This document shows positions 1 through 64,000 of a DNA stretch of 64,000 nucleotides, piece by piece. Source of the stretch: Fimicolochytrium jonesii (Eukaryota); assembly GCF_025526975.1 (NCBI RefSeq), contig NW_026515675.1, forward strand, positions 248,001 through 312,000, in the 5' to 3' direction. The notes under the pieces were generated by a model, which saw only the letters and a program-made list of their open reading frames with translations, was not told the origin of the DNA and did not search any database. The number at the start of each line of letters is the position of its first letter. Within the stretch, counting starts at the first letter, position 1. The position numbers and the translations under genes are program-made.

Positions 1-134
1 GGATGTTGTGTAACTTCGCCTTTACATACCAAACTCTCTTCCTGAATAATCGACAGAATCAGCAAGGCTAGTTTGTGACCCAACAACACAGCACAGCCAT
101 CACATACCACAGATGTAGCACATCCTGGTTTGCG

Positions 135-190
135 AGCACACGAGAAGTAGCACACTAGGATTAGCACAACAGGATAAGCACACCAGGATT
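135..190. repeat. Degenerate 14-bp minisatellite, about 4 units
   Basis: Units AGCACACGAGAAGT, AGCACACTAGGATT, AGCACAACAGGATA and AGCACACCAGGATT at 135, 149, 163 and 177. Confidence 0.7.
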
Positions 191-1155
191 TACCAGATTT
201 TACCTGGTGAACGGGTTTCGGCCCTCTGCCTTGGCGGATACATGTGTCGGGTTCATAGCCATCTTGGTATATCTGGGATTGAATACAATGCATAAGCGAC
301 ATGTTGCAACTCGAAGGCAATTCCGGGAAGTTTCGCAGAACTCGGTGGGGAAGCACAGCCAGCTGAGGTGAGGTATCCGCACCTACTCTATGAGTTTGAG
401 GCTCAGGTCAGAGCTAATTTCCCATGGGTTTCAGTCTTCTTTCTCGTTCTGGATTCTGGGCGTCTTCCCAGGTTCCGAGTCTGCGCTCTCGCTCGTTGTG
501 GTATGCTTCCCCAAAACTTCAGTTGCTACACTCGCTGTTATGGAACCGCCCTGCTTTTGCCAATGCTCCCTTTCACTCGGTGGTGAATGTGCTACTACCC
601 AACCTACGATATGCCAGGGTATGCTTGAAGCTCTACACCAATTTTGAAACTGACACGAGGACGACGGAGAAACAAGAAACTTGGTTCCCACCCTACGACT
701 CCCCGGTTTCTGAACAAGGTTTGAATTCCACACTTTATTCCTTCGACGCTTTCGACGCGTATGCCCAAGATGCATGTAAGATGGGTCCAGCATACTTACA
801 TACTATGTACGCAAAGGCATTGCGTGCCAAGAAGCGACGGGACCTGAGGAAACACTGATGGTGAAGCACCTTCTGTCGTATGCCGTGGGGAAGTTTGGCC
901 CTACCCGCGTCTCCGTCTCCAAATATTCGCACTGACTGAGGAACTTCCTCGGAAGATAGGTTCGTGCATTGCCGACATTTATTGTTCAGTCTGAGCAATC
1001 GACTCACAGCACTTCGATGTAGCATCGGGATTTGGAGCAGCAATGAATAAGCGTTATTTGCGCTAACGATCAATACAAAGACGGGTACAGAAGAACGCCG
1101 TGATAAAGATCGGGCCCCGCCGATGCCCTTCCAAAACGTATCCATCATCTTCCCC

Positions 1156-2211
1156 TCACATCCCCTTCCGACACGAATCACAAAACTTCGCCTTCCTATC
1201 CGCTTCTTCCCTCACTATCTTCAACTGCCCTTGCAAAAACTCTTTGCTTTTGCCCAAAGCCAAAATCAGCCTATCCTTCCTCTTATTCTCCGCCTCGAGA
1301 TGGGTGATATATTCGTGGATGTTATCCGCCGACATGGTTGTCGTAGCTGAACTGGAGGGCGTCGCGTCTGTGGAGTCGAAGATGGTCTGCTGCGAGCAAT
1401 GGAAGGGGGTCGGGGAGGGCGGAGATGAGAGCAGGGAGGACGTTTTCTGGGGTGCTTTGCGGTCGACCGTCGCGGGTGGGGTATCAAGCTCGTGGAACTG
1501 AGGGAAGCGAGGCGGCGGGCCTTGGGGAGTGAACGCGTTGGGACGGGCTTCGTGCGGCGTCGGCGTTGGGAGAGGATGTTTTTGGGTCGACCCCGAGGTA
1601 TGGGACTTTGGTGCTGCGGGCGCAAACGGGTTATTGTCGGGATGTGACGGTGGAAGTTGCGACGACGGTGATGTTGTGCCCGGGGAATCTCTCGTCCGTT
1701 TCTTAACCCGCCCATTATCATACGCGCTGCGTCCCATCGAGGTTGATTTGCCCTGTGGACCACTCGTTCCAGCTTGGACCTGTGATCCTGCTCGGCCTGG
1801 GTTCCCCGCCTCAGCCCCCACTCCATAGAACTCCTCGGCTTGCGAGGGCGCCTGTGACAATATCGTATCCTCATCGCCGCCGAAATCGTCGTCGGCGCTT
1901 GAATATCCGCCCCATTCTGTTCCCTCGCTATCATTCCAACTGGAGCCAATTCCAGCCTGAATCCCTCGCTGTGTGCTATACCAGGCCGTTGGAGAATCTG
2001 AATAGCCGAAGCCCATCGCTGTCGCATACGATGAAGACGTATTCCCCCCACATAAAGCTGGATCAATATATCGCGACGGTTGCGCCTTTCGCGGCGCAGG
2101 TGGTGGGTTGCTGGGCATATTATAACTGCTTCCTCCTGATTGAGGAGGCGGTGTGCTTTCGTTTTGCCGTCCTACTTGTCTTTGCAGCCGACGATCGGAT
2201 GGGGGTTGCAT
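1156..2211 (-). CDS. Hypothetical low-complexity protein with C-terminal coiled coil
   Basis: 351-aa ORF, S/P/G-rich, ending in a heptad-like stretch (IHEYITHLEAENKRKDRLI...) and a CxxC. No family recognised; exon structure uncertain. Confidence 0.45.
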   Translation of the reverse strand: MQPPSDRRLQRQVGRQNESTPPPQSGGSSYNMPSNPPPAPRKAQPSRYIDPALCGGNTSSSYATAMGFGYSDSPTAWYSTQRGIQAGIGSSWNDSEGTEWGGYSSADDDFGGDEDTILSQAPSQAEEFYGVGAEAGNPGRAGSQVQAGTSGPQGKSTSMGRSAYDNGRVKKRTRDSPGTTSPSSQLPPSHPDNNPFAPAAPKSHTSGSTQKHPLPTPTPHEARPNAFTPQGPPPRFPQFHELDTPPATVDRKAPQKTSSLLSSPPSPTPFHCSQQTIFDSTDATPSSSATTTMSADNIHEYITHLEAENKRKDRLILALGKSKEFLQGQLKIVREEADRKAKFCDSCRKGM

Positions 2212-2745
2212 TTCCTGATAGAAGTGGCACTTGCGCTTGCCCCTCTCAAACTGGTTTGGACAACCCCAATAAGTTGCTATCGATGAGGCTTATAAGTGGG
2301 GAGGACTAGATGGTAAGAAGGCATGAAAGAAAACTCACATTTAGTTTTATGTACCGGGACTAGTTTCGCTGGAAGATTGCATCCGCACAACGGCGGTGAT
2401 TCCATTGCCTATCGGTTCAAAGTGGCTTTCTGAACGCGGGGCAGGTGAGTCGACTTCGGCTCGTCCAAAAGCTGCTTTGAGCTGCATATGGACTTTCAGG
2501 CGCGGAAGGAAGCCGTTTCTCCAGTGGAGCTATCTGTGTATGTATAATAGGTCTTCAGCTTTCAGCGAGCAGGCTCTCCACCCCAGTCTCCAGTGTCCTG
2601 CCAGGTCTCCACGCCCGTTCAGACCCTCGTGCCTCTCGTGCTCTCGTCACAGTCACAGTCGCGTGGGACGGCGAACTGCTTGAACTCTGGAGACTCTCGT
2701 CGTTTATAAAAACACAAGTACGAGATATCGCAGCTGCCGCGGACG

Positions 2746-4559
2746 ATGCGGTTGCAACAGTGTCAAGCGTCATCACGGCTTTTGGCCACCCGGCTACGAG
2801 GGATAGTTCATAATGGGTCTCGGCACCAGCGCTTCCTCCAAACGGCGACCGAACGCATGTCGAACGCTTCATATGGACTTGGGATGCGGGTTTCTGTAGG
2901 ACTATTGATAGGGGCGGGGGCCTTTGGGCTGTATACTCAAAGCAAGGCACCCATCCTCTGTGATGACGGCGCTAAACAAGGGGTATGTAAATGCATACCG
3001 TACGGCCTTCTTTTGAAGTATAACTCAAGGGGGCAATTGGCTCAGGTGTATGATAGGTGGAAAGACGACAAGATCGGCGCGTATGAGAATCGTATCAGAA
3101 GCTTCTCACATCCGTGGAAAGTGTTCCAATACTTTGCAACAGCAGTAAGTTGTTCTACATAGACTGGGAGGAAAGTGAAGGACAGTATCTGACTCGTACT
3201 CAAACTCAGCATAAACATGGACAACCATACATGACCACCGAGGACTTTATTCGGTCATTAATGCCATATCGAAGCTATCGCGCGTCTGTAAGTGGGAAGC
3301 GCCCAGAGTGATAGTGGGAGAACGGACGAATGTAACCTGGTCGGATGCAGGGCAAGCTCAAGCGGGTGCCATCAGCAGAAGCCTTCTTCGCGTTGGCCGA
3401 CACAGATGGGGACGGCCTGATTAGCTTCTCGGAGTATATGATCTTCTTGTGTCTTCTTGGCACACCCGAGTTCCACTGGAAGATCAGCTTCAAACTCTTC
3501 GACATTAACGGCGACGGGACAGTGTCGAAAGATGAGTTTGAGAAGATCATGCTTCATCATGCGACGGGGCTTGGCTTTGGCAGTCGGTTGGGGTGCGTAT
3601 CAAGCTTCGGGTTGCCGAATGATACGAGCTGTGAAAATGATATGTAGAACCTTCCCGCAGCAACCAAGAAAGACAAAAAGTTGATGTTACGCACAGCGGC
3701 ATCTACAAACTGTTCTTTGGAAACCAAGGCGAGAAGAACATGGTCTACGACGAATTCATAGGTGAGTCCCATCTCATGAGAGTACCATCATCATGATTTG
3801 CGTCTCATCCGTATTGCCCTCCCCAAAGACTTCATGAGAAGACTTCACCTGGAGACCTTGAAGTTGGAATTCGCCCAGTTCGACGTGGAGGAGAAGACGA
3901 ACAGCATCAGCATGAGGGACTTTGCGCTTTCATGCATCAGCTACGCACCGCCATCGCAACTACCGAAATTGATTGACAAAGCCGCCCAACTGCCGAACTA
4001 TGCGGAGCGGGTGACGTTTGACGAGTTTTATGGTATGGGGGATAACAAACTGTCGTCTTGCAGTCTATCTCAAATAGGAGCTGATGCGCGTCTTATAGCA
4101 TTCGATCAAATGGTTAGAACGCGATTGCATGATCTGGGACTGGCCTACAAGCTGTATACATCCATGGAGCACGGACTGGATCGGACAGACTTCCGTCGCG
4201 TCGTCAAGGCCGTCACGACCACCGACTTGACTGCTGGTAAGAAACCAGTCAAGTTTATCGAAGGAGAAGATCTCCATCCTCACAACGATGCACACCGTTC
4301 ACAGGACAAGTCGACGTCATCTTTGAAATGTTCGATTTCAACCATGATGGGTAGGTGATGGCTTATCAGAGAACAATATACGGTCCGAATCACCAATACC
4401 ACTCCTTGCATTGTTAGATACCTCAACATCGACGAGTTCTACCAACAAGTGATGAAAGGCAGACATTCGAGAGGACTGGACACGGACAGGAGCATCGGGA
4501 TATCGAAATTCTTCCATACGGTGTCCAAATGTGTACGGGAGGCTTATGATGAGACGTAG
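2746..4559 (+). CDS. MICU1: Mitochondrial calcium uptake protein 1-like (EF-hand), multi-exon
   Basis: Basic presequence and hydrophobic segment. Motifs YENRIRSFSHPWKVFQYFAT and YMTTEDF match the MICU1 N-domain. EF-hands DTDGDGLISFSEY and DINGDGTVSKDEF, with a further C-terminal EF-hand across the last intron. GT-AG introns restore frame; stop TAG at 4557-4559. Confidence 0.9.
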
Positions 4560-4968
4560 AGGGACGAAGGGGGAGGAGCCCTTTTGGGCTCATGGAGGGA
4601 CTGATCCTACGCCGCTCGAGAGTGGATGAAGAACACTCCTTTTGCACATGTACATATTTCAGAGAGGTTTTGCGTGGTGGAGAGACAGTGGGCGGAGCGT
4701 TCGAATACAACTTCTCCATCTGCCCCCGAAAAGTTCCGGACAGCTGTTGATTGGGAAAACAAAAGTCGCAGCGCCGATTCCCCCTACCTTTACTCGCGCG
4801 GGCTTTGATGCGCTCTGCGAGACCGAGCGTTAGCGAGGGCGAAAGGAGCGAACACCTTCGCAACCAAAGTGAAGGGAGGGACGGGTGAGTTCCAGATCCA
4901 TTGCACCGGAAGGCCCTTGCGCAGATCGCGAAGGGGTTAACTCGTCACGGGCGGACTTTGCTGCTATA

Positions 4969-5159
4969 CAGTAGGTGGCCAGATATCTGGGTACGACGGG
5001 TTCGCCAAGCCTCCGTGTGCAACCCAAAAGTCAACGACAAGGTGCCGTCAATTTGCGTACTTCTTCAGATGGGCAGGCAGGCCGGCGACTTTTGCTGGTG
5101 GCTATGGTCGGGATGATGTGTCCTTGTCGCGTCGTACCCAGATATCTGGCCACCTACTG
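4969..5159. mobile_element. MITE, Tc1/mariner-type, 191 bp
   Basis: Perfect 30-bp terminal inverted repeats CAGTAGGTGGCCAGATATCTGGGTACGACG (4969-4998 and 5130-5159), TA on both sides (4967-4968, 5160-5161), no transposase ORF. Confidence 0.88.
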
Positions 5160-5548
5160 TACAGTAGATCTTTTTCTGGAGCAGCCTGAAGCTGCAAACC
5201 GCCAAAAAAGTTTGAAGAAACGCGTGCAAGCTGCGACACAAACGCGTACTGTATGACGACTATGACGACCCTCAACTTGCCCTCAACTCCACGGTGAGAA
5301 CTCCAGGATACCAAACACTGGCAGCAGCGTATAGTATCAGACTAGCCGTGGACCATAATGCTAGTCCAACGCAGCAGGCCCCACGGTTGTTTAGATCTAG
5401 AGGCGGCTCACCGCCAAGCGTACGTTGCGGCATCACAATGATCCGCAATGCCCCTCCTGCCCTGTTTATATGAGGGCGGCTCCGAAGGCCGTATGTACGT
5501 TCTCCATCCGCTGCCAGCAGGTGCGTCCGTCGAGAACTTACCTTCGCC

Positions 5549-7860
5549 ATGTCCATTTTTTCCAACGTCCTCGTCCTCGACGTTTCAGCGGGTACAGGGT
5601 AAGAACCGACTGTTCACTTCAAGTGTTTTTCAGCACAGTCTGTGAGCACAAAGTCTAAAGCCATTTTTTCCCCTGTTGCATTAGCGCAGCCCTTGTTCAG
5701 GCCGTCGTCACCATTATTGGATGGGCCCTCTGCTTGATAATGGTGACCGCTCTCACTATGTACCTTGCCGATAGTAGAGTCTCTGCCAGACAGCTTTCTC
5801 TGGCGTCGATTCTGAGTGGAACCAAAGGCTCCCCGGCAATCGTTGGCATACGAGCTTTCATAACCTGGGAAGTCCATCGAACCCCCATTCACCTATTCTT
5901 GCTCGTGACGGCTTTGATGTTGGCGGCCGTTCCACTCCTGCAAACTGTCGCCCAGCTTGGTGTTGGTACCGTTACGCGTTTACGGCAGATCGACCGCAAT
6001 GACGGATCTGTCTTCCTTTCCAACGGTTACGGGAGCTCTTCGTTGTTCGACCCGCGAACCGACAATGGCACTGCTGTAGCACCCACGAGCTGTCGCGCAA
6101 ATTCCACGGACCACAGTTGCGACTACCAGTTTTTTGACGAGCTGAGCAACCCTTGGCAGTGGGATCACCCTCTCAGCGGGTTTACGTACCGTGCACTCAA
6201 AAGACAGGTCTTTCCTGGAGAGGATAACTTCATTGCCAGGCCGCTTTCCCTGCGAAGGATTCTGAAGGATGAGGACGGCACTATCATCGACGGCCTACTG
6301 AAATTGCCCGATGCTGAGGGTGTCATCAGTATCCCAGCATTGGAAACCCGAGAGGGCTCCCAGACGAACATCACCGAAGCCATCTATGGCGCACCGACGA
6401 CAGTGGTGCGCCCCACGTACTCGTGTGTAGATACTCACATTGTCGGGATGACATTTGTAAGTGAGCAATCCTGCCTAGGCGCGCTTCAAATTCATCAAAG
6501 CGACATCTAACCCGTCTTCTAGTACGATGGAACTGGTATCAGGATACAGACGAGACCCGGAGAAGGCTTCGTTCGGCACGCCCAACCCACCGGAGATCCA
6601 GCTGTGATTCAAATCTTGGAAGACGTCCGGACTGCTCTGCACACTATAATATCCAACAGCAGTAACCACAAAAACCCCGGCTTTGCGTATAAGGACGTAA
6701 TTTTCATCAACACGACGATAACCCCTCTGAACGCCATCGACATGGACAGCCCTTTCCTAAACTCGCCTCTCAATGACTCAGCGCCGATGAATCGTGCCCG
6801 GGTAGAATGCGACAACCGTATCCAAAAGCTTCTGACCGGGGCCGAGAGAGCAGCGCCCATAAGAGATCCGATCTGCGTTCTCAACACGTTCACTTTCGAG
6901 CTTCTCACCGACGGGCTTGTCTTTCCGGCCTACAAAACGGTTCTCTGTGCCCCGGGAATCGAAGTGGGCCGCGCCAAACCCAAATTGACCTGCGCTGACC
7001 CGCGATGCCAGAAGTACCGGAAGATCCACCTTGATTATATCCCTACGCGGTTGGAACGGGACGATTTTCCTTTTAATAGTTCTTATTACATTTACTACCG
7101 GAATACCACCATTGTCGAAGACTCGAAAGGGAAGGCTTTGAACTATTACGGAAACCTAGCCCCGGCTGAGGACTGGCTGGAATTTGGAGCGCTCGTCGCT
7201 CAGGCACCTTGGCACGTCTGGAAGTTGCTGCATCGGCGACAGGCGCTCAAGTACGACGCGTCGATCATCGAGATGGATTCGCGAATGCCAATCACGGCCC
7301 TGCTGAATCTTACAACGAGCGTTATTGAACTCGACACGTTCAGTACGGCCATCCGAAACGCATGGGCAGACGGCTTCCTCATGAACTTGCGCGGAACGAA
7401 CGCTAATAGCTCGACCATCGGGACGTGCGCGTCGTGCATTACCGCCGTGGAATCTCGCATCGAGTTCTCGTACGATCTTCGGTACGGAGCCGCATTGATC
7501 TTGTTGCTGCTCCTTGCTATCGTCCTCGCGGCATATGCGTACGCCACCCACGTACCCTCCTCCAATCCCTCAACAGTGTCCGCCAACCCAAAAACGAGGA
7601 GCCGATACCGAAAAGCGGTTCGACTGCAACGCAAACTGGACGTCGGGAGGTACATTACGAGTAACGATTGGCACGCCCCGTCGTACGACAAGAGCTGGAC
7701 GAAGTGGGCGGAAGCTGAGGGACGGATAAGTGAGTTGGATCTGGCGGACAATGCGTCGCACATGCCGGCGCACTCGACTCCACACGATCAAGGAGCCCCG
7801 TGGGTCCCGGCGGGCACGCACGTTCACGACTCGAATGATCCGAAGGTGGACGAGCCGTGA
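5549..7860 (+). CDS. Uncharacterised membrane glycoprotein, spliced, 5' end uncertain
   Basis: ORFs 5734-6510 and 6604-7860 joined by an intron starting GTAAGT at about 6457. Two N-terminal hydrophobic helices, a Cys/N-x-S/T-rich lumenal region and a C-terminal TM helix (YGAALILLLLLAIVLAAYAY). Confidence 0.7.
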
Positions 7861-8212
7861 TCGTTAAGGCGTAAACACCATCATTTGCAGAGTAGAATAG
7901 AGTAGGGGTAGTATTGCAGAGTAGAATGTACGATCACTGGTTCGCATGCCTGGAACATGGACGGTCGTTACCCCTCCCCTCGCAAGAAGGAAATCACGCT
8001 CCTGAAAAGCAGCTCAGTGGGTAGTTGTGAACTATATAACGCCAACACTGCTAATATACATGTACATGGGAAACCCTACTACTATCCTATGGGAAGGCGT
8101 TACGATTTTGTAGTGCATTAAGGGGAAAGCAGAGTGATAACCCAAAAAATGTTTTGTGTGTATGGGTTTTGATAAAAACCCCATAGTTGGCGATGACCGA
8201 CGGGCGAGAAAC

Positions 8213-11200
8213 TTAACCGAAGCGTACCCTCTTGCGAGGCTGCTCAATGACTGCATCGGTATCCCGATCTTCGTAAATGTCTTCCCGTTTGGCACCCGTA
8301 TGCGTCGTGCCATCGACCGTCCTGCTCTTCTCGCCACTCATCCCGATCCCCGGGTCCGCGCCCATGGCGGTGGACGGCACTACAAGATCAGTAACGTCAC
8401 CGACGCGCTCATCAGCCGCATCAACATAATAATCCGTCGCATCCGCATGCAGCGCGAGTCCGGGGGCCGGTATGAGCGGGATCGGTTTCGCGAACCTCGT
8501 GAAATGGTTCTCCTCCTCCGTCGTGACCGTAATCATATCCGTATCCTCACCACTGTTACTTTCCACCATCTTCGCCGCACTCAACATCCCCCTCAACTTC
8601 CCATCCTCCAACATACTCCTCGGCTCCCTCCTCCTGCCCTCATCCGCATCCCCACTACCCAAAATTTCCCCCCGTCTCCTCAACACCGCCTCCTCCATCG
8701 TCCCCCTCGCCACCAGCGTCTCGACATACACCGGGTGAGTGGCCCCGATACGGTGGGCACGCTTGATAGCCTGCCGCTCCATGTCGTGTTGCCAGACGGG
8801 GGAGACGAAGTAAACGCGAGAGGCGGAGGAGAGGTCGATGCCCCAGGCGGCGAGGCGGAGGTCCATTATTATTATGGGGGTTGATGGGGAGGTGTTGAAG
8901 GTTGTTACAGAGTGGGAGCGTTCGGAGACGCGCTGGGGTGCGGGAGGGGTTTAGTAAGGGTTCATGTGGAACAGGCGGTGGGATTTGCGTATGAACGGAG
9001 GGAAAGGATTTGTAACATACCATTTGCCTGTGAAACAGGATACAGCGGACTTTGGCAATCCTGCACACTTCATGGAGATAATATATCTCTTGGATGAACT
9101 GCGGCCAATGAGGAAATGAGAAAGGGCGACAATACTGGAGGTTGCCTATTCAAAACTCACCTGGCAGTAGATAATGATCTTCTCGGTCGGCGAATGCTTG
9201 ATGATCTGTGGATGAACGAAGGTTTAGCCCTACGGGTTCGAAACTAGAGAAGAAACGAATAGCGAAACACCGCGCGCATATCGCGATAAACCCACCTGAT
9301 CCGCCAAATAACTCAACTTCACACTCGCGCTTCCCAAAACCTCTCCCCCCTCTTCCCCACCCCCCGTCCCAATCCCCAACGTCACCCGCTCCTTCTGCTT
9401 CCTCTTCTGAAAAGCCTCCAAATCCGCTCCCTTAAGAACGGCATTCCCCACATCCGTCCACGCAGTCGTCTTGCCCCCCAACTGCGCATGCGGCCGTCGC
9501 ACCTCATACACCACATCTACGACTTTCACGATGTTGCGAAGCAGGTCGCTTTGGGACGCTGTTGTCAGCACGGCTTGGATTTGAGTGAGTTGGGCGAGGT
9601 CTGCAGGGGAGTAATGCGGGCTTTCCTTGTCATCGATGAGGGCGTGTGTGACGTTGTTGAGGGCGGTGTGTAATTGTGAGATGAACTCCGGGTCGGCGAA
9701 CCAGAAACAGGATAACTGTAAGTTGTTGATGACGTCTTTTAGGGGTTTAGCGTTGTTGGCGTGGAAGAAATAGTCCTGGTGTTCGCGTTCGGAGAGGACC
9801 GCGTTGGCGCCGATGAAGGCGATGATGCAGTTGTGGAGGAGGCGTTGGGTGTACCCGAGCTCGAGCGTGACGATGGTCTCATGCAGCGGGGGCAACTTGA
9901 CGTCGCGCTCAATATCCTCGAGTTTGTTGCGGACCATCAGGCGGGACATCAGGTCTTGCAGCTTCTCGTAGCCCCTGAACCCTCTCTCGAGGAAGGGTTT
10001 CATGATCATGTTCCTGAACACGTCCCTCGAGGACGCGAACGGCTCGACGCGGAGGAAATCGGTCAGGAGGGCGCCTAGTTTCTGCAGATCTTTTTGCTCC
10101 TCTGCGTCGAAATTCTTCCGTAAAATGTTAGGCATGGGCGTCCCGGTGCATACCCACCGTCTATCGCACTCCAGCTTCGCGGCTAACGCGACTTGGTTAG
10201 CTTCCTTGCGGGCCATCACGTGCCCCTCGTCGACGATCATGCGGAGCCACCGGATGTCGAGAAGGGGGGATCGGTACCGCTCGCCGTCTTTTGTGACGCC
10301 GTCTAGTTCGGCGCCGAAGCGAGGGTGAGAGATGAGGACAATGTCGTATTTGAGGAGGGTGAGGGCGTCGGGGACGGGGATGGTGTTGCTCAGGATTAAG
10401 ACTTCGAGGGTTAGGTCATGGACGTGCTGAGAGTGTTATGCGGGTCAGCGTGAAGATCCCCGTGGTTGCAGGCGCAGGATAATTTCAAACATACCTTGAT
10501 CAGCTCCGTCTGCCACTGATCCACCAAGGTATCAGGCACAACCACCAAAGTGCAAGACGACAGATAGATTTTTTCCTTCGGCGCCACCCTCCCCCTACTC
10601 GCTGCCCACATATTGTTCTGGTTCGCATACTTGAAAAAATAGGAGGGCGACTTGCGCAGAAGTTTGTACAAGTGACTTGGGAAGATATCCTTGTAGTGTG
10701 TGAATGGTATTCGGTGGGTGAGGATATGGGACGCAACTAGTTTCTTTAGTGATGGCGCGCGACGGACGGATGCCTCGTTGTCGTCCCGGCTGTCCATGAT
10801 ACCCAACCAATACGGATCTAAATCCGCATACACTTTCTGATCAACGCAGTCAACCGGTGGGATGCTGATATGGTGTCTCGTTTGAAGAATAAGGGCAATG
10901 GCAATGCAAGTCTTTCCAGTTCCCATATCCTCGCAAATGATACCGCCCCGATTTTCCTCCCAGAAGAAAGGACTCGCGAATACTGATCCCGTGGAGATCT
11001 GTATCCAGTAGGGCGCTCCACTGTCGGGAGACTTGCACTCCATAAGATCGGGATCGAGGACGTGCTGGGGTAGTAGCTCGCGTTGAAGGAGCTTCCAGAG
11101 TGTTCGTCTTTGGTAGCCGTAGAGCGTGCTTTTCATGCCATTAGGCGCATCGGCTGTGATACTGTCCTCCAATAACGCTAATGCCTCGGTGTCTTTCGTG

Positions 11201-11858
11201 TCTTGTAATGTGAATGGGGCAGGGGACGACATGTTTGCGTAAATGTCACTTAGACTCACTTGCCTGTACTACATAGCGTCCAGTGTTAAGGCGGCTGCGG
11301 CAAATTTCCCTCCTTCAATCTGTTTGGTCCTACCTCATGCGAGAAGAGTCGTTTTCTCTCAATGCCATCAGTCTCTCCCTTCCAAGACTCCTCGCTCGCG
11401 TCAACGAAGTTCAGCAGCTCATTCAGCAGCTTCCGGCATGTCTTCGCCTGTGTCTTCGACAGACCTCCAAACTGTCTCCGACCACCCTTATCCTCGGGCA
11501 AAAGGAATAACCTCACCAACACGCTATCTCGTGGCGAATCGACCTCGTATACGACACTGCTGACAGTCGTCTCCCCTTCTATCTTGACCTCTGGGCATGG
11601 CTCTACATCAGAAGACGCTACCAAAAGTGGTGTATACTCTGCCCGAGCCAGACCACAGTCGCACACATAACTGAGAATATCGACGAGTGAGTGGTGTTTG
11701 CCGAAGGAAGTTGCGGGCTTTGGTTGTATTCTCCAGGGTACCCAGACACCGGGTCGTAATAGGTCTTCGTCATTGTCTGCGAGCAGGAGGATCACGTCCT
11801 TGAAGGCTATTTGCAAGGTTCCTACAGCTACCCAGTCCTGAGAGTCGTTGGGCGGCAT
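8213..11858 (-). CDS. SNF2-family helicase/ATPase, multi-exon
   Basis: Q-motif LYGYQ, motif I GGIICEDMGTGKT, Ia TLVVVP..LVDQW, II IVDEGH, III WVCTGTP, V AAWGIDL, VI QAIKRAHRIG. First true ATG (MPPNDSQ) at 11858. Confidence 0.9.
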
Positions 11859-12245
11859 GCTGCAAGCGTCCCCTGGGGTCCTTACGCCCTCCTTGCCAGC
11901 CAGTTGTTGTGCGATCAGCGTGGGAAAATGCCAAATTGCCCTGGACAAGACTCAAGAGTCCTAGAGACCTCACAAGCGCGACGTGACAAGCACATTAAAT
12001 GCTTCCCTCCCAAATGCACGTGACCGTCAGACCCCATTTAATTGAAGTTCATTCACAAAAAGAGCCATCTCAATTACTCATCAGAACTCGTTTTGACGCT
12101 GCGTCTTTCTCTCCACCACTCCACCACATTCCACATTCTGACCTTCCACAGTTGACTGTGAAAGGCTCAAGCTTCGAGTATATTCTGATCGCCAGCCTCT
12201 TCTCTACCCCACTCTCTCCTTCATCCAAAGCGAAAACGCAAAAAA

Positions 12246-13477
12246 ATGGTATCCGCAACCCTCGTCTCCCCCGGCGACGCCGTCCTCCTTGTCGGCAACC
12301 CCGTCGCACAAGCCGCCGACCTCCAAAAAGCCCAGCAAGACCTGCTCTCCCTCGTAACCCCAACCGGCAAAGTCGTCTTTGAGCAGCTCGACCGTCTGCC
12401 ACACATTACCCTCCCCAAAACCACATTCAACGCCGCGGTCTCGGGAACATCGGCTATCCAGCCCGCTGCATTCCCGCACCCGGACGCTGCACTCGCTAAA
12501 CTGTCAAGTGCTTTGAAACCGAATGGAGTGCTGTACCTCCGTGAACCGGTCCTGGTCGATTCAGCCGCGGCGGCTACGGTGACAAAGACAGAGGCGTTAC
12601 GGGTGCCTACGCGGACGGTAGCCGGTCTCCTCTCTGCGCTCAAGCTCGCCGGGTTCGTCGACACGCAGATCGTCAGCGAGAGTGCTTTGGAGGACGAGAA
12701 AGTCGCGGCGTATACAATGTCGTGCTGGGGCGTCACGCCTGGGGAAGTACCCGGTGTGAGCGAGTACTTGAGGGGGAAGGTGGTGATGGTGGAGGTGACG
12801 GCGCGCAAGCCGGGATATGAGGTTGGGGCGGCTGCTGTGCTATCCTTTGGGAAGAAGAAGGCTGCTGCTACGGATGGTGTGAATGGTGTGAATGGTGTGA
12901 ATGGTGCAAATGGAGTGAAACCGCAACCGACGAAACAGGCGGTGTGGACGGTATCCGCAAACGACGACGATGAGGATGAGGAGCATGAGTTGGAGGATGA
13001 GGATGCGTTGTTGGATGAGGAGGATCTCAAGATCCCAACCAAACTCGGTTCGTATCCCTATCCCTTCCCTTCATCATCTCGAACCCATTGAACCAACCCC
13101 CTCTATGTTGTTCCACAGCCCCAGAAGACTGCGCCCCACCATCAACAGGCGGCAAAAAAAAGGCTTGCAAGAACTGCACCTGCGGCCTAGCCGACGAGGA
13201 AGAGGCCGAGGCCGCTGATGAGGAGAAGGCGAAGGTCGTGGTTGTCACCCCGGCGAAGAAGGCTGCGACTGCGCCGGCTTCTTCTTGTGGGAGTGTAAGT
13301 GGACGAAGAGAGAGATTGGGGATTATATGGGATTCTCACACATTGCCTTTTTTGTAGTGCTATCTAGGTGATGCTTTCAGATGCAGTAGCTGCCCATACC
13401 TCGGCATGCCGGCTTTCAAGCCGGGCGAGAAGGTCGTCTTGGCTGGAAACCTCCTGAAGGATGATCTCGAGCTTTAA
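12246..13477 (+). CDS. DRE2: Fe-S cluster assembly protein Dre2/anamorsin (2 introns)
   Basis: N-terminal methyltransferase-like fold (ALKPNGVL), acidic linker, motif [12 protein letters not shown], motif [33 protein letters not shown]. Stop TAA at 13475-13477. Contains an (NGV)n 9-bp coding repeat at about 12872-12917. Confidence 0.95.
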
Positions 13478-14304
13478 GGCCCTGACAAAAGCGGAATGTA
13501 CAACATGGCACACATGGGTGGAAATCAGGAGAGTTGGAGGATTGTGGGAGCGCGGTGTGTCGTGGGATGGGTGCATCGGGGCTGAAATGCGTAGTCTGAT
13601 GTGAGATAGGGACACACCCGGATCGGCCGTTCGTTTGGCTCGCACCAACACCACCCTTAGTGTGGATCCAACGTATTGGGACTCACTGCGGCGGATGCGG
13701 ATTCATAGCATCACCCCATTAGAATCACCACACGACACTGAAAGCATCAGATCTCCCGCGTCTAAAGTTTCTCGGAACGGCAAGAGCACACATGTAGGAA
13801 TAGGTCATCAAGAAGCGTAGTGGTTTACGGAATTCCATTTTTGTATCGTAGTGATGTGTATGGGTCAATATATACGCCCCGCATGGTGGGCCCCGCATGG
13901 TGGTAAACATTCCTGGGTTATGCATCCGCTTATCTACATCCCCTCGCTCCCCTCGCTTGGTACAGCGGGTATTCGGTTTGTAGGGTCGACCGACCGTCTC
14001 ACGCACATCCGCCCCCCGCCTCCCCCCTCACCCCAAAAAAAACTCTTTTGATTCCTTCTCTTGATTCCTGCACATCCTTTCTTTCATCCTCAGGCATCCC
14101 CCCTCTCGAAGATCCTACTTCTCGAACCGCAGTAGAACGGACAACTCGATGGAGACCTCCGTCGCTCTATTAAGCAGCCCCCACCGCTCCACCACGAAAA
14201 GTCCCCTCGCATCGTCATCCTCGCACGAATCCCTTCCCCAATCCCTTCCTCTACACCCCACCACCTCGCATCCATGCCCAACCCCCCTCATCCCTCCTCA
14301 CACC

Positions 14305-14973
14305 CTAACAATCCAAGAAATCAGCAGCCATAAGCAACTCCAGCGAAATCTCTGGCGCGATCGGGAATAAAGGGATCTCGGCCGTCGTGTTGGTGTAGCG
14401 CACTTTGTAGTACAGGTACTTGCACACTTCTTCGAGTATTATTGCTCTGTGGGTGAGAGATCGGTTAGGAGGGGAAAGGGGAGAGGGGGGGGGGGGGGGG
14501 GGGGGACAGGGGGTGGGGAATTTACTTGATGTCTCGGAAATGGACTGTGTTTTGGACGGATTCGGTGAATTGGCCTGGGTGGGGTTGGCAGTAGACTGGC
14601 GTTAGGGGGGGATCTCAGACGAAGAAGAGGGAGCTTGGCCGATTGGAATCATAGCCGGTATACATGTTCCCACCTCTCCCATCATCACCACATGATCGTC
14701 ACCGCAGAACTGTTCCACCGTTCCGCTTTGACCCAAGCCCACAAACACTCCCCACGCAGCACGGTGAAAAAGCTACGTTCCCTTCCCGATCCCTCCGAAG
14801 TGTCTTGTGGGAGCACCACCACGTCGCTATGGGATTGTTTCGTCTAGCATACCTGGACTAGAAAGCATGTTCTTGATGGTGCCGGAAGCCATCGCGCATT
14901 TCCGGTCGATGATGAATTCAAAGTTGTCGGAGCTGACTAGCTTCACTGTTTCTGTTACGGATGTGTCTGACAT
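14305..14973 (-). CDS. ELC1: Elongin C; exons 14973-14853, 14574-14526, 14446-14305 (103 aa)
   Basis: Manual splicing gives [103 protein letters not shown], a close match to Elongin C. TATA-like GCTATAAAAG on the minus strand at about 15341-15350. Confidence 0.95.
14485..14505. repeat. G21 homopolymer (poly-C on the sense strand) in ELC1 intron 2
   Basis: Direct reading: 21 consecutive G. Confidence 0.85.
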
Positions 14974-15819
14974 CTTTGCGTTTACGTTGGTCGGATGGTT
15001 TGGAGTGCGGGTGGGATGATTTTGGCAATTTTCAAGAATGAGACGAGAGACGCGAGGTTGCTCTGGGTTTCCATTCGTCGGTGATTCGTCGGGGCAGGGA
15101 AAGAGGTCGCGACAACCATACAGCAGGCAAGCACCAAGGTGCTTCCAGCCACATCCTCACCGAATCCATAGCAATGCATTGTCGAGAAAGGAGCAAGGGG
15201 TCCAGATAGCATAGCGGGAGCTCGCACTTACCTTCTTAATTAGAGCACTTACATTATCGAGCACACACCTTACTGTAGGAGTTGTACCCAAACTTTGGAT
15301 GAGAAAGAGATCGGAAGGAGGGTGGGAGCCAGGGCGGGCTCTTTTATAGCCAGCGGGGAGGGGCTGGCGTTTGAAGTGCTGCATGTGCCTGGCCAGGCCA
15401 GAGGGCCAGACTCAGGCGCAAGACGGGAATCGTCGACAAAAAGTGGAGAACAAGAAGGTTGCGCCGCGTTTTCTCCTACTAATGTAACGCGTGTCAGCTG
15501 GAACCTCCGTTGAGGAGGATCCCTCTTGATCCTTTCTTGCGGGCCCGATCCCCGGCCTGGCTCTGGTGAACTAATGCCCCCAAGCGTATTGCTAGAACGC
15601 AAAAGATGATGCACACCCGGTTCCTTGACGCGTTCTTGACGCGTCTTCCCAGGTTATTGATGAAGCCTTGGAAGGAGGAATGGAATCACGTCCAATTTTT
15701 CGATGATTTCGCTTAATTAGGTCTATCATTCTCGCAGAATATATACAGTCTAGTCTACTAACCCCAAACCTCACGCCGTGATGATGTGGTTGACTCGGGC
15801 ATCAGTTACGAAACCTATG

Positions 15820-17468
15820 CTAAGCACTCTTAGGCGCAGCCTCACCCGCCATCGCAGCCTCAGCAGCACCAGCCGCCTTCTTCCCCACCTTCCCACTCTC
15901 CGCCAACCCCGCCAACGTCCTCGTTATCCTAATCATGCTCTCAATCTCATGCTCCTTGGCGGGTCCATGGGCCTGCCACCGTATCCGCCCCTGTCTATCA
16001 ACGAGGTTAGCCCAGCCCAGTACGTTGTTGGTCATCCCGGCCGCGCGCCGGGCTGCGATGATGGGCTTGTAGTGGAGGAGGTAGGTTGACTGTACGAACG
16101 GGGGGGATACACATCCGGTTAGATCGTCTCCAAGAAGACAGGTTTATGTGGTTCACAAGCGTACCTGTCGCTCCTTGGGGACGCTCCGTCTGACCAACGG
16201 GGTCATCAACTTCAAGACGGGCGCTTTCAGCCAGTTCTCTTCCACGTTCAGCTGCACCACCTGCAAGTTTGGTTGATCTGCGAATGCTGCAAGGAACGGA
16301 TCTATGTAGGTTTTGACGTGGCCCTACAGGATCGAAGAATGGGTTGTTGATTGTGTGCATGGTAACCAAGCAGGTCAGGGAGCGACCGACATACCTCTCC
16401 CAAAGCTGAAAACATGAATGTGACCAGCGAGACTTGTTTTGTCTTGACCAGCGTGAGCACGTCCGTCTCCTCGCCTGTCAGCGTTTTCGAAAGTGGGTTG
16501 GGAACTTGCGGGCTCATCTGTGTGTATGACGCTTGTCAGTGCATGCTTTCGGAAGAGATGCCCATGAACAGCAACGAGTCTCTACTTACGTTTGGGGCCC
16601 GCGCCCTTTTTGGGGCTTCCCACAGCTTTGCTCCTTTCCTAGCCGCCTCTGCAAATATGACCTATTCATGAGGGGAACCGCTTCCTCGTTTCGCAAACAG
16701 GCATAGTTTCTCCCTACCTTTCAGATCATCCCAATATCCCTCTCTGAACGCCTGCTTCAATCTGCAATATCAAATCCGCAATCAGCACCTCTAGCCCTAT
16801 TCTTCTCTCGACATTCCATCTCCCCATCGCTTCCAACACCTACAGCTCATCTCTTTCCTTCAAATTCGCGTCCAGATCCAGGAAAGTATCCATACGCTTC
16901 TGCATCGTCGGCGAAACACGAGTAGACTGTCCCGCAGCCCGTTTCGCCTGCTGGGCCTCCTCAAGCTCTCGACGCTGGGCTGTAAGCCTCTCGTCGATGT
17001 TGGATAAGAATCCGGGCCTAATTTCCCATTGTGAGTGATCCAACGCTTTATACCAAACATGCGCCATTCGCCATACTTCTTCTTCTCTTGCTCCCCAGTA
17101 GGTCCCGCCGCTCCCAGATCGAGGTCCTGTATCCCCTTCGCAGCCTCCGCTTCCTTCTGCTTCCTCGAGTTCTCGAGCTCCTCCACCTCGCTCCTCAGCT
17201 TGGCTGCGAACCGTTGTAAAAGATTGCCCGTGTCCGGCTTCGGTGGTGGTTCTATTGGGCTTTCAGGCGCCGGCGGTTCAGTGCCGGGCGAGGATGATGG
17301 TGTTGAGGGCGGCATCGGGGGTAGTTGCGGTTTTGGTGGTTGTTGTGTTGATCTGAAGCGGGTGGACGTGACTGTCGCCGGGTGACGATACAGACATCCT
17401 TTGAACACGAGTGAGGGACGAGCCGCCCCTGCGACGGCGCACAGCGTTGCTCTCCTTGTTGAAGTCAT
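15820..17468 (-). CDS. ATP10: Mitochondrial ATP synthase assembly factor Atp10, multi-exon
   Basis: Presequence MTSTRRATLCAVAG..., MSPQVPNPLSKTLTG...VSLVTFMFS segment, and C-terminal NNVLGWANLVDRQGRIRWQAHGPA typical of Atp10. Confidence 0.85.
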
Positions 17469-17719
17469 TGCTGATTTTGTTGCACGCTGTTGGGATAAAC
17501 GTGAACGTTGAGGCCATTTCCGACGTTTCCGACGGCGCTTATAGCAGCGGGACGCCGAACCCCGATCACGTGGACGAAATAAACTCCTCTCGCGTTGCCC
17601 AAAATATTTCTGCTGTCCGTCCACCCACCCGCAACAACTGCTGCAACTGCAAAGCTTGTGTGTGAGCGCAACCCCTCCAGAAACAGCACAGCGACACCGA
17701 CCAGCCAGCAGCACTCACA

Positions 17720-19340
17720 ATGACAGCCGCAAGCGTCGCTTTCTTTTCCGGGGACCAGTCCGCTCTCGAACTCGCCAGCTACATTGCTACCGCAAAGGGC
17801 GAGGCTGACAACACCGGCCCCTTCTACGAATCGGCGAAGAAGCTGTTGGCAGAGGAGAAGTACACCGAGGTCTTGACGCAGTTCGCCAGTGAGAGCAAGA
17901 CGCTTTTGGGCGCTTCTGAGAAAGGTGGGTGTCGCCTTTGGACCGGGGCGCGGGAGGAGAGGCCGAATCGATGGACAATGGAAAATCGGAATGTCTGGAG
18001 ACTGTGATCTACCGAACATTCACATACTGGGCGGGCTATCAGTGGGGTTCGGGATAGCCGATTGGGAAGTATCAGGGCTCGACAATCCAAAGCGAACGAG
18101 AACTCACGAAAATGCCCTTCTTATCCAGACTTTGAGCCATTATACAACCTCCTGTTTGCCCTGATAAAAGATGCTCAACCCGACATTATCCCCGAACTTG
18201 TGAAGAAGATCACTGAGCCCATTGTGAGCAGCGGAATAGAAAAGGCCCACCTGAAGTTGAAAGTGTGAGTTTGATTGGAACCTAGCCCAGGTCTGCGCAC
18301 GCGTTTCCAGACACTCACATCATGACCAATGCAGTCTTTCCAACCTATACAACAACCTCGAATCAAAGTCCTCCGCCCGCTACACCGTTTTCGTCGCCAT
18401 AGTTAACGTCGCCGCACAAAGTGATGAACTGGAGATCATCACACCTCATCTGGCATCTCTGGATTCATGGTTGGCGGAGTGGGGAACTGGTGCTGATGAG
18501 AAGAGGGCATTGTACCTTTTGATCAGCAAGAAGCTGGAGGAGAGCGGGTCTGCGTGAGTTGACAGACTGAAGTTTCGTCCGTCGAAGATGGGCTCCAGCG
18601 TACTGACAGGCGATGGCGCTCAATAGGGATAAGGAATGCTACCAGTTCCTCTTGAAGTACCTGTCGACATTCGACGGAGCATCCGCGGAAGCAAAGCCAT
18701 ACGCTCTCCAGGCCATCAAATCCGCAATCAAGATCCCAGGCGTCCTTGCGTTCGACGACTTGTCCAACTTGGACACTGTGAAGGCGCTCGCTGGCTCCAA
18801 TCATCTGGAGTTCCTGAAGATCTTCTCTGAGGGCGATTTGAAGCAGTACCAGGAGTTTGTCAAGAAGAACCCCAAGATCGTTAGCGAGCTTGGTAAGCTA
18901 CCCTACACCTGGAACATAGTTCATCAAATGGAGAGCTCTAACTCCTGCATGGTTTCCCTTTCCCAGACCTAAACGAAGAAGACAACCTCACCAAAATGCG
19001 TCTCCTCACCCTCGCCTCCCTCTCCGCCACCCACGTGCACTCATCCGTCTCCTACACCACCATCTCCACCGCCCTCTCCATCCCCGAAGACGACGTTGAG
19101 ATCTGGGTGATCAACACCATCCGCGCCGGGCTCGTGGACGCCAAGATGAACCAACTGGACCGCTCCGTCGTGATTTCACGATCTGTGCACCGGTCCTTTG
19201 GCGAACAGGAGTGGAAAAGCTTGGGGCAGAAGCTGGAGGCTTGGAAGGTAGAATTGAAGGAGGTGTTGACGGTTATTGGGAACGCGAAGCTGTTGGCGGG
19301 GAGTAATGGGGCGACTGTTGAGGCTGTTATTCAGCAGTAG
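17720..19340 (+). CDS. EIF3M: Translation initiation factor 3 subunit M (PCI domain), multi-exon
   Basis: DFEPLYNLL segment, FDDLSNLDTVKAL, and PCI winged helix KMRLLTLASL...VEIWVINTIRAGLVDAKMNQ...HRSFGEQEW. Confidence 0.92.
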
Positions 19341-19807
19341 ATGGGGTCCAACACCACCCGTATCTCGAATACAACCCACCTCTGGGGTATCGAGACCACC
19401 CTGACCTTAGCATAGCTAGATTATTCCGGCTTCCCTCACACACACACGCACCGCCCTTCCTCCGTTCCCCCCATCTATTTAGATATTTTTCTTTTCGGTA
19501 GTCGAGAGAATACATGTACTTAGAACGCAACCCGCTTCGTTCGCCAGTGATCTCATCTCCGTGTTCCGCCCGCGTCGGGTGCTCCCTTCATAACGAGCGA
19601 CTCGTTCGCTACGCTGGGATTTCATAGGTGACATCTATGTCTCGTGGCAAGACCTGGACAATTCGAGAACAGATTGCTGGGTCTCTAGCGGATACACTCA
19701 CAAGCTTCTCTACTGTCTGTATGTACACGCTATCCCTTTTCTCTACGGGGTCTATGAAAAAGGGGTATCGGCGGGGGCGGAGGGCAGAGGAGGCGCGGGA
19801 ACACGTT

Positions 19808-21430
19808 TTAGCGCAACTCGACGCCCAGTTTCTCCTCGGCTAATCGGCGGACCTGGTCTTGGATTTGGTCGACTTCCTCGTTTGTGCATGTTCTGTGAAA
19901 GGGGACGCAAAGCGGGGTTGGGATACGTGACGAATGAGAGATAAGAGGGAGAATGGTTGCTGGGATTACCTGTCCATGGATCTGTAGTTGATGCGGAAGC
20001 AGCGGCTGGTTTTTTTGGTTTTGGGGTGTTGGAATTTATCGATCTGGGTTGATGACAGGGTCAGTGTTGCATTGGTTTCAGACGTCCACTGATATCCAGA
20101 CACATACCAGCTTAACATCCTCCGCCATATCCCCCGCGACATCTCTCACAATGTCCGCAAAATCATTATCATGGAACCCATCGGGGCACCAAAATGAGAT
20201 ATCCTTATAACAGACCGGAAACTTCGAAAACGGCTGAAACTTGACAATGTCGCCCGCCTTGAACTGGTTCAGGAACCGTTCGTCGCGCGACCAGAACAAT
20301 CGGATGTCGGGTATATCAAACATCACCATCGCGATGCGTTCGAGGCCGAGTCCGAACGCCCACCCGACCCGGTCGGCGTTGTTGGATGAGTCAAGGATAG
20401 ATTGCTGGATGACGCCGCAGCCGAGGAGTTCGAGCCATTGGCCCCGGTAGAGGACTTCCATCTCCCACGAGGGGGAGGTGAAGGGGAAGTAAGCCTCGAT
20501 CCAGCGGATTTGGAGGTCGGGGTCTTCGCGGAAGAGGGAGCGGACCATGGATTCGAGGGAGGTGCGGAGGTGCAGGTCGACGAGGAGCGCGTCGGTGCGA
20601 GTGTGGGCGGGTTGGATCGGGTTGGTGGGGGAGAGGACGGCGCCTTGGATTGATGATGACGATGATGATGACGATGATCCAGAGTCTTTCATTACAGGAT
20701 CCTGCATAACCTCCCTCTCCAACTCACTCCTACTGAACGTCCTCACGCCCTCCATCTGATGAAACACCGGATAATGGCTCACATCAATCTCATCCCGTCG
20801 ATACACATCCGCCGTCAACAAGAACGCCTCATCCTCCCTCCTCCGCAGCACCTCGGCCTGATGCGCGCTCGTATGCGTCCTCAGCACCTGGTTCGCATTC
20901 ACATAGTACGTGTCCGTGGCCGCGCGGCCGATGTGGTCCGGAGGGAAGAGGAGGGAGTCAAAGTTCTGCTGGGTGGTGACGACGGGGTCGAGGGAGTCGA
21001 TGGGGGTGAAGGAGGGAAAGTGGGACTCGATGCGGCGTTTGAGGATGTTGATGGGGTGGTTGGGTTGCAGGTGTAGGCGGCGGTCGGTTTTGGAGATGAT
21101 TGTAGGGGTGACGTTGGTGTGGGCGTGGCGGGTGTAGGGGCGGCCGAGGATTGTGAACTTGTTGGGGAGGGCTTTGAGGTCGGGTTTTGGAGGCGATGGT
21201 GGGTGGTGTGGTGAGGCGGAGTCCTGCAGGGTAGCGGCGGGAGTGCTGAGGAAGCGACGTGGGGATGAGAGGTAGGGCAAGTAGGACGCTATTGGGGGAG
21301 GGCTACCGGTGTTCGTCGGCGGATGGCGAGCGGAACATAAAGCCCTGACATTACGGCAGCACCCGGTGCGCACGTTTGCGGCCAACGGAGCTGCTGCCAT
21401 GGCCGTTCTGCGACATACGGGCCGCAGCAT
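19808..21430 (-). CDS. MSF1: Mitochondrial phenylalanyl-tRNA synthetase
   Basis: LRTHTSAHQ, DVYRRDEIDVSHYPVFHQMEG, YFPFTSPSWEME, GWAFGLGLERIAM and the anticodon-binding domain (PVCYKDISFW...GVELR*). Two 3' introns. Confidence 0.95.
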
Positions 21431-21712
21431 TTTGCTCTGGTCAGAGTGTGTGAGAGGGTATCTGCGGGAGCGATGTTGCTCAGCCCATGCGCTGTTGCTC
21501 GGAAGGCTCGGAAGGAAAGCTGGAAGGAAAGAGCGCACCCTCCTCCTGCGATCGCTGCGCTTTTGGGCCCTCCGCCAGAAGTTGAACGAACGCGTCGTCC
21601 AGGGCTTGTTCGTGCATCAGCGACCGCTACTACCACAACACCCGGCTCCCCTCCTGCATACGCCTCTCGCTACTTTCCAACCATATATAGGCTTGATACG
21701 TACTCTGTCAAG

Positions 21713-23286
21713 ATGACTTCTAACGATCCGGGCCATATAGGTATGTGCGTACGAGTGGTTTCTTGACCCAAGATGTCTGCGCACGCGAACTCACAAATCA
21801 TCGTTTGGTCCTCCTCTTGGCAGATAACCTGTCACCAGAACAGGAGGAGGTAAGTTGAAAGGCCTCATACTCAGCAGTTTTATCTAAAACCATCTCACTG
21901 AACCCAACCTTCGCTTCATTTCCCGCCCGCAGACCCTCCGCACCTTCTGGATCGACCTCGCAACCTCCCTCTCCAGCCAACCCGACCCAACCACCCTCAC
22001 AGAAGAGCTCTACCTCGCCTGCGCAGAACACAGGCCAGACACGTTTGTTCTTCGCTACCTCAGAGCGCGAAAATGGGATGTCACAAAGGCGGTGGCAATG
22101 ACCGTGGCGACATTAAAATGGCGCCTCGAATTTGGGGTTAATGAGGTGTTGAAGGAGGGTGAACGCGCTTGTGATGTGGCCGATTTGGAGAGTGGGAAGA
22201 GTTATTATGGGAATGGGTCGGATAGAGATGGACGGCCTGTTGCGTAAGTCTGCCGAGCGTTAACGAGGTCGATCAGAGCGAGCGGACCGAGTCCTTTGCG
22301 CCAAAGGCGCAATCCCCCTACGCACGGGTTTTAGCGACCCTCAGCCACCGTCAGATCTTTTGCGAGCGAAGCGAGCACCATATTGCGCCAAAGGCGCAAG
22401 AATCTCCTCACCCAACCTCATCGTTCAACCATCCAACCATCAATCGCTTCGCTTCGCAAGTTCAACGGACTCATCACTCATCACTCATCACTCATGTGTG
22501 AACATCTCTCCCTACACAGCTACATCCACGTAGCCCTGCACGACAAAAACACCGTGAACCACGACCTCGGCAAGAACCAAATAGTCCTCACCCTCGAAAC
22601 CGGCCGCCTACTCCTGCAGCCCCCACAAGAAATGGCCACAATCGTCTTCGACCTAACCAATTTCGGAATGAAGAACATGGACTACGAGTTCCTCAAATTC
22701 CTTCTTCAATGCATGCAAGATTTCTACCCGGAATCGCTCGGCAAAGCGCTCGTCGTCAACGCACCGTGGGTGTTCAACGGCTGCTGGGTGGTCATCAAAC
22801 CGTGGATCGACCCGGTGGTCGTGTCAAAGATCCAGTTTGTAAAGATGGACGAGTTGCCGGATTTCATTGATTCTGCCAAGTTGCCGCAGGCGTTGGGAGG
22901 GGATGCGGTGGATTATGAATATATTCCGGCGAGCGAGGAGGATGAGAAGGAGTTTAAGAGGTTGAGGGCGGATACGGAGGGGCAGGAGAAGGCGTGGAAG
23001 GGGTTTAGGGGTGCGTATGCGGCGTTTGAGGACGCGACGCGGCTTTGGGCGGGTGGGGACACGGCGAAAGTGGGGGAGAGGAAGAAGGCGGAGAAGGAGT
23101 TGAGGGCGGCGTATGATACGTTGTCGCCATATATCAGGTGAGTCGGTTGACTCGAGAAGGTGTGGGACATCAAAAGACACTGACAGCATCCGATTAATCA
23201 TTCCTCCCCAACGTTATCCCAGAACAAGGACAGAAGCGCATCGTCGAGGCCTGCTAAAAGACCCAGCCTTCCCACCACATGCCTGA
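21713..23286 (+). CDS. CSR1: Sec14/CRAL-TRIO phosphatidylinositol transfer protein (Csr1/Sfh2-like)
   Basis: PGHIGNLSPEQE, PDTFVLRYLRARKWDV, IVFDLTNFGMKNMDY, YPESLG, NAPWVF..CW..IKPWIDPVV.SKI, LSPYIRTRT. Four introns. Confidence 0.85.
22253..22495. repeat. Cluster of GC-rich hairpins and inverted repeats inside the long CSR1 intron
   Basis: TTGCGCCAAAGGCGCAA twice (22296-22312, 22383-22399). TTGCGAGCGAAGCGA (about 22360) and TCGCTTCGCTTCGCAA (22444-22459) are near-inverted copies. (TCATCAC)3 at about 22471-22495. Confidence 0.75.
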
Positions 23287-23951
23287 TTGACAGAGACCTT
23301 CCCACCTCCTGAACCCTCATCCCATCCCATTCCCTACCATGATAAACATCTGTCGAACAAACGCCCGCTGCAACCCTGCGATATCAGACACGTTCCAGCC
23401 CTTTCGTGTACACTGCCTTCCTTTGAAGATCTTTTTCCGGGACTTGCAACATGTAGATGGCTTTTTTTTGGACTCACTATCTGACTGTGCGAGGGTGACA
23501 ACACTATTGGATGTGCATGAGCTACAAATTGTGTGCTGTTGAGGTTTAGATCGGCCTTTGAGACTCGGGAGAGATGGTCAAAATATGGCGTTCTATCCAG
23601 CATGTCCAGCTCATGTGTGCGTCATGCACGCGCTGTCGAATTTCGTTCATTGACAGTTCTTCTAGCCATTCTGCCGATCGATGTGGCCTTCGCCCGAACC
23701 ATGTACAGGAAATTTCGGGTTGGTTCATTTGAATGAAACTTACAGAGTAAGCGCACTCAGAAAAAAGAGGCAAGAGAGGGTAGAAAGAAAAAGACCGGGA
23801 TACATCGCAAAACCATGATGCAACTACTCCTAACAACTACATAGACAGGTAATAGAGACCATTTGCGCTGGAAAATAGGCCCAAAACATACCAGAACTAC
23901 CAAAATGAGTGACCTACACGGAAAGCAGGCACGCGAAGAAAGAGATACCGC

Positions 23952-26430
23952 TCAAGTAGAGGCAGCCGCAGGAGCCATACCCTCCTGCGCAGGAGCCGCC
24001 GGAGCAGCAGGAGCAGCAGGAGCCTCGCCACCACCACCACCCTCGGCAGCGGTGGCACCTTCAGCCATCTGATCATCCAACCTGAACACGGCACGACGCA
24101 AATTCTCCTCAACCGCAAGCTCAATCTGCCTCTTCGCGGTACGGTTAATCATCGGCTTGGCAATCTTGTACAAGAAATCATGGTGCGAGTCATGCAGGCG
24201 AAGATCCAAGTCCTTCACGCGGCACTTGACTTCCGCGGGGTGGAGGTATCGGCCCGCCAGGTGTCCGGGCTCGCCCATTCCCGTCTGCATCCCGGGAACG
24301 AGCGTCATGCGAACGTGGAGGCCTTCCCCCTTCATGTCGAAATCGGCCAACCCGACGTCGCCGAACCGGATCAACCCGCGCTTCTTCTTATACATCCACG
24401 CAATGTCGCGCGCGCTCGCCTCAATGTGAGACATGTCAAGCGTGACGTGGCTCGCGAGCTTGACCGCGGCTTCCTCGCCGGTAGCGGCGGTGGAGTCCAT
24501 CGTGGTGTCGGTCACGACATGGACGTAGTTGGGCAAGATGGTGGAATGCAACACGATGTTGTCAAAGATCATGTGGGAGTCTTCGTCCTCGGTGTCGATG
24601 CGCGGGATGGGGATGTATGCGAGGCGGTCTGCGATCATGGGCACGCAGCGCGAGAGGTCGCGGAGGAGGTCGGGTTTGAATTGCGGGTTGCCGCGCTCGT
24701 CGAGGAAGAGGTCGGCGAGGAGGGCGCGAGTATCGGCTTGCAAGCGCTGGGCGGTCGGGTTGTTCTTCAACGCGTTCACGAAGGTGGAGGCTTCGTACGA
24801 GACGGTCTGGGTGTGGTCGTTGTACTTGTTGAGATGGGCGCGGCCGCGGTCGATGAGTTCCTGGCCCTCGTTTTCGTAGTTGGGGTTCTCGATGTAGCCG
24901 GGCTCGCGAATGGATTTGTGCAGGAAGGTGGTGACGTCGGACCAGAACTGGGCGAGTTCTTGGTCGTGTTGGGCGTCGGCCGCCATGGCCCGGAGGGCGT
25001 TGATGAGCGGGTCGAGGGAACGGCCGCCGGCGAAGTTTTCGACGAGCTGTTTCGCGTTTTCAAAGGCGGCTTTGGCTTCTTTGGTGGCTTGGGTTTCGCC
25101 GATGCCGGAGTCGCGGCGGAGGCCTTGATATTCTGAGTCTTCACCGCTGGGCATTGTCGTTCCCGTGGCAGAGGTAGCGGCGGGCGTGAGGCCCGTGGCA
25201 GGCTCGGTGCCTCGCATACCCTGGTCTTGATGCATCTTGTCATACTGGTCCCCGCCCTGCTGGTCGGTACCAGCAGCCTTGGTAACGCCAGTCGACGCCA
25301 TGGTCTTGGCCTGCATAGCAAGCGGGGCAAGCAAGTCGAGTAGCTCATCGATACCGCTCTGGAACTCGGGCTTTGACTGTACGGTCTTCATGACCTGCTT
25401 GAGACGACGAATAAGGTCGCGACGCTTTTCTTCAGGCATCTGCAGCAATTTCTTGCCGGCGCGGGCACCGGTCTCGCGAGCATCCGAGTCCTTGTCTTGA
25501 ACTTGCTCTTCACCTTGACCCATTACGGTGCCGGACGGGAGACGCTGTTCAGCTTGCTGAGCGGCGGTTTCAACGGCAGTCTTGGCGGTCTCGGTAAGCG
25601 ACGACCTGGAATTGAGCTTTTCACCCGCAGCCTGCTGAATCTGCCCCGCAACCCCCTTGATTTCCTCACCGGCCTGTCCCATAGCCGACGTCGCAGTATC
25701 CAAACCCTCACCCGCCTTCTGCTGGACATTCTCCCCACTCGTGTCTTGCGCAGCCTCATGAGCCTTACCAGCACCTTGACGCATTCCCTCAGGCGCGTTA
25801 GGGTCCTGAGCTACGTCGTCGGTTGCAGAGGCGATGTTGCTTCGGACGATTTCATGGGCGATGTCGGTGAGGTCTCCGAGGAGGTTGCGGAACTCGGGGG
25901 AGGTGATGATCATTTTGGCGAGCTCGGCGGAGCGCGAGCCGGCTTTGATGAGGCGGTCGGCGGCGTCGGAGTGTTCGGTGGCTGTCATGGGGCGGTAGGA
26001 TGCGGCTTCTGTTGATGTGAGGGATGAAACCGGTTGGTAGGTTTGTGGATGCTTGAAAAGATGATCGCCGACCGAGAACACTTACGCTTGCTGTGGTAAA
26101 TCACCTTCTGAAGCTGATCATCCGGGTTAGTCTCAGCAAGAAGCTTCGCGGCCGAGTCCATGATCTTCTGGGCGTCCGCGGCAACCTACACATCCAATCA
26201 GAAAGATCAACATCCATTCACTGACGAGCACCACCAGTGTACCCCTTACTCACCTTCCGACCTCCAGGACTCAATTCCCCCTGCACCTTCCGCAGCGTCT
26301 CAGACTCCTTCGCATGCTGCAACGACTGCACGGCCTCTTGCGTGGTCGGGAGCCGGCCTTCCTGGACGGCGGCGGCGAGCTCGCGGGCACGGTTGGCGCG
26401 CTGGCGTTCGATGTCGGTTGTGTCTGACAT
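23952..26430 (-). CDS. Fungal DUF4449/DUF5923 (HAM1-like) protein
   Basis: GRLPTTQE at the N-terminus, LVENFAGGRSLDP, LFLDERGNPQFKPDL, YIPIPRID...IFDNIVL, DIAWMYKKKRG...DVGLADF, HDFLYKIAKP. Two introns near the 5' end; TATA-like element at about 26567. Confidence 0.75.
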
Positions 26431-27434
26431 TGATGTTCTGATTCGAAAAAGATTTTGCGATTGGCTTGGTTTATATTGATATGTGATAGAATTTCAGTGT
26501 GATGTTGAAGAGGATATGGAGGTTCAGCGACGAGGCAGGAGGGAGGTGCAAGCCAACAGTCTGCTCTTTATACGTGGCGGCGCCCCAGAAACCTCTACAT
26601 TAGTCCTGTCAGTTGACCTGCTCAATTAAGATGACGACCGTCTACGTCAGTTTCATAACCGCATTTGAGTATGGTTTGCCATTTGCCTCCACAGAGTTTT
26701 GTAGACAAGAAACCAAATCCGAAGTTCACAACTGCCCCAACCGCCGCTATCATCTCAAACAGACCATATCCGTATCTCTCTCCTTCACAACCGTTTATCT
26801 CGTATCTCGCCGCTTTGATGTACCCCACATTGGCGCAGAAACCTCGTATTCCGCTATGAAGGGGGATGAGGAAGCAATGTCGTCACCAATTTCCCCCAGG
26901 TGGTGTGCTCATGGGGGAAGAATTGACTGGATTTGACAGCGCCTGGGCCACCGCATGTTTCCTATGATGTGAAGAAAGGCCGTATTGAGGCATTGCGGCA
27001 AACAGTTCCTTGACGCACACCCATGGTGAGGATATGACAGCAGGGTATATCGTTAACTGTGAAGGCGGCATCTTGGGCCATTCAGATGACGTGTTGAACG
27101 CCGGTCACATGGGATTATGGGACGCGGGCGCTTGATTTCAAGGCCATTCGAGTTTCGCAGACATGGCGGTTCTTGCCCCCACAGTTCACATCTCCCATTT
27201 TGGACAGCTGGTTTCTGCCCATTCTGCCAATCGCCTCACTGCCTGGTCGCCCCTTTCTGCTCTCTGCCGCACTGCCGCTCTCAGCCTCCGCATACTTGCT
27301 ACGCCCTAGTCGGTTGGACCCCCAGCGAGAGGTCTCCTTTATATAACAGCAAACGTCGCCGTTGAACTCGCGCTAACCAGCTGCCAAAACCACTCTCCAC
27401 ATCGCCCCGACGTCGAGGTTGAGGCAGAGACAGC

Positions 27435-28846
27435 ATGCCGAAAGACCTCCCTCTGGTCGAATACACCAAGACTCGAATTACTGGGACAGACGACACAGAG
27501 TATGTAGTCACCTGGAAGCAGTCAGGCGAAACGGTGCGGGTGCGGACAGGCGACTCGAAATATCACGGCAAAGGGCTGTTTTGTGCGCAAGAGCGAATAC
27601 CGGAAGGGTCATACCTGGACCACTATCACGGGAGAACTATGTCCTCTCTAAAAGCGCATAAGGATTACCCTGAGAATGACGACTCCTTCTATACGAAATA
27701 TGGCACAGTCGTTGTTCCTTTCAACACCAATCCGGTGGGTTCGACAGAAAAGGCCGGTTTGACAGCCCCGACAGAGCACTGACGGAACACCTTCATACCT
27801 TTAGGGCCGATTCATTAACGACAGTGTCAAGCTTCCCGAGTCTGAGGACGGAGAGTTGGAGTATCTGGAGCCACACAACGCCTCGTTTGTAGACAGGGAA
27901 GAGGCTGTGTACGTCGTGGCGACAAAGGACATACTCCAAGACGAAGAGATCATAATAGACTATGGGCGGGAGTATTGGAATGCGAAACTGCTGGAGCACG
28001 CTGGCTTTGAAGACATGTACGTTGAGGTTTACCGTTTCTGTGCAGTTGACGGTCTCCTGACTTCTAACATGGGCCACAGACCCCCGCGCCTGGAGTTCGT
28101 TACAAATGCAAAGGACGCCAGAACCAAAAAGTGTTGGGCGAAAGCAATGGGTCGCTCCGAGCTACCTGATGACGTGCGGTTAATAAAGATACGGAGAGGC
28201 AAGGTCGAAACCAAACGGAAGGTGTATGATTATTACCTTCTGAAAAAGGTATGTCACTGATATCAGGAGGCATCCGACATTACGCGCTGTGTCATTAACA
28301 TTGTCCGCAAAGGGTGTCATGGGCGTATGGCGGTCCGGGAAACAGTACGCCGTGCACCTAGAACATGAGCGCGTCAACGCCTTCGCCGAGTCACCCGCTC
28401 CATGTCCATGCGAAACCTGCTTGAAGAAACGAGGTGGTGTGAAGCGGAAACTAGCCCGGGCCGAGGACGATGACGACGTCTCGACCGCTCCACCAACAAA
28501 CATACCGCCACCAGCGAAGAGAGCAAGGCCACGGCGCGGGGTGATAGAGAGCGACTGTTCCACCCCGGACGTTGAGTTACCCGTGTCATCAACTTCGTCC
28601 GTCCGAGAGGATTCGAGTAGGGAGGACGAAACCGAGCCGTTGCCTCTACCGCTGTCAAACCCTATTTCACCGCGTCTGCAGACTATCAACTTGCACGGCT
28701 CTGTGTCTACTTCAACCACCTCAAACAAATCAAATACACTTCAAATCGAGGCTCGGCAGGAAGTCGTAACCACACAGGACAAGGAAAACCACCATACAAC
28801 CTATGCTGAGGGACTGTCATGCACAATCATCATCGGTGACGAATGA
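27435..28846 (+). CDS. SET-domain protein, divergent; 2 introns
   Basis: HGKGLF (motif I), YHG, GRFINDS, YVVATKDI..DEEIIIDYGREYW (motif IV). Intron 27735-27804 restores frame; low-complexity tail with NLS-like KKRGGVKRK. Confidence 0.75.
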
Positions 28847-29677
28847 GTGGAGGAGAACCTTCTTGGTCGCTCAAGCCTTGGCGACAGCAATTCAGCCCTG
28901 GGCTTATTGTTGGCATGCCCGATATGCGAACTCCGAGTTGCCTGTTTGAACTTTCTTATGCCGGCCAAGACACCAGTCTTTCAGGTCTCCGTCAAGTTCC
29001 CCCCTCAAGTCTTCACACCATTATGGGAATTCTACCATATGACAATCCTGGATGTTACGCAGCGATACATCTGTTCTCTCTGCAAGTGGTCTCCTAGCAA
29101 GCATGGCAAGCACGCTGATGATTGCACAATGTCTGCGCTTCCTGGTAGTTTTGTTGATGACGGCACACTGTCTGTGCATCCCAGTAGTCACTGCGGAGGT
29201 ATGTAGATTATGCACAACTATGTACAATTACACATCATATGTGTTTGGGCTCATATATTGCAGCTGTCGGACTTTTTCTGACTGTTGCATTATTGTAATT
29301 GCAAAAGCATGGGCAGAAGTCCTTTCTTGTCACTTGAGCATGGGTAATGGCAACCTGGCCCTGAGCTTATTTTGGGCCTGCCAGATACACAAACTCCACC
29401 CAGCTGTAGAATCTTTCTTACCCAATGTTCTCGTGCGGTCTTGTGAGTTGTCACCATGTTTTTAATACCTGCAGGGGGAATTTGATCCCACTTTGCCGGC
29501 CTAGACGTTGCCGAGAGACACATTTCATCTCTGTATGCTGCTGACACTCATTTTACTTCTAGGTTTGTTGTACATCCAGAGATGTAGTAAATATCTATCT
29601 CACACACATAACATAATATATACACATGATACCAAAATGATTGCCACATCCTCTACTCCCCTCACTTCATGTCAGTA

Positions 29678-32600
29678 TCACCGAAAAGCATTCACAGTCG
29701 GTGCATTCCTCATCCGTCTCTCCAACGGCTGCCACGTCTTCCACGGATTCTTCCCCTTCGTCCTTATATCCTCCTTCACGACGGCCGGAGTAGCTTCTTT
29801 GTTTTCCTTGAACGGCGGCGGGCGTGTGAGGAGGAACCCGAGGTCGATGTCGGTCGCGGGCTCTTCGGCGTCGAGGATGTCGGTTAGGTCTAGTTGGTGG
29901 ATCTGTGGGATTTTGTAATACGGTCAATACATGCGTGATATGAATGTATTGGATGAAGTTGGCGACATACCTGAACCAGAGGGTATGTGAGCACGCTGCC
30001 GATGACGGGGTCTTCCGACAAGATGGATGGGAGAGGCACTTCCGCCGTTTTCAGTTGGATGAACTAAAAGATAAAGATGTAAGCATGCGTTATCGCATGT
30101 TGTCTCTGGCTGGTAGGTACTTACCGAGTCGACCAAGGCGCCGACAGTGTGCGACTGAACCGAATGCCGGACTTTCCACGTCTCCTCGATTTGGGTGACG
30201 ATCTCCATCCGCCGTTGCAGTTGCAGATCCAGCGCCGCCTCGAATTCGGGGTTCGGTGAGTCGCCGCCCGTCTCAGGCGTAGCCTCCATTGCGGGATCAC
30301 CGGACGGCGAGTGTGATGACGGGTTTGCGTCCCTGCCAGTCTGCCCCGCCGTGTCCGCCGACCGTGGCCGCGATGTACGTTCGACGCTCTGTTCTTGGGC
30401 AGGGTTCTCCTCCTCACGCGTCACGACCTGCACAGCGGCGACCTCCTCTTCTTGCGCAGGCGGCGGACCGGGGATCCTCACGGCGTTCTTCGGCACCACA
30501 TCGCCGTCGCCGAGATTGGGATGCTCGATGAAGGTTAATGGGTCGCCTTCGGACTGGATTCGCGGTCTCTGGTCCGTGGCGGGAGGTGACGCCGTGGCCA
30601 CAGTACTACCAGCTTCCTCTGCTACGGTGCCGGGCGTTGGAGACGTCGGCGCTGGCGAATGCGCTGATGATGCGATTTGCCTCTGTTTAGGCGGACCTCC
30701 TACATGCCTCGCGACCACGATCGCATGGGCGCGCTTGAGCACCTGCGGCGTAGATGCCAGGCATGACAATCCCCGTGCGGCGGTGTACATGACACTGAGG
30801 GATTCTCCGATAAGTTGGTCCAGCAGGTATCGCTTCTTGAACTTTTTGATCCATTCGTCGAGGTCGCCTAGGCGGAGTTCGGAGTCCAGTGGGCCAGGGG
30901 CTGTGAGCTGTTGGTCGACTGTGCTTAGAGCGATGGCTCGCGAACTATTATCCCTGTTTTAGAAGCAAACAGCAACTTACTATCGACAATTTCTCGGTCT
31001 CCAGGACCTCTTTGCTTTTCGGATCAAGCTCGATTTTGATCCCGCTGCCTGTTTTGTGATGCGCATGAGCACTCTTGTTGCACATGGTCTCTATTGATGG
31101 CGTGCCTCTTACCAGTAACATTGATGCTGTACACCTTCTCCCTTGTACACACAGCAACCTTCGCGGTAAATGCCCCGACCTTCATCGCAGCGACGCCAAA
31201 GAAGCATCGCGTGCTTCGGCTGGGTCGCAGGGTGACTGGATCTGGTAATGTAATGACACAGTCGTCGTTGGCGTCGACGATTTTGAAGCTGATCTGGAGG
31301 ATGACGTCCCCCTTGTTGGCGAGCAGCAGAGGTTGGAAGATGCGTAGATTGCATGGAGAGCGGCCTGCAATCAGAGCCGATGTTAGAGAATTGGAGAACA
31401 ACGTCCGCACATACAAGCGTGAAGACTTACCAAACTCCAACGTCGACGGAGAGTACTCCAGCTTGAGAAGGCCACCTATTCCGATCACCGCAAGTTCCTT
31501 GTAGTTGATGCCTTTACACTCAATCATGAACGTATGAGCAAATTTGCCGAGACCCGCTGGCTTGAAAAATGCGTCAATGTCCATCGATTCCTTCGGTTCC
31601 AGATTCCCAAAGACTCTGCCCACGGAGTAGCTCGGTTCCCTCGAAGGAGCGATGGTGAAGTGAACCGGGACCTTTCCTTTATTCGTCAACGTGAATGGCT
31701 CCCTGTAGGAATGTCCTACTGCACACACGCCAAAGTCGAGGTACATATTTTTGATGACAAGTTCTGGGAACGCTGCCTTGCCTCGAATGGCGATGTTAAA
31801 TGTGCCGATGTTGGTGACCATCGCAATGTGCGTTCGCAGCTCGTACCCTCCTGATGGGTTCCATGCCACGGAGAACGTGCTGGACTGTCCGCCAAGAACT
31901 TTCCCAGCTGTTGGCGAAACCTTCAGCGGGTAAGCGCTCTTGATGGTGAAGTGCAGCGGGAACTTTCCGTAGTTCGTGAAGCTGACCGGCTTCGTGGTCG
32001 TCTCCATGACCGGACAGATGCCCATGTTGCAAAGGCTGAACTCGTTTGGTCTGAGGAGCGCTTCTTCGCATTGGCCTTTCACGAGGATGTAGTACAGCTT
32101 GTCGAGCAGGTCCGTGCGGATCATCAGCTGTTCCTCGAACTGAGCGACTTCATGCTTTATGTGTGTGATGGAAACCGCCGTGCTTCGACCGGGATAGAGG
32201 ATGCCTTTGGCATGCCCGATGGAGAACATTGGCGGCTTCATCATCTCCCGCACACTGAAGCTCGTCCGGACGGTGCCGGTGTTTGTGATGTTGAGCTTGA
32301 CACACGGCGAAGCTGTGCGTTCGAACATGCCAAAATCCAATATTTCATTGTCAAACTCCAATACGGCTGTTCCTGCGTGTAGGACTAGAGGGATCTTGTG
32401 ACTACTGTATGGCGAAGAGACCGTCAGATTGATTGTAGCTTTGGTCTCCTTCGACGGCGTATACGCAACAATGATGTCGGTCTCATTGAAGGGATGAATG
32501 ACGACGGACGGCGGGAGGAATTCGACATCGGGGAACTCGCGGTCCAGCTTGAAAGTAACGGGATAGTTGACATCCCCGACGTTCTTTAACCCGAGTTTCT

Positions 32601-35600
32601 GCTCGTATGAGTTGCCAATAAGACATTCGGAGAACTCCATTTGGATTTTCGATACGATCAGTACGGCTTCTCGGCCGAGGCCGACAAGCTCGATTTCCCA
32701 GGAGTCGACGGCGGTCCCGACAACCAGTCGACCCGGTGCCGGACTCTCTTCATGTGGGTTGAACACAATCGGAAGGTTGAATACCTCGTTCGGGAAGAGC
32801 GATACCCGACGCACTGGCCAGTCCTCCCCCTTGAAGAAAGTATCTGTCTCGTGCAATTCGAAGCGCGTCAAATGGAGCATGGCATTTCCCTCGTTCACAA
32901 TTGGCAAGAATGACACGGTGTCCTTGCCAATCATGCAATGCCCAAAGTCGAATCGGCGGTACCTCGATAGCGAGACCTTGGTGTACCCGCCGGCCCCATG
33001 CATTTTGAGACGGATGGGCTGAGAGATGTCCGGTTGGAATACGACATCCTGGTTCTGGATCGACTCGTCCACCGGCTCAAAGGTAAAGCGCACGGTGATT
33101 GTTTGCCCGACTTTGATGTGTCCTCTTGCGGGCAGTATCCGGAGGGAGGCATTCGGGTTGAGGAATTGAAAGTTGAAATCCTTGTGGCCGACGTTCGTGA
33201 AAGTGCGCATAATCGTCTCCGATTCCCCGAGTGGCTGGCGGTGGAAGTCGAGCATTCTTGTGTCGTCACACAGAACAGATATCGCTTTGGGGGTGGCTGT
33301 CAGTGCGATCTCATGAACTGACGCATTGGGCACGCCTGGCTTGATCAGTAACGTGGCCAAAAAAGTGTCTTCAGTAGACAAATCGATCTCAACGGTCAAC
33401 GTGGTTTCGCCATAGCTTGGCAGAGTGCTGATCGGCGGGTCCACCTTCAGGTAAGGTTTGATAAAAGGTAGCGATTGGCTCGACAGCTGGGTGCTTGAGA
33501 TGAGATGGAAGAACATCTGGCGCCGCTTGAAGAACGCCGAGTATTGCGCTGGCAATCCTTTCTTCGGGTTCAACAACACGCTGGTCCCAAGCGAAGCTCC
33601 AACAGCTCCAGCAGGTTTCTGACTGAGGTTCGACGCACTGCCAGTCGCACTGGTTTGACCAGGCGTTGCTGAAAGGGCTTCGTCGGCGGTTGTCAAAGCA
33701 TCGCCGGGAGCCTGCGCCTGCTGCTTAAGCAAGGTCCGGAGCTTTCCAAGCGTGTTTCCCCAGAGAGCGCTCAAAGGGTCTGCGTTTGCATCCATATTTT
33801 CCTCTTCCAAATCTTCCGCTTTTCGGATCATCATGGCAATCATTTGCCACCTATTCTTTGCCGTCAACGTGATGGTCTGAACGTTCCGGTCCGCGCAGAG
33901 TTGCTGCCGAGCCCATCCAGATCTCGGATCCAGGACGGAGTAATTCTCGTCGAACTGCACAAACGAGGAGGAGGTCTCGCTGGAATGACCAACTACTAGC
34001 CATTCAGCCGTAATGCTCGCCGGAATAGACCCGCTATTCACGAGCGTAAGCTTACGGCGATACACATGGTTTGTGGCGATATCACCCATGTTAAGATCGC
34101 CACGATGCGTGATCTGAATCGTTCCTCCTTTGCCTCGCAGAGGAACTACATAAGACCCTCCTTCCGACCTGATTTGGATACTCCCTGCCGCAATCATTGG
34201 TGACCGCGCGACGAACCGCGCAACGACCTCCAAACCAACACCAGGAGCGATCGTAGAGCGAATGTTGGAGAACCAGTTCCAGATGGTGCGCTTGGACGGC
34301 GGAGGGGGTTTGGGAGCACCGGCCATCTTGTGCTGTTCCAGCGGGATGGGATCACCAACGAGTGCCATGACATACTCGTCGTTGTCGACCACGGCTTCCA
34401 TGGATATCTCCACCATTCCGACGTTGAATAAGAAGAAATGCTTCTCCGAGGCACTATTGAAGGGCACCATGCCGAAATCCAGACCGTTCATCGAGACATC
34501 TTTGTCGTCAGCATATACAACTTCCAGTTTCCCGATACCGCCACTGGCGAGCATTTGAAGTCTGAGAGGTTCTTTCTCCCACAACACTTTTATGGTCGTT
34601 GAGAACTTGTTTTCCGACGTGGGGCGAAAGTACACCCGTAGAGGATTTGCTGACCCTGGAGGAATGAAACCCCGCAACGGTTGAACGTCGAATTCGCGAA
34701 TGCTGAACGGCTGCACCAGATAATCGATGCCGAAAGGACCCTCGTTCTTGAGCTGAAGAGTATGTACATGCTCCGATTGAATGGGATGGACGCCGAGATC
34801 GAGCGTACGCATCTCTTCCGAACCGGCGAGCAGTTCTCCGGATTGGCCATACATCATAAGCCTTGGGAAAGCCGCCCGCCCGCAGACATTGATGTCCTCA
34901 AACTGATCCCCGAAATAAACCCGGAATTTGATTTCTGTGTGGGCCTCCGAGAGAGGCGAGAACTCGATGAACAAATCAGTCTTGCCGTATGGTTTGCAAT
35001 GACCATCCGGGTTCATCAACGTGAACCCCTTTGCTGCAAGTTCCTTCACCCACGGTCGGACTTCCTCTTCCGCATCGCCAGAGTCCGCATTGCTAGTTCT
35101 GGGCGCATTCAACCTCTGGCCCAACTCCGAATACACCGACCAGTCTCCATCCTCCGGTTCGGGTCGCAGATGATAGTCCACGCCAAGATTGCCAGCGTTC
35201 GATATAGTAAGAGGCTTTTTGAACGTTCGGCGAATCCTGCACAGTCCGAAATCAATCAGGCTCAATGGCGAGTCAATTTTTAGCACGGCCCGGCCGCCAA
35301 CGCCCTTGATTGGCGCTACTAGGCTCTTGAACTCGTAGTTGAGATTGATCTGACACTCGTACTCTGCCAAGGAGTCAGGGATGAACGTGATGCAGATTTC
35401 GACCGACTCACCGACATGTAAGGAGCCACTGGTGGGCTCGGCGGTTATGATATGTGGCTTTGTCGGGACAGGTCTCAATGCCGCTCTTCCCTCTGAATCA
35501 TGTCCGATCGTCAACTTGTTTTCCAAGTTCAAAATGAATGGCAGGTTGATGTTGCCCTCGTTCGACATCGTGAAGATCTTCTTGTACACCCCGTTGACAG

Positions 35601-38600
35601 CGCATACACCAAAGTCGAGCGACTGCATCGCATCGGGAGGATTGAATGCCAACTTAGGCACACCCACCGACCCTTCCAATGACAAGACAAAGTGATCACC
35701 GCGACTATCAGAGGATCTCAAGAAAGCTTTCGCCTTCAATGTTTCCACGACTTGAGGGACATAGACTATGTTGATGTCTTTGATCGTGTTCGGGCCCACG
35801 ACGACAACCTCGTTCTCCTTATCGTTGTCGAGACTGATGCCCGGGTGATGACAACTGAAGATGACGTGGGCTTCGGCAGCCCCTTTGTTCTGGACCTTTA
35901 CGGGCTGGACATTGCGTGTCATGAACAGCGCCGTGCCGAAATCCACGTTCTTCGTGAGGACAACCAGTTCCGGGTAACTTCCCATCCCGCGTAAGCTCAC
36001 AAGAAGAGGCTCGATTGTGTATCCCTCCTGCATGTGCGGCAGCACTCTCAGGGTTTCGGTAAGCTGGCCCACTGCTTTCGGTGCGAACTTGACCGTAATC
36101 TCCACCGACCCAGCGCCTTCCAGCATCCCCTGCTCGGGATCAGCCGAAAACTGCGTATTACTGCACTCCACAAAGTACCTCAAAGGCAAGATACCGCGGT
36201 TCTTCAACGAGACCCTGAAATGCTTCTTGGTCCCGATCCTCAGTGTCCCAAAGTCCAGCTCATCAACGTCGATCCACAATCGGCTGGAAGCGCCCACTCC
36301 ATGAACCACAATCTGGCTTTCTGCGAAATCGCCCGTGCGGAGCGTGCAGTAGGAGTTGACTTCGTATTGCGCGAGACTGGGAGTGAATGCCACCGCGACG
36401 GATTGGGTGCAGCCCGGGAGGAGTTTGCCAGAGGTCGGGAAGAAGGACATTGGGAGTGGGATTGACTTCTCGTCTTCGGGTAGTGGGGCGGTGTCGAACT
36501 TCTCCATGGGGTGGTACCGGATGGAATCTTGGGTCAGCGTCCATGGCAGTGGAACCGTCCCAGTGTTGGTGAACTTGATGTCGGTTTTCTAAGTAAGGCG
36601 ACGAAGGTCAGATGATAGGACATGCAATGCATCATTCAACTTGGAAACATACATGTCGAATATAAACCGCCCGAACTCCAAAGTCAACTCTCTTCTCCCA
36701 AAGTTGCAATGCCGGCTGTATGTTCCCATGTATCCAGAAAACATATGCCTCGGCCTCGCCGTTCGATCTCTCCACGTCCACCTTCATGACAGCGTTTCGC
36801 TCTCCCTTTTGGCGCTGTAAAAGGAAAACAACCCTTAGTACATTCACTGCGGGTTCCTGCAGGCTCTCATATACATACCACATCAAATCCTGCCAGCGAC
36901 AGCTTGATAATACACTTCTGCGACGCCGGCAACCGGAACGGAAACGCCTTGGACGAAGCCGACGGCCCACCCACCACAGAGGTTGATATCGACTTGTACC
37001 TCCGTCTCCGTACAGGTGCGTTGACACTGGAAGCCGCGACAGACTGCCGTCCAAACCCAGTCCCTCCTGCATGCTCACCGATCTTATGATCAACTTCATC
37101 CCAGTCGATTTCCACGGCGTCAAGCGGCGCATTGCCAAACTCCGACGAAATTTGCGTTTCGAGCAAGATATCCTCCTCGAATTTCCACTGCACGTGGGTC
37201 TCGTCGTCCAATGTGATGTTCTTGACAGAGTAGTCAAACGTACCCACGTTCGTGAGACGGAACATCTTCTCTTTAGGTCGTCCCATCTCGACAAACCCGA
37301 AATCGATCGTGCTCTCCGTCGTTCGGACAGGTTTCTCATCACCAGCAAGAAGTTCAGCAAGCAACGGCCCAGCGGTAACACGCACCGGATTGGCCAGATT
37401 CGACTCAATCCCCGACCTTCCCCCCGTTCCTATAACCGGCACCGGCCTCGTCAACCCCCCAAAAGACAAAACCAGCAACTCACTAAACGTCCCACTCTTC
37501 GTCGGCTCAAACAACACCGGCAGCTCCAGCTTCGTCTGCCTTCTCACCATCGTCCCCGTCAATCCCGACGTGTGGAACGGCGGCGGGGTGGTGATGACCA
37601 AGTGCGTGCTCGACTGCTGGTTGTTGATGATCGTCAGGGGGCGGGAGACCCGCTCGCCGATCTCGACGTCCCCGTGGTGCAGGAACTCGGGCATGAAGGC
37701 GAGATCCTGCACGCCTACCGAGCAATCGAAGACGAGGGGGGGGAGACTGCGTTTGGCGCGGCCGCGCATGTGTTCGGCGTTGACCATGTGGGAGATTGGG
37801 TCGGTGTATTCCATAAAGAGTTTGGCGCGGTAGTCGCCTGATGAGGTTGCTTGGAAGGTGATATCGACCGTGTAGATCTCGAAGGGTTTTAGGTTCATGC
37901 GTGGGACGGAGAGGGAGAAGGGACACCAGTCGGAGCTAGAGGAGGTTGTGGGGACGATCATCGGGAGCCCGTCAGCGCCGAGGCCTGTGCCCTGCTGTCC
38001 GACGGTTACGAGACGGGCTTCCCAAACCACATCGACGGGCGCCCGGTTCCGCAGGATAAATCGCCGGGACAGCTTCTCCATGACTTTCAGCGAGGGATAA
38101 TGCACAGTATCCATCCCCTCCCTGCTTTCCAACGACACCAAATCCCCCAAAATCCCCTGCAATCCGGCACTCACAAGCCCGCCCTTCTTATCATTCGCCT
38201 CAAACGCCGTGATGGATCCCAAAATAATCTGATGCATCGTCTCGGGTCCAATCCCATTTTCCAAGAACGACGGATTGATCCTGATGGGTATATCCACGCT
38301 CGCCGACCCCTCCAACTCCCCTTCCAGCGGCGCATCCGTGTAGAAATGCTCGCTGAGCGCCAGCCGGTACTTCTGCACCGTGCTGCCCAGGTTCGATAAG
38401 GTGACGAACTCGCAGATATCTTCAAACCGGCCGCTGAGATGGGCGCCGAAAATGGTCTGGATGGGTGGGTCTAGTTCGAGCACTTCGGACGATTTGATCA
38501 CGGCGGTCGTTGACGCTCGCCCGCGTTTGGGCATGACGCCCGTGGCGGGTTCCTCCGCCGGATTAGCGATGAATTTCCGCACAGCGTCGAGGGACTTCTC

Positions 38601-41509
38601 CTTCAACAAGAACGGCTCGTCGACCGCGAACGCGTTCAGCTGCAACGTGCCCACCGTCCATTTCCGCGGTTTGGTCATCTGAACGCCTAATGTGCTCTTG
38701 AACGACCCCGACACCACGCTCAGGAAGTTGACTTTGACGAGGACAGTCAGCCGCGGGCCGACGGTCACGGATAGCCCGACGGCGTCGGGACCCTCATAAG
38801 GCCTTGATTCCAACTGCAGCGAGTTAGCGCCCTTCCTATTCGCCACATCCACCGGAACAAGCTCAACGGTAAACGGCGCAAGCGGCGGGGTGAAAACCGT
38901 AAACTGCGTCGGGGTATCCGCGAAATTGACGATCGGGAACTGCACGGAGGTGAACTGCGACACCGACGCGATGGGGAACATCAGGCGTTCGTAAACGGGC
39001 ATCCACAGCGTCGGGCCGGAGAAGGCTGCGGCTTCCAGCGTGACGGGTTTGCTGTTGGGTGCGTGGAAGACCAAGGACTCTTGCCGCGTGCCGGTGAACC
39101 CGGAGAGAAAGGATACGCTGATCCGACGCTCTTCGAAGGGTTCCAGTGTGATTGGCAACCCGTAGTGGACGCTCAGTTCGTTCGTTGAGGCGATGCAGGT
39201 CACGGGTAACGGTTTGCGGTCCCGGTTCCGTAGCGTCATTTTGCGGACGACGGGGTTGTAGTATATATCCGTGGGCCCGAAATCGAGTCTGGTGTCCAGC
39301 ACATGCAGAGCGCGGCCGCCGACGGCTTCCAGTAAGACCTTCGTGAGTTCGCCGCCAAGGGCGACAACAAGTAATGCATCGGAGACTTCTGCCTCAATAT
39401 TGGGCACAAATTTGAGCTGAAAGGATTTTTTCTCGTGGGCGGCGAGGATGGTCTGCGTCGGGTAGATTTGGAACATTGTGCTGGTCTCTGTGGGCGCTAC
39501 GAGGGTGACGATGGGGCATTCGACGGGGAGGAGATTGGAGACCATGAAGACCATGGTGCGGGTGTCGCCGATGGGGCAGATGCCAAAGTCGAGCCTGACG
39601 GGGCTGATTTTGATCGCTGGTGTATTATAGCCGCGCAATGAGATCCTAAAGGAGATGGAGATGAGACGCCATCAATGGAGTCAAACGTCCTCGCCCTTGC
39701 TTATAAGACCATACCTCTCATAAGGAAACCCATTAGCCCCCCTAACCCTCAAAAACCCCAGCACCTCCGGCGTCTTCCTCACAACCTGCGGACACGGCGT
39801 AAAATATACCGTAACGGTAACCGACTCGCCCTTAGGCACAAACCCATATGCCGGGGTGGCAAAGAAGAACCTGCTCGGGCCCACTTGTAAACGAAAGGGG
39901 ACGTCGTGCGTGACGGATTTGTTTTGGAGGAAGATGTCTTTCTGGAAGGGGTATCGGTTGAAGAGGAGGATAGGGGGTGTCATGTTGAGGGTGAGGGTTG
40001 AGGCGTCGGGGTCGGCGGTGGGGGCGTCGTGGATGGTGGTTAGGGTCGGTGTGTGCGGAGGTGGGGATTGAGAGGGGTCTTGCGATGTGGCGCTGGCTTG
40101 ACGGAAAAGGGGTGTGAGTGAGTAGATCTTTCAAGGTAGCGAAATGACGAGCGCGGGGAGAAGCCAACCTGGTACCTTCTTTCCTGCCCGCAGCGGGGAT
40201 GCTCGGCCTCTCAAACATCTTGTCCGACAACAACGCAAACGCCCGGGAGACTTCGTCATACGGCTCCTCTGGCATCTGCTGCTCCATGTCCACTCTCTTG
40301 GACGCCTTCGCAAGTCCCGCAAACGCCTTAACCTGGTCCCTCTGGTAGTTCTGCAAGGACAACAAGTTCCATCTCCGCATAGCGTAGCCCGTCAATTTCG
40401 GCGTCTGACTGGTTGAGGTACCTATGCTCTGGAGCTCTTTATCGTTTGGCCGCGGGTACCACACCGCCCAAAACTGCATGATTTCGCGCTTGACAATGGT
40501 GTGCATGCTTATGTTGGAGGATGTGGCCGGTACTGCGCCGTGTAGGAGGCTAGGCCGGCGAACTTCGGTCGCGGATGTTGAGAGATTGGTCGAGCTGGCT
40601 ATGATTTCCGGTGGTGGGAGGAGTTCGGCGGATAACGCTGCGATGGGTTCGCGGAAAATCTTTTCCACTCGCAGCCGGCTCCTGTTTGTGACTGGGAGAT
40701 GGGTGTGGATGGCGTGGATCGCGGTGGCTTGCATGTACGGATGCGCTTTCTTCCTCAACAGCGTGAGAAGTAGGCGGTCGATGTATCCCATGTAAGAAGA
40801 AGTTTGCGCTTCAGGAGCCCGCAGGAACAGGGCGCTGGCGTGCACGAGACTTATTCGTCGGCGGAACACCTGTGGTGCGACATAGTGAGAGCTGTCAAGC
40901 AATGTCGGGTCCTGATTCAGCGCATCACCGAGTTCCGTCGGAAAGGTGCGTGCAATTTCGCCAATGACGGCTTCAAAGGCTCTCGTCCGTATTTTGGCCG
41001 GGAACCCTTCTTCGCACATTGCTTCGACGAATTCGCCCAGTAGTTGTGCAGCGAGACATCTGTTGTTCCAGGACTTTTAAGACGATTGACTAAGACTTCG
41101 CCAGACATCCACATTCTTTGAACTCATTTGCCATCGCTCATACCTCATCACCGGTCACAATTTCGATGAGCTTCGATACAATCCTCTGCTTTTGCTCTAT
41201 GTGCAGCAGAGTTCTGCCAATTGATCTGGCGCATAGTGATATGTTCTTTAGCCCAAAAAAGCGCAGTGCCGATTCATTTGCATGGAGGTAGGCGCATATC
41301 AAGTCCCAAGCGTGCGCATATTGTGACGAGTATGCGAATGTCTGAATCAAAGGAAACCATTAGTATCTCGATGGATTGTAGTGTGAGCGGTTTTCACTGG
41401 TATTTACAAAGTCCGTCGAAAGCAATATTGCTGCCGCGCGCACAGTCTCAAAGCTGGCATCCTGAACGCTCTCCGATTCGCTCCCATGTGCGGATCCTGT
41501 TCCTGTCAT
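29678..41509 (-). CDS. Giant Hydin-like protein with many tandem ASH/PapD-like Ig domains, roughly 3,600-3,700 aa
   Basis: Co-oriented ORFs of 395, 100, 923, 1827 and 288 aa linked by GT-AG introns. Repeated signature (L/V)DFG-x(8-12)-L-x-N-x-G...F-x-V-x-P-x-x-G-x-L-x-P...V-x-F-x-P...L-x-G-x-G. First exon 41509-41408 splices in frame; stop TGA at 29680-29678. Confidence 0.82.
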
Positions 41510-42280
41510 GTTATGTGGTAATCGTGGTGGTCCCACTGCGATGAGTTCGAGGTGGAATCTCCTCGCCCTCAATGAAGAGTTTCCGAAGAAAAACCAGCTC
41601 GGGGAGTCGTGCGAACAACAGTTCCCCAACTTCGTCCGATAATGCTTTACGCGTCAGACAGACCGCGCTGTCGTATTCGCGGTACCCATGCGAGCACGTG
41701 ACTTTCTAGCATGCTGGTTAAAGTGGGCTTAGATTCGTCCTCCGATTTCCCGGGGCCACATTACACCGACACGTTTGTTGCAGCTGGCGTCGCTTGCATT
41801 TGTGGCGCAGCATACGGAGGCCTTATAGACTTATACTACCAGCTAGCATCTTAAGTCAAGTGCATGACGTAGCGCTGTTGTTATTGGGCAGTGTCATAAT
41901 AAAGGGGCCAATAGGCAACGGCCGGTTTGTGAGTTAAGGCGCGAGTGACTAAGGCCTGGCGTATGCGCTAATTGCTTCATGTGAGAGAGAGAGCGAGAGA
42001 GAGGGGGCGCCTTCCTTGGAGACGAGACGCACGGACAGCGGTGACGCATTCGGCCCCCAGAGAGATTCCGCTTATAACCCGTTGCCCAAACTGCAAACAC
42101 CCCTTAACCCGCATCCTCAATCTTCATCGCTCGCCTCAAGGCCGCCTCATCTCCTCACCCTTCCCCCTTTCTCGCCACTACTAGCACAACGTAAGTCTCA
42201 GGCAAGATCTCTACAGCCACTTACAGACGCGACGACGCCGGAATCCTATCTGATCTTCCTCTTTTCACAGACACACAAAT

Positions 42281-43702
42281 ATGTCGGTCCCTATCGCCAT
42301 CCCGGTTCCTCTCAAGTTCAACGTGCCTCCGGCTTTCTCTGACATTGGAAAGACCACAAATGACCTGCTAAGCAAGGACTTCCCCGTCGGGGCAGCTAAG
42401 CTCGAGGTCAACACGGTTACAACGAACGGTGTGGTACGTAAAACATTAACGGACAACATACCAGAAGACGGCTGTGGGGGCGATTGTGACGTATCATGGC
42501 GAACCGAGGCGCAAGACTGCTAAAGGGTGGGACGGAGCGTATGCGACGTATCAGGGCGAAAGCGGGTTGTTCAGCCGGATTCGAAGTTTGCCGCACCAAG
42601 GGTGCAGCGGCGGCGGAGGGGCCTGAACGGTCGATGACAACGGAAGACGCCTTACTATGTTGGGTGTGGCCGCGGTCGCCCTACCACGACGATTGTCAAA
42701 GAAGTTGAAAGATTGAGCAGGCCATTGACTCTCTGTTCCCCCCTTTGTACAGAAATTCACCGTTTTGGGAGCCAAGGACAACAAGACTGGCGCTATCGCC
42801 AGCGAGCTGAAGGCCAAGCACATCGACAAGGCCCGTGGTATTACATTCACCGAGTCCTGGACGAGCAGCAACATTCTCGGCACCCAGCTCGAGCTTGACA
42901 ACACCCTTGCCCGTGGCCTGAAGGTCGACATTGCCGCATCCCTCCTCCCCGCCAAGGGAACCAAGAACCTGAAGGCCGGTGTGGAATACAAGCAGGACCA
43001 CCTCTTCACCCGCACGTCCGTCGACCTTTTCCGGGGTCCCACCCTTCACGGAGATGCCGTCGTCGCGTGAGTACTGCAAAGAGTTGCTACCAGTTTCACA
43101 TGGCACATTTGACTGATCTGTCGTCAATCTTTCAGAAACGACGGTTTCTTGGCCGGAGGAGAGGTTGCATACGACGTGTCCGATGCCCGCGTCACCAAGT
43201 ACAACTTGGCTTTCGGTTACCTCGGCCGCGAGTACTCCGTTGCCCTTCACGCGTAAGTTGCAGATTACTCTTGTGGTCCATCTGTGGCATCCGTCTCATC
43301 CCTCCTATCTCTCTATGGAATAGCACCAACGCCCTGAGCACCTTCGCCGCGTCCTACTTCCACCGTGTCAACGCCGACGTCGAGGCCGGTGCCAAGGCAA
43401 CATGGGTCAAGTCCCTCGACAATACCGTCCACGTCGAGGTTGGAACCAAGTACTTCCTTGACAACGACGCATCCCTCAAGGTAAGGCGCCATTTTCACCC
43501 ATTCTCCCATCCATACTCGCATACACTAATTCTTCCTTTTTTAATCACCTAGGCCAAGGTTGACAACCGCGGACTGTTGGGTCTCGGCTACACCCAGATC
43601 CTGCGCCGTGGCGTTAAGCTCTCCCTGGGCGGTCTCTTTGACACCACCCGCTTCCACGAGAACGTGCACAAGCTTGGTCTCGCCCTTACCCTTGAAGCTT
43701 AA
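42281..43702 (+). CDS. POR1: Mitochondrial outer-membrane porin (VDAC), 4 introns
   Basis: VPPAFSDIGKTTNDLLSKDF, GITFTESW, ASYFHRVNADVEAG, KAKVDNRGLLGLGYTQ, HKLGLALTLEA*. Confidence 0.96.
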
Positions 43703-45220
43703 GCGGACTGTCTCACATCTTATATCACATGATTCAATTGTATATCTTGTGTGTGTTGCGGTGTCTGTTTTCCTCTCACTGTTGATCTTCTCAACAACCG
43801 TTGGCATCCCCACTCTCTCTCTCTCTATCTTCATGACAAAAACGTAATTAAATATACAAAACATTGCATATCATTTGGTACCGATGGAAGTGGTGAGACG
43901 TTGGAAGGCTCGTTGACGCAGGTGACGCTCGAGTGCAAAGTTCGGAACGCGCGAGTGGGTGTTCGACCTGGAGTAGAGCAAGCTTTCCAAAGGCCCGTTG
44001 GCTGCAAGACCTTCTCAGATGACTTTTGCTGCAGGGTCTAAACGACGAATGCTTGGAAGCTATCATATGTGGGGAATGAGTAAGCTTGCGAGCGTTGGAT
44101 GCGGCGTACACGGTATGAGAAGTGGACACACAGTAGCTGCCCGAAAAGGGCATTGGCTGGACAGTGACCGTCAGCTGAGAATTGCATCCGCGGCGGCGTC
44201 CTTCGACACGAGACTCATCATAGTGTAAGACACGGGGAATCCTTCATGTTCCTTCAGGGCCGCACAAATGTACCTCGTTCGCAAAGGGTCAACATTCGTC
44301 GGCGGCCCCACTACGGACCACTCCTAATAGCAATGGATTTCCCTTACACAGGAGGTAAGGTTTTTCCCGACCGCACAAAACCTTGAACCACCAGGTCCAA
44401 CTTCGGCGGTGAGGCTGTGGTGGGAAGGTGAGGGATACCTCAACGATGCAGCGTTATCGGGTGTCTCCAACCGTCCCAAAGTCCAGGAGGACATTTATTA
44501 TGCACATCCTCAAATCCCGCAATGGGAATGGCCAAAGTCTAGGCCCTGCACCGGGTCGACGGACTCCGGATCAGGGGCAGCGAGAATAGGCCCTTTTTGG
44601 TTGTCCTTTGACTCGTTTCCTAATGTCTAAATGTGGAAATGGAGGCCGACCCGGGGTTTATCCTGCAAACATGTTGGATCTGGATATTGGGTTAGCTGAA
44701 GCCGTCCCGTCGGTATTTCCCACGCTGTCCCGCACACACGGCGAGACGGCGCTCACCTAGGCGCCTGCCACTCCGAACGGAAGGTGGAGGGCGAATGCTG
44801 CCGGAACATGTACGAGCGAACAACGTAACCCACACCCACATACTGTGCCCCTCACAGTTCCCGCACCGGCAGCCGTTGGCACCTGCACGTTGGACTCGCA
44901 CTCACTGGAGTATCGCCTTGTCACAGCGCCGCTTCGTTCAGCAATCGGCTGCCGACCGGACCTTCGAAAGCTCTCCACTCGGGGCTAACCAGAAAGAGGC
45001 TTCGTAGTTGAATTGCCTCCTTGGAGTAAGCTCGCTCTATTGGCAGCTCAATCTCTCAGCGTCGAACCGGGTGACGCTAAAGTAGCGGACCAATCGACAA
45101 ATCTCTGCGAGGGAAGCTCCCACAGGACTGTGCTGTTGGCCATTTACCGCTCGAACTTGGAAGACAGATACGCCGTTGGACTCTCTGAGAGGTATAGGGC
45201 AAAGGACTGGCTCTTCTCCG

Positions 45221-47882
45221 ATGCTGCGACCTCTGCGGTCGTCGCAACGGCTACCGTCGTTTTGGAGCTGCCTGGCAGCGAGTGCAATATGTTCACTCTG
45301 GAGTTGCCTTCCCGGTCATGCGGCCCGTACGGAAGGTACCGTATCTGGGCCCACTCCCCACGGCGAGGGTGGGAACACCAGCTGATTGAATTTTTTGTGC
45401 TTTGCTTAGTTGCGGTGCTGGTAAAGCCATTGTTCGACACCTCTGCCACGGACGAGCTTGCTCTGTATACACAGTTGACACAACAGTTCCAAAAGGATAC
45501 CGGCATTGCTATTACAGTGTCTATGGGTGTGACGGTAAGCGTATTGGGTGTTGCGTTACCTGCGTCCTCAGCGAACCACACTTCTGAAAGCCTTCATCTC
45601 TATAGTTCAGTGCCGATCCAGCAGCCTATTACCAAACCGCGAAAAAGTACATTGAGGATCATAACGATGTTTACGATATCATCGCATTGGATCAATCATG
45701 GCTCGACACCTGGCCAGGAAATAAGTACTTCGTAAACCTTTTCAAGGACGAGATCAGTGGAACGAACTCCAACATGACGGATTTATTTGCCTCTCGTGTT
45801 TTAAACGACGAGAATGAGGCAACGACGGAAGCGGACTCCTCGCCTGATGGCTTAAGTATGTGCACCACGGCATCCTAACGGTTGGTTATAGTCTCACAAC
45901 GCTTACCGAGCTCTTCCCCTACGCAGTGGCGATACCACTCTGGAACGACTTCTCTGCATTGTTCGCGCGAAGCGACTTACTCACCAAGTATAACATAAGC
46001 ATCCCCATTTCTTACCAACAAATGGTGGAAGCGTGTCAAAAGATTCTACCGGCGGAGCAAGTGAATCGGCGCTCTTTGCAGTGTTTCGTGTCTGGCATGA
46101 TAGGTAAGTGTGTTTTCCCCCAGCGATGCGTTTCCGCAGGAGAAGTTTATTGACAGCCCCATTTCAGGTCAGGAAGTGGTGGATTTCATGGGCGAGCTTG
46201 TTTACAACAACAACACCACTCCCTTGATAAACTTCCCACAAACGCCGACCTTTGACACAGGGAAGAATGCTGCAATGTTGAATCAATTCAGGTCTTGGAT
46301 CGTAGACTCGCACTTCATGACGGAACGTTCAATGCAGTACGACTATGGAACCGCACTGAACATATGGACCCTCGGCGACTCCGTATTCTATCGAGGGAAA
46401 TTCTCCTCTCTGCACCAGACATATACCCAATGGCAAGGGAAAGGATGGGTCCCGGCGGTGATACCGGGGAATAGTCCGAATGCGGAGACGCAAATGTACT
46501 CGACGCCTGGTGGGTATCACCTCGCGATGACGAAACATGGAGAAAACAAGAACGATAGCGCTGTCGCGGAAGCCTTACTCTTCTTGACTGGGCCTGTCGT
46601 ACAGAAGGAACGAGCGCTTCGTTTTGGGGCACCTCCTAGTCTCAAATCATTATCCGCAGGTATAGATTCGTTCCCTCGTTGTGCCTTTGTTGTTTGAAAC
46701 CTTGCTGATATCACGTTTCTTCCGTTGATAGACCCGGTGACATGCCAGGCTACGAATTGCACCATCACCCCATTCCTGATCGATAAGACATCGTCCCCCA
46801 ATGCAGCACCTTTGTGGGTCGAGGCCTCCGCAGCAATGGCCCCTTGGTTTACGAAGATTTTCGACGGGACGGTGGATCCAAAAACCGGCCTGGCAAGCGC
46901 AAAGATTGCGGTCCTCGACGTATTTAGTGGGGCGGACTCGGGTCTTTCCACCAAAGCGGTGATTCTTCTGGCGGTCCTCATCCCAATCGCAGCAGTCGCC
47001 CTCTTGGTAGGAGGGTTCCTTCTATACAGGAAGAGGCGGATACGAAACAGTGAGAGAGAGCGGAAAATCGAAGACTTTGAAATTGCGGCGAATGCAGGTT
47101 CGGGGACACCGGAAATGTCGCAGACGACGACCTCCGATGCTACGCGTATGAACTTCTCAACACGGCCCGCTCGCTCGGCGCGGGACCCGGCGAAGCCTGC
47201 CGATCTGAACCAGCGCGTGATGGACGCCAAAACAGCGGGCGCGACCGCAGCCGCAGCAGGCGCCGGGATTGTCGCAATTTCCACATCACCAAGCGACGCG
47301 GAGAACCACACCAGCGACTTGCCAAATCGTGGAAGGGACGGTGAAATCATGACCGGTGACGAATCCAGCGGCCACGTCCGGGGTCGCGGCGGGAACCGCA
47401 CGTCGTCCAGCGACATGGTCCAACGGTTCACAGTTATCCACCCTTACAAACCAAAACTGGCGGACGAGATTGAGCTCAAACCAGGCGACGTTGTATCGGT
47501 CCGTCTCGCCTACGACGACGGCTACGCATTCGGGCAGAACGACCGAGCTTACGCGGCCGGTGTGTTCCCGCTGGCATGTCTCCTACCCGTCGGCATGGAA
47601 CTCGGGCTCCCCTCGCGGCTGGAATCCGGCGCATCTAACGTGCAAGCCATGCAACACGCGCCGGAGAAAGTGGACTCGCTGGAGATGTTGCTGCTGAGCG
47701 GGAAGATCACGGAGGGCACGTATCTTGCTTTGAGGAGAGAGCAGGAGGACGAGATGAGGACGCAGCGGCAGATTGCGGCGCTCAGGGAGCGGTTGGCTGC
47801 TCCGAATCTGGAGGAGGCTGAGAGGAAGAAGTTGCAGAAGCGGTTGGATGAGATTGAATTGGGGATTGATGATGATGATTAG
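45221..47882 (+). CDS. Single-pass receptor-like protein: signal peptide, sugar solute-binding domain (PBP type 2), TM, SH3, SHOCT-like/coiled-coil tail (769 aa)
   Basis: Five GT-AG introns (45336-45409, 45535-45605, 45856-45926, 46104-46167, 46660-46731) give one frame of 770 codons. SBP motifs FQKDTGIAITV, YDIIALDQSWL, AIPLWNDFSALFARSDLLTKYNI..P.SYQQMVEACQKI, TPGGYHLAM, LLFLTGPVVQKERA..GAPP. TM VILLAVLIPIAAVALLVGGFLLY followed by RKRR. SH3 FTVIHPYKPKLADEIELKPGD...DDGYAFG...GVFPLACL. Confidence 0.85.
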
Positions 47883-48468
47883 ACGTTCGCGGACTTTACC
47901 AACACCACAATCAAAGCGCTTTCCGCCAGTCAACTCCACCCCGCTTTGCGTCTCCTGAAGCTAAGCACCTTCCCCGCTTTCCCTCTCATCCCTCCCATCC
48001 CCCTCTCTCTGCAACATATACCCTCACCCTCCAGTAGTTTCTTTTTATATATAACTGCCACTCGTCTCCCTACCCGTCCTTCATACGTTTTTGTTATTGT
48101 ACCTTCCATACATCATCATCTAATATCTGCACAACACCAGGTTTTTTTTTGCTGTTTATGGGACCAAAGGCATTGTGTCGGATCTACTGCCTATCCACGC
48201 GTTTCCATTGTCCAATGTCCATGGTCGCGGGCGGTTGGCGTTCGTCAGTTGCGAATATGATGAGGAGTCAATGGGCGAGCGGCCGCAAATTTGACGCCTG
48301 CGGGAGGATCATTGCGCGGCCGCATTCGACAGGCAGCTGTGAACTCCCTCTCGCGGCAACAGCCTCCTCCTGCAGAAAACTAAACCCTCTCTTGTTGGAC
48401 AGCTGCACCCTGACGACCCCACTGGAGATAGATAGAGCATAGCCAGAGAGACGGCACAGGTATTGCAA

Positions 48469-50586
48469 ATGGGCCTTTCAACAGGAGTGATTGCTGCTAT
48501 CGCAGTCGTTCTGGGCTTGCTGGTCGCCGCAGTCGCCCTCGCCCTATACCGTCGCCGCAAAACTCAACTTGGAAGCAAACCTCGTTCGCTCTCTGCTGTG
48601 GAGCAGGGAAATGGCAGGAGTACACCGCTGGGACCCGTCCGACGGTCTGTGAGTTGGAAGGCTGTGGAGAAGGATGCCCAAGTGAAAATAAGCACCACCC
48701 AAGCACCTGTCGCACCTGCGGTCGATGTGACCACTTCAGCGCCCTCGACAAATTCCAGCGAGATGCCCAATTGCAGCACCACCAACCTCCTCAGTTCCGC
48801 TGCCGTCCACGCCGGAACCGAGTCTAATTCTACTCCCCTCGAAAACCGACCAACGTCACCGACGGTCGAACCAAAGACGCCTGAACCTGCCACCCCCCAA
48901 ACTCCCGAACCACAAACATCAAAGACGCCCGAACCCCCAACTTCGGATTCCCCACAACCGCCTCGCTCGGTGAAATCCAGGACAAACAGCCAGAAGACTC
49001 TGCGATCGGACGTGGACATTCCTGGCCGGTCGACTAGTCATACTGCAAGTAAGGAGGATGAGGTGCAAGTCCCCAGTTTGAAGGGGATGGTTGCTGCCGG
49101 ACACTGGTTCAAGCGATCAAAAGCTGATGAAGTTGCTGTTAAAGTCGGGGTAAGTGAAGTGGCGGCAAGAATGCGAGAAATCATTCTTCGAGAGGATCGG
49201 TCAGCTCATCCTATCAATCTGCAGGACGCCATCACAGTCTACACAGTCTACAAAGACGCCTGGTGCTTCGCAATGAATTGGAGTTCTGGCCAATCCGGAG
49301 TCATGCCCGTCGCAGTCGTATCTCTCGACGAAGCGACAAATCTCTTGCAAAGATTCCCGCCCGTGTCCGAAGACCTTCTCCCGCCCGGTGACGCTGTTAC
49401 CCCTCCACCAGCAAGCAAAGCCAATCCACCACGCAGATCCACCGACAGCCACCGCGCGGTGGTGGTGTCACCCCAGCGTTCTGAGCGGTCCGAGCTCAAC
49501 CGATCGTCGTCTCTTCTGTACAGCTCGCCACCGATTGCCCGACCTGCCCCGCTGCCCTCCGTCGCATCCTCTGCCATGTCGAGTCATTGGGGCGCGCAAG
49601 GTGTGCGTGGGACCGACAGAAAGTTGTACAAATTCCCTTCTCAGCAGTTCAGATCGACGGTCTCGTTGATCGACAACCAGCAATCACCATCGCAGAAGTC
49701 TCCGTACCATATGGCGGGGAACAAGCAGTACCGACCGGATTTCCTCCGGAGTGCGGACAGCTTGCTACCTAACAACAGAGGGATGCCGATGACGCGAGCT
49801 GTTGCCTCAAATGCACCGGGGACGCCAGAGTCGGGAATCTCAAGTCTCGCTGCGAGTTACTTTGCCGCCATCTCCCAGCTCGAAGAAAACGACGCAGACG
49901 AAGCCGCCGCAAAGCAGCTACAAGCCACAGCATCCGACCTTGCCGAATCCGTCACCGCAATCTCAGACCTGCAGTCCGACAGCGGCAGCAAAGACCCCGG
50001 AGCACAGCGGAGGGCACGGCAGCTTGTCACAGAAATTAAACGCATCTCCCAACCCAGCGTACGACGAGACGAGCGCCGAAAATCCATCGTCGAGTTGAGA
50101 TCCGAGCTGGAAAAATTCTTCGACGACGTGTTCATCGATGCTGCGACGACGGCTGGCGGGCCTCCTCCGCCGCTTCCGGAGATCCCGGCTGTGTACAGGC
50201 AGGAGACCGCGCTGGTTACGCCTTCACCCGCCCCGCCGGAGCCCCTCGCTCTGCTCCCGCGGCCAACATCGACATCACCTCCCCCGGCCCAAGACCTCTC
50301 ACAAGCAAACGAGACCGCGCCAACATACCCAACAACAGAAGACGACGATACACCCCTCTCCCAACTTGCTCCATCTGTCCTCCCCCCTCGGACACCGTCA
50401 CCATCCCTCACACCCCCTCCCCCGTCCTCGTCCCCGCGCTCCGTCTCCCCGCATCAACGGAACCCGTCGGATGAATCAACAGGCTCGGTGGTTGTGAATC
50501 ATGCGGTGCGGCAGGGGAGCAGTATGGATACGTTTAGACGGTCGGCGTCGTCCGCGTCGCCTGTTAGTACTGAGAGTACATTGTAG
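48469..50586 (+). CDS. N-terminally anchored membrane protein with divergent SH3 and proline-rich regions (about 680 aa)
   Basis: Signal-anchor GVIAAIAVVLGLLVAAVALALY followed by RRRK. Removing the in-frame intron 49150-49224 (GTAAGT...CTGCAG) gives the SH3-like AAGHWFKRSKADEVAVKVGDAITVYTVYKDAWCFAMNWSSGQSGVMPVAVV. Many PxxP motifs. Confidence 0.78.
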   Translation: MGLSTGVIAAIAVVLGLLVAAVALALYRRRKTQLGSKPRSLSAVEQGNGRSTPLGPVRRSVSWKAVEKDAQVKISTTQAPVAPAVDVTTSAPSTNSSEMPNCSTTNLLSSAAVHAGTESNSTPLENRPTSPTVEPKTPEPATPQTPEPQTSKTPEPPTSDSPQPPRSVKSRTNSQKTLRSDVDIPGRSTSHTASKEDEVQVPSLKGMVAAGHWFKRSKADEVAVKVGVSEVAARMREIILREDRSAHPINLQDAITVYTVYKDAWCFAMNWSSGQSGVMPVAVVSLDEATNLLQRFPPVSEDLLPPGDAVTPPPASKANPPRRSTDSHRAVVVSPQRSERSELNRSSSLLYSSPPIARPAPLPSVASSAMSSHWGAQGVRGTDRKLYKFPSQQFRSTVSLIDNQQSPSQKSPYHMAGNKQYRPDFLRSADSLLPNNRGMPMTRAVASNAPGTPESGISSLAASYFAAISQLEENDADEAAAKQLQATASDLAESVTAISDLQSDSGSKDPGAQRRARQLVTEIKRISQPSVRRDERRKSIVELRSELEKFFDDVFIDAATTAGGPPPPLPEIPAVYRQETALVTPSPAPPEPLALLPRPTSTSPPPAQDLSQANETAPTYPTTEDDDTPLSQLAPSVLPPRTPSPSLTPPPPSSSPRSVSPHQRNPSDESTGSVVVNHAVRQGSSMDTFRRSASSASPVSTESTL

Positions 50587-51245
50587 AGAGACGCACCGCT
50601 CTACAGTCATCTATAAATCCCCCTGCATGTTCCAAAAATTTCGGCGTACAACACTTTGAGGGAAATTGTTTTGACACACACTATAGAGATAGATAGGTCA
50701 TACCGTAGATAGATTCATTTGATAAATGTACAGAATTTGTTTCATCAAAAGTGTTCGACATTGATAATATTGACTTTTCGACTCGCTTCATGCTCGTACG
50801 AGGAAGGACATCTCGAATGTGGGAGGATATACGATCGTGTCTCCCAGTAATGGCCGTACGACATGGACCTGCCTTTGCGAATCACTATCGCCTATTGTAA
50901 TTTCACTGAAGATGCCTTCACCTTGACTAGCCCCCACGAGCATTCTGTCCATCAGTAACGGAAACGCATTCCGCTCTGTGTGCCATTGGCCTCAACCACG
51001 TCATTTCGGCCATTGGACGGATCGGCCCTGCCCATCTGTTATGGACAAGGACTACCGGGACAATGACCCTACCCTTCACATTCAAGACTCTAGATAGATG
51101 GACCGAACGGTGATTGAATAAAGCTTCCGGGATATGCACCCGCTTCTCAAATTCCTAGGGCCCTCCTTGCGTTGCTCAATAACAGCAAGAGGATTTAACA
51201 GAGGATCAGACACGGACCTACCCTCCTCCTCCCATCTGGGGCTCG

Positions 51246-51458
51246 TGTCTCGGGTAACATTACCAACCACGAAATGCACACGTACTGTACCTCTCCGTAC
51301 CTTTCAAGAAGTGTCTTCATGACTAGCTGCTTCAAGAATAATGAGTGTACTCATGTCTCGGGTGAAATTACCAACCACGAAATGCGCACGTACCCCACGG
51401 ACCTTCCAAAAAGTGTCTTCATGGCTACTGTAGCTGCTTTCAGGAATACTGAGTGCAC
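51246..51458. repeat. Diverged tandem duplication, 2 copies, period 108 bp
   Basis: Both copies (51246, 51354) contain TGTCTCGGGT, ATTACCAACCACGAAATGC, AAGTGTCTTCATG and TAGCTGCTT. Confidence 0.85.
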
Positions 51459-51670
51459 GAGGAAAGCGGTAGGAAAGCCGCAGTTTGAGACCCAGCTCGA
51501 TACGCGAGGGGATCTGGTGACCATGCTTGAGGGGATTGGGAGGCGGGGCCGGGGGCGGGATATGCCGAACAGCAATGTCCCTTTGAATCTCCTGAAGGAG
51601 ACGGACCGGAGCTGCAGGAGAGGTAATTGAAAAGGTGAATCGGAGTCCATGACACACTGATTACGCCCGG

Positions 51671-54545
51671 TAACGCGTGCAAACTCGGAAACAACGCGAG
51701 CTTTGACGCGTGCTTAATCAGCAAGTCGACGCTTGTTGAACCTCAAACCCTCAGTGTATACATACTTGTGTGGCCGGTCTCCAACTATACGTAGTCAATG
51801 GCCGCAAGTACTTTCTTTCATTGGTCTCGGATGTTTGGCACCCGTCACTTAATCATGCGTACTGAAGATCGTGTCTTCCCGCTCTGATGCTAACCAGCTC
51901 TTCCTGGCCTTCTTGGAACCTACCAATGTGGTCCATCACAGGACTATATTTTAATCGCAACGCTTAGTTCCCTCGTGCACTTAGACTCAAACCAAAGAAA
52001 AGCTTAGCGGCTTTTGGCGGGCGCGTGCAGTGCACTCAAGGGCTTTGAAATACATGGATGCATATACCAAGTCACATCATGTTCACTGCATCTCAAGAGA
52101 CAGATTTACGGCTCGTATCAGGTCCTTCGTACAAACGCTCTGTGCTCAGTCGACGGGAGAAATCTGCCACTCACACTGTACGACTTTGATATATCATCAC
52201 TCACTCCTTGGGTATCGTGCGTGTACAGATGGGGCATCAACCCCTTGAGGTGGTGATGGGGGAGTCGATACAATCCTTGCGCGATAAGCCAACTCCGATA
52301 ATTCCACCATCTCGCTTCTGAGAACACTCACATGTATGGGCACTGGGATCTAGCCAGTGCGGAACATGCCCCTCGTCTTTTGTTCCAAAGAAAGGCACAG
52401 GATGCCATTCCAGTGGAAGTTGGATATGCCTCGGGCCAGGACACATAGTGTACATTTACCTTCCATCCAAAGACCTTCGTTCTGGTTCCTCTTTTGAACC
52501 AGCTTGGATGAATGATTAAGCCGGAAACGATAGGACGATCGCTCTTTTATAGCCCAGTTCACACGCACAACTCCCTTACCGGAATTGCGCGAGCGGGCTA
52601 GGCACGACGCTGAACAGCTTGGAGGTCCGGATTCCGGTTTGCACCTTATTGCCATGCTTCGCGTTTCTTCTCTGGTACCTTGTACTTACGTATCAGGGGG
52701 AAATCCCGAAGTGTGTGCTGATCCTTTTTTTTTTCCGGCCCGCAGAACAAAATAACGCGTGAACACCGTGAAACGCGAAATGGACGCGTGCTTAGTCAGC
52801 CAGTTGGTTGCCGCTTTCCTACACTTTGCCGACGACTCACGCCTACAGTATACAGGACGGATCAAGATAAGTATCATGTAACCCCCGGCAGGCTCTATTA
52901 CGCTGATTACGCCCGGGGTGCTTCCCGGAACTCTGCATTTGCTGGTGCGGGTCGGGCGACATGCTGACCAGCTTGGCCGTTCCTCTCTGCCTTTCTGAGG
53001 CATCCAGTCTCAAGTGGGAAGTGGAATCCGGGAGAAAAACATTGAATTCAGGCCCAGGGCCACAGAATGCGTACGATTGCTGAAAACGCCAAACTGACGC
53101 GTGCGTAGTCAGCAAGTTACTTTCGTCGGCGTTGGACTTTTGCGAAACTTTCTCAACGTCTTTTTCACCACTACCCAAGAAACCGGGCGTCGCTCTGAAG
53201 TGCTCTACATACACACGCGTTTTCGCGGAATCCTGCTTTTGCGGGAGCAATGCTGACCATCTCAGGGTCCGCGTTCGCTGCGTCATGCATCTTGCACTAT
53301 GGTCCTCGGGGGGAGAAAAAGTAGCGCGGACTCGAGTTTGGGAGGCAACTTGGGAATTGAGGTCGAGGGAATGTTTTCTTCAGAGCCATGTCCGGATAAC
53401 GGGTGACAACGCGCGTGCTAAGTTAGTTGAGGCTCTACTCCAGAGACTGCCTACAAGCGAATGGAGATTGAGACAGCAAACATGCCTGCCTTTTCGTGCG
53501 CGGTGCCAAAACGCAAGGCGTCCCCACCGGATTCTCGACTTACATAAGTATTCCGGGGAAAGGCAATCGTTTCTTGTTCCTCTCGCGAATATATATGTAC
53601 CGCCCGACGCGTGCCGATTGGGAATCTTGAATTACGGGAGCGTGCCGGGCCAGATGCTGAACAGCTTTCATTCGAATTTTTTTTTTCACTTTGTCAATCA
53701 TGTCCCTCCCTCTGTAAATTTACTTTTGTCTGATCCTGGGCAGTGGGGGTTGCGGGATGGAAAATGCAGGGAGCTGGGAATCTATGTTCAGCGGGAATAG
53801 TCAGAAACGGCGCGCTGAACAAAACGCCGCCAGAACTTTGAAAACGCGTGCTTGGTCAGCCGAGCAAGTGTCGCACATGCATATACAAGTGCAAAGGACG
53901 ACTGCCACGCCCGCCTAAGGACGAATGGTCTCCCGTACTGCAGTGATACCAGATCGTGAGCCAATTCACCGTGGGGCATCGAACGTACGCGGGCTCACCT
54001 TATTCCCTTCGTGGTTATGCCTCGGCCAGTTTCGCAAAGTGCACGCTTACATTCTCTACACGTCAAGCCTTCAAGTTGTGTCTCACACCCTCCGCCAGCA
54101 AGCTCTTGGTACACTGGTCGCGCTTTTATGGCAAGACACTCCCGGCAGAATCGCGCGAGCGGGGCGTCCCATTTCTTTGATGCTGTTATTTCTTTGAAGC
54201 GTTGCCCTGGTCACCAGGCCTGAAGGGCGCCGGGGGTCAATGTAGATTGGAGTTACGTCTTAAAGGGGAAACTTTTAGAAAGTGCTCAGGTGTTGCGAAA
54301 GCCAAAAAAACGCGTCTGAACGCGTGCTTACGTAGTCAGACTTCTTGGCCAGTAACCTGAAAAACTGCGGTCAAGGACCCCACTCTGAGTCCGAATTTAG
54401 TCTCATACCCTCCAGCTTTGATGTCCAAATTGCGCGAGATACTGGGGGACATAGGAGGGGGGCATAAGGGAGCATATGGAGAGCTTGGGACTTTAGGCTC
54501 CCATGTCGGATGTTTCAGGGGAAGACGTCGAGAAAACGCGTCCTT
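51671..54545 (+). repeat. Dispersed co-oriented motif ACGCGTGCTTAGTCAGC, 5-7 degenerate copies
   Basis: Copies at 51706 (..TTAATCAGC), 52784 (exact), 53097 (..GTAGTCAGC), 53844 (..TTGGTCAGC) and 54320 (with insertion); weaker at 53411 and 54536. Most are preceded by extra AACGC(G) boxes. Confidence 0.7.
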
Positions 54546-55219
54546 CGACTCCTCAGTAAGACTGTAAGCAAAACAGCATGAGCATATGGACATGTGGTAT
54601 CCCCTGGCCCGAGTTCGACCCGGTTGACTAGTCTCCTTACACAAAACTCTGAACCCTGCCCCCGCTCCTCTCCCCCTCGTGCTCCTGCCCCTCTCCTGCT
54701 CCTGCCTGTCCAAGGAAACCAACGCGGGACCAGTCCCGGCGTCATAAATTGCCTCCCCAACCGCTGGGGCCGCGGAGGTGAGGGGCAGAAGGCTTGGGGC
54801 CAAGAGGCTTGCATGGAAGAGGCTTGCAAGAGCTCCTTTTCGATTTCAACGTTGTCTTGGCCACGTTGTTTGCACATGGCCGCTGGCGCGGCGCTAGCGA
54901 GGGATGAAGTAAAGCAGTTCGCTGCCATCGAGTCGCGTCCGCGGCGCGTCGACATTTCGACCCTGTCCCATCTCGACGCAGTGTTTCCCACCACGATCCA
55001 GTTTTTTTTTTTGGAATATACAGTAAAAAAGACTCACAAGGTTGATGCGCTAACGCAGTTTGCTTCGAGACTGGAGCCTCAGCTCGTGGTGTGGTATTTG
55101 TTCCAAAATGTAGGAGTGTGTACAAATATATATATAAAGATGCGTTCTTCTCCAGGGAAGAACCTTCTCCGTTCCCTCACGTCACGACGATCTACAGAGA
55201 GGCAGGCGGGCGGGGGTCC

Positions 55220-55637
55220 TTATTGCTGACCCTCCCTGACAAGCTTAGAGATCTCACGGTCAATCTCAGCAGCCTGGTCGTTCTTTCCCTCGGACTGAAG
55301 CTTGGCGGCATCGTGCTTGAGGGCCTCTATTTGGTCGTCGAGCTCGATCTTCTCGTCCTTGTTGGCCTTGTGGTGGGTTCCCTCCTTTGCGGGGTGCTTT
55401 GCGGAACCGGCGGTGTGCTCCTCGACCTTGTCAGCGAGGGTTGTCTCGGTGACGTGCTTGCTGGACGGGGCCGAGGCGTTGTCGGGGCGGTCGGTGTCTG
55501 GGAGAAGGAGAGGAAGAGAGTTGGGTGAGATGGGGGTATTCACAACGCTACGGAAGCCAACGCCCGAGCTCAGTGGGGAGTTGCAGCTGGATGTACTTAC
55601 AGTGAGGGCCGCCGGTGTTTTCGGTGATCTTGGTCAT
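55220..55637 (-). CDS. Small hydrophilic (LEA/hydrophilin-like) protein, 104 aa; exons 55637-55601 and 55497-55220
   Basis: ATG exon plus a GTAAGT...CCCAG intron joins in frame. Strongly biased codons; K/E/H/D/A-rich with no Cys or Trp. Confidence 0.75.
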
Positions 55638-55979
55638 GTTGATAGATGGGTGGGTGGGTGGGAGGGTGAGTATTGAGTTTGTGGGATGTGTGTGTTATGA
55701 AGAGCGAAGAGGGGCGGCAGCGAGGGAGTGCTTGCCTTTTGTACTGCATGTAGGCCGGCCTGCGAAGTGCACATTACCCCAGGGGCTTCGCGAGAAGGGC
55801 AGAGCCCCTTCAGATGTGCTCTGATGTCATGCATGCCATACGCAGTAAACTCAGTTGTAAAGGGGACTTTGCATGACGTGCTGTCACCCAGCGAGCCACG
55901 CAGCTTCGATCTCGAGTCCTTTGACAGCATGCGCTTTCCGCCCCCCACTCATCATACAGTACCCAGGTGGCTGTGCTCG

Positions 55980-57400
55980 GCAAGAAACCCGTGAGGTCAG
56001 GCAGGGAATCCAGCACGCCCAGCAGAGAACCAGGCAGGGAATCCTGCAAATTGAGCAGGGAATCGTGCAACTCCAGCAGTCCCTTGATCGCCCCTTCCTT
56101 GAAGTTCCGCCCTCCATCGCCAGTAAATCTGGTGGTGGCCGGCAGAAACAAAGATCTGTCGAATAGGGGGTAGCGTCGGTTCTTGGGGAAGTCAAGCTGC
56201 TGGTCTCTCTCGATACCAGCGGTCACGAGGTCTCGGTGTCTGCTAGGGAACCCTCCATTCCCCTCACGGAGCCGCAGGCGACACGGGAACGGATGGAGAA
56301 ATTTCAACCAACCGCATTCTGAAGAGGCAAGCAACGAAGTGGACCTTACCACGCCACTCCCAGAGTGTCCAATCTGTATCATCGAGTGCCCCGAAGTCTC
56401 ACCGGAATGCACGCACACACTCTGCATCTCATCTCAGTGTTTTTTCCGCTTGGCCGACAACAAGAGCAAACATCCCGACTGCAGCTACGAACATCATAAA
56501 GTGGCTGTCAACCAAGTGACAAATGCCAAATGTGCGGGGTGTGGGCCAAAGGAAGAAGAGTTGCCATGTGGCTGGACCTACCCGCGACACGCTTATATCT
56601 AAGGCACGAAATGCAGGCAGTGAATGAAGGCACGGGATCTGGAGACTTTTCGGGAGACTGACGAGTAGAGAGAGAGCAGACTTTGCGTACACCGTTCAAT
56701 GCAGCTGAACCATGCCGAGGGGCTCGATTAATCAGGACTGCCAGGTTCGAGCACCGTGAACAACGTGGCAACAGCGTTCTAAGGGGGAACGAATACCGAT
56801 GGAACACAGAAGACGATTGTTGGGCAACTTGGCTGGTGGAGGGGATGTATGTGTGGCGCAGGATATGATCGGTCAGCACAATCGCTGCGACGCAAGACAA
56901 AACTGGGCATCCGTGGGTTCCTTTAAACTTGCCGACGCCCAGTTTGGTCTAGCCAGTGCATCTCCGGCGACTCAGATCATCGTAGTACGACAGAATCTGC
57001 AAACGAGATTACTGACTGGCTGATGTGGTGCTTGAACGCGGGATAAGAAGTCAGAGCTTTCAGCGCAGCCACCATCCAGCGAAGGCAAACACTCTGCACG
57101 TCGAGAACCCGACTACATTACCGAGACTGGTTAACGACGCCGAATGTCGCATCAGGATCCCGCAGCCCATCAAGAAGGCTTTTCGGCATCTGCGAGTCTG
57201 ATCCCGGACGCAGGTCATGGGGCTTCTCGCAGGACAACCAGCCCTCGCCCCGCGTAGTAGTGTCGGCCCGGCAGCTGACGTCCTCAGTCCCGACATCCTC
57301 AGCGGTCGCCAGGCGTTGACCACTTGTGCATCAGACCTAAGCTGTGGAGTGTCTTCCGTTGCCGCTGATCTACGTCGGAGAGAAACTGCGGACAATGGGT
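55980..57400 (+). pseudogene. Possible decayed gene: coiled-coil repeat and Cys-rich (RING-like) fragments
   Basis: Three GCAGGGAATC repeats encoding xQGI heptads, then CPICIIECPEVSPECTHTLC...CAGC, then protein-like fragments broken by stops and frameshifts. Confidence 0.3.
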
Positions 57401-57840
57401 TTGAGAGTTGGGGATGTTTCCAATCTCATCATGAGAGGAAGAGAGACCCGTGGTTCATCAGAACGCTTTATGCCGTCAAATTCTACAACAAAATCGATAC
57501 TCCTCTGCCATTATCGACACCACCGTTGAAAATGCCAGCCCCGCGACACTCCGACCCCTATGGGATCAAAGAGAGTGCACTCGTAATGAGAAAAGCAGCT
57601 GCATCAACGGCGCATAGGAGTAGGGTAAAAGATGGTTGCCGAAACTCGAACGAGGACCGGAGCCTCCGAAATGTATTGCGGGGGCGGATTTCAGTGCAGT
57701 GACATGCCTCATGGGAGTCGGTCTAGCCTAGATCCAGTCAACACCATCAGTGTTCACATAATGAGTTTTTGAAGAACATGGAAAAAAGGAGGACACTCTT
57801 GCACTCGAATGTGACATCCACTGGGGATTTGCAAAAGAAT

Positions 57841-57914
57841 TGCCCTCACCGAGATTCGAACTCGGGACCTTCTGCTTACTAGGCAGACGCTCTATCCAAC
57901 TGAGCCATGAGGGC
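57841..57914 (-). tRNA. tRNA-Thr (anticodon AGT)
   Basis: GCCCTCA acceptor stem, D-arm GCTCAGTTGGATAGAGC, anticodon arm TCTGC-CTAGTAA-GCAGA, T-arm CCGAG-TTCGAAT-CTCGG, followed by a TTCTTTT Pol III terminator. Confidence 0.97.
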
Positions 57915-58165
57915 TGGTTGAATATGGCTGCGGGATGGACGTCCATGACTCCAGTGTGTGTCACGCTGTGGCGTTCCTGCCGCCTACGTCACTCCTACGC
58001 GTCCTTGCGTGGCTGCTTCACCTCTCCACTGCGTCCCTCCCTCTATTTGCCGCCCTGTGCAATTTGACTTCCAGCCTCCAAACAATCCCCAAGTGTCGCA
58101 AAACCTCGTCAGTCCACTTACGCAACGCTCGAACTCGCCTAATAATCACAAGTCGCTAAAGCACT

Positions 58166-58810
58166 ATGTACTCCCGATCACTCTCCGCCGTCGCCCGTCG
58201 CATCCCAAGCATCGCCGCTCGACCCTTGCGAGCCCTGTCGACGACACCTCAACGACTCGATCTGAACAAAGATGCTCTGGCCAAAGGTCATCGAGCGGCC
58301 AAGATCGCTTATAACGAAGAGCAGAAGCTGAGGGGCGGGCATGATAATGATCACGGTGTTGAAGCTGGTGCGTTCTTCGATTTGGAGTGCTTTGCAACGA
58401 GCACGAAGGGGATAGCTAATATTTGTGACGTTTTTAGCGAAGAAAGGGCAGACGGGGCAGATTTACAGGTATGATTCCACGGACACTGTTATGTGGTGGA
58501 TAGCACATATGTGACCCACGGCATTTGATTTGACAGCTATGCTTCTTCATTTTTCACAGTGACATGGCAAAAGCAGGAATGGACGCAAAGAAGCAGAATG
58601 ACGGGCAACAAGCAACAAAAACGGACTCTAGCTACGTTTCGGACTCGGCTCCACGTAGGTTTTTGCATCTTTTACTTTGTTGACTTCTTACGTATTGACA
58701 TCGGTCAAACTTCCACAGGGCCGATCATTGGTCTGGAAGACGAGCGCGGTGGTTTCAACCGCCCTGCCAGTGGAGGAGACTTCAAGAAGGCGTCCAAACA
58801 GCGCAAGTAG
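58166..58810 (+). CDS. Small mitochondrial-targeted hydrophilic protein, 4 exons
   Basis: Presequence MYSRSLSAVARRIPSIAARPLRALSTT; three GT-AG introns; C-terminal PIIGLEDERGG resembling the PVIGMNDERG motif of uncharacterised small fungal proteins. Confidence 0.65.
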
Positions 58811-58960
58811 TGTACATCATAGCATTCAAAGGAAACGGATTTCAGCATAAGAGTGCGCAGATTTTGGGAATAGTGCGTGATTCCAATGTCTAATATCGAG
58901 CAAATGTCACACAATCGCAAACGACAAAGTCCGCCATGCAGCTGTGAACCGAGCTTCTCA

Positions 58961-60985
58961 TCACTCTCTTGCCGGTGACGCCTTAACCACACTGCCCTTC
59001 GCCTTGGGCAACGGCGGCTTATATGCCGTCCTCATCTTCATCCTCTCCTCTCTCGACGGCAAGTTTCCCCCATTCCCTGCACCACCAGCATTCTGCCCCG
59101 GCCGCATTGCATTAGCCCTATACATCGCCTTCTGCTTCGACTCCTTGCAGAACGGTATATGTCTCGCAGCCGTGTCCTTCTGGAACCGGCGGCCGCAGTG
59201 CGTGCAAGGGACCAGGTCCGGGTCCACGTCGGTGGAGGACGCGGCGGCGGTGCCGGGGGCGAGGGAGGAGGAGGAGCGGTTGTTGGAGGTAGTGCTGTTT
59301 GTGCGGTCGAGAGGCTGGCGGGCGGCGCGCACCATTTGGATGAATTTGTCGTGCTTGAGACGCCAGTTGGAGGCGCGGGGTTTGAGGAGGGTGTCTTCGT
59401 GGCTGGCGGCTTTGCCCTGTGGGAAGAGTTGCTCAGTGTCCGGTCCTTGATGCGGTCAACGCAAATGCAACAGCGAAAGTTCGTCTTCCAGTCCATACCT
59501 TTCTGTCGTCAAGGATCGAGTTTGCCCTCGTCTTACTAGCATACTGCTCCAATTCCGTCCCCTTAACCCTCGCCTTCGTAGCATCATACGTCTTCCTGGG
59601 CTTCTTCACCTTCGCGCAAGCTCCCATATGCTTATCCTATAAACCAATTGAAAAATTAGCTCCCAAACCCACAGATCAACCCTACCCAGACCCAGAAGAC
59701 CCACCAATCGATCTTGCTCCAAAAACTTCCTTCCACACATCAAACACGGTAACCGCGTATCCACATCCCCCGCGCCATCATCCCACTCCTGCCTGCCCTT
59801 GTTCGACTGTTCACGCACATCAGGCGCGGCGGGGACAGGCTCACGCGCCAAAGGAGCGAAATCACGCCAGCTGAAGTTGTTCGGGTCGTCGTCTTCTGTT
59901 GCGTGGGGGATTCCAATCGCTTTTTCTTGAACGGCGGGCGGTGGTGGGGGAGAATCATGGAATCTCTCTTGGTGCACGGGTTTGCGTCCCGGAGAGGCAG
60001 GCCACTCTTCATCTGAATGGGTGTTATACCTCCCCTCCTGCGGTGCGCGATGCGCTGCGTGATTCTGATTCTGATTCGGGTGCACACCCCCACTGCTCCT
60101 GGCCGCTCTCGTATGCGCGCTAGCAGGGTGCTGGGCGATGATCGTCTTCTTCGGGACGAACCGGCTTGCGCTTGCCGGCGTGTTGCTGTTGTGATGCATG
60201 CTCCCCCCGCTGGGGGTCGCGCCGTACCTATTCGGCGCATACTCGGCTGCGGCGGCCGCTGTCCTGCGGATGGGTCGGTCGTGAGGTGGGGATTCGTCTT
60301 CGAAGGGTTCATCATAGTGGGATGGATGCGGGTCGTCACGGTGGTGACGGGTGGGGCTGTAGTAGGACCGCTCCTCGTCGTCGTGGACGGGGTGGCCGCT
60401 GAAGTTGGGGGATGACGCCCATTCGGGTCTGTTGGCGAAGGGTTGTTTCGTTGGCGTGGCGGTGGAGGAACGGCCGGCGGTCGGCTGGGCGGGGCGGGAG
60501 GGGGATGAGAAGGGGGCTGATAGTCTGTGACGGGCGACTGAGTCTGCTCAGCGAAGGTAATGCATGGGATGTTAGACATGAAATAAAAGGCAGAAAGCTT
60601 GTGGCAACTGTGTACTCACCACCACCACCGCTTTTGCCACAACTCATCATGAAGCTCTGTCCCTCCGGCCCACCCGCAAACGACGGATACACTGATCCCG
60701 TCCGCGAGTTCCTGTTGCCGGTTCGCACACTTTTGCGCAAGCAGCTGTCATCAAGAAGGCGTCAGATGCTCCGCTAAATTCCCATACCCTTCATCCCCAT
60801 GACTAATTCCCCCCAACTCACCTCCTCTGATGCGCCGGCAACGACGCTTTCGCAAACGTATTCCCACAAATATGGCACAAGCGGGCGTTGGCAGCCGATA
60901 CGGGCGCGCTCTGCGGTTTAAAGCCGGAGGCAAACCCGTGTGGTGGGGTGGTGGATTCGCTGGGGTCGAGTTGGGTGGTCATCAT
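58961..60985 (-). CDS. Zinc finger C2HC (zf-C2HC_2) protein, ZC2HC1-like; start may lie upstream (about 61210)
   Basis: Fingers CHICGNTF...H, LPCLMCGRKF...HMGAC and LVPCTHCGRRF....AARHIPFC; RKTYDATKARVKGTEL and WRLKHDKFIQMVRAAR are typical ZC2HC1 motifs. Confidence 0.85.
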
Positions 60986-61573
60986 GCCTGCTGGTTTTGC
61001 GGCGAGGGTGGGTTTGAGAGCGTCGGAGTAGGTTTGTGGGGCGTATGTTGGTATGTGAGCGCTGCTGGTACGACTGAATAGGGGCGACACAATCTGAATC
61101 GTCGATACCTAGATGTTGGACTTGAGTGAACCTGCTTTCCTTGCATATGCAGCTTCCTTCTGCAGGTGGTGGTTGTGAACAGCCCGGTCGGGTTCCTCAG
61201 CCGAAGGCATGGAGCGGAAAGTGCAGAAACGCGTCAACACCACACGGTTGCCTCACGCGTTTGCACGGACAGCCGACACACAGGCCACAAAAACAGACAT
61301 TTAGCAGGTACGCTGCCGTAGATACTGCTTATGAGGACATAAGATTCACTAGCGCCGAGACAACTACCTTTATTGACTATTCTTTTCCAAAACTGGTGTC
61401 CACCCAAAAAAACATATGTATGATGCAAAAGTGTCGCACAATGAATGATATGTCTCGCCAAAGAAAGGCAATGAAAGCACGCTCAGCGACTCCACCCCGG
61501 GCCACGACGCATATCCCGTGTCCGTGCCAGTTAGAGCATCCTCCTCCCCGGTCCCAATTCCTCTCCTCCCTCA

Positions 61574-62812
61574 CTACTTTCCAGGAAAGGAGACCGCATT
61601 CCCGCCATCCAAAGGCTCAAGCAACAACCCCTCCAATCCATCCCTCCGCCCCTTCCAATACATCATCTCAGCCGCCCGAATGAGTTTGATCTTCTCCTTT
61701 TCCCATTCGCGCTTTTCCAGCTCATACAAGGCCGCAACACGGAGGGCTTGTGACCGCGCGTCACTGTCAGGGGCGCGTTGCTGTTGGTGCGACGGGTGGG
61801 ATGTCCCTCGTGTCGGGGATAGGATGAGATGTGTGCTGCTGCCGGGATACGGAGGTGAATGTGAGTGTGAGATGTGCTGAGAAGAGTCATAAATTGCCGA
61901 GCTGTCCATGTCGGCAAAAAGTGTAGGATCATCGCCGACGAGATCAAAAGACCGGTCGGTAGCTGATGAGTGTGAGGAGGTAGCTGGTGATGCCACCGAT
62001 GGTTGCTGTGGTGCGGTATTTTTTTGTGTGAGAGGGTAATGCTGTTGCTGTTGCTGTTGTTGTGGATGATGAGTGGTGGATGTGGCGACTGTAGTGGTGG
62101 TTGTCGTGGTGGTTGTGGCAGGAGGTCCTGGGGGTTTGGGAGGCGGAGGGCCTACGTGTTTGCGGGATGAGAGAAAGAGCTTGCGGAGGGCGGCGTGTGG
62201 GCGGAAAAGGCTGAAGAAACTGACAAAGTACGATCGATAGCTTTCCTGTGGAGATGAATATAACCAGAAAGGTCGCATTATGTTAGCCCGAAAAACGTTC
62301 GGACTCGCCAGAAACCGAAGCACGCTGATTGTCGGAGTTGTTTCATCGACTTTTCCCGTCAAATCCTTCCCGACCCCTTCAAGCAAGACACTCACATAAA
62401 ACAGCCAGATCGTGATCCCACCAACAAGCGCTACGACCGCATTGTATTTCCCCCATCCTCTCACAGCTACCCTACCACCACGAGCACCGGTCAGCCAAGC
62501 CATCGTATCGTCACCCGCCGCGCGCAACCTATTCCGTAGCGGCTGCGAGGCCGGATTCGTATGGAGCGCCGGCACTGATGACGGCTGTGGCAGCGCCGGA
62601 AGGTCTGCTTCGCCGAGGCTGGCGAGACTTAGCTTCCTTAGCTGCTGCTCGAACTCTGCTTGTTGGAGCCTGCGGTTCTGGAAGTAGCTGAGGAGAGCCA
62701 AGAGCGTCAGGCTCTGGAAAAAAGGAGGTGGGGAAGGGCGGAGAAGTAGGAGCAAGAGCGCTTGGGTGGGGCGGTAGAGGAGAAAGTCGACGAAGGCCCT
62801 CGGAAGAGACAT
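61574..62812 (-). CDS. Uncharacterised membrane protein with poly-T/poly-Q tract and coiled coils
   Basis: Long ORF from MSLPRAF with hydrophobic helices (YNAVVALVGGITIWLFYVSVLL) and the C-terminal coiled coil YELEKREWEKEKIKL. Confidence 0.6.
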   Translation of the reverse strand: MSLPRAFVDFLLYRPTQALLLLLLRPSPPPFFQSLTLLALLSYFQNRRLQQAEFEQQLRKLSLASLGEADLPALPQPSSVPALHTNPASQPLRNRLRAAGDDTMAWLTGARGGRVAVRGWGKYNAVVALVGGITIWLFYVSVLLEGVGKDLTGKVDETTPTISVLRFLASPNVFRANIMRPFWLYSSPQESYRSYFVSFFSLFRPHAALRKLFLSSRKHVGPPPPKPPGPPATTTTTTTTTVATSTTHHPQQQQQQQHYPLTQKNTAPQQPSVASPATSSHSSATDRSFDLVGDDPTLFADMDSSAIYDSSQHISHSHSPPYPGSSTHLILSPTRGTSHPSHQQQRAPDSDARSQALRVAALYELEKREWEKEKIKLIRAAEMMYWKGRRDGLEGLLLEPLDGGNAVSFPGK

Positions 62813-63268
62813 GAGAAGGTGATAAGCCGCAAGTCCAGCAGACGGGGTTAGGATGGACGACGCTTGAAGAGACAGAAGGGTAGGGCACGCGGCTCCTGCT
62901 ATGTCGAATGGTAACTGGTTACCGTAGGAGCCACCGGGAGCTACGGGGACTTCCTGAGACCTCCTGTCCGTGCTGTGGCGGATGGGCGTTGGCCTGCAAA
63001 CGATGCTGCCGGGGTGACCAAACCGCCTCGGCTGCCTCAACGCGTCTGTTGCTTTCTGGACGGGCTCGCAAGGCTCGCACGGGTGACGTCCCTGGGAAAA
63101 AATACAGTAGAGGGGCAAAACGACCTTGACGCCTGAGGCCTCTTCTGGAGATTACCACAAACACAGGGTCCCCGACCTCTCTTTACAGTACCTTGCAGCA
63201 TTTGCTTCGCTGTGGCGAACTCAACGTCTGCCTCTGTCGCCCGACTGAACCCGACGCATCTTCGCAAG

Positions 63269-64000
63269 ATGGCACACGCCAAGAGCATAGTCAACCTCCC
63301 CACCGAGCTCCAACTGGCAAGGGAATGTGCCTTGCTGGGGAACTATGATACGGCGCTTCTCTACTTTGAGAGTATCCTCCAGAACATTCACCTGTATGTC
63401 AGTTGTTGTATGTTGCACAAAATGTCGACAAGTCACTGTTCCGCAAGAACTGCCCAACTCAATAGTCTGTGGGAACTATAGATACGCGAAAAACATAGCC
63501 GACCCAGTACTCCGAGACAGGTGGATCACAACACGGCAAGAGCTCAGCGTAGAGTTTCAGCTCGTCAAGGATATAGGCTTGGAGTTGGCGAGCTTCAAGG
63601 TGTGCTTTTGCATATGGGTTGCAACAGTCCATAACGGCAGACCGTCTGACGTTCTCATAGGAGCGATCACATAGCGGGATCTTTTCGCGGAGCAGAGGTG
63701 CTTTGGATGATGATTCGGGATACAGTGCGCCTGTCGATAAGGATGTGTGGCCGGCCCCAGATCCATTACCGAGGAGATCCGTGCCGCGAAAGTCTCGGAC
63801 AAATGGTGCGTGCCTGAACTCATAGATCGATGGAGAGGGGAGAAGGATGACACCCATTTTCACCATTGAGAGCAGATGACGACACGTTACCATCCTGGGC
63901 AAAGAAGGATGTGAATACCAGCATTTCCGCAGCTCGGGGCGGTGGACAGCGAGGGAAAGCGGCCATCTCGAAAACGGTCGTACCAAAAGGTCGGGCGCCC
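63269..64000 (+). CDS. KATNA1: Katanin p60 ATPase subunit, 5' part (runs off the window)
   Basis: MIT domain LARECALLGNYDTALLYF...W...RQELSVEFQLVKDI..ELASFK across introns, then the DKDVWPAP motif. Confidence 0.88.

Follow-up and report, generated by a model that had tools for sequence, protein, structure and literature searches.

The gene at positions 45221–47882 of the forward strand, within the 64,000-nt stretch of Fimicolochytrium jonesii DNA that we analysed (the window), encodes a 769-residue protein in which a probable signal peptide and a solute-binding protein (SBP) ectodomain are followed by one transmembrane (TM) helix, the motif RKRR, a disordered linker, an SH3 domain and a helical tail. 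A sequence-only reading of the window had proposed this spliced layout, and the joined exons and the domain matches agree with it. In the interpretation that we tentatively prefer, with a little less than even confidence, this is a single-pass chytrid protein whose SBP domain would bind a small extracellular ligand other than trehalose/maltose, and whose signalling would depend on clustering and on recruiting a partner through its SH3 domain and tail. Such a protein is likely to act as a surface sensor. The leader, RKRR and, in the ectodomain, five sequons and two pairs of conserved cysteines lead us to infer a location at the surface. A domain scan of the 769-residue protein found no kinase, cyclase or 7TM (7tm_3) domain, in line with the earlier claim that these outputs are missing.

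Six exons join to 2310 nt, comprising 769 codons and a stop, with zero internal stops. The five introns (74, 71, 71, 64 and 72 nt) all have GT-AG ends, and retention of any single one leads to an early stop. Exon 1 (45221–45335) carries the start codon and the probable signal peptide (residues 1–35, placed as in orthologues) and is followed by intron 1 (45336–45409), which has a pyrimidine-rich acceptor. The SBP ectodomain begins in exon 2 (45410–45534) and, after intron 2 (45535–45605), continues in exon 3 (45606–45855) with the N-lobe, including Y88, D109 and W112 at the positions of R49, D70 and W73 of PDB 6j9w. Intron 3 (45856–45926) precedes exon 4 (45927–46103), which holds hinge residue D171 (6j9w D118) and two conserved cysteines, C200 and C216. 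Intron 4 (46104–46167) is followed by exon 5 (46168–46659), which contributes the C-lobe, with the remodelled pocket residues Y282, K300 and S302 (6j9w E230, W248 and Y250), the retained G338 and Y339, and the clade-invariant H340. Intron 5 (46660–46731) is in frame and holds a stop. Exon 6 (46732–47882) opens with the end of the SBP domain (46732–46928, residues 387–452, with conserved cysteines C391 and C396) and runs to the stop codon (47880–47882). A 36-nt form of intron 3 ending at 45891 was rejected, since it breaks the frame; the correct intron has 71 nt and ends at 45926.

The public protein model P0001 (Fimicolochytrium jonesii, 917 residues) is identical to our model from residue 39 of the latter onward, and introns 2–5 therefore agree between the two. 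The models differ at the 5′ end, where P0001 starts at 44246, leaves intron 1 unspliced and has no leader. A start at 45221 followed by splicing of intron 1 fits the orthologues better, because a moderately hydrophobic leader then ends three residues before the SBP domain, as in P0003; exon 1 and intron 1 are nevertheless the least certain part of the gene model, and the signal peptide is only probable. The differing 5′ end of P0001, together with the gene models of three relatives that run into other genes (P0008, P0009 and P0013), might be taken as signs of an artefact, whether contamination, a chance two-gene fusion or a mis-annotation. We give this explanation, already largely refuted, next to no credence: a single exon holds the last ~66 residues of the SBP domain, the TM helix, the SH3 domain and the tail, so that separate SBP and SH3 transcripts, an alternative raised in the sequence-only reading, are impossible; 24 of the 154 proteins examined have the same domain order, and these represent 12 chytrid genera in three chytrid orders; and the gene has five spliceosomal introns. 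These introns, the eukaryotic neighbouring genes (e.g. a HYDIN-like gene and a porin) and the chytrid orthologues uphold the view that the locus is fungal and not bacterial contamination. No cognate ABC permease or ATPase was found among 30 ORFs scanned within the window. All but one of the 24 proteins with the SBP+TM+SH3 order come from named chytrids, including SPPG_04977 of Spizellomyces punctatus, and 21 of them also have the tail (one only in part).

Taken alone, the 769-residue protein matches Pfam SBP_bac_1 weakly (E 6e-5, under the curated cut-off), but a profile of the family matches 6j9w with E 2e-40, across residues 22–403 of its 408-residue chain. The predicted ectodomain matches the 6jar/6j9w series and 1eu8 with a Foldseek E of 1e-25 and TM scores of 0.83–0.86, and for orthologue P0003 a separate, independently made Atlas model matches an SBP cluster with a TM score of 0.88 over 407 residues. 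AlphaFold2, from an input alignment that took in presumed bacterial SBPs, predicts a two-lobed type II periplasmic-binding fold of ~400 residues with pLDDT mostly above 90 across the domain. The earlier assignment of the ectodomain to the PBP2 (type II SBP) fold is thus borne out. Compared with the 6j9w series, 1eu8 and LpqY (7ape), the ectodomain shares the two lobes and the length (TM scores of 0.78–0.86) and keeps D70, W73, D118 and G286, with W287 as Tyr. It differs in having added conserved cysteine pairs, in the replacement of C-lobe and hinge glucose contacts, and in its fusion to a TM helix with cytoplasmic domains behind it. Identity is only 16–19% to 6j9w and 1eu8, which represent the Thermus alpha-glycoside-binding and Thermococcus trehalose/maltose-binding structures, and 14% to LpqY.

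The pocket was read by alignment to 6j9w positions in 26 rows of the SBP+TM+SH3 clade and 43 rows of SBP-7TM receptors. The N-lobe and hinge sugar contacts are present in our protein as D109, D171, G338 and Y339 (6j9w D70, D118, G286 and W287), and the clade keeps D70 as Asp or Glu (24/26), D118 (26/26), G286 (25/26) and W287 as Tyr (21/26). The buried-glucose triad, E230, W248 and R356, is not kept: our protein has Y282, K300 and T406 (the alignment is loose at T406), and across the clade E230 is Glu in 4 of 26 rows, W248 is Arg in 15 and Lys in 5, and R356 is Arg in 5. In LpqY, the triad of E241, W259 and R404, which we equated with the 6j9w residues by spacing and by the titles of R356A structures, is essential, and its mutation abolishes binding (PMC7949145). 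Trehalose/maltose is unlikely to be the ligand of this clade, because the triad essential in LpqY is largely replaced, though the other half of the pocket is conserved. A canonical trehalose/maltose-type sugar receptor, serving zoospore chemotaxis or germination, has to be weighed against a divided record. Alpha-glycoside and trehalose/maltose-binding proteins head both the structural and the profile matches, and the N-lobe and hinge contacts are kept, as is R356 in a minority of rows; against this, the essential buried-glucose contacts are replaced, the identity to those structures is low, and no named member from Rhizophydiales or gut fungi occurs among the 150 best matches, of which only 30 could be resolved by name. 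We consider such a receptor very improbable, and the sequence-only label of a sugar or trehalose-maltose type is weakened: it suits the fold and the N-lobe and hinge contacts, but not the contacts to the buried glucose.

The mean rate of the 12 pocket columns in the 26 clade rows is 0.66, versus 1.02 over 377 columns, with p 0.016 against random column sets, a modest value given that the list of 12 sites was chosen partly after viewing the alignment. The list includes T46 and R323, which we take to be pocket sites. Furthermore, the clade has conserved substitutions of its own, with Tyr at R49 and Ser at Y250, each in 24 of 26 rows. Because pocket positions are slower than average and these substitutions are conserved, we infer that the ectodomain has retained small-ligand binding. 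The loss of the Glu and the change of the Trp to Arg or Lys would make the pocket more basic, which, as a guess, could favour a sugar that is anionic or modified.

The equivalents of E230, W248 and R356 evolve at ordinary rates in the clade (0.87, 0.90 and 1.03), a pattern that also fits a dead pocket, and the retained pocket residues may be structural. In LpqY, mutating the equivalent of D70 is destabilising (PMC7949145). The loss of the triad at ordinary rates could thus mark a pseudo-binding protein, in which the ectodomain has no small ligand and offers a protein-contact surface. It might, for example, act in adhesion or recognition, or assist the related SBP-7TM receptors as a co-receptor or adaptor, and be coupled to cytoplasmic partners via the SH3 domain and tail. 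We hold this to be rather unlikely. The conservation of the ectodomain lies far below that of the SH3 domain and tail, an SBP-7TM receptor (P0040) is present in the same species, and members from Chytridiales have long, Ser/Thr-rich stalks, all of which would suit it; yet the pocket columns as a set are still slower than average, and the substitutions are themselves conserved, not only Ser at Y250 but also Arg or Lys at W248 (20/26).

The SBP+TM+SH3 proteins form one clade, with SH-aLRT support of 99 in a tree of 119 rows and 98 in a tree of 60 rows under a mixture model. Both were quick trees from which rows with <250 aligned SBP residues had been dropped beforehand, and the 60 rows were hand-picked from the 119 to thin near-copies. 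The clade groups with SBP-7TM receptors in both trees (SH-aLRT 98 with 60 rows, 95 with 119 rows), in the 60-row tree together with one single-pass row and apart from the presumed prokaryotic rows, consistent with the kinship to SBP-7TM receptors that had been suggested earlier. From the unity of the clade and its grouping with the fungal SBP-7TM receptors, we judge that the SBP domain is a receptor module of eukaryotic inheritance and not contamination; the description 'bacterial-type' applies to its fold, but its lineage is with eukaryotic receptors. Nesting of the clade inside the 7TM receptors, as in the 119-row tree, was not upheld: a tree placing the 47 7TM rows and fragments together was 5.8 log-likelihood units better. 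With an AU p of 0.58, neither a position inside the 7TM group nor one as its sister appears favoured, and we claim no direction of origin.

Class C-like GPCRs whose ectodomains are of the SBP type II / SBP_bac_1 kind are known in fungi (available text of PMC3251606 and PMC5168858). They share the ectodomain family with our clade, as well as a Tyr at the R49 position (27 of 43 7TM rows), but our proteins have one TM helix without 7tm_3, with the SH3 domain and tail in its place. The pockets also differ: E174, E230, W248 and R356 are largely replaced here and kept in the 7TM rows, where the last three are retained in 34, 29 and 40 of 43. Related SBP ectodomains are joined by a single TM helix to a tyrosine kinase in P0075 (Pigoraptor) and to a cyclase-like domain in P0101 (Peranema); those outputs are catalytic, whereas the SBP+TM+SH3 family has no such output.

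The TM helix (residues ~462–485, 19-residue hydropathy 2.96; a helix in the structure model) and RKRR (residues 486–489) are encoded at 46956–47039, and the cytoplasmic linker (residues 490–616) at 47040–47420. The linker is mostly predicted to be disordered (pLDDT <50 over residues 656–762 of P0001) and is poorly conserved (23–35% identity). Across the family, the stalk spans 9–60 residues and the linker 76–395, which weakens the idea of an ectodomain 'wired' to SH3 through one TM helix. Since stalk and linker vary freely, signalling would need clustering, not rigid coupling; clustering would be the coupling step by exclusion, and its link to cleft closure would be a proposal of ours.

The SH3 domain (47421–47588, residues 617–672) matches SH3_9 with E 2.4e-7, and the model bears out the fold, aligning 62 residues to 7nzd with rmsd 2.2 (VIA-align Z 10.7). 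Surface I, which in canonical SH3 domains is formed by Y/F8, Y/F10, W36, P51, N53 and Y/F54 (available text of PMC5823434), here reads H623, Y625, Y651, P666, A668 and C669, canonical at two of six positions. By this motif reading, the domain is non-canonical with respect to PxxP-binding SH3 domains. The motifs YDDGY and GVFPLACL are invariant in 23 of 23 rows. The tail (47667–47867, residues ~699–765, ending in an RLDE-ELG motif) is the most conserved part of the protein; the sequence-only reading had rightly called it helical, but 'short' understates a three-helix region of ~65 residues. Among five relatives, identity is 78–84% in the tail, 75–77% in the SH3 domain and 41–45% in the SBP domain, pointing to strong constraint on the output end. 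The tail may resemble SHOCT or GvpG-like short helical domains. Its profile matched GvpG alone (E 0.36, far below the cut-off; no SHOCT row), Atlas returned generic helical matches for the tail and no usable feature match, and NCBIfam gave nothing near the cut-off for 8 proteins, suggesting that the tail belongs to no known family. In fold searches of the SH3-tail region the matches were taken up by SH3; the model of this region has no confident contact between SH3 and tail (pTM 0.40), and no shorter protein with the region occurs among 2563 candidates.

Yeast Fus1 also has a single TM helix, a long low-complexity cytoplasmic linker and a C-terminal SH3 domain, and acts at fusion sites. In our preferred reading, the non-canonical SH3 domain and helical tail would recruit a partner that, by analogy with Fus1, may belong to the actin, polarity or trafficking machinery. 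The SH3 domain of Fus1 likewise has an altered PxxP surface with Cys at position 54 (available text of PMC5823434), and we draw the likeness to Fus1-like TM-SH3 proteins at the level of architecture; our protein differs from Fus1 in its folded SBP ectodomain, the change of Trp36 to Tyr and the extra helical tail. The SH3 domain also resembles those of other single-pass proteins with unrelated ectodomains (P0143 and P0086). Gut-fungal SBP type II proteins bear one or more terminal TM helices, and zoospore guidance and sugar capture or sequestration have been speculated for them (PMC5168858, main text). They too are membrane-anchored, trehalose/maltose-type SBPs of a zoosporic fungus, but no cytoplasmic domain is described in that main text, where 'SH3' occurs 0 times, whereas here a conserved SH3 domain and tail follow the TM helix. 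The suggested sequestration, the Cys shared with Fus1, the SH3 likeness to P0143 and P0086, the lack of a catalytic output and the flexible linkers would all suit a capture or landmark protein, whose ectodomain would retain a sugar or wall glycan on the cell surface and whose SH3 and tail would connect it with the machinery of endocytosis, actin or polarity, for instance in encystment or at the tips of rhizoids. That role seems improbable to us, as most of the nearest relatives by ectodomain are receptors that carry a signalling output, and the near-invariance of the tail speaks for a single specific partner more than for a general-purpose anchor.

No description of an SBP-TM-SH3 protein was found in a word-based search of the main texts of a partial paper collection, in keeping with the sequence-only reading, which knew of no characterised example, and the available text of bioRxiv 10.1101/2021.12.02.471044 does not mention SH3. 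The architecture is apparently undescribed, but the label 'new class' is weakened, because both halves are known module types. A wider version of our preferred reading, possible though on balance doubtful, would make these proteins an ancient type of surface receptor in chytrids that has not been described before. Its Venus-flytrap ectodomain would be adapted to a new ligand, and it would signal without G protein, kinase or cyclase via a dedicated non-PxxP SH3 and a new helical domain, steering a decision in the life cycle, for instance zoospore homing, encystment or rhizoid growth. Little is known about the receptors with which chytrid zoospores and rhizoids sense their substrate, and GPCRs have been the obvious candidates so far; this family, kept in three orders, is a concrete non-GPCR candidate. 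Microbial eukaryotes have coupled one SBP ectodomain to 7TM, kinase, cyclase and SH3 outputs, and the family allows the retuning or retirement of a binding-protein pocket to be followed in nature; its tail is a strongly conserved region without a family match. The orthologue SPPG_04977 sits in Spizellomyces punctatus, for which targeted knock-out has been raised only as a possibility; this chytrid is transformable (available text of PMC7213984).

The SBP-TM-SH3 gene comprises six exons on the plus strand (45221-45335, 45410-45534, 45606-45855, 45927-46103, 46168-46659 and 46732-47882), which join into a 769-aa translation with no internal stops. Its five introns, each 64-74 nt long and bounded by GT-AG, are confined to the leader and ectodomain region, and retention of any single one produces an early stop. 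Exon 6 holds the end of the solute-binding protein (SBP) domain, the TM helix (aa 462-485), RKRR, the linker, the SH3 domain (aa 617-672) and the tail. The public Fimicolochytrium jonesii (Spizellomycetales) model, P0001, equals the 769-aa model from aa 39 on and has introns 2-5 in common with it, bearing out, together with the open frame and splice sites, the gene proposed by the sequence-only reading, with exon 1 and intron 1 as its predicted 5′ end. P0001 starts at 44246, with additional exons upstream (44246-44356, 44394-44441 and one from ~44992, plus strand), reads through intron 1 and has no evident leader. A strongly hydrophobic stretch directly precedes the SBP in 14 of 32 relatives' rows; of the other 18, two are hydrophobic but gene fusions, nine either have no SBP or start at, or close to, its beginning, and seven score low. 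The predicted start at 45221, with moderate leader hydrophobicity (1.6 versus 1.2 for P0001), matches these relatives better, and the P0001 5′ end (44246-45409) is probably wrong.

A six-orthologue profile retrieved 1745 proteins at E 0.001; in a set of 154 built on the best 150 of these, SBP, one TM and SH3 occur in this order in 24 proteins, so the proposed architecture recurs, and that it is an artefact is extremely improbable. The tail is also present in 21 of the 24 (only partial in one). The 23 proteins with organism names belong to Fimicolochytrium, Geranomyces, Thoreauomyces, Powellomyces, Spizellomyces (SPPG_04977), Gaertneriomyces, Phlyctochytrium, Rhizophlyctis, Borealophlyctis, Blyttiomyces, Dinochytrium, Irineochytrium and one Chytridiales isolate, spanning three chytrid orders, Spizellomycetales, Rhizophlyctidales and Chytridiales (taxonomy checked for four species). 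Database labels read hypothetical or SH3 domain-containing. In two public models (P0008, P0013) the family gene is run together with a CorA or amidase gene lying upstream; these are probably merged predictions.

The ectodomain is predicted to be of the SBP type, as originally proposed. Specifically, Pfam SBP_bac_1 matches the 769-aa protein under the cut-off (E 6e-5) and passes it for the orthologue P0003, and the Thermus alpha-glycoside-binding protein heads the matches to the family profile (E 2e-40, nearly full length), ahead of SmoF, TMBP and MalE3. An AlphaFold2 model of P0001, built from 98 sequences, has high confidence in the SBP domain and resembles the structures of these same binding proteins (TM 0.83-0.86, identity 16-19%); the Atlas model of P0003 agrees. 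Furthermore, two conserved cysteine pairs (across 19 rows, three of the Cys never vary and the fourth hardly does) would fit an extracellular domain.

Pocket positions were taken from the family alignment to the Thermus structure 6j9w, and contacts from PDB mutant titles (R49A, D118A, W287A/F, R356A) and from residues of mycobacterial LpqY mapped by spacing. According to PMC7949145, LpqY Asp80 corresponds to Thermus Asp70, alanine substitution of Glu241, Trp259 or Arg404 abolishes binding, and Asn134, Gly334, Leu335, Trp261 and Glu179 supply the further contacts used. We compared 26 family rows (three near-copy pairs included), 43 multi-TM rows and 36 presumed prokaryotic rows. D70 is D/E in 24 family rows (D in 40 and 34 of the others, respectively), D118 is D in 26 (34, 32) and G286 is G in 25 (41, 35). 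In contrast, E230 is E in only 4 (34, 32), R356 is R in 5 (40, 30), W248 is R/K in 20 (W in 29, 33), and E174 is E in 2, versus 38 of 43 7TM rows. Family-specific residues are Ser at Y250 (24/26), Tyr at W287 (21/26), Gly at N247 (25/26) and His at Q288 (26/26). The 12 pocket columns, T46 and R323 included, evolve slowly (0.66 versus 1.02 overall, p 0.016; p 0.006 versus non-aliphatic columns), while E230, W248 and R356 have ordinary rates in the SH3 clade and rates of 0.37, 0.71 and 0.19 in 7TM rows. One half of the pocket has thus been retained and the other remodelled. Trehalose or maltose, the ligand type first proposed, is unlikely on these residues, and a canonical sugar receptor, despite the retained D70, D118 and G286, is quite unlikely. 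The replaced contacts could also suit a pseudo-SBP acting as a co-receptor or adhesion protein, which is possible but doubtful; given the slow pocket columns, binding of another ligand is somewhat favoured over no binding at all.

Related SBPs also occur on 7tm_3 receptors (one in F. jonesii), a Pigoraptor tyrosine kinase and cyclase-like proteins (46 proteins scanned). In SBP trees of 119 and 60 rows, the SH3 family (with three partial proteins in the former) forms one clade (SH-aLRT 99 and 98) that joins the 7TM ectodomains, separate from the presumed prokaryotic rows; a position inside the 7TM group did not hold up when tested (AU p 0.58). The best reading is that the domain descends from a pool of eukaryotic receptors. 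P0153, which joins the SBP to a single TM and a short tail but lacks SH3, retains W248, W287 and R356; it is the long-branched sister of the SH3 clade (SH-aLRT 91 and 95) and could reflect a single-pass stage preceding SH3 gain. The same three positions are retained in P0075/P0158 (Pigoraptor chileana), an SBP-TM-tyrosine kinase from a close relative of animals and a candidate receptor kinase for sugar sensing. The cyclase-like proteins are P0101 (Peranema trichophorum) and P0116.

The SH3 domain and tail form the conserved core (identity 75-77% and 78-84%, versus 41-45% for the SBP), and all 23 rows compared share YDDGY, GVFPLACL and, at the terminus, the RLD-E-G pattern without change. The tail, predicted as three helices (pLDDT near 90), matched no family in profile and Atlas searches and occurs only together with the family SH3 among the 154 proteins. 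Single-pass SH3 proteins are known, for example Fus1. The family SH3 has a normal predicted fold, retains only two of the six canonical PxxP-surface residues listed in PMC5823434 and shares the Cys at position 54 noted there for Fus1. Similar SH3 domains follow the single TM of P0143 and P0086, which suggests that TM-linker-SH3 is a mobile unit; both proteins have unrelated, cysteine-rich ectodomains and tandem SH3 domains.

The SBP-to-TM stalk measures 9-19 aa in SH3-bearing Spizellomycetales and Rhizophlyctidales members, 30-54 aa (often Ser/Thr-rich) in Chytridiales and 60 aa in one Blyttiomyces paralogue, and the TM-to-SH3 linker, predicted to be disordered in F. jonesii, ranges from 76 to 395 aa; lengths this variable make it implausible that the family as a whole relies on a rigid lever between cleft and SH3. 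In the F. jonesii model, five residues separate the last SBP helix from a long TM-juxtamembrane helix. Beyond sequence, fold, family and conservation, the mechanism is what we infer. The favoured, though tentative, reading is a sensor at the cell surface whose ligand is not one of the classic disaccharides; it would act through clustering and recruit one specific partner via SH3 and tail. With the tail nearly invariant, a capture or landmark protein is unlikely.

Already in print are fungal class C-like GPCRs that carry SBP_bac_1 domains (PMC3251606, PMC5168858) and TM-anchored SBPs from gut fungi, for which a part in zoospore guidance has been speculated (PMC5168858). The claim of an undescribed receptor class accordingly narrows to the SBP-TM-SH3 combination, not found in the part of the main-text literature searched, and to the unmatched tail. 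The orthologue SPPG_04977 offers a testable case in S. punctatus (PMC7213984; see also PMC10267658).

The surrounding genes are ordinary eukaryotic ones: SNF2 helicase (8213-11268, minus), anamorsin-N-like domain (12189-13091, plus), phenylalanyl-tRNA synthetase (20078-21616, minus), CRAL-TRIO protein (22335-23141, plus), HAM1-like protein (23952-26081, minus), HYDIN-like Ig repeats (31024-39671, minus) and eukaryotic porin (42729-43070, plus). The product of the next downstream gene (48436-50586, plus) likewise has a TM helix close to its beginning, together with an extended low-complexity region and a stretch resembling SH3 that draws no Pfam match (E 0.48 with an in-house profile). In Phlyctochytrium arcticum, the P0009 model extends past the SBP-SH3 gene to take in a second TM-SH3 protein; the SH3 of this second protein weakly resembles that stretch (pairwise E 7e-5, 26% over 38 aa), perhaps a hint that two TM-SH3 genes are conserved as a pair.

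What the first reader, a model, noticed from the sequence alone, without database searches (positions are those of the whole stretch)
45221..50586. Tandem TM-SH3 pair: possible two-gene receptor plus membrane-adaptor module
Seen: about 590 bp downstream and co-oriented lies a second single-pass TM-SH3 gene with almost no ectodomain and many PxxP motifs (GPPPPLPEIP, RPAPLP, PPRTPSP). The two SH3s deviate in different positions: the receptor has DDGY where Trp is usual, while the second keeps W but has AGHWF in place of ALYDY. Inference: the receptor SH3 could dock on the neighbour's proline motifs, in a LAT- or Sho1-like scaffold arrangement. Alternatively the pair arose by duplication with ectodomain gain or loss.
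Basis: inference. Interest (0 to 1): 0.7.

Follow-up and report, generated by a model that had tools for sequence, protein, structure and literature searches.

The report
Chytrid sugar-receptor beside SH3 membrane adaptor
Two neighbouring chytrid-fungus genes encode a predicted sugar-sensing membrane receptor and a predicted membrane adaptor that apparently stay loosely linked in related genera, but both SH3 domains have lost half or more of the usual proline-binding residues, so they probably read a different, arginine-serine motif and the proposed proline docking is unlikely.

Summary
In detail: two co-oriented single-pass TM-SH3 genes lie 586 bp apart in the chytrid Fimicolochytrium jonesii. 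Gene 1 has a bacterial-type sugar-binding ectodomain (closest solved relatives bind alpha-glucosides), an SH3 and a highly conserved helical tail; 15 relatives were found, all 14 named ones in chytrids. Gene 2 belongs to a separate old family with an N-terminal membrane anchor, an SH3 and, in its six long members, a predicted four-helix bundle followed by one conserved proline motif. Accession numbers place the two 1, 2, 4 and 15 gene models apart in four genera, so the linkage is old but loose; no background-synteny control was possible. Proline docking is not supported: the receptor SH3 keeps 2 of 6 canonical pocket residues and has the Fus1-type Cys54; 14 of 17 PxxP sites are lost in orthologues; the linked Geranomyces copy is annotated without the proline tail. 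Both families instead keep an R-x-x-S motif just upstream of their own SH3, resembling the non-proline ligand of yeast Fus1. Most likely: a sugar receptor and an adaptor with self-latched SH3s in an inherited neighbourhood. A real two-gene module by motif exchange stays open (about 0.2).

The parts
45221..47882 (+). Gene 1, receptor: exons 45221-45335, 45410-45534, 45606-45855, 45927-46103, 46168-46659, 46732-47882; 769 aa
   Evidence: Open spliced frame, GT-AG introns; exons 2-6 equal the annotated protein P0001 and orthologue tblastn hits start at 45409. Exon 1 is my model; the annotation has a different, longer N-terminus.
45221..45335 (+). Predicted signal peptide (first exon)
   Evidence: 42 residues before the conserved xKPL start, hydropathy peak 1.83, like 31-46 residues and 1.1-2.9 in five orthologues; inferred, no signal-peptide predictor run
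45335..46931 (+). Extracellular solute-binding domain (SBP_bac_1 type), residues 39-453, six N-glycosylation sequons
   Evidence: Pfam SBP_bac_1 E 6e-5 in P0001, down to 5e-17 in orthologues; family profile matches alpha-glycoside-binding protein 6jaz/6j9w at E 6e-34 over about 390 residues; sequons
46959..47030 (+). Transmembrane helix of gene 1, followed by basic residues
   Evidence: Hydropathy peak 2.96
47397..47411 (+). R-x-S-S motif just upstream of the receptor SH3 (candidate cis ligand or kinase site)
   Evidence: Rx[ST]S within 25 aa upstream in 11 of 16 receptors, shuffle mean 1.7, max 7
47424..47588 (+). Receptor SH3 with H8, Y10, Y36, A37, P51, C54
   Evidence: (Z 11.3, rmsd 1.6, 60 aligned to POSH SH3-4)
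47670..47867 (+). Conserved helical tail (short helix plus two long helices), no family match
   Evidence: 76% mean identity to 12 orthologues; pLDDT 85-91; no Pfam match below E 0.3
47883..48468 (.). 586-bp intergenic stretch
   Evidence: sequence
48469..50586 (+). Gene 2, membrane adaptor: exons 48469-49149 and 49225-50586; 680 aa
   Evidence: same as annotated P0017
48481..48552 (+). N-terminal signal-anchor helix, predicted N-out/C-in
   Evidence: Hydropathy 3.02, net charge 0 before and +6 after
49027..49041 (+). R187-x-x-S190 motif upstream of gene 2's SH3
   Evidence: R and S invariant in 16 of 16 aligned family members; local pLDDT 70 against 35 before and 52 after
49084..49326 (+). 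SH3 of gene 2 (split by the intron) with H8, F10, W36, C37, P51, V54
49825..50154 (+). Predicted four-helix bundle, residues 428-537
   Evidence: pLDDT 85-93; only generic bundle matches, best Z 10.5; last-helix signature in 6 of 16 family members
50161..50187 (+). The one conserved proline motif (PPLPEIP), right after the bundle
   Evidence: Both prolines of the sites at 542 and 545 kept in 4 of 4 long orthologues; 14 of the 17 sites kept in none

Best explanation
Gene 1 is likely a single-pass sugar receptor and gene 2 likely a membrane-anchored adaptor, from two old chytrid families that share only a non-canonical SH3 predicted to bind an R-x-x-S-hydrophobic motif rather than PxxP, and their closeness is probably an inherited neighbourhood rather than a maintained two-gene module. 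Proposed working: a sugar closes the two-lobed ectodomain (inferred from the fold class); the change passes through the TM helix and the conserved helical tail, probably by altering oligomer state (inferred); the SH3 is released from, or regulated by phosphorylation of, the R-x-S-S motif just upstream of it and then binds a like motif in an effector (inferred by analogy to yeast Fus1). Gene 2's SH3 is probably latched on its own upstream motif in the same way, while its helix bundle and single conserved proline motif recruit other partners (inferred). Shown here: gene structures, domains, conservation patterns and accession-level linkage. Not shown: ligand, binding, expression, function.
For: Canonical SH3 surface = Y/F8, Y/F10, W36, P51, N53, Y/F54 (PMC5823434 introduction); receptor keeps 2 of 6 with Y36 and C54 in 13 of 13, gene 2 keeps 3 of 6. 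Fus1 has Cys at 37 and 54 and binds non-PxxP R[ST][ST]SL / Rx[ST]SL peptides (passages of PMC5823434 and PMC5417721); receptor has C54, gene 2 has C37. A cis motif accompanies such SH3s: R and S invariant in 16 of 16 gene-2 members, regex 14 of 16 against shuffle mean 1.1, with raised pLDDT in the model; in 30 other SH3 proteins, taking one domain each, 15 of 19 Cys54 domains but 0 of 4 Tyr/Phe54 domains have Rx[ST]S-hydrophobic within 35 aa downstream. The families are distinct: 31% SH3 identity, partner ranks 56 of 63 and 20 of 63 among non-family SH3s, separate branches, profile match limited to 67 SH3 columns. Linkage is loose: offsets 1, 2, 4, 4 and 15; in P. arcticum another TM-SH3 gene follows the receptor directly (P0009); Rhizophlyctis rosea has the two on different contigs of 215 and 166 kb. 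Ectodomain; the Asp70 equivalent, tied to lobe closure in PMC7949145, is D or E in 13 of 13.
Against: Linkage survives in 4 of 4 Spizellomycetales-type genera where both genes sit on contigs over 150 kb, and I had no control for background synteny, so selection on the pair is not excluded. The strict Fus1 form Rx[ST]S-hydrophobic is met in only 2 of 16 gene-2 members and 3 of 16 receptors, and neither window protein has the hydrophobic residue in its upstream motif; the wider pattern was chosen after seeing the data. In 10 of 16 receptors the motif reads RxRx[ST]S, which is also an AGC-kinase consensus (recalled). The Cys54/motif association rests largely on one multi-SH3 family, so its p-value (0.008) overstates independence. 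The raised pLDDT does not show where the motif sits. Two sugar-pocket positions of the closest solved relative (W248, R356) are not kept, so the ligand may differ. No Fus1 sequence was compared directly.
Confidence: 0.55

Rival explanations
1. True two-gene module through a non-proline contact: the activated receptor SH3 captures gene 2's R-x-x-S-L motif and frees gene 2's SH3 (motif exchange), or the receptor's helical tail packs on gene 2's four-helix bundle.
For: Linkage in four genera; both proteins would sit in one membrane with compatible SH3 type and motifs; the short Geranomyces copy keeps TM, motif and SH3; the window's gene 2 also has an exact Fus1-type RSSSL at 320-324.
Against: Spacing varies from 1 to 15 gene models; different contigs in R. 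rosea; the motif is found in cis throughout chytrid SH3 proteins, so no partner gene is needed; the R of RSSSL 320-324 is not kept in most orthologues and the stretch is disordered in the model.
Confidence: 0.2
2. One reading: the receptor SH3 docks on gene 2's PxxP motifs in a LAT- or Sho1-like scaffold.
For: One proline motif (PPLPEIP) is kept in 4 of 4 long orthologues; His8 and Tyr36 are still aromatic; linkage is old.
Against: Only 2 of 6 canonical surface residues; the conserved motif has no class I/II flanking Arg/Lys; it is missing from 9 of the 10 short family members while the receptor SH3 is unchanged, and from the linked Geranomyces annotation.
Confidence: 0.07
3. The two genes are direct sister products of one tandem duplication with ectodomain gain or loss.
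For: Same orientation, similar juxtamembrane GLST start; a tree holding both SH3 groups together is not rejected (p-AU 0.286); a third TM-SH3 gene follows the receptor in P. arcticum, as from an old array.
Against: Both families occur across several chytrid orders, so any duplication is very old; the best tree separates them and other SH3s are closer to each; gene 2's SH3 carries an intron, gene 1's does not.
Confidence: 0.12
4. Gene 1 is not a signalling receptor but a membrane-tethered sugar catcher that feeds a transporter, with the SH3 and tail used for sorting or endocytosis.
For: This role was proposed for TM-tethered type II SBPs of gut fungi (PMC5168858 passages).
Against: The cytoplasmic SH3 (69%), post-SH3 segment (83%) and tail (76%) are far more conserved than the ectodomain (36%), as expected of a fixed intracellular output.
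Confidence: 0.12

Closest known systems
Yeast Fus1 (single-pass membrane protein with a non-PxxP SH3)
   Same: SH3 surface deviates from canonical, Cys at 54 (receptor) or 37 (gene 2); R-x-x-S motifs resemble its ligand consensus R[ST][ST]SL. Single-pass topology of Fus1 is recalled.
   Different: Receptor has Tyr at 36 and a folded sugar-binding ectodomain and helical tail; the motif lies in cis; the strict consensus is met in few members; no direct sequence comparison with Fus1 was made.
TM-tethered type II SBPs and SBP-bearing class C GPCRs of zoosporic fungi (PMC5168858, PMC3251606)
   Same: Bacterial-type sugar-binding domain related to Thermus and Thermococcus trehalose/maltose binders, displayed on the fungal membrane.
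   Different: One TM helix instead of seven, and a cytoplasmic SH3 plus conserved tail; 'SH3' does not occur in the main text of PMC5168858.
Thermus thermophilus alpha-glycoside-binding protein (PDB 6j9w series), T. litoralis trehalose/maltose-binding protein (1eu8), SmoF (7nbz)
   Same: Whole-domain profile match, E 6e-34 to 3e-28; D70, W73, D118, G286 positions kept.
   Different: W287 is Tyr in 11 of 13; W248 and R356 are not kept; fused to a eukaryotic membrane protein rather than serving an ABC importer.
LAT-type transmembrane adaptors (recalled)
   Same: Gene 2: few extracellular residues, N-terminal anchor, long disordered tail with short motifs.
   Different: Has its own SH3 and a predicted helix bundle; no tyrosine-motif/SH2 logic was tested; no homology implied.
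Yeast Sho1
   Same: Membrane protein with a cytoplasmic SH3.
   Different: Sho1 has four TM segments (PMC4411306 abstract start) and a PxxP-binding SH3 (recalled); both genes here have one TM segment and a degenerate pocket.

Membership tests
Canonical PxxP-binding SH3 | SH3 fold | tested here: met
   Both genes:
Canonical PxxP-binding SH3 | Surface residues Y/F8, Y/F10, W36, P51, N53, Y/F54 | tested here: not met
   Receptor 2 of 6 (H, Y, Y, P, A, C); gene 2 3 of 6 (H, F, W, P, A, V)
Canonical PxxP-binding SH3 | Binding to a PxxP peptide | not testable with these tools
   Needs a binding assay
Fus1-type non-PxxP SH3 | Cys at positions 37 and 54 | tested here: inconclusive
   Receptor A37/C54 (13 of 13); gene 2 C37/V54; each has one of the two
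Fus1-type non-PxxP SH3 | Binds R[ST][ST]SL / Rx[ST]SL peptides | not testable with these tools
   Only indirect: cis motifs enriched; strict form in 2 of 16 and 3 of 16
Fus1 orthologues | Sequence orthology to Fus1 | not tested
   No Fus1 sequence was returned by any search
Sugar-binding SBP (SBP_bac_1, type II) | Whole-domain homology | tested here: met
   Pfam SBP_bac_1 in 8 of 12 rows scanned, one row being the tail only; PDB profile E 6e-34
Sugar-binding SBP (SBP_bac_1, type II) | Alpha-glucoside pocket residues kept | tested here: inconclusive
   D70, D118, G286 kept, W287 to Tyr, W248 and R356 lost; roles other than D70 are recalled or inferred from PDB variants
SBP-bearing class C GPCR | Seven TM helices | tested here: not met
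   One TM segment after the ectodomain
Sho1 | Four TM helices | tested here: not met
   One TM segment in each gene
LAT-type transmembrane adaptor | Minimal ectodomain with N-terminal anchor | tested here: met
   TM starts within 19 residues in 14 of 16 members; one starts at 64, one is a partial record
LAT-type transmembrane adaptor | Phosphotyrosine docking sites for SH2 proteins (recalled) | not tested
   Not examined
SHOCT domain (receptor tail, resemblance recalled) | Pfam SHOCT match | tested here: inconclusive
   Not listed; a 30-residue model is easily missed
FAT / GIT1_C four-helix bundle (gene 2) | Specific structural or sequence match | tested here: inconclusive
   One GIT1_C row at TM 0.60 under the Atlas bar; generic bundles tie at Z 9-10.5
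Conserved two-gene module | Linkage kept across genomes | tested here: met
   Offsets 1, 2, 4, 4, 15 on contigs of equal listed length in four genera; loosely, and not in R. rosea
Conserved two-gene module | Linkage above background synteny | not testable with these tools
   No chytrid genome was available to search
Conserved two-gene module | Co-expression and physical interaction | not testable with these tools
   Needs RNA data and binding assays

The most novel reading that the evidence does not exclude
Chytrids built a single-pass sugar receptor by joining a bacterial ABC-importer binding domain to a Fus1-type SH3, and it signals by motif exchange with the linked adaptor: each SH3 is latched on its own R-x-x-S motif until sugar binding lets the receptor SH3 take the adaptor's motif. 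That would be a kinase-free, G-protein-free sensing module for zoospore or rhizoid nutrient sensing, and would make the cis latch a general switch of the large chytrid TM-SH3 class.
Probability: 0.18. Interest if true: 0.78.

Novelty: new variant of a known kind. Interest (0 to 1): 0.45.

Why it matters
Chytrid zoospores respond to sugars (titles and abstract starts), and gut-fungal SBP proteins were proposed to guide zoospores by an unknown mechanism (PMC5168858 passage). A conserved SBP-TM-SH3-tail protein gives a concrete, testable candidate with a defined intracellular output. The pairing of Cys54 SH3 domains with a nearby R-x-S-S-hydrophobic motif in the same chain predicts a simple autoinhibition rule for many uncharacterised fungal membrane proteins. 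I did not find this architecture or the cis motif described in the listings of ten full-text searches; subscription journals, bioRxiv supplements and the primary Fus1 paper were out of reach, and no supplements were opened. The pair itself matters only if the linkage beats background synteny.

Tried and rejected
No whole genome is held for this window, so family size and synteny of flanking genes could not be measured. No RNA holder was listed; no evidence either way. A whole-length word search with gene 2 found only itself among 7,988 scored candidates; the HMMER search of all representatives found the family, and the region search missed several known members, so absence from it means nothing. 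The metagenome scan gave 2 loci of 92 candidates: one unrelated TM-SH3 gene and one off-frame chance match. Atlas feature searches gave only sub-0.9 leads to fungal SH3 proteins for the whole of gene 2 and none for the bundle. No family was found for the receptor tail (the fold search was filled by the SH3) or the gene-2 bundle. The upstream genes fused to orthologues in annotation (CorA, amidase) have no match in this window. Paper search for the S. punctatus locus tags: 0 papers. Four look-ups of earlier findings returned nothing on this locus. Rejected: gene 2 as a truncated gene lacking an upstream exon (the family starts at the anchor); the annotated 917-aa N-terminus of gene 1 (190 residues before the domain against 31-46 in five orthologues, though three other annotations also have 77-125).


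Full report
Observation. The region holds two co-oriented genes. Gene 1 splices into a 769-aa open frame over six exons and gene 2 into 680 aa over two, with 586 bp between them. Protein searches name the source as the chytrid Fimicolochytrium jonesii, Spizellomycetales, with consecutive accessions KAI8822041 and KAI8822042. An SH3 profile finds only these two SH3 domains in the 64-kb window. The quoted motifs are present, except that RPAPLP is not PxxP; the 17 true PxxP sites compare with 10.0 in shuffles of the same proline-rich tail (p 0.009).

Gene 1. The order is predicted signal peptide, solute-binding domain, TM helix, variable linker, SH3, helical tail. A search limited to 670-2000-aa proteins returned 16 of 7,995 scored candidates: the window's own, 14 named chytrid proteins from ten genera and one unnamed. 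Three of these are annotation fusions with neighbouring genes and were left out of the 13-row alignment. Mean identity to the window's protein is 36% in the ectodomain, 20% in the linker, 69% in the SH3, 83% just after it and 76% in the tail. The family profile matches the Thermus alpha-glycoside-binding protein series at E 6e-34, then SmoF and the Thermococcus trehalose/maltose-binding protein. D70, D118 and G286 positions are kept (13, 13 and 12 of 13, one D70 being Glu), W287 is Tyr in 11 of 13, and W248 and R356 are not kept. Asp70's role in lobe closure comes from a passage of PMC7949145; the roles of the others are recalled or inferred from the PDB variants seen. A sugar-like ligand is likely, its identity open. 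The model of the last 158 residues has a confident SH3 and a confident helical tail with no fixed relation (pTM 0.39).

Gene 2. HMMER over 1.84 billion representatives gave 50 hits. I assigned 15 of them, plus one, to the gene-2 family by their SH3 signature; the 16 form one side of a branch in the SH3 tree (89/65; 98/88 with one extra row). Named members span Spizellomyces, Gaertneriomyces, Thoreauomyces, Geranomyces, P. arcticum, Rhizophlyctis, Borealophlyctis, Nowakowskiella, Polychytrium, Blyttiomyces, Dinochytrium and a Lobulomycetales MAG. The anchor starts within 19 residues in 14 of 16, so the missing ectodomain is a family trait. Six long members share a C-terminal block predicted as a four-helix bundle (pLDDT 85-93; signature), directly followed by the only conserved proline motif: 2 overlapping sites kept in 4 of 4 long orthologues examined, 1 site in 1 of 4, and 14 in none. 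Ten members are short and lack the bundle as annotated.

Linkage. This rests on accession numbers and equal listed contig lengths, not on DNA. Receptor and gene-2 member lie 1 apart in F. jonesii, 2 in Spizellomyces sp. 'palustris' (g04834, g04832), 4 in two Geranomyces variabilis strains (3717/3713 and 5492/5496) and 15 in P. arcticum (KAI9103699, KAI9103714). NCBI files P. arcticum under Chytridiales; its placement with Spizellomycetales is recalled and fits its SH3 grouping. Rhizophlyctis rosea has them on different contigs of 215 and 166 kb. Gaertneriomyces, Thoreauomyces and Borealophlyctis also show different contigs, but with one partner on 5, 43 or 12 kb, which tells little. No gene-2 member was found for Powellomyces. 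Strands are unknown outside the window. In P. arcticum a different TM-SH3 gene follows the receptor directly and is fused to it in the annotation. The neighbourhood is therefore old but not tight; whether it exceeds background synteny could not be tested.

The SH3 pockets. The canonical surface is Y/F8, Y/F10, W36, P51, N53, Y/F54 (PMC5823434 introduction, part 1 read). The receptor has H, Y, Y, P, A, C; positions 8, 10, 36, 51 and 54 are invariant in 13 of 13. Gene 2 has H, F, W, P, A, V, and positions 8 and 54 vary freely in its family. Yeast Fus1 has Cys at 37 and 54, binds peptides without PxxP, and gains PxxP affinity when reverted (PMC5823434 passages); its consensus is R[ST][ST]SL, widened to Rx[ST]SL (PMC5417721 passages). 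Gene-2 members keep R-x-x-S upstream of their own SH3 (aligned R and S in 16 of 16; pattern in 14 of 16 against 1.1 in shuffles), and this stretch stands out in the model. Receptors keep Rx[ST]S within 25 residues upstream in 11 of 16 (shuffles 1.7). In the other hits, 70 of 99 SH3 domains with enough downstream sequence have Rx[ST]S-hydrophobic within 35 residues (shuffles 0.8; first domain per protein 13 of 30), and the motif goes with Cys54 (59 of 66) rather than Tyr/Phe54 (1 of 9); one domain per protein gives 15 of 19 against 0 of 4 (13 of 111 domains unusable). Against this: the strict Fus1 form is met in only 2 of 16 and 3 of 16, both window proteins lack the hydrophobic residue in the upstream motif, the looser pattern was chosen after inspection, many domains come from one repeat family, and RxRx[ST]S (10 of 16 receptors) is also a kinase consensus (recalled).

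Origin. The two SH3s are 31% identical; each ranks the other 56th and 20th of 63 non-family domains, a profile comparison aligns only the SH3, and the best tree of 94 domains (55 columns, at most two domains per multi-SH3 protein, five near-duplicate records left out) separates them. A tree joining them is not rejected (p-AU 0.286). A recent duplication is excluded by the spread of both families; an ancient one is not.

Comparison and novelty. Membrane-tethered type II SBPs related to the same Thermus and Thermococcus proteins, and SBP-bearing class C GPCRs, are described in zoosporic fungi (passages of PMC5168858 and PMC3251606); PMC11291939 passages mention only an SBP_bac_3 transfer. PMC4466140 passages confirm conserved Fus1 specificity among yeasts. 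Other papers were seen only as listings with abstract starts. Ten searches showed no description of an SBP-TM-SH3 receptor or of the cis motif. The receptor is a new variant of a known kind; gene 2 works like a LAT-type adaptor in layout only.

Verdict. Observation confirmed; interpretation partly supported. Best reading (0.55): sugar receptor and adaptor with non-PxxP, probably self-latched SH3s in an inherited neighbourhood. Module by motif exchange 0.2, PxxP docking 0.07. Interest 0.45, carried more by the receptor family and the motif rule than by the pair.

Noticed in passing
P0022-P0028, P0030, P0034, P0040, P0041, P0043, P0046 (one search hits; P0022 named Chytriomyces hyalinus): Single-pass chytrid proteins with up to ten SH3 repeats, nearly each followed 12-27 residues later by an R-x-S-S-hydrophobic motif: a repeat unit of SH3 plus its putative own ligand.
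   Followed up: partly
P0009 residues about 740-1673 (P. arcticum): A third TM-SH3 gene directly downstream of the receptor, fused to it in the annotation; it has an exact RxxRTSSI Fus1-type motif and is not in the gene-2 clade. No counterpart in this window.
   Followed up: partly
window 44249-45409: The public 917-aa model of gene 1 uses extra upstream sequence and reads through my intron 1; a signal-peptide-like first exon at 45221 fits orthologues better.
   Followed up: partly
P0063 / P0072 (Geranomyces variabilis): The linked gene-2 member is only 238-240 aa, has Tyr at SH3 position 36 like the receptor, and the two strains' models end in different frames, so the short form may be an annotation matter.
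   Followed up: no
P0006 and P0007 (Thoreauomyces humboldtii): Two receptor paralogues in one species; P0006 lacks the upstream RTSS-type motif.
   Followed up: no
window 42254-43702 (+): Mitochondrial porin (VDAC) gene is the upstream neighbour (Pfam Porin_3 E 2e-17).
   Followed up: partly
window about 31024-41076 (-): Very large gene with HYDIN/CFAP65-type Ig repeats, a ciliary protein as expected in a flagellated fungus.
   Followed up: partly
window 23952-26081 (-) and 5659-7860 (+): A HAM1-like gene; and a membrane protein with hydrophobic ends and no Pfam match in the exon scanned.
   Followed up: no
L001:100-1257: Metagenomic single-pass protein with a Cys-rich ectodomain, a Cys54 SH3 and an RSSS stretch after it.
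   Followed up: no
window 51195-51440: Two similar copies of a stretch of about 80 bases, roughly 120 bases apart, downstream of gene 2 (seen); not analysed.
   Followed up: no
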